In this document: positions 1 through 64,000 of the stretch, piece by piece
Numbering within the stretch: position 1 is the first letter of the stretch
How the letters are laid out: the number at the start of each line of letters is the position of its first letter
Translations under genes and position numbers: made by a program
Notes under the pieces: generated by a model
What the model was told of the DNA's origin: nothing
Databases searched by the model: none
Seen by the model: the letters and a program-made list of their open reading frames with translations, nothing else
Source of the DNA: Heterodontus francisci
Lineage: Eukaryota
Assembly: GCF_036365525.1 (NCBI RefSeq)
Contig: NW_027142279.1
Span: 992,001-1,056,000, forward strand
Direction: 5' to 3'
Length of the DNA: 64,000 nt

Positions 1-89
1 GTCATTCTCCTGACACGAGCACCATCCTGTTGACCTGATGTGTTTTTCTCCATGTCTCACTTTGCAATGTCTCCCTCCCTTTAATACAG

Positions 90-3000
90 AACCCGTGACT
101 TCCCAAACGCAGGAATCCGAGGAACAATCGACTAGAGAATCTACTGAGGTTTCATCCTCCACCCCAGCGGGCTCTGGAAGCTCAGGTACCTGCCTTGTGG
201 TGTTATCATCGCAGAATCATGGAATCAGAGACTGGTTACAACACAGAAAGAGGCCATTGAGCCCATCGTCACCGTGACAGCTGTATGCCTGTGCAACGCA
301 CCTACTCCCAGTCCTGCCAATTCCCCATCTCCCAGCAGATTGATTCTCCGATGACAATTTTCCAATTCCCTTTTGAAGGCCTCAATTGAACCTGCCTCCA
401 GCACACTCTCAGGCAGTGCATTTCAGATCCTAACCACTCGCTGTGTGAAAAGATTTTCCTGTCTCTGTTGTGACTTACATCACTCACCTAAAACCGGTGC
501 CCTCTAGTTCTGGATCCTCCCACCAATGGGACTGAGGGGAGTGGGACATAGTTACTGAGGGGAGAGTGATGCAGTGACTGAGGGGAGAAGGTTGCACTGA
601 CCGAGGGGAGTGGGATATAGTGACTGAGGGCAGTGGGACATAGTGACTGAGGGTAGTGTGATACAATGACAGAGGAAGTGTGATACAGTGACTGAGAGAG
701 TGTGATACAGTGACTGAGAGAGTGTGACACAGTGACAGAGGGAAGTGGGATACAGTGACTGAATGTGTGGGATACAGTGACTGAGGGGATTGTGATACTG
801 TGACAGCGGGGAGTGTGATACAGTGACTGAGAGAGTGTGATACGGTGACTGGGGTAGAGTGATACAGTGACTCCGGGAGTGTGATACACTGTCTGAGGAG
901 AGTGGGATGCAGTGACTGAGGGGAGTGTGATGCAGTGTCTGAGGGGTGTAGGATAAAGTGAACTGAAGGGAGTGTGATCCAGTGACTGGAGGAGTGTGAT
1001 ACAGTGACTGAGGGGAGTGTGATACAGTGTCTGAGGGTAGTATGATACAGTCACTGAGGGGAGTGCGATGCAGCGACTGAGGGTAGTGTGATACAGTGTC
1101 TGAGGGGGATGTGATACAGTGACAGAGGGTAGAGTGATACAATGACAGAGGAAGAGTGATACAGTGACAGAGGGGAGTGTGATACAGTGGGTGAGGGGAG
1201 TGTGATGCAGTGACTAAGGGGAGCATTATACAGTGACTGAGGGGAGTGTGATACAGTGACTCCGGGAGTGTGATACAGTGATTGAGGGGAGTGCGATAAA
1301 GTTACGGAGGGGAGTGTTATACACTGACTGAGGGGATTGGGATACAGTGACTGAAGGGAGTGTGATACAGTGACTGGAGGAGTGTGACACAGTGACTGAG
1401 GGGAGTGTGATACAGTGTCTGAGGGTAGTATGATACAGTCACTGAGGGGAGTGCGATGCAGCGACTGAGGGTAGTGTGATACAGTGTCTGAGGGGGATGT
1501 GATACAGTGACAGAGGGTAGAGTGATACAATGACAGAGGAAGAGTGATACAGTGACAGAGGGGAGTGTGATACAGTGGGTGAGGGGAGTGTGATGCAGTG
1601 ACTGAGGGGAGCATTATACAGTGACTGAGGGGAGTGTGATACAGTGACTCCGGGAGTGTGATACAGTGATTGAGGTGAGTACAATAAAGTTACGGAGGGG
1701 AGTGTTATACACTGACTGAGGGGATTGGGATACAGTGACTGAAGGGAGTGTGATCCAGTGACTGGAGGAGTGTGATACAGTGACTGAGGGGAGTGTGATA
1801 CTGTGTCTGAGGGTAGGATGATACAGTCACTGAGGGGAGTGCGATGCAGCGACTGAGGGTAGTGAGATGCAGTGTCTGAGGGGGATGTGATACAGTGACA
1901 GAGGGTAGAGTGATACAATGACAGAGGAAGAGTGATACAGTGACAGAGGGGAGTGTGATACAGTGGGTGAGGGGAGTGTGATGCAGTGACTAAGGGGAGC
2001 ATTATACAGTGACTGAGGGGAGTGTGATACAGTGACTCCGGGAGTGTGATACAGTGATTGAGGGGAGTGCGATAAAGTTACGGAGTGGAGTGTTATACAC
2101 TAACTGAGGGGATTGGGATACAGTGCCGGAAGGGAGTGTGATACAGTGACTGAGGGCTGTGGGATGCAGTGACTGAGGGGAGTAGGATACAGACACTGAG
2201 GGGAGTGGGATGCAGCGACTGAGGGTAGTGTGATACAGTGACTGAGGGGAGTGTGATACAGTCACTGAGGAGAGGGGAATGCAGCGACTGAGGGGAGTGG
2301 GGTACAGTGACTGAAGGGAGTGTGATACAGTGACTGAGGGGTGTGGGATGCAGTGACTGAGGGGAGTAGGAAACAGTCACTGAGGGGAGTGGGATGCAGC
2401 CACTGAGGGTAGTGTGTTACAGTGACTGAGGGGAGTATGATACAGTCACTGAGGAGAGTGGAATGCAGCGACTGAGGGGAGTGTGATAGAGTGACTGAGG
2501 GGAGTGTGATACAGTGACTAAGGGGAGCATTATACAGTGGCTGAGAGAGTGTGATACGGTGACTGGGGGAGAGTGATACAGTGACTGTGGGGAGTGTGAT
2601 ACACTGTCTGAGGAGAGTGGGATGCAGTGACTGAGGGGAGTGTGATGCAGTGTCTGAGTGGTGTAGGATACAGTGAACTGAAGGGAGTGTGATACAGTGA
2701 CTGGGGGAGTGTGATACAGTGACTGAGGGGAGTGTGATACAGTGTCTGAGGGTAGTATGATACAGTCACTGAGGGGAGTGCGATGCAGCGACTGAGGGTA
2801 GTGTGATACAGTGTCTGAGGGGGATGTGATACAGTGACAGAGGGGAGAGTGATACAATGACAGAGGAAGAGTGATACAGTGACAGAGGGGAGTGTGATAC
2901 AATGGGTGAGTGGAGTGTGATACAGTGACTAAGGGGAGCATTATACAGTGACTGAGGGGAGTGTGATACAGTGACTCAGGGAGTGTGATACAGTGATTGA

Positions 3001-6000
3001 GTGGAGTGCGATAAAGTTACGGAGGGTAGTGTTATACACTGTCTGAGGGGATTGGGATACAGTGACCGAAGGGAGTGTGATTCAGAGACTGAGGGGTGTG
3101 GGATGCAGTGACTGAGGGTAGTAGGATACAGTCACTGAGGGGAGTGGGATGCAGCGACTGAGGGTAGTGTGATGCAGTGACTGAGGGGAGAATTATACAG
3201 TGACTGAGGGGAGTGTGATACAGTGACTCAGGGAGTGTGATACAGTGATTGAGTGGAGTGCGATAAAGTTACGGAGGGTAGTGTTATACACTGTCTGAGG
3301 GGATTGGGATACAGTGACTGAAGGGAGTGTGATCCAGTGACTGGAGGAGTGTGATACAGTGACTGAGGGGAGTGTGATACAGTGTCTGAGGGTAGTATGA
3401 TACAGTCACTGAGGGGAGTGCGATGCAGTGACTGAGGGTAGTGTGATGCAGTGTCTGAGGGGAGTATGATACAGTCACTGAGGAGAGGGGAATGCAGTGA
3501 CTGAGGGGAGTGGGATACAGTGACTGAAGGGAGTGTGATACAGTGACTGAGGGGTGTGGGATGCAGTGACTGAGGGGAGTAGGATACAGTCACTGCGGGG
3601 AGTGGGATCAGCGACTGAGCATAGTGTGATGCAGTGACTGAGGGGAGTATGATCCAGTCACTGAGGAGAGTGGAATTCAGTGGCTGAGGGGAGTGTGATA
3701 GAGTGACTGAGGGGAGTGGGATACAGTGGGTGAGGGGAGTGTGATGCAGTGACTAAGGGGAGCATTATACAGTGACTGAGGGGAGTGTGATACAGTGACT
3801 CCGGGAGTGTGATACAGTGATTGAGGGGAGTGCGATAAAGTTACGGAGTGGAGTGTTATACACTAACTGAGGGGATTGGGATACAGTGACTGAAGGGAGT
3901 GTGATACAGTGACTGAGGGCTGTGGGATGCAGTGACTGAGGGGAGTAGGATACAGACACTGAGGGGAGTGGGATGCAGCGACTGAGGGTAGTGTGATACA
4001 GTGACTGAGGGGAGTGTGATACAGTGACTGAGGGGAGTGTGATACAGTCACTGAGGAGAGGGGAATGCAGCGACTGAGGGGAGTGGGGTACAGTGACTGA
4101 AGGGAGTGTGATACAGTGACTGAGGGGTGTGGGATGCAGTGACTGAGGGGAGTAGGAAACAGTCACTGAGGGGAGTGGGATGCAGCCACTGAGGGTAGTG
4201 TGTTACAGTGACTGAGGGGAGTATGATACAGTCACTGAGGAGAGTGGAATGCAGCGACTGAGGGGAGTGTGATAGAGTGACTGAGGGGAGTGTGATACAG
4301 TGACTAAGGGGAGCATTATACAGTGGCTGAGAGAGTGTGATACGGTGACTGGGGGAGAGTGATACAGTGACTGTGGGGAGTGTGATACACTGTCTGAGGA
4401 GAGTGGGATGCAGTGACTGAGGGGAGTGTGATGCAGTGTCTGAGTGGTGTAGGATACAGTGAACTGAAGGGAGTGTGATACAGTGACTGGGGGAGTGTGA
4501 TACAGTGACTGAGGGGAGTGTGATACAGTGTCTGAGGGTAGTATGATACAGTCACTGAGGGGAGTGCGATGCAGCGACTGAGGGTAGTGTGATACAGTGT
4601 CTGAGGGGGATGTGATACAGTGACAGAGGGGAGAGTGATACAATGACAGAGGAAGAGTGATACAGTGACAGAGGGGAGTGTGATACAATGGGTGAGTGGA
4701 GTGTGATACAGTGACTAAGGGGAGCATTATACAGTGACTGAGGGGAGTGTGATACAGTGACTCAGGGAGTGTGATACAGTGATTGAGTGGAGTGCGATAA
4801 AGTTACGGAGGGTAGTGTTATACACTGTCTGAGGGGATTGGGATACAGTGACCGAAGGGAGTGTGATTCAGAGACTGAGGGGTGTGGGATGCAGTGACTG
4901 AGGGTAGTAGGATACAGTCACTGAGGGGAGTGGGATGCAGCGACTGAGGGTAGTGTGATGCAGTGACTGAGGGGAGAATTATACAGTGACTGAGGGGAGT
5001 GTGATACAGTGACTCAGGGAGTGTGATACAGTGATTGAGTGGAGTGCGATAAAGTTACGGAGGGTAGTGTTATACACTGTCTGAGGGGATTGGGATACAG
5101 TGACTGAAGGGAGTGTGATCCAGTGACTGGAGGAGTGTGATACAGTGACTGAGGGGAGTGTGATACAGTGTCTGAGGGTAGTATGATACAGTCACTGAGG
5201 GGAGTGCGATGCAGTGACTGAGGGTAGTGTGATGCAGTGTCTGAGGGGAGTATGATACAGTCACTGAGGAGAGGGGAATGCAGTGACTGAGGGGAGTGGG
5301 ATACAGTGACTGAAGGGAGTGTGATACAGTGACTGAGGGGTGTGGGATGCAGTGACTGAGGGGAGTAGGATACAGTCACTGCGGGGAGTGGGATCAGCGA
5401 CTGAGCATAGTGTGATGCAGTGACTGAGGGGAGTATGATCCAGTCACTGAGGAGAGTGGAATTCAGTGGCTGAGGGGAGTGTGATAGAGTGACTGAGGGG
5501 AGTGGGATACAGTGACTGAGGTGAGCGTGATACAGTGAAAGAGGGAAGTGGGATACAGTGACTGAGAGAGTGTGATACAGTGACAGAGGGAAATGGGATA
5601 CAGTGACTGAATGTGTGGGATACAGTGACTGAGGGGTGTGTGATACTGCGACAGCGGGGAGTGCGATACAGTGACTGATAGAGTGTGATACAGTGACTGG
5701 GGGAGAGTGATACAGTGACTGAGGGGAGTGTGATACAGCGACTGAGAGAGTGTGATACAGTGACAGAGGGAAGTGGGATACAGTGACTGAATGTGTGGGA
5801 TACAGTGACTGATAGAGTGTGATACAGTGACTGGGGGAGTGTGATACTGCGACAGCGGGGAGTGCGATACAGTGACTGATAGAGTGTGATACAGTGACTG
5901 GGGGAGTGTGGTACATTGACTGAGGGGAGTGTGATACTCTGTCTGAGTAGAGTGGGATGCAGTGACTGAAGCGAATATAATGCAGTGACTGAGTGGAGTG

Positions 6001-9000
6001 TGATACATTGAATGAGGGGAGTGTGAGACTCTGTCTGAGGGGAGTGGGATACAGTGAACTGAAGGGAGTGTGATACTGTGACTGGGGGAGTGTGATACAG
6101 TGACTGAGGAGAGTGTGATACACTGTCTGAGGGGAGTGGAGTGCAGTGACTGAAGGGAATATAATGCAGTGACTGAGGGGAGTGTGATACAGTGCCTGAG
6201 GGGCGTGTGTTGCAGTGGCTGAGGGGAGTGTGATACAGCGACTGAGGGGAGTGTGATACAGTGACTGAGGGGAATGTGATAAAGTGACTGAGGTGAGTGT
6301 AATGCAGTGACTGAGGGGAGTGTGATAGAGACTGAGGGCAGCATGATGCTCAAACTCAGGAATCCGAGGAACAATTGACTAGAGAATCTACTGAGGTTTC
6401 ATCCACTACCCGAGCGGGCTCTGGAAGCTAAGGTATCTGCTTTGTGGGGTTATCATCGCAGAATCATGGAATCAAAGACTGGTTACGGCACAGAAAGTTT
6501 CTGTTCAGCCCATCTTCACTGAGCCAGCTCTCTGGCAGTGCAACTCACCTACTCCCACTCCTGCCATTTTCCTGTCGCCCTGCAGATTTTTTCTGCCATG
6601 ACAATTATCCAATTCCCTTTTGAAAGCCTCAATTAAACCTGCCTCCAGCACACTCTCATGCAGTGCATTTCAGATCCTAACCACTCGCTGTGTGAAAAGG
6701 TTTCCCTGCCTCTGTTGTGACTTTTACCACTCACCTAAATGCGTTGCTCTCTAGTTCTGGATCCTCCCACCAAGAGGAACAGTTTTTCCCTGACTACTCT
6801 GTCCAGTTCCCTCTTGATTATGAACATCTTGCTCAAATCTCGTCTTAATCGTCTCTTCTCCACGGAGAACAGCCCCAGCTTCTCCGATCTATTCATGTCA
6901 CTGACGTCCCTCATCCCGGGAACCATTCTGGTAAATCTTCTCTGCACCCTCTCGAATACCTTAACATCCTTCCTAAGTATTAGAACATAGAACATACAGC
7001 ACAGAACAGGCCCTTCGGCCCACAATGTTGTGCCGATCCTTTGTCCTCTGTCAAGGACAATTTAATCTATACCCCATCATTCTCCTTTATCCATATACCT
7101 ATCCAAAAGCCTTTTGAAAGTCCCTAAAGTTTCTGACTCAACAACTTCCCCGGGCAAGGCATTCCATGCCTCGACCACTCTCTGGGTAAAGAACCTTCCC
7201 CTGACATCCCCCTTATATCTCCCACCCTTCACCTTAAATTTATGACCCCTTGTAACGCTTTGCTCCACCCGGGGAAAAAGTTTCTGACTGTCTACCCTAT
7301 CTATTCCCCTGATCATCTTATAAACCTCTATCATGTCACCCCTCATCCTTCTCCTTTCTAATGAGAAGAGGCCTAGAATGTTCAGCCTTTCCTCGTAAGA
7401 CTTATTCTCCATTCCAGGCAACATCCTGGTAAATCTCCTCTGCACCCTCTCCAAGGCTTCCACATCCTTCCTAAAATGAGGCGACCAGAACTGCACACAG
7501 TACTCCAAATGAGGCCTTACCAAGGTCCTGTACAGCTGCATCATCACCTCACGGCTCTTAAATTCAATCCCTCTGCTAATGAACGCTAACACCCCATATG
7601 CCTTCTTCACAGCCCTATCCACTTGAGTTGCAACTTTCAATGATCTATGCACATAGACCCCAAGGTCTCTCTGCTCCTCCACATGCCCAAGAACCCTACC
7701 GTTAACCCAGTATTTTGCATTCATGTTTGTCCTTCCAAAATGGACGACCTCACACTTTTCAGGGTTAAACTCCATCTGCCACTTTTCAGCCCAGCACTGC
7801 AACCTATCCAAGTCCCTTTGCAGACGACAATAGCCCTCCTCGGTATCCACAACTCCACCAACCTTTGTATCATCTGCAAATTTACTGACCCACCCTTCGA
7901 CTTCCTCATCCAAGTCGTTAATAAAAATCACAAACAGGAGAGGACCCAGAACTGATCCCTGCGGCACGCCACTGGTAACTGGGCTCCAGGCTGAGTATTT
8001 ACCATCTAAGACCACTCTCTGCCTTCTATCAGTTAGCCAATTCTTAATCCAACTGGCCACATTCCCCACTATCCCATGCCTCCTGACTTTCTCCATAAGT
8101 CTACCATGGGGGACCTTATCAAATGCCTTACTAAAATCCATGTACACCACATCCACTGGTTTACCCTCATCCACTTGCTTGGTCACCTGCTCAAAGAATT
8201 CAATCAGGCTTGTGAGGCATTGACCGCTCTCTCGACCTGTCTTGCCACCTTCAATGATTTGTGCACATGTCCCCCCAGGTCCCTCTGCCCCTGCACCTCC
8301 TTTAGAATTGTAGCCTTTATTTTATATTGCCTCTCGTTCGTCCGACCAAAATGAATCACTTCACAATTCTCTGTGATAAATTTCATTTGCCAGTGTCTGC
8401 CCATCCCACCAGCCTGTCTATGACCTCCTGACGTCTATCACTGTCCTCCTCACAGTTCACAATACAACCAGGTTTTGTGTCATCTGCAGAATTTGAAAGT
8501 GTGCCCTGTACGCCCCAGTCTATGTCATTAATATATACATCAGGAAAAACAGTGGTCTGAGCAATATTAGAGAGCAAAGCACAGATGCACAGAGAATTAG
8601 GAGGGACAGATAACACTGGAGTCGATAAGAGTATCGTATTAGACGGGGGCAGTGGAAGAGGAAAGGAGATAAGCTGTAAATTCAGTTTAATGTGTGTGTA
8701 TATGGATGCACGGAGAGTGGTAAATAAGGTTGTTGAGCTTCAGGCGCAGATAGCCACGTGGAAATATGATGTTGTGGCAATAACAGGGTCCTGGCTCTAA
8801 GTGGGGCAGGACTGGGTAGTGAATATTCCTGACTACAAGGTGTTCAGGAAAGAGAGGGGAGGAAGGAAAGGAGGAGGGGTATCAGTATTGATTAAGGGGA
8901 ACATTGCAGTGCTGTTTTCTTTTCTCTCTCTTGTTCTCACTCATTCCAGATCTCCCTTACTCTTTTCTGTCTCACTCCTGTCGCCTTCCCTCCTTTTCTC

Positions 9001-11124
9001 TCATTCCTGCTCTCTGTTGTTCTCTGACTCCACTTTCCCCCTGTCGTTTCGCTGATCACTTTGATAATCTCCTGAATTTTCTCTGTTAGTTTTTTTTCCT
9101 TGTCGGAGTCGTAACTGATTCTGCAGCCGATGATGTCTGGTGTCTCCCCTCGGTAAAGGCTGGTATACATTGATTCAGTGTGTCGAGGGAGTTAGATTAC
9201 ATACGAGAGGAGGTTCTGTGTTAAAACACTTCTGTCCACTCATCCAGCGTTCTGAATCCCAGTGAAATTCCTCTTGTCTTTATTTGATCCTCTCAGACTC
9301 GGGGATTCCGTCTACTCCCGAGGAACCTCCCGACTCCCAGCCTGTTTCTGATGATGGTGGGAACATTTCAGATTCTCCACATTTCAGGAATATTAAATCC
9401 CTCCTCCTGTCTCAGTCTGGCACAAATATATCAGGACCGAGGGCCTCCAAACAGCTGTGTGATCGTTCTGTGTAGGGAAACCCATCGTTCTCACTCTCTC
9501 TCTCTGCCTTGTCTGTGCTGTCAGACAAGAGTTGCAGTCGCTTGTGTTCAGTCTGAGTGGAATCATTGGGAAACACAGAAACGTAAACGTTCAGAAATTC
9601 CTTCAGAAATATCTTTGAGCTTCTATCTCACATCCCTCTCTCTCTTACTCTCAGTTTTATCTCTGTCTCTCCTTTATCTGCCTTTCACACGCATATATAA
9701 ATATATTTCATTTCTGTAACCGCCTCTCTCCGATGCGGGTCTCAGTTTCTCCAGCTCCCTCTTTCGCCTCACTCTGTCTCCCACTCTCTCTGATGTTCTG
9801 TCTCCCTGTCTGTCTCTCTGACTCTCACTTTCTCTCTCTGTCTCTCTCACAGATGCTCTTTGTCTGTCTCTCTGTCTTTGTCTTTGTCAGAGGGACAGAG
9901 AGCATCAGAGAGAGAGAGAGAGTGAGAGTGATCGACAGAGACAGAGAAAAGGGCAGTGAGACCGGAGTAAACACGGAATGCAAATGATCTCGGGAGATGG
10001 AACAAGAGGCAACGGAGAAGAGAGTGCAGGATAGAGGATGATAACACAGGGAGGGCAGATTAGAGACAAGACGAGTTGAGATAGAGAGAATAACAGAGAC
10101 AGATGAACAAACGAGTGGATGACAAACTGGAGGAAAGAGAGTTTAAATTAGAGAGGCGAGATCATTCGAAATACGTCCCGTGCCCTGTGCTAAACTCTGG
10201 GTGTGTTCAACCTGTTGATGTTGTGACTGTTGTGTTTAGATACCAAATACAAGAGGATTAATGTGAAGATCACTTCAATGACTGATCTGGATGATGAAAC
10301 TGCAAAGAGAATCGTTGTGGAGAGGGTAAGAGACTGCACTGTACTGAGGAGAAACACGGGAGACAACAGATCCTCCATCTCACTGTCTGTATTCACTGAA
10401 TGGGAACTCCAGGTCATTATTTAAACAGCTCTAATTCCCCTCTGCTTATCTTCTGGTCCCCCAGATCAGGCTTGTGAGGGGTTGAATGGGCTTCCTCCTG
10501 AGCCTGTGTGAAAGGCTCGAGAGCGGGTGAGGGGGCTGAATGGCCTTCTCCTGTTCCTGTGTAAGAACTCGAAAGAGGGGCTCAATGGCCTCCTCCTGTT
10601 CCTGTGTAACAGATTCGAGGGGATGAATGGCCTCCTCGTTGTACGGTAACCTCTCTCTGATCTTCCCTCTCACTCTCCCCATTCTCTCTTTATGTCCTTT
10701 CTATCTCTGTCTCTTTCTCTGCCTCGCTCACCCACTCTGTATTTCTCTTTCTTTGTCTTTCTTTCTGTCTGTGTCTGTCTCTCCCTCACTGCATCTCTGA
10801 CGACCTCTCGCTCTCACGCCATCTGTTTCTCTACCTCTGTCTCAATCCCTGTAGCTCTCCCACCCTCCCTCTCCATCTCTCCCTCTATCTGAGTATCTTT
10901 GCCTCACCCTGTCTCTCACTGTCTTGTCCCCACCCTTTCTCCCGATCTCTGTCTGTATCCTCTCTGTCTCTTTCTATTCACTCCTCCCCTTGCAGTAATA
11001 CTCATCGTTTCTCCTCTCTGCGATGCAGATGAAGCAGATGTTCCAGGATCAGTGTCCACACACGAAGCTCGAATTGGATCCAGAAGACGTTCAGTGCTCG
11101 GCTAGTGCGCCTGTGGAAGTGTGA
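90..11124 (+). CDS. 3' part (4 exons) of GP2/uromodulin-like D8C secreted protein, paralog A; 5' exons lie left of the window
   Basis: AG/GT-bounded, phase-compatible exons 90-185 (EPVTSQTQESEEQSTRESTEVSSSTPAGSGSS), 9297-9356 (DSGIPSTPEEPPDSQPVSDD), 10240-10325 (DTKYKRINVKITSMTDLDDETAKRIVVER), 11029-11124 (MKQMFQDQCPHTKLELDPEDVQCSASAPVEV*). The last three are near-identical to terminal exons of the complete copy at 41851-43700. Confidence 0.75.
210..527 (-). mobile_element. Old CR1-type LINE 3' remnant
   Basis: Minus-strand FSHSEWLG..W-like degenerate CR1 C-terminus and 3' tail; repeated at 6460-6980 and 40255-40775. Confidence 0.65.
528..6350. repeat. 23-bp G-rich satellite array (cagtgactgaggggagtgtgata)n with higher-order repeats
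   Basis: Direct reading of the monomer. ORF-track duplicates reveal a 388-bp period (ORF ends 1226/1614/2002) and a 1786-bp duplication (2417 vs 4203, 3284 vs 5070). Confidence 0.97.
6351..6432 (+). pseudogene. Dead 5'-truncated copy of the stalk exon (pseudo-exon)
   Basis: Aligns to exon 90-185 from caaac onward; original acceptor replaced by satellite; TCA>TAA in-frame stop just before the GT donor. Confidence 0.8.
6982..8218 (-). mobile_element. Young 5'-truncated CR1 (HER1-like) LINE with open RT C-terminal ORF
   Basis: ORF 7077..8186 with YMDFSKAFDKV, GVPQGSVLGP, KFADD, LEYCVQFWSP; (TTCTATG)n tail at 6982-6995; absent from the paralogous site at ~40775; ATT on both flanks. Confidence 0.95.
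8219..8560 (-). mobile_element. Degenerate CR1 RT fragment
   Basis: YINDIDWGVQGTLSNSADDTK, WQMKFITENCEVIHFG in broken frames; paralog at ~40775-41110. Confidence 0.8.
8680..8910 (+). mobile_element. CR1 ORF2 N-terminal AP-endonuclease fragment
   Basis: CVYMDARRVVNKVVEL..YDVVAITGSWL..GQDWVVNIPDYKVFRKERGGRKGGGV; paralog at 41240-41470. Confidence 0.8.
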
Positions 11125-11789
11125 AGGAGTTTGGACATGTCAACAAGCATCCAACACGTGTGATCCAGTCTCTGTGTGTTTTGCATCCTCACTCAATCAC
11201 TGTGCCATCTTATCTTCACCTTGTTTAACTCAAGGAAATTGTCAGCAAAGGGTTAATCTCCGACTAGAAGTATGCTAATGTTATACTGTAATTGGTGTGT
11301 CTTTATACTGCAGGGGTGTGGGAGCTTTAAGCTATTGCTTTGTTAAATAGAGAAGTACGATCCCATTTGTATCCAGTGACCACTGGTCAGCTGAACCCAG
11401 ACTAACCTGACAGCTCTGGCCAGTTACAGGATGAAGTGATCTCAGGTTTAATGAGGGAGTTTCTTTAAAGATCTACCATTGAGTAGAGGTCCCTAAGCTT
11501 CATGGAGCTGTCAGCACTGAGAATTGGGGCAAGGAAAACAGTTCGTCCTTGTCCAAGGAGAACCTCAGGGTAGATAACATCTTTTAAATTGAGGGTTCAT
11601 GCAGAATGGGGGATCGGTTGATGCTGAACTTTGCAGAATCAAAATATATTGAAAAGGAAAGCTTTCATTGAGTACAAAGCATTTATGTGTGGCATATGTC
11701 AAATGTTTAATAACAAAGGAAGGGAGTTATACTGAGCTCAGGAACCTAATGCTGACAACACTCCATCTCAATAACACCTCTGTGAACGC

Positions 11790-12260
11790 TTCCATTGTCT
11801 CTGCTCTGCCACACTGCTTGTCTAACATCCAATACTGGATGAGCAGATATTTTCTCCTACTAAATATTGGGAAGACTGAAGCCATTGTCTGTGATCCTCG
11901 ACACAAATGTCATTCTTGGACCACCGACACCATCTCTGGTACCTGTCTGAAACTGATCAAGACAGTTTTTAGCCTTTGTTGTTGTGTTTGACCCCGAGAT
12001 GAGTTTCCGACCACATATCCACACCATCACCAAGACTGTCCATTTCCACCTCCATACCATCTCTCGACTCCGACCCTGCCTCAGCTCATCTGCTGCTGAA
12101 ACACTAATCCGTGTCTCTGTTACCTCGAGCCTGGACTATTCCAATGCTCTCCTGGCCAAGCTCACATCTTTCACACTTCCTGATCTTATCCTCATACAAA
12201 CATTTGCTGTGTCTTAACTCACTCAGAACCTTGTTCACCCATCCCCCTGAAATGATTGTC
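11790..12260 (+). mobile_element. L2 LINE RT fragment
   Basis: CLSNIQYWMSRYFLLLNIGKTEAIV, FDPEMSFRPHI, SSLDYSNALL; paralog at 44370-44850. Confidence 0.85.
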
Positions 12261-13773
12261 ATTCAGTGACTCCCAGCTACTCTCCAATTTCCCAATATTA
12301 ACATCCAGATCAGTCAGTTGAACTGTTGTGAAATGACTCATTGGTCACAACTCTCTAGTGTAACGATGTAAAACGTCTGCAATAAGTGAACATGGCTGCG
12401 TATCTTCCATTGATGGACATTCAGACAAGGAGAGCTGCAGCTTGGAAAGGGCTTTTAACGTGTTTGACTCCCTGACCACCCAGTGTGATTGTAAATCTGA
12501 TTGTAAACTGTGTGTTTAAAGTTTTATTGCATTCTCTGTCTGCTCAATATATCTATGAACGCTAAACCTGACCGTCTCAAGAAGATTATTGATGTTGCTG
12601 GAATGACTTTCCCATCTGATCATGGAAATCCAATGTTTTCTTGTTCTGGGAGGGAACACGCACTGTTAAATGATTGCTGAGGGCTGGGATCAGAAGGGAT
12701 GTGACTGTACGTAGTGGGTCTGCCCAGCATTCCCCAAACCTCATGCTGCTCCATTCTATTCTGGTCTGTGCTTCCACCCTGGATAATCCAGCTCACTTGA
12801 GGACTCACAGAGGAAAATGAGAAATCCTGGCAACAGGAGTGGACCATTCGGCCCATTCGAGCTTGCTGTTGACGTGATGAACCTGGCCCTTCAAAAGCCA
12901 TTTGATACAGTTCCACACAACAGACTTGTGAGCAAACATGTAGTTCATTGAATAAAAGGGATGGTAACAACATGCATATAAAATTGGCTGAGTGACAAAA
13001 AAACTGAGAATAGTGATTAATGGATGTTTTCGGGCTGGAAGAAGGTTTGTGGTGGAGTTCCCCAGGGATCAGTGGTGGGACCCTGGCATTTCCTGATATA
13101 TATTAATGTCCTAGACCTCGGTGTACAGGGCACAACTTCAAAATTTGCAAATGATACGAAACCTGGAAGCATTGTGAAGTGTGAGGTGGATAGCGTAAAA
13201 CTTCAAAAGGACAGAGACAAATTGGTGGAATGGGCGGACAAGTGACAGATGAGGTTCAATGTGAGGAAATGTGAAGTGATTAATTTTGGGAGGAAGACCA
13301 TGGAGAGACAATATAGAATAGAGGTTACGATTCTAAAGAGGGTGCAGGAGCAGAAAGACCTGGATGCATTTGTGCATAAGTCATTGAAGGTGGCAGGACA
13401 GGTTGAGAGAGTGGTTCATAAAGTATACAGTATCCTGGGCTTTATTAATAGTGGCACAGATTATAAGAGCAACGAAGTTATTTTGAACTTGTGCAAGGCA
13501 CTAGTTCGTCCTCAGCTGGAGTATTGCCTCCAGTTTTGGGTGCTGCACTTGAGAAAAGATGTGAGGGCATTGGAGAGAGTACAGACGAGATTCACAAGAA
13601 TGGTTCCAGGGATGAGGAATTTCAGTTATGAAGATAGATTCGAGAAGTTAGGGCTGTTTTCCTTGGAGAAGAGAAGGCAGAGAGGTGATTTGAGAGAGAT
13701 ATTCAAAATCATGAGGGGTCTGGACAGAGTAGATAGAGAGAAACTGTTCCCACTCGTGAAAGGATCAAGACCA

Positions 13774-16530
13774 GGGCGCACAGTGATGCAGTGGTTAGCA
13801 CTGCAGCCTCACAGCTCCAGCGACCCGGGTTCGATTCTGGGTACTGCCTGTGCGGAGTTTGCAAGTTCTCCCTGTGACCGTGTGGGTTTCTGCTGGCTGC
13901 TCTGTTTTCCTCCCACAGCAATGACTTGCAGGTTGATAGGTAAATTGGCCATTGGAAATTGCCCCGAGTGTAGGTCGGTGATAGGGAGTATGCAGGGTTA
14001 GTCTTAATGGGTTGTTGTCATGGACTGCGACACCGACCAGCCCCTGGTGTGCAGCAAGGTTGGACTCAAACCAAAGAAGCTGCATCACTCCAAGCAGAAG
14101 GGCTGCCCGCGCATCACACTGGCAGAATTTCTCATCCACAGCGGTTACATAAGTTTCTAAATTCACTTGAAAAAGCCCTTCAAAACACTCCCACAGGGGA
14201 TGCAGAGACCAAAAGGGTCCACATCAGAGACGCCATCTATGACTCAGCAATGACCACCTATGGCAAATGTGTGAAGCGGAATGCAGGCTGGTTTCAATCT
14301 CACATTGAAGAGCTGGAACCTGTCATAGCCACTAAGCGCATTACACTGCTGAACTCCAAGAAAGTCCCCAGCGAGTTAACATCCGCAGCACTTAAAGCAG
14401 CCAGAAGCGCTGCGCAAATGACTACTGGCAACACCTATGCAGTCATATTCAGCTGGCCTCCGACACTGGAAATATCAGAGGAATGTATGATGGCATGAAG
14501 AGAACTTTTGGGCCAACCATCAAGAAGATCACCCCTCTCAAATCTGAATCAGGGGACACAATTACTGACCAACGCAAGCAAATGGACCGCTGGGTGGAAC
14601 ACTACCTAGAACTGTACTCCAGGGAAAATGTTGTCACTGATACCACCCTCAATGCAGCCCAGTCTCTGCCAGTCATGGATGAGCTGGACGTACAGCTAAC
14701 AAAATCGGAACTTGGTGATGCCATTGATTCTCTCGCCAGTGGAAAAGCCCCTGGGAAAGGATAGCATTACCCCTGAAATAGTCAAGAGTGCCAAGCCTGC
14801 TATACTGTCAGCACTGAACGAAGTGCTTTGCCTGTGCTGGGACGAGGGAGCAGTACCACAGGACATGCGCGATGCCAATATCATCACCCTCTATATGAAC
14901 AAGGGTGACCACGGTGACTGCAACAACTACCGTGGAATCTCTCTGCTCAGCATAGCAGGGAAAGTCTTCGCTCGAGTCGAATTAAACATGCTCCAGAAGC
15001 TGGCTGAGCATGTCTACCCTGAGGCACAGTGAGGCTTTCGAGCAGAGAGATCTACTATTGACATGCTGTTCTCCCTTCGCCAGCTACAGGAGAAATGCTG
15101 TGAACAACAGATGTCCCTCTACATTTCTTTCATTGATCTCACCAAAGCCTTTGACCTCGTCAGCAGACGTGGTCTCTTCAGACTACTAGAAAAGATTGGA
15201 TGTCCACCAAAGCTACTAAGTATCATCACCTCATTCCATGACAATATGAAAGGCACAATTCAGCACAGCGGCGCCTCATCAGACCCCTTTCCTATCCTGA
15301 GTGGCGTGAAACAGGGCTGTGTTCTCGCACCTACACTGTTTGGGATCTTCTTCTCCCTGCTGCTCACACATGCGTTCAAGTCTTCAGAAGAAGGAACTTT
15401 CCTCCACACAAGATCAGGGGGCAGGTTGTTCAACCTTGCCCGTCTAAGACCGAAGACCAAAGTACGGAAAGTCCTCATCAGGGAACTCCTCTTTGCTGAC
15501 GATGCAGCATTAACATCTCACACTGAAGAGTGTCTGCAGAGACACATCGACAGGATTGCGGCTGCCTGCAACGAATTTGACCTCACCATCATCCTCAAGA
15601 AAACGAGCATCATGGGACAGGATGTCAGAAATGTTCCATCCATCAATATCGGCGACCACGCTTTGGAAGTGCTTCAAGAGTTCACCGACCTAGGCTCAAC
15701 TATCACCATTAACCTGTCTCTCGATGCAGAAATCAACAAGCGCATGGGAAAGGCTTCCGCTGCTATGCCCAGACTGGCCAAGAGGGTGTGGGAAAATGGC
15801 GCACTGACACAGAACACAAAAGTCCAAGTGTATCATGCCTGTGTCCTCAGTACCTTCCTGCATGGCAGCAAAGCCTGGACAACGTATGTCAGCCAAGAGC
15901 GACGCCTCAATTCATTCCATCTTCACTGCCTCCGGAGAATGCTTGGCATCAGGACCGTATCTCCAACACAGACGTTCTCGAGACGACCAACATCCCCAGC
16001 ATATAAGCCAGCGGAGCATCAGATGGCTTGGCCATGTGAGCCGCATGGAAGATGGCAGGATCCCCAAGGACACATTGTACAGCGAGCTCGTCACTGGTAT
16101 CAGACCCACCAGATGTCCATGTCTCCACTTTAAAGACGTCTGCAAATGCGACATGAAGTCCTGTGACATTGATCACAAGTCGTGGGAGTCAGTTGCCAGC
16201 GATCACCAGAGCTGGCAGACAACCATAAAGGTGGGTCTGAAGAGTGGCGAGTTGGAGAGACTTAGCAGTTGGCAGGAAAAAAGACAGAAGCGCAAGGAGA
16301 GAGCCAACTGTGTAACAGCCCCGACAACCAATTTTATATGTAGCACCTGTGGAAGAGTCTGTTACTCTAGAATTGGCCTTTATAGCCACTCCAGGCGCTG
16401 TTCCACAAACCACTGACCACCTTCAGGCGCTTACCCATTGTCTTCGAGACAAGGAGGCCAAAGAAGAAGTTCGGCATGACTGGGTGGGCCGAAGGGTCTG
16501 TTTCAATGCTGTATCTCTAATAAATATTAA
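13774..16530 (+). mobile_element. tRNA-derived V-SINE (HE1-like), 13774-14017 plus 16470-16530, split by RTE
   Basis: A/B boxes gcagtggttagca...gggttcgattc, V-domain gcggagtttgcaagttctccctgtgaccgtgtgggtttc, 3' tail gggccgaagggtctgtttcaatgctgtatctctaa. Confidence 0.85.
14018..16469 (+). mobile_element. RTE-clade LINE (BovB/RTE-1-like), 5'-truncated, frameshifted
   Basis: Ends of endonuclease (DCDTDQ), NYRGISLLS, FIDLTKAFDLV, GVKQGCVLAP, LLFADD, C-terminal CSTCGRVCYSRIGLYSHSRRC, (GAA)n tail. Confidence 0.93.
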
Positions 16531-17924
16531 ACGAGAGGACACAGATTTACAATATTTGGTAAGAGAAGCAAAAGTGACATGAGGAAAGACTTTTCACACA
16601 GCGAGTCTGGAATGCGCTACCTGAGAACGTGGTGGAGGCAGGTTCAATTGAAGCATTCAAAAGGGAATTAGACAGTTATATGAAAAGGAAGAATGTGCAT
16701 GGTGAAAGGAGGAAGCCGGGGGAATGGACCTGAAGAAGTTGCTCTTTCAGAGAGCCAGTGGACATGATGGGCTGAATGGCCTCCTTCTGCATTATCACAA
16801 TTCTATGATTGTTATGAGGAAAGGTTGAAGAGTTTGGCCAAATCGACTCAACTCAAAGGTTGAGTCTGTGGAACTCGGTTCCCCGGAGAGCATCGGAGGC
16901 TGGGCCATTGAATATATTCAAGCTTGAGTTGGACAGATTTTTGATCTACAAGGGAGTCAGGGTTATAGGGGGAAGACAGGAAAGTGGAGTTAAAGCTACA
17001 ATCAGATCAGCCATGATCTTATAGAATGGCTGAGCAGGCTCGAGGGGCCAACAAACACGCAATGATATCAGTTCAACTCCTGTTGAGTTAATTGCTGATA
17101 TCAGGAATGGCTCTGTCACTGAACCCCCTCACTGTTCATACACAGAGCAGACTTCTCAACCTCTGCTTATAGGATAATCCCCACATATCCCTTCCACTGT
17201 TTGCAACAGGCAAGGTACGGGCCGTATCTCACCAGCCCATGCTTGCAAAACTAAATACACAGTTTCCAACATGAGATGTGATTCTGCAAATGGACAACAT
17301 TTGCTAAATAATCATGTGCTAAGAATTACACTGACAAAAAATTTAAAATTGGCATTCTTGCGGATTGTCCTGGTGAGTGCAAGATGAAGAGCTTTGACAA
17401 CATGTCGCTATTTTCGGCAATACTCAAGTTCTGTACTTCCAAACGACTACCTCAATGACATCACCCTTTAAATTCCTATACTCAAGGGAATATGACACAT
17501 GACCATACAAACTGTGAAGCTAATTTAACCCTTTTAAACCCGATGTCACTGCCTCCAAGGCTGAGATATCCTTCCTGAGCTGCGGTGCAGGTGCACAGAA
17601 CTGAACAGAATTCCTCCAGATGGGGTCGAATCAGAGCTTCATACAACAGTAACACAACATCCAGCGCTTTCTATTCCAGCCTCCTTGATGGAAAAAGGAC
17701 AACATTCTTTGTTGTAGTAGTTACTTCATTTTAATTATTTGACCTGGAAACAAATCTGCAGAAAGGTTATTTCAGCGAGCGGGAGGTCACTCCATGGAAC
17801 AGGCTTCCAGGGAGATGCTGGAAGCAATTATTACATGTACATTCGAGAGATTTCACTCAGAGATACAGTTTTAGTGTAAGCTGAGTCATGAGGGGTGGTG
17901 AGTGTAACATGTTTAGGAGGAACA

Positions 17925-18870
17925 GGGGAATTCAACAGTAATTTCAGGAGGGGGAAAAAGAACAACAAATACAATAACTTCTGGAGCAAAAATACACGAA
18001 CAAATACAGCAATAACTTCAGGAGGGAAATAAACAAATGCCACAACAAGTCGAACAGGGAACGAGCAGCAACAAATTCAACAACAACCTCAACAGGAGAG
18101 AAACACCAACAAATTCAACAGCATCTTGAACAGGGAAAGAGCACCAACAAATTCAACAACAACCTCACCAGGAGAGAAACACTAACAAATGCAACAACAA
18201 CTTGAACAGAGAACGAGCACCAACAAATTCTACAACAACCTCAACAGGAGGGAAACAACAACAAAGAACAACAACCTCAGCAGCAGAGAAACCAACAAAC
18301 TCAACAACAATCTCAACAGGAGAAAAACACCAACAAATACAAAAACCTCCTCAACAGGGCAGAAACACCAACAACTGCAGCATCAATTTCAAGAGGAGAA
18401 AAACACCGACAAGTTCCAAAACACGGTCAGCAGGAGAAACACAGCAAATTCAAAAACAACTGCAGGTGGAGAAAAGCACCAAGAAATCGAGCAACATCGA
18501 GTGAAAAACACCGACAGATACAGCAACAACTTCAAGAGAAAAACACCAACAGATACAACACCACCCTTGGCAGAAGCAAAAACAGTTAACTTCAACAACA
18601 AGTTCAGCAAGCGAAAAGCACCAACAAATTCAAAAGTAATTTCGGCAGAAAAACACAAACAAATTCAACAGCAACGACGTCAGCCAGAGAAACACCCCAA
18701 CAAATACAAAAACAACCTCAACAGGATAAAATACCAACAAATTCAACAATTTCAACCGGAAAAGAACAGCTTTGTGAGGACAAAAAAAATCTAACAAATA
18801 CAACAACTTCAGTAGCTGATAATCACAAACAAATTCAACATCAGCAGAAGGGGAAAACACACCGATAAAT
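17925..18870 (+). repeat. A/C-rich ~38-bp minisatellite (caacaacaacctcaacaggagagaaacaccaacaaatt)n
   Basis: Degenerate tandem units read directly; source of the N/Q/T-rich ORFs. Confidence 0.9.
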
Positions 18871-21089
18871 TGGGCAATGGCACAAGCTGTTGGAGGGACA
18901 GGAAATCGTTCACGGGGGGACATAGTATCTGATTGGCTGCAGCGCCCCACATGTTTGGAGGTCAAAGGGGTCAAAAGCTGCCTCCAGCTTCCGCGCAACC
19001 GCGGTTTCGGCGACATGTGAGCACGCATGTGGGGGGAGGGGCCAGCACCAAACTGCACCGCCAGAACTGTCCCAAACTCTTAAAGGGACCCAACGTGGAC
19101 AGACAGAGCAAGAGACTGAGAGAGCAAGTGACAGAGAGGGAAATAGAAAAGAGAGAGTGATGGGGGAGAGAGAGAGAGAAATGAGCTTGAAAGAATAATA
19201 GAGAGATGGAGAGACTGAGAGAAAATAGGTGATGGGGAGAGAGTGAGAGAGCAAGAGATGGTGAGAAATGGAGGGAGAATTTCCTCAATTGGATAGAGAT
19301 GGAGAGAGAGTGATAGAGAGATGTAAAGAGCGATCAAAGAGAAAGGAAGGTGGAGAGTGAGGGACTGGTAGAGTTTGAGAGTGAGGAAACAGACAAATGG
19401 AGAGATAAAGGTGAGGAAAGAGTAACAGAGTGAAAGAGAGAGAGAGAGTGGGAAGGAAAATGAGAAATCAGAGGAAACGAGTAGACACAGGGTGTACAGA
19501 AAGAGCGAAAAATGAATGAGTGTCCGTCAGAGAGAGAGGGGAATTCCGGGATAGATGTGGGCAGAGAGAGAGGCAGATAGTGTGTGTGTGCGTGAGAGAG
19601 AGAGAGAGAGAGAGATCAGCACACGTTCATAGTATAGAAAGACTCGCCGTGTTAATCAGTCATTTAATTGGGTGCACAACCAGACAAAAGTAACTTTATT
19701 CCCGGGTGAATGAGTGGAGTCAGACATATAAAAAACAGATTGCAGGTTAAGGCCCAGATAAGCTTTATTAAAGATTAAAAGTTGCAGAGAGAAGTCACCC
19801 AGTAATCCTGGTTGCAACCCATTGGACTCGATACAATGGTCCAAAAATATTATCACTGCCAATCAAACAAATTCATCAGCTCTACAGCAAACAGTGAAAT
19901 ATCCATAAACTGCAGTGTTTAATGATTGGAGGAAGATGGCAGAGCATGACTGAGAACATGTAGAAAGACACAAAGTATTTGTTTAGTTTCTCTGCCTTTG
20001 TCCTCTGATGAGAGGCTGAGTAAATTGGACCTGTATTCTCTGGAGTTTAGAAGAATGAGAGGTGATCCTATTGAAACATATCAGATTCTAAAGGGACTGG
20101 ATAGGATCGACACTGAGAGATTGTTACCGCTGCTCGGGAAATGAAAGCCTCCCTTATCCCTTCCTAACCAGCTTACCCACCTGTCCTGTCAGCCTCAGGA
20201 ATCAGTGAACATTCACTTCAAGGCCCCCCGGGGTTCACAGACAAAGAGACAATGTTGGAGAACAGTCACGTTGTTAGGCTAGATCGAAAGGGCAAATGTC
20301 AAATATATTCATAGTTTGATGTAATCCTGTGTACACAGATGTACAAGAAATAGGCTTAGAGTGAGAAACATCAGGAGAGAGGGATAAATACAGATGGAGA
20401 GAGGGCACCAGTGAGAAAGGGAGAGATAGGCATGGAGAGAGAAGTGGAGAGCTACTCTTACTGGTAATCTCTCTCCATCTCTGTCTTCCCCTCTCTCTTA
20501 CTCACTCAATCACTAGTTCCCCTCTCTGCTAATCTGTCCATGTTTATCTCTCCCCTCTTCTCTCTCTATCTCGATCTCCCTCTGTACCCTCTCAATCCCA
20601 ATCTCTAGCCGTTTCATACCTTCAACGATGCTGCACACAGTTTTGCGGAAACACTGACCGACACTGTCCTTCCCAATCTCTTCCTCTTTCTCTCTGGTAC
20701 TCTCTCCCCAGTGCTATCCTTCCCTCTCTCTTTGTTCTTTTCTATCTCTATACCCATCCCTGTCTTTCGCACTGTTACTCTCTCCATCTGGATGGAGGAG
20801 GAGAAGGAGAGGCATATATAGCTTTACTCTGTATCTAACCCCACACTGTACCTGCCCTGGGAGTGTTTGATAGAACAGAGAAGGCAGAGATTGACTCAAT
20901 AGCTAACTAATAGCTTGGCAGCATTTGATGGGACAGTGTAGATGGAGCTTTACTCTGTATCCCTGCAATTTAGAAGGTTAAGGGGTGATCTGATCAATGT
21001 TTGAAGTGGTGCATGGGGTGCCAATCAAGTGGGCTGCTTTGTCCTGGATGGTGTCGAGCTTCTGGAGTGTTCTGTAGAGGGACAGAGTG

Positions 21090-21770
21090 TATACAACATT
21101 GGATAAGGGACAGAACACAGAGAGTAGTGGTGAATGGTTGGTTCAGACTGGAGGTCCGAATCTATCCCTGAAATAATCTTATGCACTTCTATTCACTCTT
21201 CCCACAATCTCCTTTGCTCTATGGAGACCAAACCCAGCTTTTCCAACCTAACTTTGTCGCTAAAATCCCTCATCCCAGTAACCATTCTGCTAAATCTCCT
21301 CTGCAACCTCTCAAGGACTATCCCCTCCTTCCTAAAGTGTGGTGACCAGAACTGGACACAATTCTCCAATTGGGGCCTAACCAGAGCTTTATAAATGTTC
21401 AGCATAACCTCCCTGCTTTTGTACTCACTGTATACAGTGTACATTGTGGTACAGGGGTATTCCCCAGTGGTTTGGATTAGGACAACTGATCGTTTTGATA
21501 TATATTAATGACTTGGACTTGGGTTTACAGGGCATAACTTCAACATTGTGCCATCTGCAATGGAACAAACAGGGAAGGGAATAGTAGTAGACTTCAGTTG
21601 GATAGAGGCAGTCTGGTGAAATGGTGAGACTCATGGCAGGTTAACTTCAATGCTGAGAAATGTAAAATGATGCATTTTGGAAGGAAGGCTGAGAAGAAGC
21701 GATATAAACTAAATGGTATCATGTTAAAATGGGTGCAGGGACAAAGAGATCTGGGATTTCACTTGTGTCA
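21090..21770. mobile_element. Rearranged CR1 fragments (minus piece ~21170-21425 between plus pieces)
   Basis: Minus ORF YKALVRPQLENCVQFWSPHFRK; plus-strand YINDLDLG-like and FNAEKCKMMHFG-like flanks. Confidence 0.7.
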
Positions 21771-22784
21771 CTTTTTATATCTTAAAGATTCAATTTGGGG
21801 CTTGCAATCTGTAAGTTGAATCTAGCTTCATCCCGAAAAGTGTTAACAAACGTGTTGGGAAATGTGTCAAAAGCTGTTTCCATTCAGACATTCCTGCATT
21901 GTGGACGTTTGAGCTATCTTTGCAGAGACAGGAAATAGGGGTGTTTGAATGGACCAGCAGGTTTTGGTTGATGCAATAAGGTGAGAATTTGAATTGTTTC
22001 CCTTGCAGATCCACAGAATTTAAGGTATTTACAGAACACCACATGAAGTAGTTTACCAATGTCTGACAAACTTCAAAGAATTCAGACACATGGAAGAAGA
22101 GGAGAAGGGAACAATATACAAAACCTGAGACAGTCAGACAACAGCAGTAGGAAAATGAATCGCTTTTTATGTGTTTTAATTTGAAGGCCTGAACTGATGA
22201 TTGAAAAAGCAGGAGTTCAAATCCCACACTGGGCTGTTGTGAATTTGAATTCTGTTTTTTCAAAAAGAAACATCAATCTGGAATTAAAAAACCTCTCGGA
22301 TGGAATGATTCACTCCTGTCTACTAGTGCAAAGCCCGTGTGTGTCTCAATTTTGCTGCATTCATGAACGATTTAAGATGATGGGGTAGAATGACACCAAT
22401 GACACAAAAATAGGCAGCGTTGTAAGCAGTGTAGCTGGAAGCATCAAATTACAAAGAGATAATAATATCTTAAATAAATGGGCAAAACTGTGGTAGATAG
22501 ATTTCAATGTCGGTAAAAAATACTAGAGCAGAGTACTTTACAAATGCTGAAAAACAAGAAACACTGGTGGTCCAAAGAGACTTGGGGGGTCCATGTCCAT
22601 TTGAGTGCAGTGTAGATTTACCAGAATGATAACTGGACTCAAAGGGATAAATTACGAGGTGATATTACACAAACTGGGGATTTATTCCCTGAAAGTTAGG
22701 AGGATCAAGGTGATTTGTTCAAAGTTGTTGAGATATTAAGGGGAACTGATGGGGTAGTTTTGGATAAAGTATTTCAGCAGCATG

Positions 22785-23240
22785 GGAACATAGGAACAGG
22801 AGTAGGCCATTCAGCCCATCGAGCCTGCTCCACCATCCAATACTATCATGGCTGATCATCCATTTCAATGCCTTTTCCCCAGACTATCCTCATATCCCTT
22901 TATGTCATTGGTATTTAGAAATCTGTCAATCTCTGCTTTAGACATACTCAATGACTGAGCTTCAACAGCCCTCTGGGGTAGAGAATTCCAAAGATTCACA
23001 ACCCTCTGAGTAAAGACATTTCTCCTCATCTCCGTCCTAAGTGGCTTCCCCCTTATTTTGAAATTGTGTCCCCTGGTTCTAGACTCCCGAACCAAAGGAG
23101 ACATCTTACCTGCATCGAACCTGTCTATCCCTTTATGTATTTTGTATATTTCAATAAGATCACCTCTCATTCTTCTGAATCCCAATGAGTACAGGCCCAA
23201 CCTGTTCAACCATTCCTCAGAAGACAACCCCATTATCCCA
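22785..23240 (-). mobile_element. CR1 3' end abutting the truncated V pseudogene
   Basis: ORF 22865..23233 LGLYSLGFRRMRGDLIEIYK..FTQRVVNLWNSLP; tail at ~22785. Confidence 0.9.
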
Positions 23241-23593
23241 GGAGTAAAACATCAGCCGCGGCTCCTTCGCCTGTCCTGTCTGTACCAGAACATGGAACCG
23301 TTACCCTCACCCTCCACACGACACTCCAGTCCTACTCCCTCCCTAGGAAGTCTGGAGATGGCGGTGGAAGCTGACGGACCCTCGCTGAGATCGTGCCTGG
23401 GGGAAGAGACAGGGAGAGCAGAAGATCAGTGAACAGGGACAATCTGGAATGTGAGGAATGAAGGAAGGAGAGAAAGATAGAGAGAAAGACAATAAGAAAG
23501 AGAGCTGTTAGCACAAACAATGGGGGTGTGGGGTGGTGGTGAGAAAGATCCCTTACTTTGAAATAAGACCATGAGACTCAGTAACAGATACAT
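23241..23593 (-). pseudogene. Inverted TCR beta V pseudogene (TRBV30-like family), 3'-truncated, no RSS found
   Basis: Leader 23593-23557 MYLLLSLMVLFQ + gtaagg; acceptor ttcccccag; V exon 23396-23241 TISARVRQL/TAISRLPREGVGLECRVEGEGNGSMFWYRQDR/KEPRLMFYS with two 1-bp frameshifts; colinear with V at 56607; CCAAT and ggggcgtgt upstream (~23720-23750). Confidence 0.88.
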
Positions 23594-23754
23594 CTTCCAC
23601 TGGAAGCTGATCCTGCAATTGGGAAATCAGTGGAAAGAAGAGAGTTGAGTCTTGTGTGCAGCCACATGAAAACTCAAGGAAGTGATTCAAATTTGCACAA
23701 CACCTCCCTCCCTGATGGGAAACACACGCCCCTTTCTCTACCATTGGCTTCCAC

Positions 23755-25450
23755 TCGTTGCTGTTGAATTTGTTGGTATCATTCTGCTGCTGAAGTTGTT
23801 GGTGTATTTGTTGCTGTATTTGCTGGTGTTTTTCTCCGACTGAGGTTGTTGAATTTGTTGGTGTTTGAATCTCCTGCTGATCTGTTGTTGAATTTGTTGG
23901 CGTTGTTCTCCTGCTGAGGTAATTGTTGTGTTGGTTGGTGTTTTCCCTTCTGAGGTTTTTGTTGAGGTTGTTGTTTCCTTCCCTGCTTAACTTGTTGTTG
24001 CATTTTTTAATGTTGTGGTTGTTGTTGTTTCTTTTTGCGTTTATATTCCCTGCTGAGGTTATTTTCTCTTTTTGAATTCATTCTTGAGATTTTGGGCGAT
24101 GCTGCTGGAGGCCAGCATTTATTGTCCATCCTTTTCGCCCCTTGAGAAGGTGGTGGTGAGCTGCCTTCTTGAACTGCTGCAGTCCATGTGGGGTAAGTAC
24201 ACCCACAGTGCTGTTAGGAAGGGAATTCCAGGATTTTGACCCAGCGACAGTGAAGGAACGGCGATATAGTTCCAAGTCAGGATGGTGTGTGACTTGGAGG
24301 GGAACCTGCAAGTGATGGTGTTCCCAAGGATCTGCTGCCCTTGTCCTTCTAGGTGGTAGAGGTCCAGGGTTTGGAAGGTGCTGACGAGGGAGCCTTGGTG
24401 CATTGCTGCAGTGCATCTTGTAGATGGTACACATTGCTGCCACTGAGCATCGGTGGTGGAGGGAGTGAAAGTTGTGGATGGGTGGAGGGAGTGAAAGTTT
24501 GTTGATGGTTTGCCAATCAAGCGGACTGCTTTGTCCTGCATGGTGTCGAGCTTCTTGAGTTTTGTTGGAGCTGCACCCATCCAGGCAAGTGGAGAGTATT
24601 CCATCACACTCCTGACTTGTACCTTGTAGATGGTGGACAGGCTTTGGGGAGTCAGGAGGTGAGTTGCTTGTCACAGGATTTCTAGCCTCTGTCCTGCTCT
24701 TGAAGCCACAATATTTATATGGCTATCCCAGTTCAGTTTCTGGTCAATGGTAACCCTTTAGGATGTTGATAGTGGGGGATTCAGCGATGTTAATTCCATT
24801 GAATGTCAAGGGGAGATGGTTAGATTCTCTTTTAATTGAGATGGTCATTGCCTGGCACTTATGTGACACGAATGTTTCTTGCCAATTATCAGCTCAAACC
24901 TGGATGTTGTCCAGGTCCTGCGACATCTGAACACGGGCTGCATCAGAATCTGAGGTGTCACGAATGATGCTGAACATTGTGCAATCATCAGTGAACATCC
25001 CCACTTCTGATCTTTTGATTGAAGGGAGTTCATTGATGAAGCAGTTGAAGATTGTGGGACAGGACATACCCGGGGATGGGGATGACGAGGTGTGTGACAT
25101 TGTCTGTAAGGCATAATTCCCTGAGTATGACGATGTCAGGCTGTTGCTTGACAGCTCTCCCAACTTTGGCACAAGCCCCTAAATGTTGGTAAGGAGGATT
25201 TTGCAGGTTCGACATGTTGTTGCATCTGTTGCTGTGTTTCGCCTGCTGAAGTTGTATTTATTACTTTTCTCCTCCTGAAGCACTTGTTGAATTCTGTTGA
25301 TGTTCTTTCTCCTCCTGACGTTGTTGTATTTGTTGGTGAGCTTTTTTTTTGCCAACGTTGCTTCTCAAATTGTTGGTGTTTTCCCCTGCTGAGGTTGTTG
25401 TTGAATTTGTTAATGATTTTCGTGCTGAGGTTTTTGTTGCATTTGTCGTA
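23755..25450 (-). repeat. Same ~38-bp AAC minisatellite in inverted orientation (23755-24075, 25215-25450), split by a LINE
   Basis: gttgttgttgaatttgttggtgtttt..cctgctgag units are the reverse complement of 17925-18870. Confidence 0.85.
24077..25214 (-). mobile_element. CR1-group LINE remnant (second family), internally deleted
   Basis: PTIFNCFINELPSIKRSEVGMFTDDCTMF, MEYSPLAWMGAAPTKLKKLD, SFTVAGSKSWNSLP; T-rich tail at ~24065-24085. Confidence 0.85.
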
Positions 25451-25457
25451 TTGCCCG

Positions 25458-26720
25458 GAGGAGGTTACAGAGATAGGGAGGAATGTTGGGGCTGGAGGAG
25501 GTTACAGAGAAAGGGAGGGTTGTCAGGCGGGAGGAGGTTACAGAGATAGGAAGGGTTGTAGGGGTCTGGAGGAGGTTACAGAGAGAGGGAGGCTTCTTGG
25601 GTCTGGAGGAGGTTACAGAGAAAGGGAGGGTTGTCGGGCAGGAGGAGGTTACACAGATAGGAAGGGTTGTAGGGGCTGGAGGAGGTTACAGAGATAGGGA
25701 GGGATGTTGGGGCTGGAGGAGGTTACAGAGAAAGGGAGGGTTGTCGGGCGAGAGGAGGTTACACAGATAGGAAGGGTTGAGGGGCTGGAGGAGGTTACAG
25801 AGATAGGGAGGGATGTTGGGGCTGGAGGCAGTTACAGAGATAGGGAGGGTTGTAGGGGCTGGAGGAGGTTACAGAGATAGGGAGGGTTGTTGGGCTGGAG
25901 GAGATTACAGTGATAGGGAGGGTTGTTGGGGCTGGAGGAGGTTACAGTGATAGGAAGGTTTGTAGGGGCTGGAGATGGTTACAGAGATAGGGACGTTGTT
26001 GGGGCTGGAGGCTGTTACAGAGATAAGGGGCTTGTAGGGGCCGAAGGAGGTTACAGAGATAGGGAGGCTTGTTGGTTCTGAAGGAAGTTACAGAGATAGG
26101 GAGAGTTGTCGGGATGGAGGAAGCTACAGAGATAGGGAGGGTTGTAGGGGCTGGAGGAGGTTACAGTGTTAAGGAGGGTGGCAGGGTCTGCAGGAGGCTA
26201 CAGAGATGGGGATGGTTGTCGGGCTGGAGGAAGCTACAGAGATAGGGAGGGTTGTAGCGGCTGAAAGAGGTTACAGAGATAGGGATGGTTGTTGGTGCTG
26301 AAGGAAGTGACAGAGATAGGGATGGTAGTCGGGCTGGAGGAAGCTACAGAGATAGGGAGGGTTGTAGGGGATGGTGGAGGTTACAGAGATAGGGAGCATT
26401 GTAGGCTGGAGGAGGTTACAGAGATAGGGAGGGTTGTACGGGATGGACGAGGTTACAGAGATCGGGACGGTTGTAGACTGGGGGAGGTTACAGACATAGC
26501 GTTGGTTTTCGGGGCTGGAGGTCATTACAGAGATCGGGATGGTTGTCGGGGCTAGAGGAAGTTACAGAAACAGGGAAGGTTGTCGGAGTTTGGAGGAGGT
26601 TACAGATGTCGGAAGGGTTGCATTATCTTATGGAGGTAGCAGAGATAGGGAGGGTTGCATTACCTTGAGGAGATTGCTGTGATAGGGAGGGCTGTAGGAG
26701 CTGCAGGAGGTTACAGAGAG
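25458..26720. repeat. 37-bp satellite (ggaggttacagagatagggagggttgtaggggctgga)n, L2-derived
   Basis: Tandem monomer read directly; reverse complement resembles L2 3' segment at ~30985-31030. Confidence 0.93.
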
Positions 26721-27579
26721 AGTGATATCTCTCACTGATCATGGAATGTATTCACTGTCAACCCCAGTATCATTCTGGTGAATCTCAGCTGTATCTGGTC
26801 GGTGGCCAACAGCTGCTTGCTGAGGTAAGGTGTCCAGACTGAGTGCAATATTCCGGACATAGTCTAACCAGAGCCTCCTACAACTGTGGCATTACCTCCA
26901 AACCCTTTGTATTTTAGACTCTTTCATTAATCACACGTTCAATAATGCATGACTGGATGCATGCACACACACACTCCCAACTCTCACTCCCTCTCTCTCT
27001 CTCTCTCCTCAGTTTGTTTGACTATGTTGTTAGTTGTGCACCTTTGCCCTTCAGCTGATCTTACCTGTGCCTATGATGTGAAGAGTCTATTGTTCTCAGT
27101 CCTTGACAAACACAACAGCTTCCTGCTTTGTAAAGGTTGATATTTTCCTATCAGTGACACACGGCACAACATTCAAATCTGTTAGTCCCAGGGAATGCAA
27201 ATATCAAAGCCGGCTCAGAAGTGTTAATGGGTCCATTGTGGGACTGAATGAATATCTGAGAACCTGGCATGGACACAGGGGCACTGACAGAATCAGCAAT
27301 CCAGTGAGAATGGAGACAGTGGAAACTATCAAGGACTAGGCGTTGGACATGGGCTGGTTGGAACTGAGATGCACATTCAGACGCCCCTTTTCACAGGCAG
27401 TGTAACATTGAGTAACAATGTGCTGCAAGGTGATTGTGATTACTGAGGGGACAGTGACATTGTGATTCTGTCACAGGAATATTATCTAGAACCCTGGACT
27501 GACTGCACTGCCCAATGTGCTAATGATCTAACAGAGAAATGTGGGGACAGACGAATCCCACCCCATCAGAAACAAATCC

Positions 27580-28260
27580 TAGAATAGTACAACAGAGGGA
27601 GGCCATTCGGCCCATCGAGGGTTTGTCATCTCTTTCGAAAATCAACCCAGTTCATCCAACTCCGCTCTCTTTCACCGTTTCCCTCAATTAATTCCCCTTC
27701 AAATATTGAGTCAATTCCCTTTTTGAATAATACCATTGAATTTCCACCACCCTATCAGACATTGCCCTCCAAATCCAAACCACTCATGATATTAAAAAAC
27801 ATTTATCCTCATGTCACCTCTGGTACCTTTGCCCATCACATTAAAGATGTGCCCTCTGGTGATCTATCGAATCTCCCCTTAACCTTCTCTGCTCTAAGGA
27901 GAACGTCCCTTTCTAGCCCAGTCTTTTTACTTGACTGAAATTCCTCACCAACTGAACCATCCGAGCAAATCTCTTCTGCACCCTCTCCAAAGCCTGCAGG
28001 TCTTTCCGAAAGTGTGGTGCCCAGAACTGGGCACAATATTCCAACAGGGGCCGAACTGGTGGTTTATACAGGTTTGGCATGACTCCCGGACTTTTGTACT
28101 CGACGTCTCTATTTACAAAGCCCAGACGCCAATCTGATTTATTGATCGCTTTCTCAACCTACCCTGTCACCTTTAAATATTCCTGCACAAGCATCCCCCA
28201 GGTCTCTCTGTTCTTGCACCACTTCACAAATTGTATTGTTTCATCTCTCCTCATTCTTGC
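27580..28260 (-). mobile_element. Degenerate CR1 3' fragment
   Basis: Reverse complement of LEYCAQFWAPHFRKD/ERVQRRF-like segment and 3' tail. Confidence 0.7.
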
Positions 28261-29149
28261 AGTCAAAATCAAACATATCAAAGACTAATCCCACCCCTAT
28301 CTGGGACAAATTACCCGCTTATTATTATTCAGTCAGTCATGGACAATGGTCTGCCAGTAACTCTATAAAGTTTACATACAACACTTTTCCTTCCATAAAA
28401 CAATATTCTCGGTGATTCTTGTATTGAAGTTTATACCGAAAGCCCACTGCTATCCTAATGTTAGCAGGTGTGGAGCAGTCAGTGACTGAGACATTAACAT
28501 TTGGTCAGGGACCCCTCACAATATCCCATGTCCTGAATACTCAAACACTCTCTCACTGAGAAATTTATGTCCTCCTCATTCTGGTTTGTATGTGTTACTA
28601 ACGCTGTATCTGTGCTATTTAGGAGATGGTATCACTGTCGCTGATGTGAGGATTTCATTGTTCTCATTCTGTGACTACATTCTGAAAAACAGAATCATTT
28701 ACTTTAACCCCAACGACCTCAAGGAAGAAAATGGATGTCATGTCATTTGTCTCTGTGGAGCATCTTGTTTCTCTGGCCCTCTCATCATCCCCCCAATACT
28801 GACCCACTACTGATAAGAGAGGCATGTCTCCTGGGAATATTCTCTCCCTAACATTCAGTCCCTATGAAAGATCAAATATACACAGCCAATTTGAAAATAC
28901 CGACACAATACTGACTATAATTTTCAGAGACCCAGCCCCAGGCTCCAATCTCCCTACACCCTTCCTGTTGGGTAAGTGACGACAAGTTATGTTACAACAG
29001 CAAAGTCCAGTTGGTTAGCAAAGGCCCAGGAGAAATATTAACTTGCTTTATTATGGCAGCTCCTTTCACCGAAAGGCCTTCGTTTGCATAGATTATGTCA
29101 TATTATTAATTATTACTGAATGTAAATATTTCAGCCAACCAGCACTGCG

Positions 29150-29307
29150 GTCAGTCACTGGTCAATCCGTCGTGGTGTATATAGGGGTTGGAGCTGTCAC
29201 TGAGACTGATACTGTTCACAGCAGAGTGGACCCGAGACTGAGGAGCAAGCAGCTGGAACTGAACCGACAACATCTCCCACCCAGCGACATCTACTTTGGA
29301 GACTCTG
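29150..29307 (+). promoter_or_regulatory. Putative TATA promoter and non-coding first exon of D8C gene B
   Basis: TATATA at 29178-29183 followed by G-run; strong donor ctg|gtaagc after 29307; next acceptor ttccag at 29756 precedes the ATG exon. Confidence 0.5.
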
Positions 29308-29771
29308 GTAAGCAGTCGGGTATGGGAGGACTGCTCGAAAAAGCACAGGAGTTTGTCATTTGCTAGGTGTTGACCCAGGGGGAATGTGTCCTGCTTTTCC
29401 TGAAACAACACCATCCTCAGTAATAACCTTTGTCAGAAATTCAAAGAGGTTCGTTACAGGAATGCAGGAGACAGACCTGGAGGAGAGAGTCAGGAACACA
29501 TGTGGTTTGTTCATAAAAGTTTTGGAGAGTGGAAAGGGTGAAGGATTGGAGTCAAGTTCCTGATGTTTATCAAGAACATGTAGTTGAGCTCACCTCTGTC
29601 TGTAGGAGCCACAGTGAGAGAGAGAGAGATAGATGGAGCTCACCTCTCTGAACAGATATACTGACAAACTCCTCTTCAACTCCTTATTTAATATTCCCTC
29701 CAATTGCACGATTCCTTTAGTTCTCTCAAATGTTTGTCTTGTGTTTCCCTTTCCAGGATCTCACCAGTAAG

Positions 29772-32700
29772 ATGTGGACTCTGCTGATCATTCTGGGTTA
29801 CCTGAGTGAGTAACTTTCATTCTCGACAAAGTTGACCCCCAGTACAACTGGAACAAGCTGTGTTTATTCAAACCGTTATATAGAATAATCTCCCAAGATG
29901 TTGCACAGAAATCTGATGGAAGAAATGTCTGACAGGGCAGGGAAGGAGATGATTGGAGGGCTAACTGTTAGTTTAAAAGAGCAGACGGAGGTGGAGAGGC
30001 AGAAAGGTTTAGGAGGCTGGACATCTTGAAGCCACATCAGACACTGCTGGAGGAAAGGGAGTGGAGGGAAGTTCTACAGGAGGCTTGGGTCAGAGAAACA
30101 GAGAGTTGGTGAAGATTACAGAAATGAGGTGGGAGAGGGTGGAGAGGTCATGAAAGAATTTGAACAGGAAGATGGAAGTTGTACATCAAAGGCGTTTGCA
30201 GCTGTGAACCAATGTGGGTCAGAGAGCACAGGGGTGATGTGTGACTTAAACTTTCTGCAAGATAACATGCAACAGCAGTGTGTTGGAGGAGACCTGACTT
30301 CTGGAAAGTGGAAGCTGGGAGGCTGGCCAGGAGTGGATTAGAAGATTTGATTCTCTAGAAGGTAGAGGGTTTTTGGTAGAGGATTGGCTGAGGCAAAATC
30401 AGTGATGGTGGATATTACGGAGGTTGTAATTGGATGTCCTTGTGATGAGGAGGCTACAGGGAAGGAAGCTGGGCACAGTCAGAAGCTGATGAGAAATTGG
30501 AGAGGGACAAGATAGATTCTCGGGGTACGCTAGAGGTAACAGTGCTGGAGTGCGTAGGGAAGACATTGCAGGAGGTTCTCTGGCTGAGACTAGACTGGGT
30601 TGAGTGGAAATAGGCCAGAGCAGTTCCACCCAGCTGGACATGGAAGGAGAGGTGTTGGCGATGGATAGTGTGGTGAATTGTGTCAAAGACTGCCGACAAT
30701 TCGAGAAGGATGATCAGAAACGGTATTCCTGACTTGGCTCTTGCAGCTTCACTGCTGCTCAAACCCTTTACCAGTTCTTTGGTACCTCTAGACTTGACTA
30801 TTCCAAAGATCTCCTGGCTGATCTCTCACATTCCACCTTCTGTACATCTTGGTCATCCAGTATGATACTGCCCAAGTCCCGTTCACCTTTCATCTCTGTG
30901 CTCACTGACCTGCACTGGCTCCCGGTTCAGCAAGGCCTGGATTTCAATATTCTCACAATCGTTTCCAGATCCTTCTATCACCTCGCCGTTCCCTACCGCT
31001 GAAATCATCTCCAGCCCCACAACCCTCGGAGATCTCTGTGCTCCTCTAATTCAGGCCTCTTGAGTATTCCCGATTCGAATCCCTTCCACTATTGGCAGCT
31101 GTGCCTTCACCTGCCGAGGCTTAACGCAAGGGAATTCTCTCCCTCAACTTCTCCGTCTCTCCACCTCTCTTTCATCCTTTCAGACACTCCTTAAAACCTA
31201 CCTCTTTGACATAGCATTTGGCCACCTGCCCGACCAGCTGCTTCTGTGGATCGGTGTCAGTTCGGGATGGTAACACACCGATGAAGTGCTTTGGGACATT
31301 TTATTACATCAAAGGCAGTACATAAATGCAGGTTGTTGTTGGTTTTGAGACTACACGTTCCCTCTCCAGGACCCACCAGTCACACTGGGTCGCTTGTGCT
31401 CCACCTGGCAGTTCTCGCTCCTCCTCCACTTTACATCTTTCCAACTGGGATGAAGTGAAGCTGAGATATTTACTGCTTTCTGCTACCTGAGAGCTGGTGG
31501 TTAATCTAGAATAGGGAGGACTGTCTGTGAGCAGTGAGTTAGAGGGGGAGGCTGAGCTGGGAGACAGATGGAAACCCAATTTAGAGAAGGAGGACATTTT
31601 CCAGCTTTAATCTGGGGGGTTTTGACCAGGGCGGAGGGTGAAACTGAGATTATTGGTATTTTGGGAGGGTACAAGGCGCTGTTTAACATTAACTGTACTT
31701 TATATTAACATTAAACATCTTTCTGTCACTCAGTCACAGACTCCACACTCACTGACCCGTGTGTAAATCACACAGTCCTGGACCAGCCCTGGAGGAGCAT
31801 CGATTGTGATGTCACTGTGGGCTCCGGTCAGGAGAAGTGTGATGATAATCTTGCTCAAGGATGGTACAGATTTAAAAGGTAATGTAAAGGAACAAATTCT
31901 GGGTAAATCAGTTAATGAGGGAGGAGTAATGGATTTCCCCCAGTTTCTGGCACTATCTGTTGTTACCAGTCTCTCTAACAGTTAATATTTACCATCAGTT
32001 CAGGGACTGACTCTGTGATTAACTGTTTCAGTTCTGGTGGATGGAAGATTCCGGACACTGTTGTCCCAGATTTTCACTGCTCCACACGTGCCACAGGCTG
32101 GTTACAGGGTAATTTCCGTCTTAAAAATATCAGATTTACATTCACTGTCCAGCACTGTTCACGTGGGTTACCTTCTTCAATATTTATAAACTCTCATTTC
32201 AGGTTCCCATCCCAGTGTGGGACAGGGGGAAGTAACGAGGACAGTTTGTTTTAACAAGGCTGGAAATCGCTGTCACTGGACCCAGGAAATAAAGATCATA
32301 AACTGCAGCAGTTATTTTGTTTATGAGTTGAAGCCTCCACCCGACTGTAACGCTGTTTATTGCACAGGTAGATTGCTGTTTGTATATGGTGCAGATGGGT
32401 GATTCTGGGATGTCCCGTGTCACCCATGGGAATGAGACAGTTTACTCACTGCCCTCCTTTTTGTAAGGGACACAGTGAATAAAGGATCTGTAAAACAGAG
32501 TGAACTCTTCACTAAAACTCTAGGGAACTGAAACAGACGCTCGCTGTCTGGAGAGAGGGCTGGCATGTCTGGGCAGTATTCTGTCAGGTCTGCAATTGAG
32601 GAGATTCAGGTTTTCTGGTGAGTGTCAGACACAGCAGCAGGATCCTGACAGACTCTATGTGAAGGGCAGTCACTCTCACCTCACCTCTTGAGTTCAGCTC

Positions 32701-35700
32701 TTTTGTCCATGTTTGAACCACACTGTAATGAGGTCAGGAGCTAAGTGACCCTGGCGGAACCCAAACTGACCATCACTGAACAGGTAACTGCTGAGTAAGT
32801 ACCACTTGATAGCACTGTCAACAACACCTTCCATCATTTTACTGATGATACAGAGTAGACTGATGGGACGGTAATTGGGTGGGTTGAACTTGCCCTGCTT
32901 TGACTTGTCCTGCTTTTTATGCACAGGACATGCCTGGGCAGTTTTCCACATTGCAGGGTAGATGCCAGTGTTGTAGCTGTACACGAACAGCTTGGCTAAG
33001 GATGCAACAAGTTCTGGAGCACAGGTCTTCAGTACTACTTCCGGGATATTGTCAGGGCCCATAGCCTTTGCAGTATCCAGTGCCTTCAGTCATTTCTTGA
33101 TATCAAGCGGAGTGAATCGAATTGGCTGAAGACTGGCATCTGTGATGCTGGGGATTGCAGGAGAAGGCCGAGATGGATCATCAACTCAGCACTTCTGGCT
33201 GAAGATTTTTGCAAATGCTTCAGCCTTATCTTTTGCACTGATGTGCTGGGCTCCCTGATCATTGAGGATGGGGATATTTGTGGGGCCACCTCCTCCAGTT
33301 AGTTGTTTAATTGTCTACTGCCATTCACGACTGGATGTGGCAGGACAAGAAATACTGGAATCACTCAGCGGGTCTGGCAGCATCTGTGGAAAGAGAAGCA
33401 AAGTTAACGTTTCGGGTCAGCGACCCTTCTTCGGAACTCATTTGATCCGTTGGTTATGGGATCGCTTAGCTCTGTCCATCGCATGCTAATTATGCTGTTT
33501 GGCATGCAGATAGTCCTGTGTTGTAGCTTCACCAGGCTGACACCTCATTTTGAGGTATGCCTTGTGCTGCACTTTGCATGCCCTCCTGCACTCTTCATGG
33601 AACCAGGTTTGGTCTCCTGGCTTGATGGTCATGATCGAGTGGGGGATATACCGGACCATGAGGTTACAGATTGTAGTTGAGTACAATTCTGCTGCTGCTG
33701 TTGTTCCCACAGCACCTCATGGATGCCCATTGTTGTATTGCTAGACTTGTTTGAATCTATCCCATTTAGCATGGTGATAGTGCCACACAACACGATGGAC
33801 GGTATCCTCAATGTGAAGGTGGGACTTTGGCTCCACAAGGACTGTGCGGTGGTCACGCCCACCAAGACTGTCATGGACAGATGGATATGTGGCAGGCAGA
33901 TTGGTGAGGATGAAGTCAAGTATATTTTCTCCTCTTGTTGGTTCTGTCATCACCTACCGCAGTCCCAGACTAGCAGCTTTGTCTTTTAGGACACGGCTAG
34001 CTCGGTAAGGAGTGGGCTGCAGTGACTGAGAGGAGTGGTCTGCAGAGACTGAGGGGAGTGGGATGTAGTGACTGAGCGAATGAGATGCGGTGACTAGGTG
34101 GAGTAGGATACAGTGAATGTGGGGAGTGGGATGTAGTGACTGAGGGGAGTGGGGTGGAGTGACAGGGGAGTGGGAGGTAGTGACTGAGGGGTGTGGGATG
34201 CAGTGATTGAGCGGAGTGGGAAGTAGCGACTGAGGGGAGTGGGATACAGAGACTGAGGGGAGTGGGATACAGTGACTGAGCGAATGAGATGCGGTGACTA
34301 GGTGGAGTAGGATACAGTGAATGTGGGGAGTGGGATGTAGTGACTGAGGGGAGTGGGATGTAGTGACTGAGGGGAGTGGGATGTAGTGACTGAGGAGAGT
34401 GGGGTGTAGTGACTGAGGAGAGTGGGGTGTAGTGACAGGGGAGTGGGAAGTAGCGACTGAGGGGAGTGGGATACAGAGACTGAGGGGAGTGGGATACAGT
34501 GACTGACGGGAGTGGGATGTAGTGACTAAGGGGAGTGGGATGCTGTAATTGAGGGAAGTGGGATGTAGTGACTACTGAGTGTGATGTGGTAACTGAGGGG
34601 AGTAGGATGTAGAGAAGCGGGGAGTGAGGTGCAGTGACTGAAGGGAATGGTATAGAGTGATTCGGTGGAGTGGGTAAAGTGACATAGAGAAGTGGGATGC
34701 AGTGATTGAGGGGAGTGGGATGCAGTAATTGAGGGGAGTGGGATGCAGCGACTAAGGGGAGAGGGATGCAGTGACTGAGGGCAGTGAGATGTAGTGACTG
34801 AGGGGAGTGGGATGTAGTGACTGTGGGGAGTGGGATGTAGCGACTGATGGGAGTGGGTGCACTGACTGAGGGGAGTGGGTGCAGTGAGTGAGGGGAGTGG
34901 GATGCTGTAATTGAGGGAAGTGGGTGTAGTGACTGAGGGGAGTGGCATGCAGTGACTCAGGGGAGTGTGAATCAGTGACTGTGGGGATTGGGATACAGTG
35001 ACTGAGGGGAGTGGGGTACAGTGACTGAGGAGAGTGTGATACGGTAACTGAGGGGAGTGTGATCCCTTCCATTTATCATCACATTCTCCCCGGTTTCACT
35101 TGTCACTAGAACTTTTCCCAGTTCTGATGTAAGGTCACATATTAACATTAAACATCTTTCTGTCACTCAGTCACAGACTCTGCACTCACTGACCCGTGTG
35201 TAAATCACACAGTCCTGGACCAGCCCTGGAGGAGCAGCGATTGTGATGTCACTGGGTGCTCCGGTCAGGAGAAGTGTGATGATAATCTTGCTCAAGGATG
35301 GTACAGATTTAAAAGGTAATGTAAAGGAACAATTTCAGGGTAATCTAGTCAATATGGGCAGAGTAAGGGATTTCCCCCAGTTTCTGGTACTATCTGCTGG
35401 TACCAGTCTCTCTAACAGTTAATATTTGCCATCAGTTCAGGGACTGACTCAGTGATTTTTGTTTCAGTTCTGGTGGATGGAAGATTCCGGAGACTGCTGT
35501 CCCAGATTTTCACTGCTCCACACATGTTACAGGCTGGTTAAATGGTAATTTCAGCCTTGAGAATATCAGATTTACATTCACTGTCCAGCACTGTTCACAT
35601 GGGTTACAGTCTTCAATATTTATAAACTCTCATTTCAGGTTCCCATCCTAGCGTGGGACAGGGGGAAGTAACACGGACAGTTTGTTTATCCTGGGGTAGA

Positions 35701-38700
35701 AAACACTGCGACAAGGTCCATGAGATAAAGATCAAAAACTGCAGCAGTTACTTCGTTTATGAGTTGAAGTCCCTGTTTTATTGCGCTGCGTATTGTACAG
35801 GTACATTCATGCTTCTATATCATCCAGAGGGTGATTCTGGGATGTCCCGTGTCACCCACAGAAATGAGACGGTTTACTCACTCCCCTCCTTATTGTAAGG
35901 GACACAGTGAATAAAGGATCTGAAACACAAAGTGTACTTCACTGAAACTCGAGGGAACTGAACCAGACTCTGCTGTCTCTGTCTATCAGGCACTCTGATC
36001 CCTGCAGTGTTCATGGCTCACGTCAGGTCCCCACTGCAGTGCTGGGCACCTCACACTCCCTCTCCCAGAAGCAATGTTCGCGAGGAGTTGGATAGGATCT
36101 TCGAGGGTTTGATAAAGATGAAAATCTGACACTGTCTGGACTAGAGAACTATATAAACGAGCTCTTCGGGTTTTCTCCACTCTGCCCTCTTCCTTTATTA
36201 CAGATCCAGAGACTGTCGCAACTGAGGAACCCGAGGAACAAACAACTCGAGAATCCACTAGGGGATCATTGTCTACCCCAGCGGTGTCTGGAACATCAGG
36301 TATCCCCCTTGTGGGTTGCATTCGAAACAGATTCCACACCCAATGTTACACCATAGAAGATCAGTCCTCGAGATCATCCAGTCTCTTACTGAGGGAAGTG
36401 GGATGGAGTGACTGCGGGAAGTGGAAGGGCGTGAATGAGGGAAGTTGGATGGAGTGACTGAGGGGTGTGGGATGGGGTGACTGAGGGAAGTGGGATGGAG
36501 TGACTGAGGTGAGTGGGATGGGGTGACTGAGGGGAGAGGGATGTGGTGACTGAGGGGACTGGGATGCAGTGACTAAGGAGAGTGGGATGATGTAATTGAG
36601 GGGAGTGGAATACATAGACTGAGGGGACTGGGATGTAGTGACTGAGGGGAGTGGGATATAGTGACTGAGAGGAGTGGGATGCACTGACTGAGGGGAGTGG
36701 GATGCAGTGACGGAGGGGAACGGGATGCAGTGACTGAGGGCAGTGGGATGCAGTAATTGAAGGGAGTGGGATGTAGTGACGGAAGGGAGTGGGATGCAGA
36801 GGCTGAGGGGATTGGGATGCAGTGACTGGGGAGTGGAATGCACTGATTGAGGGGTGTGGGATGCAGTGACTGAGGGGAGTGGGATGCAGTGACTGAGGGG
36901 AGTGGGATGCACTGATTGAGGGGAGTGGGATGCAGTGACTGAGAGGAGTGGGATGCAGTGGCTGAGGGGAGTGGGATTTGGTGACTGAGGGGAGTGGGAT
37001 GTGGTGATTGAGGGGAGTGGGATGCAGTGGCTGAGGGGAGTGGGATGCAGTGACTGAGGGGAGTGGGATGATGTAATTGAGCGGAGTGGGATGCAGTAAT
37101 TGAGGGAAGTGGGATGTAGAGACTGAGGGGAGTGGAATGCACTGATTGAGGGGTGTGGGATGCACCGATTGAGGGGAGTGGGATGCAGTGACTGAGAGGA
37201 GTGGGATGCTGTGGCTGAGGGGAGCGGGTTGCAGTGACTGAGAGGAGTGGGATGCACTGATTGAGGGGAGTGGGATGCAGTGACTGAGAGGAGTAGGATG
37301 CAGTGGCTGAGGGGTGTGGGTTGCAGTGACTGAGGGGAGTGGGATGGGGTGACTGAGGGGAGTGGGATGTGGTGACTGAGGAGAGTGGGATGCAGTGACT
37401 GAGAGGAATGGGATGGAGGGACTGAGGGGAGTGGCATGATGTAATTGAGGGGAGTGGGATGCAGTGATTGAGGGGAGTGGGATGATGTAATTGAGTGGTG
37501 TGGGATGTCGTGACATGGGCAGTGCGATGCATGGACTGAGTGGAGTGGGATGTAGTGACTGAGGGAAGTGGGATGCAGTGACTGAGGGGTGTGGGATGTA
37601 GAGACCTAGGGGAGTGGGATGTAGAGACTGAGGGGAGTTGAATGTGGTGACTGAGGGGAGTGGGATGGGGTGACTGAGGGTAGTGGGATGCAGTGACTGA
37701 GGGGAGTGGGATGTAGAGACTGAGGGGAGTGGGATGTAGTGACTGAGGGGAGTGGGATGCAGTGACTGAGGGGAGTTAGATGCAGTGACTGAGGGGAGTG
37801 GGATGATGTAATTAAGGGGAGTGGGATTAAGTGACTGAGGGGAGTGCGATGCATTGACTAAGGGGACTGGGAAGTAATGATTGAGGGCAGTGGGAAGAAG
37901 TGATTAGGGGAGTGGCATGTAGTGAGTGAGGGCAGTGGGATGTAGAGACTGAGGGGAGTGGGATGTAGTGAGTGAGGGGAGTGGGATGTAATGACTGAGG
38001 GGAGTGCGATGTTGAGACTGAGGGGAGTGGGATGTAGAAACTGAGGGGAGTGCGATGTAGAGACTGAGGGGAGTGGGATGTAGTGGCTGAGGGGAGTGGG
38101 ATGTAGTGACTGAGGGGAGTGGGATGTAATGACTGAGGGGAGTGCGATGTTGAGACTGAGGGGAGTGGGATGTAGAAACTGAGGGGAGTGCGATGTAGAG
38201 ACTGAGGGGAGTGGGATGTAGTGGCTGAGGGGAGTGGGATGTAGTGACTGAGGGGAGTTGGATGCCGTGACTGAGGGGAGTGGCATGTAGTGACTGAGGG
38301 GAGTGGGATGTAGAGACTGAGGGGAGTGGGATGCAGTGACTGAGGGGAGTGGGATGTAATGACTGAGGGGAGTGCGATGTTGAGACTGAGGGGAGTGGGA
38401 TGTAGAAACTGAGGGGAGTGCGGTGTGGAGACTGAGGGGAGTGGGATGTAGTGGCTGAGGGGAGTGGGATGTAGTGACTGATGGGAGTTGGATGCCGTGA
38501 CTGAGGGGAGTGGGATGTAGGGACTGAGAGGAGTGGGATGTCGTGAATGAGGGGAGTTGAATGCCGTGAATGAGGGGAATGGGATGTAGAGACTGAGGGG
38601 AGTGCGATGTAGAGACTGAGGGGAGTTGGATGCCGTGACCGAGGGGAGTGAGATGTAGAGACTGAGAGGAGTGGGATGAGGTGACTGAGGGGAGTGGGAA

Positions 38701-41700
38701 ACAGCGACTGCGGGTAGTATGAGACAGTGACTGAGGGGTGTGTGATACATTCACTCAGGGAGTGTGATACAGTGACTGAGGGGAGTGTGATACAGTGTCT
38801 GAGGGTAGTATGATGCAGTCACTGAGGGGTGTGTGATACAGTCACTCAGGGAGTGTGATACAGTGACTGAGGGGAGTGTGATACAGTGTCTGAGGGTAGT
38901 ATGATGCAGTCACTGAGGGGAGTGTGATGCAGCGACTGAGGGTAGTGTGATGCAGTGTCTGAGGGGGATGTGATACAGTGACAGAGGGTAGTGTGATACA
39001 GTGACTCAGGGAGTGTGATACAGTGACTGAGGGGAGTGTGATACAGTTACGGAGGGGAGAGTGATGCACTGACTGAGGTGAGTGGGACACAGTGACTGAA
39101 GGGAGTGTGATACAGTGACTGAGGGTAGTATGATACAGTCACTGAGGGGAGTGTGATACAGTGTCTGGGGTTAGTATGATACAGTCACTGAGGGGATGTG
39201 ATGCAGCGACTGAGGGTAGTGTGATACAGAGTCTGAGGGGGATGTGATACAGTGACTGAGCGTAGTGTGATACAGAGTCTGAGGGGGATGTGATACAGTG
39301 ACTGAGGGTAGTGTGATACAATGACAGAGGAAGTGTGATACAGTGACAGAGGGGAGTGTGATGCAGTGTGTGAGGGGAGTGTGATGCAGTGACTGAGGGG
39401 AGCATGATACAGTGACTGAGGGGTGTGTGATACAGTCACTCAGGGAGTGTGATACAGTGACTGAGGGGAGTGTGATACAGTTACGGAGGGGAGTGTGATA
39501 CACTGACTGAGGGGAGTGGGATACAGTGACTGAAGGGAGTGTGATACAGTGACTGAGGGGTGTGGGATGCAGTGACTGAGGGGAGTAGGATACAGTCAGT
39601 GAGGGGAGTGGGATGCAGCGAATGAGGGTAGTGTGATATAGTGAGTGAGGGGAGTGCGATACAGTGTCTGAGGGGAGTGTGATACACTGACTGAGGGGAG
39701 TGGGATATAGTGACTGAAGGGAGTGTGATACAGTGACTGAGGGGACTGCGATACAGTGTCTGAGGGGAGTGTGAGACACTGTCTGAGGGGAGTGTGAGAC
39801 ACTGTCTGAGGGGAGTGGGATACGGTGAACTGAAGGGTGTGTGATACAGTGACTGGGGGAGTGTGATACAGTGACTGAGTAGAGTGTGATACACTGTCTG
39901 AGGGGAGTGGAATGCAGTGACTGAAGGGAATATAATGCAGTGACTGAGGGGATTGTGATACAGTGAGCTGAAGGGAGTGCGATGCAGCGACTGAGGACAG
40001 TGTGATACAGCGACTGACGGGAGTGGGATACAGCGACTGAGGGGAGTGTGATACAGTGACTGAGGGGAATGTGATAAAGTGACTGAGGTGAGTGTAATGC
40101 AGTGACTGAGGGGAGTGTGATAGAGACTGAGGGCAGCATGATGCTCAAACTCAGGAATCCGAGGAACAATCGACTAGAGAATCTACTGAGGTTTCATCCA
40201 CTACCCACCGGGCTCTGGAAGCTAAGGTATCTGCTTTGTGGGGTTATCATCGCAGAATCATGGAATCAAAGACTGGTTACGGCACAGAAAGTTTCTGTTC
40301 AGCCCATCTTCACCGTGCCAGCTCTCTGGCAGTGCAACTCACCTACTCCCACTCCTGCCATTTTCCTGTCGCCCTGCAGATATTTTCTGCCAGGACAATT
40401 ATCCAATTCCCTTTTGAAAGCCTCAATTGAACCTGCCTCCAGCACACTCTCATGCAGTGCATTTCAGATCCTAACCACTCACTGTGTGAAAAGGTTTCCC
40501 TGCCTCTGTTGTGACTTTTACCACTCACCTAAAACCGTTGCTCTCTAGTTCTGGATCCTCCCACCAAGAGGAACAGTTTTTCCCTGACTACTCTGTCTAG
40601 TTCCCTCTTGATTATGAACAACTTGCTCAAATCTCCTCTTCATCGTCTCTTCTCCAGGGAGAACAGCCCCAGCTTCTCCGATCTATTCATGTCACTGACG
40701 TCCCTCATCCCGGGAACCATTCTGGTAAATTTTCTCTGCACCCTCTCGAATACCTTAACATCCCTCCTAAGTATTGACCGCTCTCTCGACCTGTCTTGCC
40801 ACCTTCAATGATTTGTGCACATGTCCCCCCCAGGTCCCTCTGCCCCTGCATCTCCTTTAGAATTGTATCCTTTATTTTATATTGCCTCTCGTTCGTCTGA
40901 CCAAAAATGAATCACTTCACAATTCTCTGTGATAAATTTCATTTGCCAGTGTCTGCCCATCCCACCAGCCTGTCTATAACCTCCTGACGTCTATTGCTAT
41001 CCTCCTCACAGTTCACAATACTTCCAGGTTTTGTGTCATCTGCAGATTTTGAAAGTGTGCCCTGTACGCCCCAGTCGATGTCATTAATTTACATCAGGAA
41101 CAACAGTGGTCTGAGCATTATTAGAGAGCAAAACATAGATGCACAGAGAATTAGGAGGGACAGATAACAAAGGAGTCGATAAGAGTATCGTATGAGACGG
41201 GGACAGTGTAAGAGGAAAGGTGATGAGCTGTAAATTCAGTTTAATGTGTGTGTATGTGAATGCAATGAGAGTGGTAAATAAGGTTGTTTAACTTCAGGCG
41301 CAGATAGCCACGTGGAAATATGATGTTGTGGCAATTACAGGGTCCTGGCTCGAAGAGGGGCAGGACTGGGTAGTGAATATTCCTGACTACAAGGTGTTCA
41401 GGAAAGAGAGGGGAGGAAGGAAAGGAGGAGGGGTATCAGTATTGATTAAGGGGAACATTACAGTGCTGTTTTCTTTTCTCACTCTTGTTCACACTCATTC
41501 CAGATCTCCCTTACTCTTTTCTGTCTCACACCTGTCGCCTTCCCTCCTTTTCTCTCACTCCTGCTCTCTGTTGTTCTCTGACTCCACTTTCCCCCTGTCG
41601 TTTCGCTGATCATTTTGATAATCTCCTGAGTTTTCTCTGTTAGTTTTTGTTTCTTGTTGGAGTAGTAACTGATTCTGCAGCCGATGATATCTTGTGTCCC

Positions 41701-43700
41701 CCCTCAGTAAAGGCTGGTATACATTGATTCAGTGTGTCGAGGGAGTTAGATTACATACGAGAGGAGGTTCTGTGTTGAAACACTTCTGTCCACTCATCCA
41801 GCGTTCTGAATCCCAGTGAAATTCCTCTTGTCTTTATTTGACCCTCACAGACTCGGGGATTCCGTCTACTCCCGAGGAACCTCCCGACTCCCAGCCTGTT
41901 TCTGATGATGGTGGGAACATTTCAGATTCTCCACATTTCAGGAATATTAAATCCCTCCTCCTGTCTCAGTCTGGCACAAATATATCAGGACCGAGGGCCT
42001 CCAAACAGCTGTGTGATCGTTCTGTGTAGGGAAACCCATCGTTCTCACTCTCTCTCTGTCTCTCTCTCTGTCTTGTCTGTGCTGTCAGACAAGAATTGCA
42101 GTCGCTTGTGTTCAGTATGACTGGATACATTGGGAAACACAGAAACGTAAACGTCCAAAAATTCCTTCAGAAATATCTTTGAGCTTCTATCTCACATCCC
42201 TCTCTCTGTAACTCTCAGTTTTATCTCTGTCTCTCTGTTTCTCCTTTATCTGCCTTTCACACGCATATATAAATATATTTCATTTCTGTAACCGCCTCTC
42301 TCCTATGTGGTTCTCAGTTTCTCCAGCTCCCTCTTTCACCTCACTCTGTCTCCCACTCTCTCTGATGTTCTGTCTCCCTGTCTGTCTCTCTGACTCTCAC
42401 TTTCTCTCTCTCTGTCTCTCTCACAGATGCTCTTTGTCTGTCTCTCTGTCTTTGTCTTTGTCAGAGGGACAGAGAGCATCAGAGAGAGAGAGAGAGAGAG
42501 TGAGAGTGATAGACAGAGACAGAGAAAAGGGCAGTGAGACCGGAGTAAACACGGAATGCAAATGATCTGGGGAGATGGAACAAGGAGGCAACAGAGAAGA
42601 GAGTGCAGGATAGAGGATGATAACACAGAGAGGTCAGATTATAGACAAGACGAGTTGAGATAGAGAGAATAACAGAGACAGATGAACAAACGAGTGGATG
42701 ACAAACTGGAGGAAAGAGAGTTTAAATTAGAGAGGAGAGATCATTCGAAATACGTCCCGTGCCCTGTGCTAAACTCTGGGTGTGTTCAACCTGTTGATGT
42801 TGTGACTGTTGTGTTTAGATACTAAATACAAGAGGATTAATGTGAAGATCACTTCAATGACTGATCTGGATGATGAAACTGCAAAGAGAATCGTTGTGGA
42901 GAGGGTGAGAGACTGCACTGGACTGAGGAGAAACACGGGAGACAACAGATCCTCCCTCTCACTGTCTGTATTCACTGAATGGGAACTCCAGGTCATTATT
43001 TAAACAGCTCTAATTCCCCCTCTGCTTATCTTCTGGTCCCCCAGATCAGGCTTGTGAGGGGTTGAATGGGCTTCCTCCTGAGCCTGTGTGAAAGGCTGGA
43101 GAGGGGGTGAGGGGGCTGAATGGCCTTCTCCTGTTCCTGTGTAATAACTCGAACGAGGGGCTGAATGGCCTCCTCCTGTTCCTGTGTAACAGACTCGAGG
43201 GGATGAATGGCCTCCTCGTTGTACGGTAACCTCTCTCTGATCTTCCCTCTCACTCTCCCCATTCTCTCTTTATGTCCTTTCTATCTCTGTCTCTTTCTCT
43301 GCCTCGCTCACCCAATCTGTATTTCTCTTTCTGTGTCTTGCTTTCTGTCTCTGTCTGTCCCTCACTGCATCTCTGACGACCTCTCGCTCTCACACCCTCT
43401 GTTTCTCTACCTCTGTCTCAATCCCTGTAGCTCTCCCACCCTCCCTCACCATCTCTCCCTCTATCTGAGTATCTTTGCCTCTCCCTGTATCTCACTGTCT
43501 TGCCCCCACCCTCTCTCCCGATCTCTGTCTGTATGCTCTCTGTCTATTTCTATTCACTCCTCCCCTTGCAGTAATACTCATCGTTTCTCCTCTCTGCGAT
43601 GCAGATGAAGCACATGTTCCAGGATCAGTGTCCACACACGAAGCTCGAATTGGATCCAGAAGACGTTCAGTGCTCGGCTAGTGAGCCTGTGGAAGTGTGA
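29772..43700 (+). CDS. GP2/uromodulin/OIT3-like D8C-domain secreted protein, paralog B (380 aa; signal peptide, 2 x D8C, S/T/E/P stalk, C-terminal module; no ZP domain)
   Basis: Exons 29772-29805, 31734-31878, 32032-32108, 32203-32367, 35171-35315, 35468-35544, 35639-35800, 36204-36299, 41851-41910, 42819-42904, 43605-43700. All AG/GT-bounded, phases chain, total 1143 nt without internal stop. Signal MWTLLIILGYLITDSTLT; D8C motifs DPC.N.T.LD.PWRS, GWYRF, C.T..TGWL.GSHP, RTVC, NC..YFVYEL, YCT. Confidence 0.85.
29880..31340. mobile_element. L2 LINE fragments: minus ~29880-30720, plus 3' end ~30730-31340
   Basis: Minus LLELSAVFDTIHH; plus LTDLHWLPV-like segment and tail aaggcagtacataaatgcaggttgttgtt. 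Confidence 0.75.
31734..32367 (+). CDS. D8C cassette 1 (three exons) of gene B
   Basis: TDSTLTDPCVNHTVLDQPWRSIDCDVTVGSGQEKCDDNLAQGWYRFK / SSGGWKIPDTVVPDFHCSTRATGWLQ / GSHPSVGQGEVTRTVCFNKAGNRCHWTQEIKIINCSSYFVYELKPPPDCNAVYCT. Confidence 0.92.
32665..34005 (-). mobile_element. CR1-group LINE remnant (endonuclease end to RT start)
   Basis: EPTRGENILDFILTN, GPDNIPEVVLKTCAPEL, NYRPISLL, QFGFR. Confidence 0.88.
34010..35065. repeat. 23-bp G-rich satellite array between the two D8C cassettes
   Basis: (agtgactgaggggagtgggatgt/gc)n. Confidence 0.95.
35171..35800 (+). CDS. D8C cassette 2 (three exons) of gene B
   Basis: TDSALTDPCVNHTVLDQPWRSSDCDVTGCSGQEKCDDNLAQGWYRFK / SSGGWKIPETAVPDFHCSTHVTGWLN / GSHPSVGQGEVTRTVCLSWGRKHCDKVHEIKIKNCSSYFVYELKSLFYCAAYCT. 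Confidence 0.92.
36385..40145. repeat. 23-bp G-rich satellite array, two subtypes (gtgggatg to ~38700, then gtgtgatac)
   Basis: Direct reading; right end matches the right end of array 528-6350. Confidence 0.97.
40146..40226 (+). pseudogene. Dead truncated stalk pseudo-exon, paralog of 6351-6432
   Basis: Same satellite junction and TAA; additional 1-bp deletion. Confidence 0.8.
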
Positions 43701-45414
43701 AGGTGTTTGGACATGTCAACAAGCACCCGACACGTGTGATCCAGTCTCTGTGTGTTTTACATCCTCACTCAATCACTGTACCATCTTATCTTCACCTTGT
43801 TTAACTCAAGGAAATTGTCAGCAAAGGGTTAATCTCCGACTAGAAGTATGCTAATGTTATACTGTAATTGGTGTTTCTTTATACCGCAGGGGTGTGGGAG
43901 CTTTAAGCTATTGCTTTGTTAAATAGAGAAGTACGATCCCATTTGTATACAGTGACCACTGGTCAGCTGAACCCAGACTAACCTGACAGCTCTGGCCACT
44001 TTCAGGATGAAGTGATCTCAGGTTTAATGAGGGAGTTTCTTTAAAGATCTACCATTGAGTAGAGGTCCCTAAGCTTCATGGAGCTGTCAGCACTGAGAAT
44101 AGGGGCAAGGAAAACAGTTCGTCCTTGTCCAAGGAGAACCTCAGGGTAGATAACATCTTTTAAATTGAGGGTTCATGCAGAATGGGGGATCGGTTGATGC
44201 TGAACTTTGCAGAATCAAAATATATTGAAAAGGAAAGCTTTCATTGAGTACAAAGCATTTATGTGTGGCATATGTCAAATGTTTAATAACAAAGGAAGGG
44301 AGTTGTACTGAGCTCAGGAACCTAATGCTGACAACACTCCATCTCAATAACACCTCTGTGAATGCTTCCATTGTCTCTGCTCTGCCACACTGCTTGTCTA
44401 ACATCCAATACTGGATGAGCAGATATTTTCTCCTACTAAATATTGGGAAGACTGAAGCCATTGTCTGTGGTCCCCGACACAAATGTCATTCTTGGACCAC
44501 TGACACCATCTCTGGTACCTGTCTGAAACTGATCAAGACAGTTTTCAGCCTTTGTTGTTGTGTTTGACCCCGAGATGAGTTTTCGACCACATATCCACAC
44601 CATCACCAAGACAGTCCATTTTGCACCTCCATACCATCTCTCGACTCCGCCCCTGCTTCAGCTCATCTGCTGCTGAAACCCTAATCCGTGCCTCTGTTAC
44701 CTCCAGACTGGACCATTCCGATACTCTCCTGGCCAACCGCACATCCTTCACACTTCCTGATCAGATCCTCATACAAACATTTGCTGCCTGTGTCTTAACT
44801 CACTCCGAACCCTGTTCACCCATAACCCCTGGAACTATTGCCATTCACTGACTCCCTGCTCCTCTCCAATTTCCCAATATTAACATCCTGACCAGTCTGT
44901 TGAACTGTTGTGAAATGATTCATTGGTCACAGCTCTCTAGTGTAACAATGTAAAACGTCTGCAATAAGTGAACATGGCTGTGTATCTTCCATTGATGGAC
45001 ATTCAAACAAGGAGAGCTGCAGCATGGAAAGGCTTTTTAACGTGTTTGACTTCCTGACCACCCAGTGTGATTGCAAATCTGATTGTAAACTGTGTGTTTA
45101 AAGTTTTATTGCATTCTCTGTCTGCTAAATATATCTATGAATATTGAACCTGACCGTCTCAAGAAGCTGATTGATTTTGCTGGAATGGCTTTACCATCTG
45201 ATCATGGAAATCCAGTTTTTTTTTTGTTCTGGGAGGGAATACTCACTGTTAAATGATTGCTGAGTGCTGAGATCAGAAGGGATGTGACTGTACGTGGTGG
45301 GACTGCCCAGCATTCCCCAAACCTTGTGCTACTCCATTCTATTCTGGTCTGTGCTTCCACCCTGGATAATCCAGCTCATTCAAGGCCTGTCAGATCAAAA
45401 TGAGAAATCCTGAC

Positions 45415-46990
45415 CTTTCAAAAGGCATTTGATACAGTTCCACACATCAGACTTGTGAGCAAACATGTAGCTCTTGGAATGCATAGGACGGTAGCAACAT
45501 GGATTACGAAATTGGCTGAGTGACAGGAAACAGAGAATAGTGGATAATGGATGTTTTTCGGGCTGGAGAAAGGTTTGTAGTGGACTTCCCCAGGGATCAG
45601 TGTTGGGACCCTTGCTTTTCCTGATATATATTAATGTCCTAGACCTCGGTGTACAGGGCACAATTTCAAAATATGCAGATGAGACGAAACTTGGAAGCAT
45701 TGTGAACTGTGAGGAGGATAGTGTAGAACTTCAAAAGGACATAGACAAGTTGGTGGAATGGGCGGACAAGTGACAGATGAGGTTCAATGTGGAGAAATTT
45801 GAAGTGATTAATTTTGGTAGGAAGAACATGGAGAGACAATATAGAATCGAGGTTACAATTCTAAAGGGGGTGAAGGAGCAGAGAGACCTGTGTGTATCAG
45901 TGCATAAGTCATTGAAGATGGCAGGACAGGTTGAGAGAGTGGTTGATAAAGCATACAGTATCCTGGGCTATATTAATAGGGGCATAGATTACAAGAGCAA
46001 GGAAGTTATGTTGAACCCGTATAAGACACTAGTTTGTCCTCAGCTGGAGTATTGCCTCCAATTCTAGGTGTTGCACTTGAGAAAAGATGTGAGGGCATTT
46101 GAGAGAGTACAGACGAGATTCACAAGAATGGTTCCAGGTATGAGGAATTTCAGTTATGAAGATAGATTGGAGAAGTTTGGACTGTTTTCCTTGGAGAAGA
46201 GAAGGCTGGGAGGTGATTTGAGAGAGCTATTCAAAATCATGAGGGGCCTGGACAGAGTAGACACTGTTCCCACTCGTGAAATTATCGAGAACGAGAGGGC
46301 ACAGATTTAAAGTATTTGGTAAGAGAAGCAAAAGTGACATGGGGAAACAAGTTTTCATGCAGCGAGTGGTTAAGGTCTGGAATGCGCTGCCTGGGAACAT
46401 GGTGGAGGCAGATTCAACTGAAACATTTAAAATAAAATTAGACAGTTACATGAAATGGAAGAATTTGCAGGGTTACAGGAAGAGGCCGGGGGAGTGGAAC
46501 TGAGGGAGTTGCACTTTCAGAGAGCCGGTGCAGACACGATGGGCCGAATGGCCTCCTTCTGCGTGGTCACAATTCTGTGATTCTTTGATTATTATGAGGA
46601 ATGTTTGAAGAGGTTGGGCAGATACTCATTGGAGTTTAGAAAAATGAGCCACGTAAGATTCTGAGGGGGCTTGACTGGGTAGATGCTGAGTGGATGTTCC
46701 TTCTCGTTTGGGAATCTAGAACGAGGCGTAACAATTTCAGAATAAGGGGGTCTCCCATTTAAGACGGAGATGCGGAGGATATTTTTCTCTCAGAGGATTT
46801 GTGAGTCTGTGGAACTCCGTTCTCTGGAGAGCAACGGAGGCTGGGTCATTGAATATATTCAAGCCTGAGTTTGACAGATTTTGATTCTACAAGGGTGTCA
46901 TGGTTATAGAGGGCAGAAAGGAAAGTGGAGTTAAAGCTGCAATCAGATCAGTCATGAACTTATAGAATGGCTGAGCAGGCTCGAGGGGCC
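45415..46990 (+). mobile_element. CR1 LINE remnant (uninterrupted paralog) followed by a second CR1 3' end
   Basis: ORFs 45540-46503 GLPQGSVLGP, SKYADETK, LEYCLQF, QRVVKVWNALP. Confidence 0.9.
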
Positions 46991-47699
46991 GAAAGGCCTA
47001 CTCCTTGCTCCCATTTCTTATAACCTTACTGACTGCCCAATTCAATATCAGGGTCGTTAAAGTCTCAAATCATCACATAATTTTTTTCACCCCTCAGTTA
47101 TTTCTTTACAGCTCTGCTCCTCCATGTCCTTCCTGCTCTATGGCAGCTGATAAAATACCTGCAAAGTAAAAATGTTTTTCAGAAGATGCTCACAGTCGGA
47201 GAACAGTGGACTGTTCATATCAGAGGCACAGACAAGATCTCCCACAGGCCACAGGTACACATTCAGCAACATATGCAAACAACAATGAGCAAAGCCAGAG
47301 AGCTGGGAGAAGGCTTTTGTAGGCAGGACACGCGACATTGTGAGGCCCCTGAGCAGATATCAATGTCCCTGCTGCTGTGCCCCTGACATTGGGACTGCAA
47401 TGAATTTGCATTTACAGTCAAGCATTGCCCAGATTACATTGCAGAAAGATGAATGAATTCTGCCCACTTGAGGGAGTTATTGAGAGAACCCTCGCCCACG
47501 ACTGACACATTGCACCAATGGGAAAATACTGCAGATGCTGGAACTCTGAAACACAAACAGAATATTGAGTAGGTCTGGCAGCATTTGTGGAGAGAGAAAC
47601 AGAGTTAACGTTTCAGCTTGGTCAGCCTTCTTCAGAACGGCAATGGTGAGAGATGGTACAGATGTTAATAAAGTACAGAGGCAGGGAAAGGGACAAAAC

Positions 47700-49470
47700 A
47701 GCAATTTATAATACTCTCGCACCTTTAACGTAATAAAACCTGCCAAGGCTCTTCACAGGAGCATTATAAACACAGTATGAAACTGAGTGACATAAGGAAA
47801 GATTCGGTCAGACAATCAAAATCTCAGTCAAAGAGGTAAGTTTTAAGGAGAATTTTAAATTGAAAAGTGAGGTGGAGAGGCGGAGAGGTGTAGTGAAGCA
47901 ATTCCAGAGCTTAGGCCGCAGGCAACTGAAGGTGTGACCATCAATGGTTGAACAATTAAGGTCGGGGATGCTTAAAGGGCCAGAATTAGAGGAGTGCAGA
48001 GATTCCGGAAGGTTGTAGAGGCTGGAGGACGTTACAGCGATAGGGAGGGCTGTAGGTGCTGGTGAAGGTTACAGAGAGAGGGATGGCTGTCGGAGCTGGT
48101 GGATGTTACAGAGATAGGGAGGGTTGTAGGAGCTGGTGGAGGTTAAAGAGATAGGGAGTGCTGTTGGAGCTGGTGGAGGTTACAGAGATAGGGAGTGCTG
48201 TAGGAGCTGTTGGATATTACAGAGATAGGGAGGGTTGTAGAGACTGGTGGAGATTACAGAGATAGGGAGGGTTGTTGGAGATGGTGGAGGTTACAGAGAT
48301 AGGGAGGGTTGTGGAGACTGGTGGAGGTTACAGAGATAGGGAGGGTTGTAGGAGCTGGAGGAGGTTAACGCGATAGGGAGTGTTGTAGAGACTGGTGGAG
48401 GTTACAGAGATAGGGAGAGCTGTACGAGCTGGTGGATGTTACAGAGATAGGGTGGGTTGTTGGAGCTGGAGGAGGTTAACGCGATAGGGAGGGTTGTAGA
48501 GACTGGTGGAGGTTACAGAGATAGGGAGAGCTGTACGAGCTGGTGGAGGTTACAGAGATAGGGAGGGTTGTAGAGACTGGTGGAGGTTACAGAGATAGGG
48601 AGAGTTGTAGAGACTGGTGGTGATTACAGAGATAAGGAGGATTGTTGGAGCTGGTGGAGGTTACAGAGATAGGGAGGGCTGTAGGAGCTGGAGGAGGTTA
48701 ACGCGATTGGAAGGGTTGTAGAGACTGGTGGAGGCTACAGAGATAGGGAGGATTGTTGGAGCTGGTGGAGGTTACAGAGATTGGGAGGGCTGTAGGAGCT
48801 GGAGGAGGTTAACGCGATAGGGAGGGTTGTAGAGACTGGTGCAGGTTACAGAGATAGGGAGGGCTGTAGGAGCTGGTGGATGTTACAGAGATAGGGAGGG
48901 CTGTAGGAGCTGAGGAGGTTAACGCAATAGGGAGGGTTGTAGAGACTGGTGCAGGTTACAGAGATAGGGAGGGCTGTAGAAGGTCAACGCGATAGGGAGG
49001 GGAAGGGCCATGGGGGATTTGAGGACAAGGACGAGAAACTTAAAATGTGGATGTTGCTTGACTGGGAGACAATGTAGGGCAGTGAGAGCAGGAGTGACAG
49101 GGGATCAGGACTTGGAGCAACTTAAGACACAGGCAGAAGAGTTTTAGATGACCTCAGGTTTACAGAAATTGGGTGAGCATCAGGACTGCCTTGACATTGT
49201 CAAGTCCAGAGCTGACAATGTCTTGAATGAGGGTTTCAGCCACATTTCAGCTGAAATTGGGGCGCGTTCGGGTGATCTTACAGAGGTGGAAATGTGCAGC
49301 GTTAGTGATGGTGCCTACATGAGGTCAGAAGCGCATCTCGGCGTCAAATGTGACACCAGGATTTCGAACAGACTGGCTTAAACTCAGATCGCTGCCGGGG
49401 AGAGAGGTAGAGTCAGTAGTTAAGGAATGGAGTTTGGAGCGGAAACTGAAAACAGTAGCTTCAGTTATGA
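47700..49470 (-). mobile_element. L2 LINE 3' region containing an internal 37-bp satellite expansion
   Basis: L2 sequence flanks the array on both sides (..ccagaattagaggagtgcagagat.. and ..gggccatgggggatttgaggacaagg..); minus VRNPGVTFDAEMRF. Confidence 0.8.
48010..49000. repeat. 37-bp satellite array
   Basis: (ggaggttacagagatagggagggttgtaggagctggt)n. Confidence 0.95.
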
Positions 49471-49473
49471 GGG

Positions 49474-50472
49474 CAGTACTGAGGGAGTGCTGCACTGTCG
49501 TAGGGTCAGTACTGAGAGAGTGCTGTACTGTCAGAGGGTCAATACTGAGGGAGTGCTGCACTGTCAGAGGGTCTGTACTGAGGGAGTGCTGCACTGTTGG
49601 AAGGTCAGTACTGAGGGAGCGCTTCACTCACAGAGGGTCAGTACTGAGGGAGTGCTGCACTGTTAGAGGGTCAGGACTGAGGGTGTGCGGCACTGTCGGA
49701 GGGTCAGTACTGAGTGAGTGCTGCACTGTGACAGGGCCAGTACTGAGTGAGTGCTGCACTGTCAGAGGGGAAAACTGAGGGAGTGCTGCACTGTCGGAGG
49801 GTCAGTACGGAGGGAGTGCTGCACTGTCCGAGGGTCAGTACTGAGTGAGTGCTGCACTGTCAGAGGGGCTAACTGAGGGAGTGCAGCACTCTGCGAGGGT
49901 CAGAACTGAGGGAGTGCTGCACTGTCAGAGGGACAAACTGAGGGAGTGCTGCACTGTTAGAGGGTCAGTACTGAGTGAGTGCTGTACTGTCAGAGGGTCA
50001 GTACTGAGGGAGTGCTGCACTGTCAGTGGATCAGTACTGAGGGAGTGCTGCACTGTGAGAGGAGCAGTACTGAGTGAGTGCTGCACTGTCAAGGGTCAGT
50101 ACTGAGTGAGTGCTGTACTGTCAGAGGGTCAGTACTGAGGGAGTGCTGCACTGTCAGAGGGTCAGTACTGAGGGAGTGCTGCACAGTTATTGGGGCAGTA
50201 CTGAGTGAGTGCTGCACTGTCAGAGGGTCAGTACTGAGGGAGTGCTGCCCTGTCAGAGGAGCAGTACTGAGTTAGTGCTGCACTGTCAGAGGGTCAGTAC
50301 TGAGTGAGTGCTGTACTGTCAGAGGGTCAGTACTGAGGGAGTGCTGCACTGTGAGAGGAGCAGTACTGAGTGAGTGCTGCACTGTCAAGGGTCAGTACTG
50401 AGGGAGTGCTGCCCTGTCAGAGGAGCAGTACTGAGTGAGTGCTGCACTGTCAGAGGGTCAGTACTGAGGGAG
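49474..50472. repeat. 33-bp satellite (cagtactgagggagtgctgcactgtcagagggt)n, Deu-SINE-derived
   Basis: Tandem monomer; same motif inside the SINE at ~54850-55136. Confidence 0.93.
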
Positions 50473-50650
50473 TCCATAAAGCCCCTCCGTCGACCCTGTT
50501 ATGCAGGAACAGCAGGAGGCCCTTTCAGTCCCTCTGTCGGGACTGTTACGCAGGCACAGCAGGAGGCCCATTCAGCCCCTCTGTCGAGCCTGTTACACAG
50601 GAACAGGTGGAGGCCCATTCATCCCCTCTGTCGAGCCTGTGCATGGTACC

Positions 50651-50960
50651 AGTATCACTCAGATGTACTGGGACAGACAATATCTGGGGAAGGAGCCGCA
50701 GCTGATGTTTTACTCCCTAACTGCACAAAGGGTGAACTCAGAGGGGACAGTGGAGCAGTACCCTCTGCATGTACTGGTACAGACAAGAGCTGGGGAAGGA
50801 GCCGCTGTTGATGTTTTACTCCAATACTGCTAACTATGTGGATCCAGAGGGGACGGTGGACCATTTTACTGCCGAGAGACCGACTGACTCCGAGTACAAC
50901 CTGGAGTCCTCCAGCCTGCGGGAGAATCACTCGGCCTTGTATTTCTGTGCCTGAAGACAT
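50651..50960 (+). pseudogene. TCR beta V pseudogene, chimeric and leaderless (TRBV30-like family)
   Basis: Fragment 1 SITQMYWDRQYLGKEPQLMFYSLTAQRVNSEGTVE fused at ~50754 to fragment 2 SSTLCMYWYRQELGKEPLLMFYS..SALYFCA*; TGG>TGA at 50952-50954; FR1 and leader missing. Confidence 0.92.
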
Positions 50961-50999
50961 CACAGTGACTCAGAGGGATGGAGCTGTTGAACAAAAACC
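50961..50999 (+). promoter_or_regulatory. 23-RSS, perfect consensus
   Basis: CACAGTG - actcagagggatggagctgttga (23) - ACAAAAACC. Confidence 0.97.
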
Positions 51000-51753
51000 C
51001 AAAAGGCTGCAGGAATCACCTGTTTCAGATAAAATTGCTCTGTGCCTCGATCTATTGTTCCCTTTTGCAGAGTGAAAGCGTTTATTACAATAAAAAGAAC
51101 TGAGTTATGATTGTAGTGACAAATTGAATTTACAGGTACTGGCAATGGTGCAAAGAACGATGAATAAGGATGTCACGAGATAGGGAGACAAAGATAGCGT
51201 CAAAGACAGCGAGACAGCAAGAGAGACATAATGAGAGAGAGAGATCGACAGAGTGGACAGCGGGAGAGAGGAGGAGAGAAAGAGAGACTGAGATTAAAAA
51301 AAAACAAAGCCTGAGACACATAGGGCGATAGAGATAGAGACAAACACAGTGACAGAGAAAGAACTAAAGAGATAGCAAAACTAAGAAATTGGGAGAGAGA
51401 GAGAGAGAGTCAGATAGAGACGGAGAGAGTGGAAGGTAAACTGAGAGAGAGGGAGAGTGCGGAAGGTAAACTGAGAGAGAGAGAGAGTCAGAGAGAGGGA
51501 GACAGCGAAAGGTAAACTGAGAGAGAGGGAGAGAGCGGAAGGTAAACTGAGAGAAAGAGAGAGAAGTAGATTGGCAAACAATTTGATTGTGATTTGTTCA
51601 CCTGGGGGAATGGGCGTCTCCAACATTGTATCACTTCCTAACGCTCTTCATGTTCCTCCCAATGATTTGTAAAGAGTGGATTTGGACCCTCACAAGACTC
51701 TAAGCTCCTGATCTCACTCCTATGTCTATTAATAGAACAAGTTGAAGTGAAAG

Positions 51754-52210
51754 ATGCATCAGTTACTGGGTCTGATAATCCTGTTACATTGTATGTGAGT
51801 GTGAAATGCAAAAAATTATTGTTAATAACTTTCCTCTCCTCTCTCTGTCTCCCTTTCATTCCCAGAAGTTCCCTGTTTACTGATATCCTCCTCTCTCCAT
51901 CTCTCTCCCGGATGTGAACTCACAGACTATCCACCCGATTCCTGCCGCTGTCTCCAGATTTCCCGGGAAAGGAGTGGAACTGAGGTGCACTCTGGAGGGG
52001 AGCAGCAGTATCATCTCCATGTACTGGTACAGACAAGAGCCGGGGAAGGAGCCGCTGCTGATGTTTTACTCCAGTATTGCTAACTATGTGGATCCAGAGG
52101 GGACGGTGGGCGGTTTCACTGTGGAGAGACCGACTGACTCCCAGTTCAACCTGGAGACCTCCAGCCTGCAGGAGAATCACTCGGCCGTGTATCTCTGAGC
52201 CTGGAGTCTT
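51754..52210 (+). pseudogene. TCR beta V pseudogene (TRBV30-like family)
   Basis: Leader 51754-51790 MHQLLGLIILLH; acceptor mutated AG>GG (51910-51911); V exon 51912-52210 SQTIHPIPA..C..MYWYRQ..; second Cys codon is TGA (52196-52198) followed by AWS. Confidence 0.95.
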
Positions 52211-52249
52211 CACACTGACTCAGAGAGATGGAGAAGTTCAAGAAAAACC
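52211..52249 (+). promoter_or_regulatory. 23-RSS, non-consensus
   Basis: CACACTG - 23 nt - AGAAAAACC. Confidence 0.92.
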
Positions 52250-52569
52250 CCAAAGGCAGCAGGAAACACCTGTTTCAGATAAAACCAGGCGGTGCTGCGT
52301 CCTGTTGGATGTTTTCATCATTGGGAACATGTTTTTCACAAGACAGGGCGGATTTAAATAGATAGAGACTGGTTAGAAATAGAAGCACAGGGGAATTGTG
52401 AAATAGACTTTACAGGAATGATATCAGGAAACAGAGGTTAAAGTTATCAAGATAGTTTGAACATCGGGGGATCTTTGTTCCAGAAAGGAGAAGAATGAAG
52501 GGTAAACCTTCATCCGTCTTAGAGAGATAATTAAAGACTTTAATATGTGAAGTGAAGATCAAATAAACA

Positions 52570-52583
52570 CAGATAGATAGAGC

Positions 52584-52638
<55 letters not shown>

Positions 52639-52680
52639 GGATACATACATACATACAAACATTCATACATACATACATAC
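52570..52680. repeat. (GATA)n/(CATA)n microsatellite
   Basis: Direct reading; shorter paralog at ~57420-57460. Confidence 0.95.
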
Positions 52681-52994
52681 GGTGTGGTTTGATGTCACAG
52701 TGTTTTCTTTCTCCAAAGGGACAGCAGAGTGCGCTGTAGGACCATGATAAACATCAGAGTCTGGAACACACTTGAACAGTAACCTGGGAACACAAGGAGA
52801 CCATTCATCACCTCGGAAACACTCCGTCCTTCAATGAGATCATGACTGATCAATAACTTCTTGTCGGTCCCTCTCTGCATTCCCCCCCTCTCTCTCTCTC
52901 TCTCTCTCCCTCCATCCCTCTCTCTCACTCTAGTTACCAAGCTGGTGTAAAATGAGAGAATGACAATTAACAACCCTGCCTTTTACAGGGGCAG

Positions 52995-53530
52995 TGACTG
53001 TCTCTCTCGCTCACTATTTCTCTACCTCTCTGACTTTCCCTCTATCTCTCTATTTCTCTACCTTTCCATATATCTATCTGTCTACCTGACTGTCTCTCTA
53101 TCTAGCTCGTTATTTCTCTACCTATATGACTTTTCCTCTATCTCTCTATTTCTCGACCTCTCTCCATATCTATCTGTCTACCTGACTGTCTCTCTATCTA
53201 GCTCGTTATTTCTCTACCTATATGACTTTCCCTCTATCTCTCTATTTCTCGACCTCTCTCCATATCTACCTGTCTACCTGACTGTCTTTCTATCCAGCTC
53301 GCTATTTCTCTACCTATCTGACTTTCCCTCTATCTACCTCTCTCTCTATATCTACCTGTCTACCTGACTGTCTCTCTATCCAGCTCGCTATTTCACAACC
53401 TATCTGACTTTCCCTCGATCCCTCTATTTCTCTACCTCTCTCTATATCTATCTGTCTACCTGACTGGCTCTCGATCTATCTATCTCTCTACCTGGTTATC
53501 TATCTCTCTGTCTCTCTATCTATCTAACTC
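52995..53530. repeat. Pyrimidine-rich ~96-bp tandem repeat; paralogous array ~57835-58400
   Basis: tc(t/c)agctcg recurs at 53101, 53197, 53293. Confidence 0.85.
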
Positions 53531-54734
53531 TATCTTTAGGTGATTACAGTTTGTATGAATTAATTAAACATATTGCAGTAATGTAATGAATGCCCATCTT
53601 TTCATAGATTTTCTATATATTAACCAGTTGATGATCTGGTTTGTCATCAATTATCTATCAAAATCCTCTATGATCTTCAATATCTAGAATAACATCTTCC
53701 ATTAACCTTCTCTGCTCTAAGGGGATAAACCCCCAGCTTCTACAGTCTCTCCACAGTAACTGAAGTCCCTCATCCCTGGTTCCAGTCTGGTTCATCTCCC
53801 TCTAACCTTCACTATACAGAGGTGAACAACTCCCCAATGTACAGGAACTAACCCAGCTCAGAACCCTTAGCCATCTGAGCACTGTTTCACACTGTAGAAA
53901 GGCGAGACCGCTCTCCAGATACCTTCATCTCTGGGACACCTGCCTCCTGACAGCGAGTTCAGAAGCTGCTGAAAACTCTTTACCCACTTTCATCTCAGAC
54001 TCGAGTCACATTTGATGTGTTCTTCAAAGAAACTAGCAGTTCAGACCAGTGAACTATTTCACACTTTAACTCCGATTCAGCAACGAGGTACGGGAGCAGA
54101 GCAGTTATGTTACTGGACTAGTAATCCAGAGGCCTGGACTAATGATCCCCAGATATGAGTTCAGTTCTCAGCAGGGGCAGAAATGGAATTTAAATTTAAT
54201 TAAGTAAATAAATAAAATCTGTAATGGAAAGTAAGAGCAATTCTGAACATGGAGTGCCGTAAAAACCCAACGTATTCATTGATAACCTTCAGGGAAGGAA
54301 ATCTGCCATTCTTACCCGGTCTGGCCTATATGTGACTGCAGACCCACAGCAATGTGGTTGACTGTTAACTGCCCTCTGATATGGCCCAGCAGGTATTCCC
54401 GAAGATGGTTCACCACCACCTTCTCAGGGGCAATAAGGGATGTACACACTCTCTGGGTATGGAGGGTTGTTTCCCTGAATTCTACTCTATCAAATCCCTT
54501 TCTGAAATGTGAACACCTCTATTCAATCTCCCCCTATCCTCCTGTGTTGTATCATTCTACAACATTGCTTTGCAAAGTAATGGGGAGGAGCAGAGTGTCG
54601 CAGTAAGTGACTGCCAATCACAATGACAACCGGATGCTGGGTATTTAATTGGATACAATATAGAAACCGACTGCAAGTGTGTTGTTGAAAACTCCACACG
54701 TTCACACAAAGAGTTAGTATCGAATGAAGAAATC

Positions 54735-55500
54735 ATGTTGCTTGAAGTTCTCTGTCTAATCTTGATGGCTGCACCTTTCCCACGTAAGTCAAAGTCTCAA
54801 ACTGTAGAATAATGTATGGTCATGTCAGCGGTGATTCTGTTCCGTAACACTCCTGTGTCTGAGTCTCACTACAGAACATTGAGCTCAAAGTCAAGGCTAA
54901 CACCCCAGGTGTCAGGACTGAGGGAGTGTTGCGCTGTCACAGAGGCAGTACTGAGGGAGTGCTGCACTGTCGCAGCGGCAGTACTGAGGGTGTGCTGCAC
55001 TGTCGCAGCGGCAGTCCTGAGGGAGTGCTGCACTGTCGCAGAGACAGTACTGAGGGAGTAACTACATTGGTTGCAAAGCCCTTTATGATGTCCTGAGGTC
55101 CTGAACGGCGCTATATTAATGGAAGCCCTTTCTTTATTGCAATGCAGCTCCTGCTCCAATCCATTATTGACAGAAATAATAATCTAATCGATGTTCCATT
55201 CCACAGGAATACTCTCCTCCTATGTGGAACAGTCGCCCTCGATCCTATCTATTGCTGCAGGAGAGTCGACAACACTCAGATGCACGCTGATTAATACTGG
55301 CTATACAAGAATGTACTGGTACAGACAACAACCAGACAGGGCACTGGAAGCTCTGTTCTTTTCTGCTACAGAAGGGTCTGTTACCAATTACACGTCCGAG
55401 TCATTTAAGGCAGACAGAGCCAGCAATACACTGTTTACTTTGGCACTGAGAGACGCCACTCCATCTCACACTGCTGTCTATTTCTGCGCTTGCAGTATCG
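54735..55500 (+). CDS. TCR beta V segment, apparently functional (distinct family)
   Basis: Leader 54735-54783 MLLEVLCLILMAAPFP + gtaagt; V exon 55207-55500 ILSSYVEQSPS..LRC..MYWYRQ..TAVYFCACS, open, both canonical Cys and Trp, followed by 23-RSS. Confidence 0.93.
54850..55136 (+). mobile_element. Deu-domain SINE (SacSINE1/AmnSINE-like) with internal 33-bp expansion, inside the leader-V intron
   Basis: ttgagctcaaagtcaaggctaacacccc..actgagggagtgctgcactgtc core and tail cattggttgcaaagccctttatgatgtcctgaggtcctgaacggcgctatattaat. Confidence 0.7.
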
Positions 55501-55539
55501 CACAGTGTTTGAGAAAGCGGATCCGCAGCTGCAAAAACC
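55501..55539 (+). promoter_or_regulatory. 23-RSS
   Basis: CACAGTG - tttgagaaagcggatccgcagct (23) - GCAAAAACC. Confidence 0.97.
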
Positions 55540-55559
55540 TGCAGCGGATGAACGGGAGT

Positions 55560-55736
55560 TCAGTGCTCATCTTCCACCGACAGGGGGCAGCAGAGAATGA
55601 ATCTCAGTGCTCATTTGTCGCCAGCAGGTGGCAGCAGTAGATTGAATATCAGTGCTCATTTGTCGCCAGCAGGTGGCAGCAGTAGATTGAATCTCAGTGC
55701 TCATTTTCCGCCAGCAGGTGGCAGCAGTAGATTTGA
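55560..55736 (+). promoter_or_regulatory. Four tandem 44-45-bp units each carrying a CTCF-like motif
   Basis: Units start 55560, 55604, 55649, 55694; cores caccgacagggggcagca and 3 x cgccagcaggtggcagca, each preceded by tcagtgctc. Confidence 0.8.
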
Positions 55737-56439
55737 GCCACCCTGATGGTTATGGGCCCAGTAATGAGCACAGACCAAGCTGTCGAATAGATCAGCAGCC
55801 CAGTGTGACCCATATATTGTTGAACCTACTTCCCTTGGGCCAGTGTTGCAGGAAATGATTGCCAGGACTCCCAGCTGACTATTTGTGCATCAACATCGGC
55901 CTGTTTTTCTTAATTCGTTCATGAGATGTGGGCCTCGCCGGCTAGGCCAGCATTTATTGCCCATTCCTAATAGCCCTTGAACTGGATGACTTGCTAGGTC
56001 ATTGCAGAGGGCTTTTAAGAGTCAACCACAATGTGTGGATCTGGAGTCACAAGTAGGCCAGACCAGGTGAAGGAGGCAGATTTCCATCCCTAATGGACAT
56101 CAGTGAACTAAATGGATTGCTGCAATTTCATGATCTGTATTGGTGGGATTCACCCTCACGTTACAAAAACACTAGCTGAGGCTGTGGATGAGGAGTCTAG
56201 TTAAATTAGCAACACACGAATACATCCTCCACAGGAGCAGATCATTTGGAATCCAGATGTCTATCATTGGGAATCTACATGTGGCTAATTTGGGAATGCC
56301 GATGAGGTTCATTTGGAATCTGGATATGAACAGTTGGAGATTTCTAATCAATAAGTTAGGAACTGAACAACAGACACCCTTGTTGAGGATGTTAACAACA
56401 CTTAATCCAGTCACTCAGCCATCATAAGCAACCACGTCC

Positions 56440-56606
56440 ATTCTGATTGGTCGGCTGGTGGAAGGGGGCGTGTCCAACACTGCATCACGTCTTCATGCCC
56501 TTCATGTCTTACTCAATGATTTGTCAGGAGCGGATTGGTTAGTCACAGAACTGATCTCATCTGTTCCACTGCCTTTGCTGTTTGACAGGGCAGTGTCAAG
56601 TGGGAG
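56440..56606 (+). promoter_or_regulatory. Putative V promoter (inverted CCAAT, GC box)
   Basis: ctgattggtc, aagggggcgtgtcc, second gattggtt; related GC box upstream of the paralogs at 51754 and 23593. Confidence 0.5.
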
Positions 56607-57058
56607 ATGTATCTGTTCCTGGCTCTGATAATCCTGGTTCAACGTAAGTGCCAAATAGAAAGATTATCAGTCAGAACCTTCCTCTCCTCTCCCTGTCTTT
56701 CTTTCATTCCCAGAAATTCCCTGTTTACTGATCTCCTCCTCTCTCCATCTCTCTCCCAGATGTGAACTCACAGACTATCCACCAGATTCCCGCCGCTGTC
56801 TCCAGATTTCCCGGGAAAGGAGTGGAACTGATGTGCACTGTGGAGGGGAGCAGCAGTAACCTCAACATGTACTGGTACAGACAATACCTGGGGAACGAGC
56901 CGCTGTTGATGTTTTACTCCAATACTGCTAACTATGTGGATCCAGAGGGGACGGTGGATGGTTTCACCGCCGAGAGACAGACTGATTCCCAGTTCAACGT
57001 GGAGTCCTCCAGCCTTCGGGAGAATCACTCGGCCGTGTATTTCTGTGCCTGGAGTCTT
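56607..57058 (+). CDS. TCR beta V segment, TRBV30-like; intact ORF but defective RSS heptamer
   Basis: Leader 56607-56643 MYLFLALIILVQ + gtaagt; V exon 56760-57058 VNSQTIHQIPAAVSRFPGKGVELMCTVEGSSSNLNMYWYRQ..LMFYS..SAVYFCAWS. Confidence 0.93.
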
Positions 57059-57097
57059 CAGACTGACTCAGAGAGATGGTGCAGTTCAACAAAAACC
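57059..57097 (+). promoter_or_regulatory. 23-RSS with CAC>CAG heptamer change
   Basis: CAGACTG - actcagagagatggtgcagttca (23) - ACAAAAACC. Confidence 0.9.
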
Positions 57098-59159
57098 CCA
57101 AAGGCAGCAGGAAATACCTGTTTCAGATAAAATCAGGCGGTGCTGCATCCTGTTGGGTGTTTTTATCATTGGGAACATGTTTTTCACAAGAAGACAGGCG
57201 GATTTCAATAGAAAGTAACAGGTTAGATATGGAAACACAGGAGAATTGTGAAATCGACTTCACAGGAATGATATCAGAACACAGAGGTTAAAGTTATCAA
57301 GATAGTTTGAACATCGGGGGATCTTTGCTCCAGAAAGGAGAAACTGAAGGGTAAACATTCAGCGTTCTTAGAGAGATTATTAAAGATTTTAATATGTGAA
57401 ATGAAGATCAGATAAATACAGATAGATAGAGAGATCGATAGATAGAGAGATAGATACATACGTTGTCGTTTTATGTCACTGTGTTTTTTTTCTCCAAAGG
57501 GACAGCGGAGTGCGCTGTAGGACCATGATAAACATCAGAGTCTGGAACACACTTTAACAGTGACCTGGGAACACAAGGAGAACATTCATCACCTCGGAAA
57601 CACACCGCCCTTCAAGGAGATCATGACTGATCAATAACTTCCTGTCGCTCCCTCTCTCCATCCCTCTCTCTCACTCTCTCCATCTCTCTCTCTCACTCTC
57701 TCCAACAGTCTCCCTCCATTCCTCTCTCTCCCTCCCTCTCTTTCCCTCTCCCTCCATCCCTCTACCTCATTCTAGTTACCAAGCTGGTGTAAAATGAGAG
57801 AATGCCAATTAACATCCCTGTCTTTTACAGGGGCAGTGACTGTCTCTCTGTCTGGCTCGTTATTTCTCTACCTCTCTGAATTTCCCTCTATCTCTCTATT
57901 TCTCAACCTCTCTCTATATCTATCTGTCTACCTGACTGTCTCTCTATCCAGCTTGCTATTTCTCTACCTATCTGACTTTCCCTCGATCTACCTCTCTCTC
58001 TCTGTATCTACCTGTCTACCTGACTGTCTCTCTATCTATCCATCTCTCTAACTGGTTATCTATCTCTCTGTCTCTCTATCTATATATCTCTCTAACTGGT
58101 TATCTATCACTCTGTCTCTTGATCTATCTATCTCTTACCTGGTTATCTATCTCTCTGTCTCTCTATCTATATATCTCTCTACCTGGTTACCTATCTCTCT
58201 GTCTCTCTATCTATATATCTCTCTAACTGGTTATCTATCTCTCTGTCTCTCTATCTATATATCTCGCTAACTGGTTATCTATCTCTCTGTCTCTCTATCT
58301 GTATATCTTTCTAACTGGTTATCTATCACTCTGTCTCTCTATCTATCTATCTCTATACCTGGTTATCTATCTCTCTGTCTCTCTATCTGTCTAACTCTAT
58401 ATTTAGGTGCTTACAGTTTGTATGACCTAATTAAACATGTTGCAGTAAGGTAATGAATTACCACCTTTTCATAGATTTTCGATATATTGACCAGTTGATG
58501 ATGTGGTTTGTCATCAATTATCTATCAAAATCCTCTATGATCTTCAATATCTGTATCTCATCTACCATTAACCTTCTCTGCTCTAAGGAGAGAAACCCTC
58601 AGCTTCTCCAGTCTCTCCACAGTAACTGAAGTCCCTCATCCCTGATACCAGTCTGGTTAATCTCTCTCTAACCTTCACTACACAGAGGCGAACAACTCCC
58701 CAATGTACAGGAACTGACTCAGCTCAGAACCCTTAACCATCTGAGCACTGTTTCACATTGTTCACAGACGAGACCCCTCTCCAGATACATTCATCTCTGG
58801 GACACCTGCCTCCTAACAGCGAATTCAGAAGCTGCTGAAAACTGTTTACCCACTTTCATCTCAGACTCGAGTCACATTTAATGTGTTCTTCAAAGAAACG
58901 AGCAGTTCAGACCAGTGAACAATTTAACCCTTTAACTCCCATTCAGCAAGGTGGTACGGTCGCAGAGCACTTATGTTACTGGACCCGTAATCCGGAGGCC
59001 TGGAATAATGATCCCCAGACATGAGTTCAATTCCCACCAGGGCAAAATGGAAATTAAATTCAATTAATTAAATAAATAAATAATTTGTCATGGAAAGTAT
59101 GAGCAATCCTGAACATGGAGTGTTGTAAAAAACCAATGATGACCTTCATGGAACGAAAT

Positions 59160-59645
59160 AGAGTCTTCGAGTTATACAGCACAGAAACAGGCCCTTCGTC
59201 CCATCGTGTCTCTGCTGGCCATCAAGCACCTAACTATTTTAATCCCATTTTCCAGCTCTTGGCCCGTAGTCTAGTATGCTATGGTGTTTCACGTGCTGAT
59301 CTGAATACTTCTTAAATGTTGTGAGGGTTCCTGCCTCTATCACCTCTTCATGCAGTCCGTTTCAGAGTTCAGCCACCCTCTGGGTGAAAACGTTTTTCCT
59401 CAAATCCCCTCTAAACCTCCTGCCCCTTACGTTAAATCTATGTCGCCTGGTTATTGACCCCTCCACTAAAGGAAAACGTTTCTTCCTTTCTAACCTATCA
59501 ATGCCCTTCATAATTTGTTCACTTCACTCAGGTCACCCCTCAGCCTTCTCTGCTCTGAGGAAAACAACCACAGACTTTTCAGTCTCTCTTCATAGCTGAA
59601 ATGCTCCATCCCAGGCAACATCCTGGTGAATCTCCTCTGCACCCA
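59160..59645 (-). mobile_element. CR1 3' fragment
   Basis: Reverse complement of [19 protein letters not shown]; tail acagcacagaaacaggcccttcg. Confidence 0.85.
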
Positions 59646-60262
59646 AAGATAGTGAACATTTACTCTTGTAACATCTCAGCTTTTCTGAAATGACCCTTCC
59701 AGCAATGCACACATCCCATCACTGAATACATTCAGATACAATTGGAAGTGAGCAAGCTTGATAATGATGATGGAGTGAGCATCTTTTCATGGTTATGAGG
59801 CTGCTGAGGGTGAGGCTGACACAGATAATGGCGGTCGGGAGGAGGGTGGTAATGTGTCCTCAGATGGTAATGATGAGTGTGAGGATGGTGTCAGGATGAA
59901 TGTGGTTATGATCAGGGGAGTACTGAAGGTATTGATGATACCAACACACCCGCCCATTTAATCACCTCTCCACCACAGAAGATAGTTTACATCACATTTC
60001 TGCAACTTTCAAAGACATGAAACAGAACTGCAGGCCCAGAAACCGATGAGCTGGGGCTCAAACATTGGTCCCTCCCCAGAAATGACGAGTCCTCGGTGAG
60101 CCCAGAGCAAAGATAGAAAGCTTGGCTCCGCCTAGGAAAATGTTGAAGATGATGGAGAGAGAAGCTGCAAATTCCAGCCAGTGCCCAGAACTTTGAGATA
60201 CTCTACAATAAAAGTTCTCAGTCATTTCATATAAAACCACACGGATCCTTCACCCTCCAGAG

Positions 60263-60882
60263 ATGGCTGTGTCTCAGCTCTGGGTTGTGTTGTTGGTGTT
60301 AACGGGTAAGGAGGTGCCTGAACTGTGAGGTTACAATGATGTACATGTGTCTGCTTCTCAGTCTCTGTCTGTCTTTGTCTCTCTCCTTCTCACTCTGTAT
60401 TTCTTTCTCTGTCTCTCATTCACTCTCGCTCTGCCTCTCTGCCTCCATCTGGTCCCCACCGCTCTCTCTCTCTCTCTCTGTCTGTCTGCCCACTTCTACC
60501 TCTTCTTGTTGATAACGATATAGACAGTTTCCCTGTGCTAATCTCTCTCTTTCTCTCTCTCTCCCTCCCTCTCTGTTTTACAGATGTGGGGGCCGTGTTG
60601 ATCCAACAGACTCCCTCTTCCATATCCCATTCCCCAGGCTCTCCAGTCAGGATCGAGTGTACTTACACTGAAGCAATAGCTAGCTCTGTTTTCTACTGGT
60701 ACCGATGGCATCTGGACCGTGAGCCCGAGAACCTTTTCTATTCCTACGGTGCTGGAACGGTCACTCCCTCCGGTGAGGTGGACGGTTTCACCGCCAGGAG
60801 ACCCGACAACACCCATTTTTACCTGGAGTCCTCCAGCCTGTTGGTGAATCAATCAGCCGTGTATTACTGTGTCTGGAGTCAG
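60263..60882 (+). CDS. TCR beta V segment, apparently functional
   Basis: TATAAAA 60230-60236; leader 60263-60305 MAVSQLWVVLLVLT + gtaagg; V exon 60584-60882 DVGAVLIQQTPSSISHSPGSPVRIEC..FYWYRW..LFYS..SAVYYCVWSQ. Confidence 0.95.
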
Positions 60883-60921
60883 CACAGTGACTCAGAAAGG
60901 CGCCGGAGTTCAGCAAAAACT
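60883..60921 (+). promoter_or_regulatory. 23-RSS
   Basis: CACAGTG - actcagaaaggcgccggagttca (23) - GCAAAAACT. Confidence 0.96.
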
Positions 60922-62949
60922 CTAAACATTGACAGAGCTCACTTGTGGGAGATAGACCTGTCTATCTGGGGTGTCATTCTATCACTCTGACTATCTGTCA
61001 GTTTCTATGTCTACTTTTGAATGAACGGGCTCTTTGACAGAGTTGTCTAACTAGTTCCCATTCACTGACTAGTTCTCCATTGCACTAATAAATCTCCCCT
61101 TCATCTACTTCTCCAATTGACATCTGGAAGTTACTATTGGATGGTCTTCCACCGTCCTTTCAGTCAGTGCCCTCCACATGATAACAATTCACTGAGGAGA
61201 AAGATTCCACTCATCTCCCACTCTGGTTCCTTTCCCAATTACCTTCAATTCTTGGTCCCTGGTTTATCGACCCTCCTGACAGACGATACCACCCTCTTGA
61301 TACAGTTTCTCTATCAAGACACATCTGACCACGTCTTTCAAATCTCCCCTTACCCTCATTACTCTAATGGACACAAGTCCATACAAATTGGAAATGGTTG
61401 ATCTTGGAACCTTTAATCATGTCTCTGATGATTCATACAGTGCAAAGGCGAGACACCTCTCCAGATCCGTCTCTGACTGGAACACCTGCCTCCAGACGGC
61501 GGCTTCAGCATCTGTTCAAAACTGTTAACCCACTTGTCTCTCAGTCTGTCGGGGTCTTTTGAAGAATTTTCACAGTGACTGGAGTTCAGTGCGGTGAAGA
61601 ACTTAACCCTTTAACTCCCGTTTAGCAGAAGGGGGGAAATGAAACTGTCTTGGCCCTGAAACAAGGCAGCAGGTTGACGGGTCTTATTGGATCATAGAAT
61701 CATGCAGGATAAATCCAGGCCATTCAGCCCATCGATCCTGGCCTAGCTGTTTGAAAGAGCGACCTCCTCCCATCTCTCTTCATCTTACCCTATCAACAGA
61801 TTCTTCAATTACTTTCTCACTCATGTATTTATTCAGCTCCCCCTAAACTGAATCTTCCCTATTCGACCTCAACCCATTCCATTTGGTCTGTAATTCCACA
61901 TTATCACCGCTCCCTGGGTTAAAGAACCTCCTCCTGAATTCCCAATTGGATTTATTAAGGACTACCTTACATTTATGATCCCTGGTTTTCATCTTCCCTG
62001 TCCAATTACTGCCACTCCCTGTTCTTTCTGAATATCCCTGCACTTGATCTTGCAGCTTGTCTGTCTCCTTCCCTACATTACAACAGTGACTGCACTTCAA
62101 AATATATTTGACTGGTTGAGGCTGGAGTGAAGCAGAGAGCTGTCGGGCCGAATGGCGCCGATCTGTGCATTAGCTTCCATCGACTTCTGTGCCACAAGCG
62201 CCAACACGAGTCGAGTAGAAGATTATAACTAATGGCTGAAACAGGTTCAGGGTCTGACACTGAAACGCCTGCAGTATCGGTGCTTGCAGTTACACCTGGA
62301 GCCACTAGGTGCCAGTGTTACTCCACTGTCGCCGCAGCCCAGAACATGCTCAGACAGAGTGAGCTTCACCCACAGCAGCTCCACAGGTCAACTTGGCTGC
62401 TTCTGAAATGTTTCACTTCTCAACTATTTCACACAAAATATTCCGGCAATGGAAGATGAGGTAGATGAGTTTTTAATCTGATCGTTTACGGGTCATTAAG
62501 TATCAATTATGTCAGTGCAACCTTGAAATATTTGCACCCAGATGCCAGTTTGTAGATTTCCAGGTTCTATTTTACAATTGCACTGTCCCAGGTGTTTGTA
62601 GGAAACTAGGAGAGAGCCTGAATGTCCATCCTGACTTTCGCACAACTCCCACATCTATCGTGCCAAGTGTAAAGTAACATTTTCCCCCCATGCTCCCTGT
62701 TTCCAGGTTGAATAACGGGAGATCTGGTGCTCACTTCATGTGATCAAGTGAGAGACAGTTTTCAGAACAGAAGGCTTCACACTGACATGTTGTGATATCC
62801 TCACCCTGCCGGTGGAAGGGCTGTATTAATCAGGTCTGTTCATTGAGGAGGTGAAACTCAGTATGTTGAGGTTTTAAGAGCGGATTTGCTTTTGCAGAAC
62901 ATTGCAAAACATTAAATTAACACAGAAGCTGGAGAGAGTTCACCTTCTT

Positions 62950-63550
62950 AGGCAGTTCCCCGGGGTTGAGGATGATTTGCTTCCACTCCGGTTCAATGGG
63001 TTCTGAGATGGCTGATGAGTCCAGTGTATGATCTGCAGACTCTGTCACATGAGGTGCAGGTGGTGCTTGTAGGATCAGGTAGGTGAGTAGTTTGCAGGTT
63101 TGTGCGCTCCCTCCGATGCCTCGGCCTTACCTCTGCATGTTCCTTAAGTTCCTCGAGGTGTCCAATGCCTTCCCGTTTGTCCTTTCTCCATCTGGGCTTG
63201 GTCAGGAGCCAGGGTCTCCAAGGAGTCGACGTGGATGTTTCATCTCTCCAGGGATGTTGTGAGGACATCTCTGAAGCATTCCCGCTGTCCTCCTGGGGGT
63301 CTCCTGCAACGACCAAGTTCTGAGTAGATCAGTTGCTATGAGGAGTCTGGTGGCAGGAATGTGAATGACATGTCCCAGCCAGTGGAGCTGGTGTGGGGTG
63401 TTTCGCGCCCTGACACTAGACAGGTTGGTTTGGGAGAGGACGATGCTGTTGGACTATCTGTCTTGCCACTGGATTTGGAGGATAATGCGGAGGCACCTCT
63501 GGTGCTACTTCTCCTGTGCTTCGAGGTGTCTACTGTCGGTTCTCCAAGGT
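62950..63550 (-). mobile_element. RTE-clade LINE 3' remnant
   Basis: C-terminal CTSCDRVCRSYTGLISHLRTH zinc-knuckle-like end, preceded by degenerate RTE thumb region. Confidence 0.75.
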
Positions 63551-64000
63551 AAGGTCAGTGTGGAGGTGTATTTGTGAGCAGTGACTGATGGGACAAAGCA
63601 GTTCAGAGTTATCCACTGTCTGGACAAAGAATCACACACAGACTGACCTCAAACTCACGTAATTTTACCAAGGAGTCAAAGAGCAGGGCCTGATCCATAG
63701 TTTTATCCTCATGTACCTGGGTTCCACACTTGGACTGTACATATTTTTTGGTATCCAACCTCCTTGGTTAAAACACACTGGGTGCACTGTGAACATTTCA
63801 GGTCTCCTCATACCTTGGTTAGACTTCATTTGGAGAACGGTGCACAGTTCTGGTCTCATTATACTTTGGTTGGACGAAGACTGGAGCACTGTGCACAGTT
63901 CTGACCACATTTAGATCACGGTATAATTATACATAACAGTAAGGATCGAACAGGCTGGGGTCCTTCTCCAGAAATGAGGGGTGCCCAGATAAGAAGTCTT

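Follow-up and report, generated by a model that had tools for sequence, protein, structure and literature searches.

The closest described counterparts of the gene analyzed here are the decoy modules of GP2 and uromodulin (UMOD) (PDB 7p6r, 7p6s, 7p6t; PMC8930769; PF23283), which it resembles in sequence, in predicted fold and in the sequon at the N65 position. The UMOD region that binds immunoglobulin light chains corresponds, by its description, to the C5-C7 segment (PMC8930769). The zebrafish omcins (omc1-15; PMC11415648) resemble the shark family in their tandem cluster, variable number of D10C repeats and lineage-specific expansion. Omcin5 knock-out fish are infection-prone, and the omcin family was called teleost-specific by its authors (PMC11415648). 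The elasmobranch RefSeq predictions numbered here P0001-P0120, with the automatic names "uncharacterized", "GP2-like", "uromodulin-like" or "OIT3-like", belong to the same family as the shark gene. No paper describing an elasmobranch D10C family was found in the literature search, and GP2, uromodulin and OIT3 are not mentioned in the main text and one supplement of a shark skin proteome paper or in the main text of a nurse shark plasma paper.

The window is a stretch of 64,000 nucleotides of Heterodontus francisci DNA (contig NW_027142279.1, positions 992,001 to 1,056,000), and all exons described below lie on its forward strand. The gene encodes 360 aa comprising a signal peptide, two D10C (D8C) domains (D10C-A and D10C-B), a Ser/Thr/Glu stalk and a small C-terminal domain, and 3 of these 360 residues differ between the model and the H. 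francisci RefSeq-predicted protein P0002. The coding part of the signal-peptide exon was placed at 29772..29805 by the gene model and a contig match, with the ATG at 29772 and a phase-1 GT donor. The Ser/Thr/Glu-rich stalk exon (36204..36299) has phase 1-1. A degenerate stalk-exon remnant at 40134..40230 was recognized by sequence reading and a tblastn frame split, and its 5' end is gone beside a minisatellite (36388-40133). A candidate optional stalk exon (41850..41912) is used in the annotated paralog P0004 and not in P0002. C-terminal domain exon 1 (42819..42904) and the last coding exon with the stop codon (43605..43700) complete the model.

In contrast to GP2 and UMOD, the shark gene possesses two tandem D10C domains and has no EGF domain, ZP module or membrane helix; instead, it has the stalk and a C-terminal domain of 60 aa. 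Zebrafish Omc5 carries EGF IV and a ZP module and is predicted to be GPI-anchored (PMC11415648); the shark genes lack all three features. No membrane helix was detected in the hydropathy scan of the gene model (the top 19-residue hydropathy past residue 30 was 0.71), and the C-terminus, judged by hydropathy alone, is not of the hydrophobic, GPI-anchored kind. The membrane anchor and signalling tail expected of immune receptors were likewise absent from the gene model, and a membrane receptor identity was ruled out because there is no helix. Strongly hydrophobic stretches past residue 30 occur in 5 of 106 family proteins. Pfam gave no ZP match, PF23283 alone being found in P0002, P0004, P0008 and P0001, and in the window tblastn with two ZP-N-annotated homologues matched D10C exons only, the gene model ending at 43700. 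An Atlas search with the C-terminal 62 residues returned one match at 0.78, which is a lead only. The sequence thus predicts a secreted protein, one of a large family in sharks and rays.

The original prediction described a three-exon cassette of about 850 bp duplicated 3437 bp apart, and self-BLAST reproduced it: 31702-32549 aligned with 35139-35978 over 848 columns at 88.0% identity, with an offset of 3,437. Copy A (31702..32549) is the first D10C repeat with flanking intron, and copy B (35139..35978) is the last repeat, of the B type described below. Exon 1 of copy A (31734..31878), assigned from its open frame and RNA-type contigs, encodes C1, the GP2 N65-equivalent sequon, variable loop 1 and C2. 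It does not contain the second Cys of an extra Cys pair, and copy A thus has 9 Cys. Exon 2 (32032..32108) encodes variable loop 2 around C4. Exon 3 (32203..32367) carries patch 1 (32252..32288), the C5-C7 beta-hairpin, where A and B differ at 17 of 37 bases, and patch 2 (32334..32358), the C9 loop, where 11 of 22 bases differ in addition to a 3-nt indel. The exons of copy B are at 35171..35315, 35468..35544 and 35639..35800. A minisatellite identified by the TRF mask (34009..35063, no strand assigned) occupies the intron between the cassettes. All six cassette exons have ag/gt ends and phases 1-2-1-1, with open frames of 128 aa (A) and 127 aa (B), and the peptides quoted originally, PPPDCNAV versus SLFYCA-A among them, were correct on re-reading of the sequence.

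Splicing was analyzed in contigs from two runs guessed to be RNA; all four runs derive from one sample, and the contigs represent several family members. The predicted splice joints of the family were present in the contigs of these two probable RNA runs. GT..AG joints skipping 153 and 94 nt, together with a joint linking exon 3 to exon 1, were detected in the two RNA-type runs only. RNA-type contigs showed 0 differences across 31778-31878 (A exon 1), and the loose end of one such contig 5' of 31734 fits the signal-peptide exon with one mismatch. One contig record had 6 differences in exon 3. The summed contig depth, not taken as a copy number, reached about 4,000 in the cassette against about 120-130 in the flank. 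A pseudogene was ruled out, since the frames are open, the splice sites canonical and the family contigs spliced. Mutually exclusive use of A or B was also excluded, because the exon 3 to exon 1 joint is present and annotated homologues have both. An assembly artefact was rejected, as the copies are 12% different and the A/B layout was found again in other species.

The exon-3 pieces scored 26 and 20.7 bits with Pfam D8C_UMOD, under the curated cut-off of 27, and the full P0002 protein, near-identical to the window's gene, matched PF23283 in two stretches with 75 bits (cut-off 27). The sequence match to GP2 had an E value of 9.5e-25. The P0002 model (mean pLDDT 67) matched the GP2 decoy module (7p6r/7p6t) with E 3e-10 and a target TM of 0.73-0.76, and the patches lie at a hairpin tip and in a loop of this model. 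Relative to the D10C cysteine set (C1-C8, C2-C9, C3-C6, C4-C10, C5-C7), 8 of 10 cysteines (C1, C2, C4, C5, C7, C8, C9 and C10) align with GP2. Unlike GP2 and UMOD, the shark domains lack the C3-C6 pair family-wide (C3 in 0/150 and C6 in 1/150 domains), and the loop encoded by exon 1 contains an additional Cys pair that makes up the cysteine number in its place. C2 and C9 co-occur in the 150 domains (p=1e-22). In the decoy modules, the N-glycan site lies at N65 of GP2 or N275 of UMOD, and the high-mannose glycan binds FimH. The GP2 N65-position sequon, at domain position 5, is present in both copies and in 65 of 150 family domains. Shark patch 1 corresponds in the alignment to the C5-C7 segment of GP2/UMOD. 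The glycan-shielding beta-hairpin of GP2 has no counterpart before the first shark domain.

Divergence between the copies was then counted by segment. Mismatches numbered 5/145 in exon 1, 18/152 in intron 1, 7/77 in exon 2, 7/94 in intron 2, 36/162 in exon 3 and 22/178 in the downstream intron. Exon 1 and much of the intron sequence had been called nearly identical; for the introns this holds locally only, as they are about 10% diverged overall. The clustering of replacements in exon 3 was confirmed: exon 3 exceeds all intron sequence (47/456; Fisher p=0.0003), and the worst 40-bp window contains 17 differences, a value reached in 0 of 10,000 shuffles. The first 29 bp past exon 3 are also divergent (8/28). 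For exon 3, dN was 0.20, dS 0.59 and dN/dS 0.34, a ratio of the kind that the original prediction had itself named as speaking against diversifying selection. Synonymous divergence in exon 3 (15/37, 0.41) is higher than divergence in the introns (47/456, 0.10; p=7e-6), also outside the patches (8/24; p=0.003), and higher than synonymous divergence in exons 1-2 (2/48; p=5e-5). Exon 3 outside the patches has 8 synonymous changes and 1 non-synonymous change. In patch 1, which was chosen post hoc, 15 non-synonymous changes against 1 synonymous change (omega about 5) are not a significant excess (p=0.10 within the patch; p=0.46 against exon-3 synonymous divergence). These counts do not show that positive selection separated A from B.

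In an alignment of 150 domains from sharks and rays, four loops, two of them the A/B patches, hold 21 of the 22 hypervariable (high-entropy) columns. The A/B differences lie at high-entropy columns (mean 2.25 versus 1.09 bits, p=2e-6). Among 53 disjoint close same-species pairs, 597 of 2669 positions differ in the four loops versus 267 of 3749 elsewhere, a protein-level variability from which relaxed constraint and positive selection cannot be told apart. The GP2 disulfide connectivity suggests that the four loops share one end of the fold. The variable surface proposed originally is supported at the family level, with surface clustering and ligand binding suggested by the GP2 disulfide connectivity.

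The B-type motif was found in 13 of 210 domains, every one a last or sole repeat, in proteins of Heterodontus, Rhincodon, Hemiscyllium, Chiloscyllium and Mustelus, the last four carrying in their last repeats the signature seen in B exon 3. A one-residue deletion is present in 10/10 B-type domains, and H95 in 10/10 against 3/140 other domains. Over three orders, the loop residues W86 (10/10), H95 (10/10) and L113 (9/10) are conserved. Because the B signature recurs in the last repeats of these orders, the A/B difference is older than the three orders; a literature search for the date of their split found no paper. Since B-type residues are conserved across them, the residues of patch 2, and those in which patch 1 ends, are old and define the type; they are not hypervariable. 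The order signal peptide-A-B is common to Rhincodon, Hemiscyllium, Chiloscyllium, Mustelus and paralog P0004, and an A-type exon 3 is present in 4/4 Heterodontus first repeats compared. Identity of the N part between first and last repeat is 0.90 in the window's gene and 0.77 in P0004, whereas five genes from other galeomorph sharks gave 0.48-0.65. The repeats of Heptranchias are also alike (0.90 N, 0.84 C), with no island.

Trees were built from 24 chosen shark domains, the N part and the C part (39 columns) apart. In the N-part tree, copy A falls inside a Heterodontus B group (83/79, 89/81), most other forks being weak. The C-part tree contains one cross-order B clade (98/96), which is partly circular, as the B type is defined by a motif within the C part. 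In AU tests, an A+B clade (p=0.002) and a Heterodontus clade (p=0.005) were rejected for the C part, and rejection of the B clade for the N part was borderline (p-AU 0.0496). Two marks of a divergence island were thus found, a local synonymous excess and a tree that depends on the partition.

The cassettes encode the first and the last D10C domain of one spliced gene for a predicted secreted glycoprotein, and we consider it likely that their exon-3 split is old and survived conversion of the flanks. As to mechanism, the sequence pattern makes it quite likely that exon 3 is an old island and that conversion homogenised exons 1-2 and the introns. Gene conversion between the tandem cassettes would have overwritten exons 1-2 and introns, where tracts would be tolerated. 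A tract that replaced the hairpin between C5 and C7, or the loop around C9, would be purged because, we propose, each repeat depends on a tip of its own. A divergence island of exon 3 plus about 30 bp of intron would then stay. Selection against conversion is what we infer from this pattern, and two DNA copies cannot set the direction or number of conversion events. The poeciliid LWS-1/LWS-3 opsins (PMC5714168) are likewise tandem copies homogenised in introns and exons, with selection proposed to keep functional differences; the shark units differ in being domains in one gene, with a kept difference that spans three orders.

The original prediction favoured diversifying selection on the exon-3 loops, which would follow a recent duplication. 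The patch-1 counts, the position of A/B differences at high-entropy columns and the loop excess in close pairs agree with it. However, the excess in patch 1 was picked out post hoc and lacks significance, exon-3 dS is far above the introns with a dN/dS of 0.34, the B signature is common to three orders and the C part rejects an A+B clade; for A versus B this explanation is largely refuted, and we regard it as highly improbable. Patch conversion had been offered beside it, and here conversion itself is supported, most simply as homogenisation of the flanks and not as import of a patch. Import would yield the same mosaic in the opposite direction: a recent B-type cassette duplicate would have gained an A-type exon 3 by patch conversion or unequal crossover from a paralog, and selection against conversion would be unneeded. 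The N part of copy A does nest among Heterodontus B-type domains, the homology ends sharply at 31702 and 32549, and paralogous donors are many (6 Heterodontus proteins on contigs of 5 different lengths; 191 and 168 contigs aligned). Nevertheless, the shared signal peptide-A-B order means that position A need not be new, the flanks are homogenised on either side of exon 3, and every Heterodontus first repeat compared has the A-type exon 3, so that import appears unlikely.

Drift could also leave such a pattern if the loops were unconstrained and the island a chance remnant, the drifted exon-3 mismatch alone having blocked later conversion. Protein-level variability fits relaxed constraint as well as positive selection, and non-synonymous divergence in the converted N part (10/171) is not above intron divergence. 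Yet drift does not predict B-type loop residues that are (near-)invariant over three orders, and the island coincides with one exon. Among the explanations weighed, we give this one the smallest chance.

Under the preferred reading of an old, retained exon-3 difference, the ZP-less secreted protein might act at a mucosal surface in the way of the omcins and of the decoy module in GP2 and UMOD. Each domain would bear a glycan on the N65-equivalent sequon at one end and, at the disulfide-rich end, four loops varying among paralogs. By analogy, such an antimicrobial-decoy role has slightly less than an even chance. A strict FimH-decoy role is weakened because the sequon is found in 65/150 domains and there is no GP2-like hairpin or ZP filament. 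A rather unlikely extension is an undescribed shark-ray germline repertoire of secreted D10C recognition proteins, with a four-loop binding face, conversion-shuffled repeats, a B-type last repeat with a fixed partner and an array beside TCR beta V in an old immune cluster.

To our knowledge, the only role so far ascribed to the D10C domain is that of holding a glycan on ZP filaments. If sharks and rays have a ZP-less multi-copy family in which four loops change fast, ligands may well bind to the D10C protein surface itself, and the shark family offers a route to testing what role D10C had before GP2 and uromodulin arose. In addition, the locus is a clear divergence island within a gene and cautions that a variable exon in conserved introns can be old, not fast.

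TCR-beta-like V segments were observed 7 kb downstream of the gene; when one of them was used as query in a homolog search, there were no matches at E 1e-15. Upstream, the window contains the 3' end of a tandem paralog (90..11124, forward strand), with a stalk exon at 90-185 and C-terminal exons at 10240-10325 and about 11029-11124; the D10C exons of this paralog lie outside the window.

The segment at 31702-32549 has a second copy at 35139-35978, offset by 3,437 bp; the two are 88.0% identical across 848 columns. Both copies consist of three exons flanked by ag/gt, the phases being 1-2-1-1 and the open frame 128 aa long in copy A and 127 aa in copy B. Thus, the duplicated three-exon D8C (D10C) cassette of the original prediction was confirmed. 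Exons 1, 2 and 3 mismatch between A and B at 5/145, 7/77 and 36/162 positions, respectively; for introns 1 and 2 the counts are 18/152 and 7/94, and for the sequence 3′ of exon 3 the count is 22/178. Exon 1 is nearly identical as claimed, but the introns, for much of which the same had been claimed, are about 10% diverged overall (47/456). The clustering of replacements noted in exon 3 was borne out: its mismatch exceeds that of the pooled introns (p=0.0003), and 0/10,000 shuffles equalled the 40-bp window richest in A/B mismatches.

The coding model has ten exons (29772-43700), of which the cassettes provide exons 2-7. The predicted product of 360 aa, which matches P0002, a predicted protein of Heterodontus francisci, at all but 3 residues, is ordered as signal peptide, D10C-A, D10C-B, a Ser/Thr/Glu stalk (one exon) and a C-terminal domain (two exons). 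No hydrophobic helix was found past residue 30 of the product, and no ZP domain was found in the gene or the product. The C-terminal domain (42819-43700; 60 aa, one predicted helix, two cysteines) matched no Pfam family and is present in 24/106 elasmobranch family proteins from the best 120 of 346 matches. For splicing, contigs from 4/24 sequencing runs, the four representing one sample, were compared with 31600-32600; two of these runs were taken as RNA, this label being a guess. The contigs of these two runs covered exon bins only, their GT..AG joints skipped 153 and 94 nt, exon 3 was also joined to exon 1, and a loose end matched the signal-peptide exon. Because the contigs came from one sample and derive from several family members, this result shows splicing as in the model for the family, not for exactly the window's copy.

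dN/dS between A and B was analyzed exon by exon by Nei-Gojobori counts. dN and dS were 0.036 and 0.033 in exon 1, 0.11 and 0.06 in exon 2, and 0.20 and 0.59 in exon 3 (ratio 0.34). Synonymous sites of exon 3 (15/37) are far more diverged than the introns (p=7e-6), and outside both clusters of differences (patch 1, 32252-32288; patch 2, 32334-32358) the value of 8/24 still exceeds the introns (p=0.003). Synonymous divergence is raised by an older split, not by positive selection on amino acids. Therefore, the high exon-3 value points to an older split rather than to positive selection. Patch 1, picked after the fact, contains 15 non-synonymous changes and 1 synonymous change. This count runs against the old-split reading, yet it is post hoc and its excess is not significant (p=0.10; p=0.46 against exon-3 synonymous divergence). 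Thus, the diversifying selection proposed for exon 3 was not upheld by the A-B comparison and is unproven.

A profile search yielded 346 proteins. Of the best 120, we used the 106 elasmobranch proteins and left out 12 coral, 1 teleost and 1 further protein. Together with the window's two copies these gave 210 domains, 150 of them near-complete and distinct. Among the matches listed, the copy B signature was found in 13/210 domains, every one the last or sole repeat, and its carriers were Heterodontus, Rhincodon, Hemiscyllium, Chiloscyllium and Mustelus proteins, which span three orders. The split of these shark orders is Mesozoic. The N part, which comprises 83 columns and covers exons 1-2 plus the beginning of exon 3, is 90% identical between A and B; the C part is 55% identical. 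N-part identity between first and last repeats was 48-65% in five genes of other galeomorph sharks and 77% in the paralog P0004. Trees were built from 24 hand-picked, complete shark domains, excluding isoform duplicates and batoids. Copy A was nested within a Heterodontus B group in the N-part tree, and the C-part tree gave a single cross-order B clade (support 98/96). In AU tests on these partitions, both of them short, an A+B clade was rejected by the C part (p=0.002). A Heterodontus clade was rejected by the C part (p=0.005) but not by the N part (p=0.16), and a B clade was rejected by the N part at the borderline only (p=0.0496). B monophyly in the C part is partly circular because a motif of the C part had served to define the B type; the rejection of A+B is free of this circularity.

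In the simplest account, A and B would be old repeat types. Gene conversion in the Heterodontus line would have evened out exon 1, exon 2 and the introns flanking exon 3, and exon 3, together with some 30 bp of intron, would have escaped. Conversion tracts spanning exon 3 may have been purged by selection, since B residues are conserved inside otherwise variable loops: among the matches listed, W86, L113 and the deletion occur in 10/10, 9/10 and 10/10 B-type domains, and H95 in 10/10 B-type versus 3/140 other domains. The available text of PMC5714168 offers a precedent, selection against homogenising conversion having been proposed for poeciliid LWS opsins. The opposite direction, an A-type exon 3 moved into a new B copy, is less likely and would yield the identical mosaic. 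With old repeat types as the simplest account, the conversion suggested in the original prediction is supported, but in the reverse sense: the flanks would have been homogenised and exon 3 spared.

P0002 was modelled with AlphaFold (12-row alignment; mean pLDDT 67, pTM 0.47), and the model matched the GP2 decoy module (E 3e-10, target TM 0.73-0.76). Judged by alignment to GP2 and by the GP2 disulfide list in the available text of PMC8930769, the shark domain retains C1-C8, C2-C9, C4-C10 and C5-C7. In contrast to GP2, the C3-C6 pair is missing (0/150 and 1/150 domains of the matches listed) and an additional Cys pair lies in the exon-1 loop. C2 and C9 co-occur across the 150 domains of the matches listed (p=1e-22), with a split largely between sharks and batoids; C2 occurs in 0/86 batoid domains of this set. 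Copy A has lost one Cys of the additional pair (31817-31822), which is conserved in 135/150 family domains of the matches listed, and an odd Cys number remains. The loss is backed by the presumed-RNA contigs, with 0 differences over the stretch. The free cysteine could form an intermolecular disulfide. Both copies, and 65/150 family domains of the matches listed, carry a sequon at the position of GP2 N65, the site of the glycan in GP2 that FimH binds. Patch 1 is the C5-C7 hairpin, the counterpart of the UMOD region that binds immunoglobulin light chains by the same paper's description, and patch 2 is the loop round C9.

Four segments (both patches, the loop before C2 and the loop round C4), drawn from the same alignment as the entropy and covering 51/122 columns, contain 21/22 columns with entropy of at least 2.5 bits across the 150 domains of the matches listed. 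Among close same-species pairs (53, all disjoint), 22% of positions differ in these segments and 7% in the remainder, with peaks of 30% and 28% in the two patches. All four segments are probably located together at the disulfide-rich end, distant from the glycan groove, because C2-C9 and C4-C10 tie three of them and C3-C6 ties the fourth in GP2. Protein-level variability of this kind is compatible with relaxed constraint as well as with positive selection. In a three-repeat subfamily of rays and skates (P0029, P0034, P0027, P0024 and P0025), the C5-C7 hairpin of the middle repeat holds a long, variable insertion.

GP2/UMOD and the zebrafish omcins are the nearest analogues in terms of function. 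The available text of PMC11415648 describes omcins as a tandem cluster with a varying number of D10C domains, omc5 mutants as infection-prone, and Omc5 as having EGF, ZP and a predicted GPI anchor. Unlike Omc5, the shark genes have no EGF, ZP or GPI anchor; the shark proteins may therefore work like GP2, UMOD and omcins but are not members of them. A secreted mucosal decoy or recognition role seems plausible, if a little short of probable. Among the titles and abstract openings covered, which included few subscription papers, none dealt with an elasmobranch D10C family devoid of ZP modules or with a link between this family and TCR beta. Automatic annotation has already made the family genes public, giving them GP2-like names.

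A tandem paralog reaches into the start of the window with its 3′ end, which is carried by a segmental duplication (6339-13783 vs 40134-46304; 89-98% identity), one copy of which has a LINE-like reverse transcriptase insertion (~6980-8220). Large G-rich minisatellites of one family (530-6338, 34009-35063 and 36388-40133) occupy introns of both D10C genes, and two adjoin truncated stalk-exon remnants (~6339 and 40134). About 7 kb past the D10C gene stop begins an array of five TCR-type V segments or remnants (50640-60921) on the same strand, with 23-bp-spacer signals at 50961, 52211, 55501, 57059 (non-canonical heptamer) and 60883. In the first two, stop codons occur close to the V end; the segments at ~55209 and 60586 look intact, and the best single-chain PDB matches of that at 56762 were TCR beta chains. 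In amniotes, MOXD2/DBHL is the 5′ neighbour of TRB, according to the available text of PMC11754216. A V unit with leader and flanks is tandemly duplicated within the array (51586-54302 vs 56440-59159; ~81% identity).

Follow-up and report, generated by a model that had tools for sequence, protein, structure and literature searches.

A transcribed horn shark gene encoding a putative secreted protein with tandem D8C domains, an acidic stalk and no ZP module

The window, that is, the whole 64,000-nucleotide stretch of DNA analysed here, comes from a horn-shark-type genome and carries a gene that is both intact and transcribed (29772-43700, + strand). The product opens with a short signal peptide, continues with two D8C domains in tandem and an acidic stalk encoded by one or two exons, and closes with a conserved C-terminal module of about 50 residues. 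To our knowledge, D8C/D10C domains in vertebrates occur only within large ZP-module or EGF-rich proteins, and we know of no role worked out for them other than the presentation of glycans to bacterial adhesins from a polymer. Sharks and rays are the oldest living jawed-vertebrate lineage, and in the elasmobranchs this domain has been freed from the polymer and doubled; it has acquired a stalk as well as a small new tail, and is present in dozens of copies per genome. We found no paper on this D8C-stalk-tail family, and its members are carried in the databases under borrowed or empty names alone ("GP2-like," "uromodulin-like," "OIT3-like" or "uncharacterized," and for some "mucin-5AC-like"); automated labelling of the "GP2-like" kind had been anticipated in the initial annotation of the window.

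Gene structure

The 11 exons total 1143 nt (380 codons plus the stop), and AG acceptors, GT donors and matching phases are found throughout the set. The coordinates, splice borders and phases all agree with the 11-exon, 380-aa model of the initial annotation. Exon 1 (29772-29805) supplies the start codon and the signal peptide's hydrophobic core (MWTLLIILGYL) and ends in phase 1 at the donor GA/GTGAGT. Its N-terminus is that of P0167, a nearly identical annotated NCBI product of Heterodontus francisci (360 aa; three residue differences, exon 9 lacking), and it is conserved in relatives from Carcharodon, Mustelus and Chiloscyllium. The family pattern at this end, M-W/R-T/S-LLLILG-x-L followed by a D8C domain, is present here as MWTLLIILGYL and (I)TDSTLTDPC, and Heterodontus, Carcharodon, Mustelus, Chiloscyllium, Rhincodon and Pristiophorus proteins have the same start.

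Each D8C domain is encoded by one three-exon cassette with phase 1 at both borders. The first cassette (exons 2-4; 31734-31878, 32032-32108 and 32203-32367) was located in tblastn searches by P0167 and by P0009, an independent NCBI protein of H. francisci (472 aa), a paralog of the same architecture that includes exon 9 and additional stalk exons. The second cassette (exons 5-7; 35171-35315, 35468-35544 and 35639-35800) is in frame with the first and is 96-98% identical to residues 140-268 of P0167 (tblastn). Exon 8 (36204-36299; 96 nt, phase 1 to 1 by its splice sites) encodes the acidic Ser/Thr/Pro stalk DPETVATEEPEEQTTRESTRGSLSTPAVSGTS; it aligns with the stalk exons of the upstream paralog and was likewise located with P0009 and P0167 as tblastn queries. 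An optional stalk exon follows (exon 9; 41851-41910, 60 nt or 20 aa, phase 1 to 1, SGIPSTPEEPPDSQPVSDD), which is 100% identical to residues 393-413 of P0009 (tblastn). Exon 10 (42819-42904), defined by splice sites and an RNA joint, encodes the first half of the C-terminal module, TKYKRINVKITSMTDLDDETAKRIVVER, and ends in phase 0. Terminal exon 11 extends from 43605 to approximately 45082; its coding part (43605-43700, MKHMFQDQCPHTKLELDPEDVQCSASEPVEV) closes with the stop at 43698-43700 and is followed by the 3'UTR. All of these exons lie on the + strand.

Transcripts and the status of exon 9

The joint between exons 10 and 11 (42904/43605, with GT..AG ends) is present in RNA contigs of one sample, in both run X1 and run X2, and a second joint from about 42991 to 43605 occurs in run X2; position 42991 is a minor alternative donor of exon 10 whose use would add 29 aa in frame. 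Overlapping RNA contigs cover 43604-45082 and continue the last exon as a 3'UTR of about 1.4 kb. Since the contigs over exon 11 and the 3'UTR carry 0-5 differences to the window copy versus 7-30 to the paralog, they are assigned to the window copy. Splicing is seen in these contigs at moderate depth. That exons 1-8 are joined in one transcript is judged from the NCBI model together with shared sequence words, the RNA joints covering exons 10-11; run X1 contains 0.42 of the sampled words from the first D8C cassette, where about 0.49 would be the ceiling expected for a spliced copy. Exon 9 has neither depth nor a joint in the RNA contigs of the two runs, and because P0167 also skips it, the main product is probably a 360-aa protein from 10 exons. 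The exon set proposed earlier therefore stands as 11 open exons of which exon 9 is optional, and the RNA check of junctions that had been called for bears out the exon 10-exon 11 joint but not exon 9.

Locus and gene family

The window also contains the 3' part of an upstream paralog on the + strand (89-11124), located with P0009 and P0168 as tblastn queries. It comprises a stalk exon (89-184), a satellite (530-6338), a relic stalk exon near 6348, intact exons 9 (9297-9356) and 10 (10240-10325), and an exon 11 (11029-11124) that closes with a stop, so that the end of this gene is at 11124, where it had been placed before. The segment 8219-12829 is 95% identical to 40773-45412 by self-BLAST. 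In the window gene, a 23-bp satellite array of 46 copies (34009-35063; Tandem Repeats Finder) occupies part of the intron between the D8C cassettes, and 3.7 kb of 23-bp satellite (36388-40133; Tandem Repeats Finder and self-BLAST) lies in intron 8; the latter is the satellite found at 530-6338 in the corresponding intron of the paralog. Immediately beyond it is a relic second stalk exon (40143-40230, + strand), in which satellite stands in place of the acceptor and the first ~20 nt. It also contains a stop and a deletion of 1 nt, and both an alignment of the four copies of the stalk exon and the frame shift in tblastn place it outside the mRNA.

The multicopy family that was suspected from this locus is borne out. 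Besides the two genes in the window, Heterodontus proteins are encoded on at least five contigs, and about 100 D8C-only proteins are known from about 20 elasmobranch species. Identity to the window protein is 79-92% for the Heterodontus paralogs and 61-67% for the best matches from other species. The window gene is situated among T-cell-receptor V segments.

It could be argued from such surroundings that segmental duplication has left the gene as a decaying by-product, a transcribed but non-functional and unconstrained copy carried along as the V-segment array was amplified. The locus is rich in satellites and LINE fragments, one of the stalk exons has already been lost to satellite, NCBI isoform models of the paralogs terminate in repeat-derived exons, and a comparison of the two cassettes gives a dN/dS of about 1 for exons a and b, a value drawn from only 5-7 changes. 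Such decay is nevertheless very improbable: every one of the 11 exons has an open frame, correct splice sites and a correct phase, spliced transcripts are present at moderate depth, the architecture including the small tail is shared from six-gill and seven-gill sharks through skates, and the core residues are conserved in both heads (43 domain instances).

The D8C heads

The tandem D8C assignment holds. When the third exon of each cassette is scored singly against Pfam D8C_UMOD, exon 4 gives 26.0 bits and exon 7 gives 20.7 bits, the cut-off of 27 bits being one set for the whole domain; P0009 scores 85.7 bits. By phmmer the match to the GP2 chain 7p6r has an E value of 2.5e-30, Foldseek superposes the heads on the GP2/UMOD module with TM 0.83-0.89 and rmsd 1.8-2.0 A, and VIA-align gives Z 18.9 and rmsd 1.9 A over 124 aligned residues of the human GP2 decoy module. 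All four methods place the shark heads in the D10C globular fold. The full set of ten cysteines and five disulfides is absent, however; aligned with GP2 and UMOD, the shark heads retain eight of the ten but have other residues at C3 and C6, and the C3-C6 disulfide is therefore lost. Family domains contain 7 to 11 cysteines with modes at 8 and 10, the two modes being due to an extra lineage-specific pair.

Across the 43 domain instances, per-column entropy is highest between C5 and C7 and ahead of C9. The C5-C7 region of human uromodulin is the part that binds immunoglobulin light chains. Exons 4 and 7 have diverged strongly from each other (pS 0.46, pN 0.17), and since synonymous divergence is also high this is not clean positive selection, and points to a mosaic or gene-conversion history.

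The initial annotation treated D8C as the decoy that binds FimH. This is imprecise: the D10C domain is one part of the GP2/UMOD decoy, which also needs a beta-hairpin, with a high-mannose glycan presented in the groove between them (PMC8930769). The Cx-Cy-stapled hairpin is absent from the shark protein, in which about seven cysteine-free residues (TDSTLTD) separate the signal peptide from C1, and head 2 begins eight residues past the last cysteine of head 1. An N-H-T sequon lies two residues past C1 in both heads (N23 and N152), exactly at the GP2 N65 position, and together with the close conservation of the D10C fold it could be taken to mean that the heads are pure glycan decoys, which would present a high-mannose N-glycan to trap mannose-specific bacterial adhesins, in the manner of GP2 N65 and UMOD N275, while the stalk holds them in solution. 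We regard this as rather unlikely, since the missing hairpin is what shelters the glycan in GP2 and UMOD and keeps it high-mannose (PMC8930769), the N65-type sequon occurs in only 17 of the 43 family domains (both heads of the window gene among them) and the UMOD N275 equivalent in none of the 43, and without a ZP filament the polyvalent display that underlies trapping by UMOD and GP2 is missing.

Absence of ZP module and anchor; stalk and tail

No Pfam ZP match was found in P0009 or in its elasmobranch relatives, whereas the same scan detects ZP in multi-D8C proteins of corals and loach, and PF23283 is the sole precomputed Pfam entry in the ~100 elasmobranch relatives. With 150 D8C protein queries, ZP-bearing ones included, tblastn revealed no additional homologous exon in the window, and the window protein has no EGF domain. 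Neither a transmembrane segment nor a GPI-type tail was found in the window protein and 13 relatives; in 14 of 14 members, 19-residue hydropathy peaks below 1.0 once the signal peptide is passed, and the tail is hydrophilic. The description of the product as secreted, ZP-less and anchor-less is supported by these observations, by the signal peptide, and by a terminal exon 11 whose stop and 3'UTR are present in RNA.

The stalk of the window protein is 32-52 residues long; pLDDT is below 50 over residues 273-302 of the structure model, and the stalk is therefore predicted to be disordered. The C-terminal module (~50 residues, exons 10 and 11) was found with a family-built profile in 41 of 253 collected proteins, all of them elasmobranch, and in 36 of these 41 carriers at most 20 residues (0-20) lie beyond it. 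An identity as a SEA domain, in full an alpha/beta sandwich of about 120 residues, was rejected for this tail: Pfam gave no match on exons 10 and 11 or on the tails of whole proteins, and the VIA-align scores against SEA structures (MUC1 Z 3.2, MUC16 Z 2.8) are weak and within the noise stated by the tool.

Stalk length varies widely among the relatives, and this, like the "mucin-5AC-like" names and the weak SEA resemblance, would suit a glycoprotein with a structural or secretory-matrix role, a mucin-like constituent of mucus, of secretory granules or of some other secretion, with heads that serve packing or host protein-protein contacts instead of recognising foreign ligands; GP2 is itself a granule protein and UMOD is bound by OIT3 (PMC8930769). 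Such a role seems to us fairly improbable. The SEA-like scores do not rise above noise, the stalk of the window protein is so short that it is hardly a mucin, and a large lineage-specific expansion with variable loops is more typical of recognition families.

Possible function

We give about an even chance to the interpretation that the product is a soluble, glycosylated, bivalent binder of extracellular ligands, plausibly microbial ones, with the variable C5-C7 loop as its ligand face. The protein would be released in soluble, glycosylated form into the extracellular space without UMOD/GP2-style polymerisation; the D8C heads would make the ligand contacts, two heads making it bivalent, and the stalk would serve to space them out. 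The C5-C7 loop, the most variable in the family, is assigned this role by analogy with one human interaction, and with the C3-C6 disulfide the shark loop has lost what keeps its mammalian counterpart rigid. Both heads may in addition serve as lectin decoys if their GP2-N65-like sequons bear N-glycans, and the C-terminal module may mediate attachment or assembly. The earlier interpretation of the locus as one of soluble, stalk-mounted microbial decoys or recognition proteins is, overall, partly supported. Should the family indeed consist of soluble proteins for recognition or decoy, it would be a candidate component of shark and ray barrier immunity, and nature would have provided an experiment on what the D8C fold alone can bind.

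A bolder possibility, which we consider doubtful, is that this is a germline-diversified soluble recognition family co-amplified with T-cell-receptor V segments in elasmobranchs as "V + D8C" duplication units. The diversity of the C5-C7 loop, freed by the loss of C3-C6, would then be maintained while gene conversion homogenises the remainder of the cassette, and sharks would possess an innate or humoral arm of immunity, based on the uromodulin fold, that has so far escaped recognition. The location in T-cell-receptor V arrays bears in any case on the growth of that locus.

Comparison with known D8C proteins

The decoy modules of human GP2 (PDB 7P6R/S/T) and uromodulin (7PFP, 9NU1) have the same D10C/D8C fold as the shark heads at 38-40% identity. 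Of the five disulfides, the shark heads retain four (C1-C8, C2-C9, C4-C10 and C5-C7), and many shark domains have an additional cysteine pair in the post-C1 loop. A sequon is present at the UMOD N232 position in head 2, whereas the N275 sequon of UMOD is never present in the shark family domains. The shark protein lacks the beta-hairpin, EGF domain, ZP module, anchor and cleavage site of GP2 and UMOD, and has instead two heads in tandem, a stalk and a lineage-specific tail. OIT3/LZP and VWDE also have the D8C/D10C domain in common with the shark proteins (PMC8930769), but OIT3 combines it with EGF domains and a ZP module and VWDE with VWD and many EGF domains, and the shark proteins have neither set. 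Tandem D8C domains unaccompanied by a ZP module also occur in some proteins of corals and sea anemones (Porites, Montipora, Oculina, Nematostella); these proteins are 32-40% identical and lack the elasmobranch tail, and many are partial models or have Ig, EGF or ZP-N domains. In the elasmobranch relatives, a signal peptide precedes one to four D8C heads, and these are followed by a Ser/Thr/Pro/Glu stalk and, at the end, by the module of ~50 residues. XP_067884563.1 (Heterodontus), XP_041038352.1 (Carcharodon), XP_043533706.1 (Chiloscyllium) and XP_055514227.1 (Leucoraja) share this plan with the window gene, and the relatives differ from it solely in the number of heads, the length of the stalk and the sequences of the loops.

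Exon structure and reading frame

The gene under study starts on the + strand at ATG 29772 with a 34-nt exon 1, which codes for MWTLLIILGYL and has GTGAGT as its donor. Downstream lie two nearly identical three-exon cassettes, D8C cassette 1 (31734–32367, + strand; exons 2–4, head 1) and D8C cassette 2 (35171–35800, + strand; exons 5–7, head 2), both of which read as a uromodulin/GP2-type D8C domain with the motif order DPCVNHTVLDQPWRS..., GWYRFK, SSGGWKIP..., GWLxG, SHPSVGQGEVTRTVC..., NCSSYFVYELK... and YCT. Both cassettes begin and end in phase 1, which keeps them in one reading frame that continues into the downstream exons. The latter, also on the + strand, are the stalk exon 8 (36204–36299, 96 nt), the second stalk exon 9 (41851–41910, 60 nt), exon 10 (42819–42904, 86 nt) and the last exon 11, which as read from the sequence starts at 43605 and has its stop codon at 43698–43700. 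All eleven exons have AG/GT borders and compatible phases, and they sum to 380 codons (360 without the 60-nt exon), in exact agreement with the 11-exon, 380-amino acid model of the initial annotation. The 380-codon total was obtained from the summed exon lengths and phases, and the window's exons were searched singly; whole-protein searches and folds used as stand-ins the near-identical public protein P0167 (360 amino acids, Heterodontus francisci), which corresponds to exons 1–8, 10 and 11 of the gene with three residue differences, and the paralog P0009.

Head 1 (31734–31878) has nine cysteines because the second member of an extra C-x3-C pair is missing (VG for GC). This pair is complete in head 2 (35171–35315) and in many relatives, and head 1 is possibly left with an unpaired cysteine.

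The introns of both D8C gene copies contain a 23-bp satellite with a unit of about ACTGAGGGGAGTGGGATGCAGTG (530–6338, 34009–35063 and 36388–40133), including a 3.7-kb array in the intron that follows the 96-nt stalk exon. Each copy has a stalk exon that lost its 5′ end to the satellite, and the remains are found at 6348 and 40143. Long ORFs on the minus strand between 36361 and 40169 (up to 376 amino acids) were rejected as genes; they are reading-frame artefacts of this satellite, which arise because 3 × 23 = 69 nt. The intron between the D8C cassettes also carries a LINE reverse-transcriptase fragment (32694–33062, − strand; Pfam RVT_1, 22.7 bits).

Transcription, splicing and the 3′ end

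Two RNA runs from one sample, X1 and X2, hold shares of 0.42 and 0.31, respectively, of the sampled cassette 1 31-mers, where a spliced copy should reach at most about 0.49 (words wholly inside exons). RNA contigs of both runs were aligned over 40134–46100, the 3′ part of the gene. They show the exon 10–exon 11 junction (42904 to 43605, with GT..AG ends) at a depth of 85 in X1 and 10 in X2, and they differ from this copy at 0–5 positions compared with 7–30 from the upstream paralog over the same pieces; thus, the transcripts derive from this gene. The contigs overlap continuously from 43604 to 45082, which makes exon 11 the terminal exon with the stop codon and about 1.4 kb of 3′UTR, and no joint from exon 11 to further exons is present in the contigs over 40134–46100. 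Neither AATAAA nor ATTAAA occurs in 43701–46300 (2.6 kb past the stop); the polyadenylation signal is non-canonical or located away from the end of RNA cover near 45082. A less likely, rival explanation for the gene as a whole is that it would be a decaying duplicate.

Exon 9 has neither depth nor a joint in the X1 and X2 contigs. A 340-nt contig ends on exon 10, and its 252 upstream letters match nowhere in 40134–46100, which fits a direct exon 8–exon 10 splice as in P0167. X2 also contains a minor alternative junction (depth 6 vs 10 for the main joint) in which a donor 87 nt past exon 10 (42905–42991), at about 42991, is spliced to 43605; its use would add 29 in-frame residues within the tail module. 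The terminal exons of P0168 and P0169, isoform models of paralogs, match 11999–12214 and 47144–47383 at 97–100% identity; the first of these looks repeat-derived, and both are free of Pfam domains and of hydrophobic segments. These ends are probably read-through or mis-spliced forms.

Domain content and the D8C-only family

When exon 4 alone was compared with 1.8 billion representative proteins, 1136 proteins matched at E ≤ 0.001. The closest is P0009 (XP_067884563.1, 472 amino acids, Heterodontus francisci), named only "uncharacterized protein," which shares the signal peptide, the two D8C domains and the last three exons with the gene and has several stalk repeats. Pfam D8C_UMOD is matched by exon 4 alone (26 bits), by exon 7 alone (20.7 bits) and twice by P0009 (85.7 bits), with no other domain found in any of them. 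Exons 2, 3, 5, 6 and 9 and the frame over exon 11 (43575–43697), each searched alone, gave no Pfam match, as is expected for such short pieces.

The initial annotation had described a multicopy family of D8C proteins that lack both a ZP module and a membrane anchor, and this description is supported. Pfam finds no ZP or EGF domain in P0009 and five elasmobranch relatives, and the same scan does detect ZP-N or ZP-C in multi-D8C proteins of coral and loach; in precomputed annotation PF23283 is the sole domain in about 100 elasmobranch relatives. A tblastn search of the window with 150 D8C proteins found homologous exons only at the D8C gene exon sites already mapped. In 14 family members, 19-residue hydropathy past the signal peptide peaks below 1.0 and the last 20 residues are hydrophilic, and in the RNA contigs exon 11 is terminal. 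The second paralog, which had been said to end at 11124, does have its last exon at 11029–11124; it is 95% identical to the gene under study over 4.6 kb, carries the same 23-bp satellite in the same intron, and its exons match P0168 at 96–100% identity. Together with the near-identity of P0167, this suggests that the window stems from Heterodontus francisci or a very near relative. Relatives whose sole domain is D8C occur in some 20 elasmobranch species ranging from Heptranchias to Leucoraja, with many per genome. Heterodontus paralogs are 79–92% identical to the gene's protein and the best foreign hits only 61–67%, a gap that points to concerted evolution or to lineage-specific expansion.

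The C-terminal tail

The tail module of about 50 residues is encoded by exons 10 and 11. A word-based search with the tail alone found four Heterodontus proteins only. Local searching with a family-derived profile extended this to 41 of the 253 collected proteins, every one of them from a shark, ray or skate, and in 36 of these 41 the module is followed by 20 residues or fewer. Pfam gave no match to the tail, and the best ESM Atlas score (0.78) was uninformative. The P0167 model has one confident helix here (residues 319–337) with extended segments on either side. A fold search with the tail gave a best Z of 4.2, with the MUC1 and MUC16 SEA domains at 3.2 and 2.8; no fold is assigned, since scores of 2.8–4.2 lie within the noise. 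Complex prediction for a tail homodimer (P0167 residues 298–360, two copies) scored 0.10 against a mark of 0.32, a result that weighs neither way on dimerization.

Genomic neighborhood

Downstream of the D8C gene are V-set gene segments that carry recombination signals of the 23-spacer type. Three open V-set exons (55188–55537, 56732–57127 and 60340–60987, all + strand; Pfam V-set 46–60 bits) end in ...YFCA/YYCV, and heptamer-23-nonamer signals follow at 55501 and 60883, with further 23-spacer signals at 50961 and 52211 (all + strand). The D8C genes therefore sit next to or within a T-cell-receptor-type V array that runs on the same strand. Other satellites between the D8C genes and V segments have a common 37-bp unit (25457–26719 and 48007–48979) or a 33-bp unit (49469–50473).

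Variability and cassette history

Per-column entropy over 43 distinct elasmobranch domain instances shows a nearly invariant framework, with maxima in the loop that follows the first of the extra cysteines, in C5–C7 and just beyond, and in the residues before C9. In human uromodulin the C5–C7 region (beta-E/loop/beta-F) is the immunoglobulin light chain epitope, which is kept rigid by the C5–C7 and C3–C6 disulfides (PMC8930769); the C3–C6 disulfide is absent from the shark family. We favor, at about an even chance, a soluble bivalent binding protein that would use the variable C5–C7 face, possibly helped by N-glycans. A structural secretory glycoprotein is a rival to this reading.

The third cassette exons (32203–32367 and 35639–35800) are 78% identical, and the surrounding introns 88–93%. 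Simple positive selection on this exon was rejected, as its synonymous divergence (pS 0.46; pN 0.17) is far above the 0.07–0.12 divergence of the flanking introns. Rather than a plain excess of replacement substitutions, the pattern looks like a mosaic or gene-conversion history, in which conversion would homogenize the cassette flanks and spare the third exon.

Comparison with the GP2 and uromodulin decoy modules

By sequence and by predicted structure, the heads clearly belong to the D10C fold. The phmmer match to PDB chain 7p6r has an E value of 2.5e-30, and the P0167 model (mean pLDDT 79, about 90 across the heads) gives Foldseek TM scores of 0.83 to 7p6r and 0.89 to 9nu1 (rmsd 1.8–2.0 Å) and a VIA-align Z of 18.9 (rmsd 1.9 Å, 124 residues aligned). 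A literature search for D8C, uromodulin-like or GP2-like proteins in sharks and skates found no relevant paper; the fold is known, the architecture and expansion are undescribed, and the databases already hold the family under placeholder names.

A pure glycan decoy is another rival to the binding-protein reading. A GP2-N65-type sequon (N-H-T) is present in both heads of the gene and in 17/43 family instances, and an N232-type sequon in head 2 and in 10/43; the N275 sequon of UMOD, on the other hand, is found in none of the 43. The GP2/UMOD decoy module is bipartite (PMC8930769), whereas the shark proteins are without its hairpin, and their domains also lack cysteines C3 and C6 and thus have one disulfide fewer. 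The decoy function that the initial annotation proposed is putative, and the shark proteins are without two features of the genuine decoy module.
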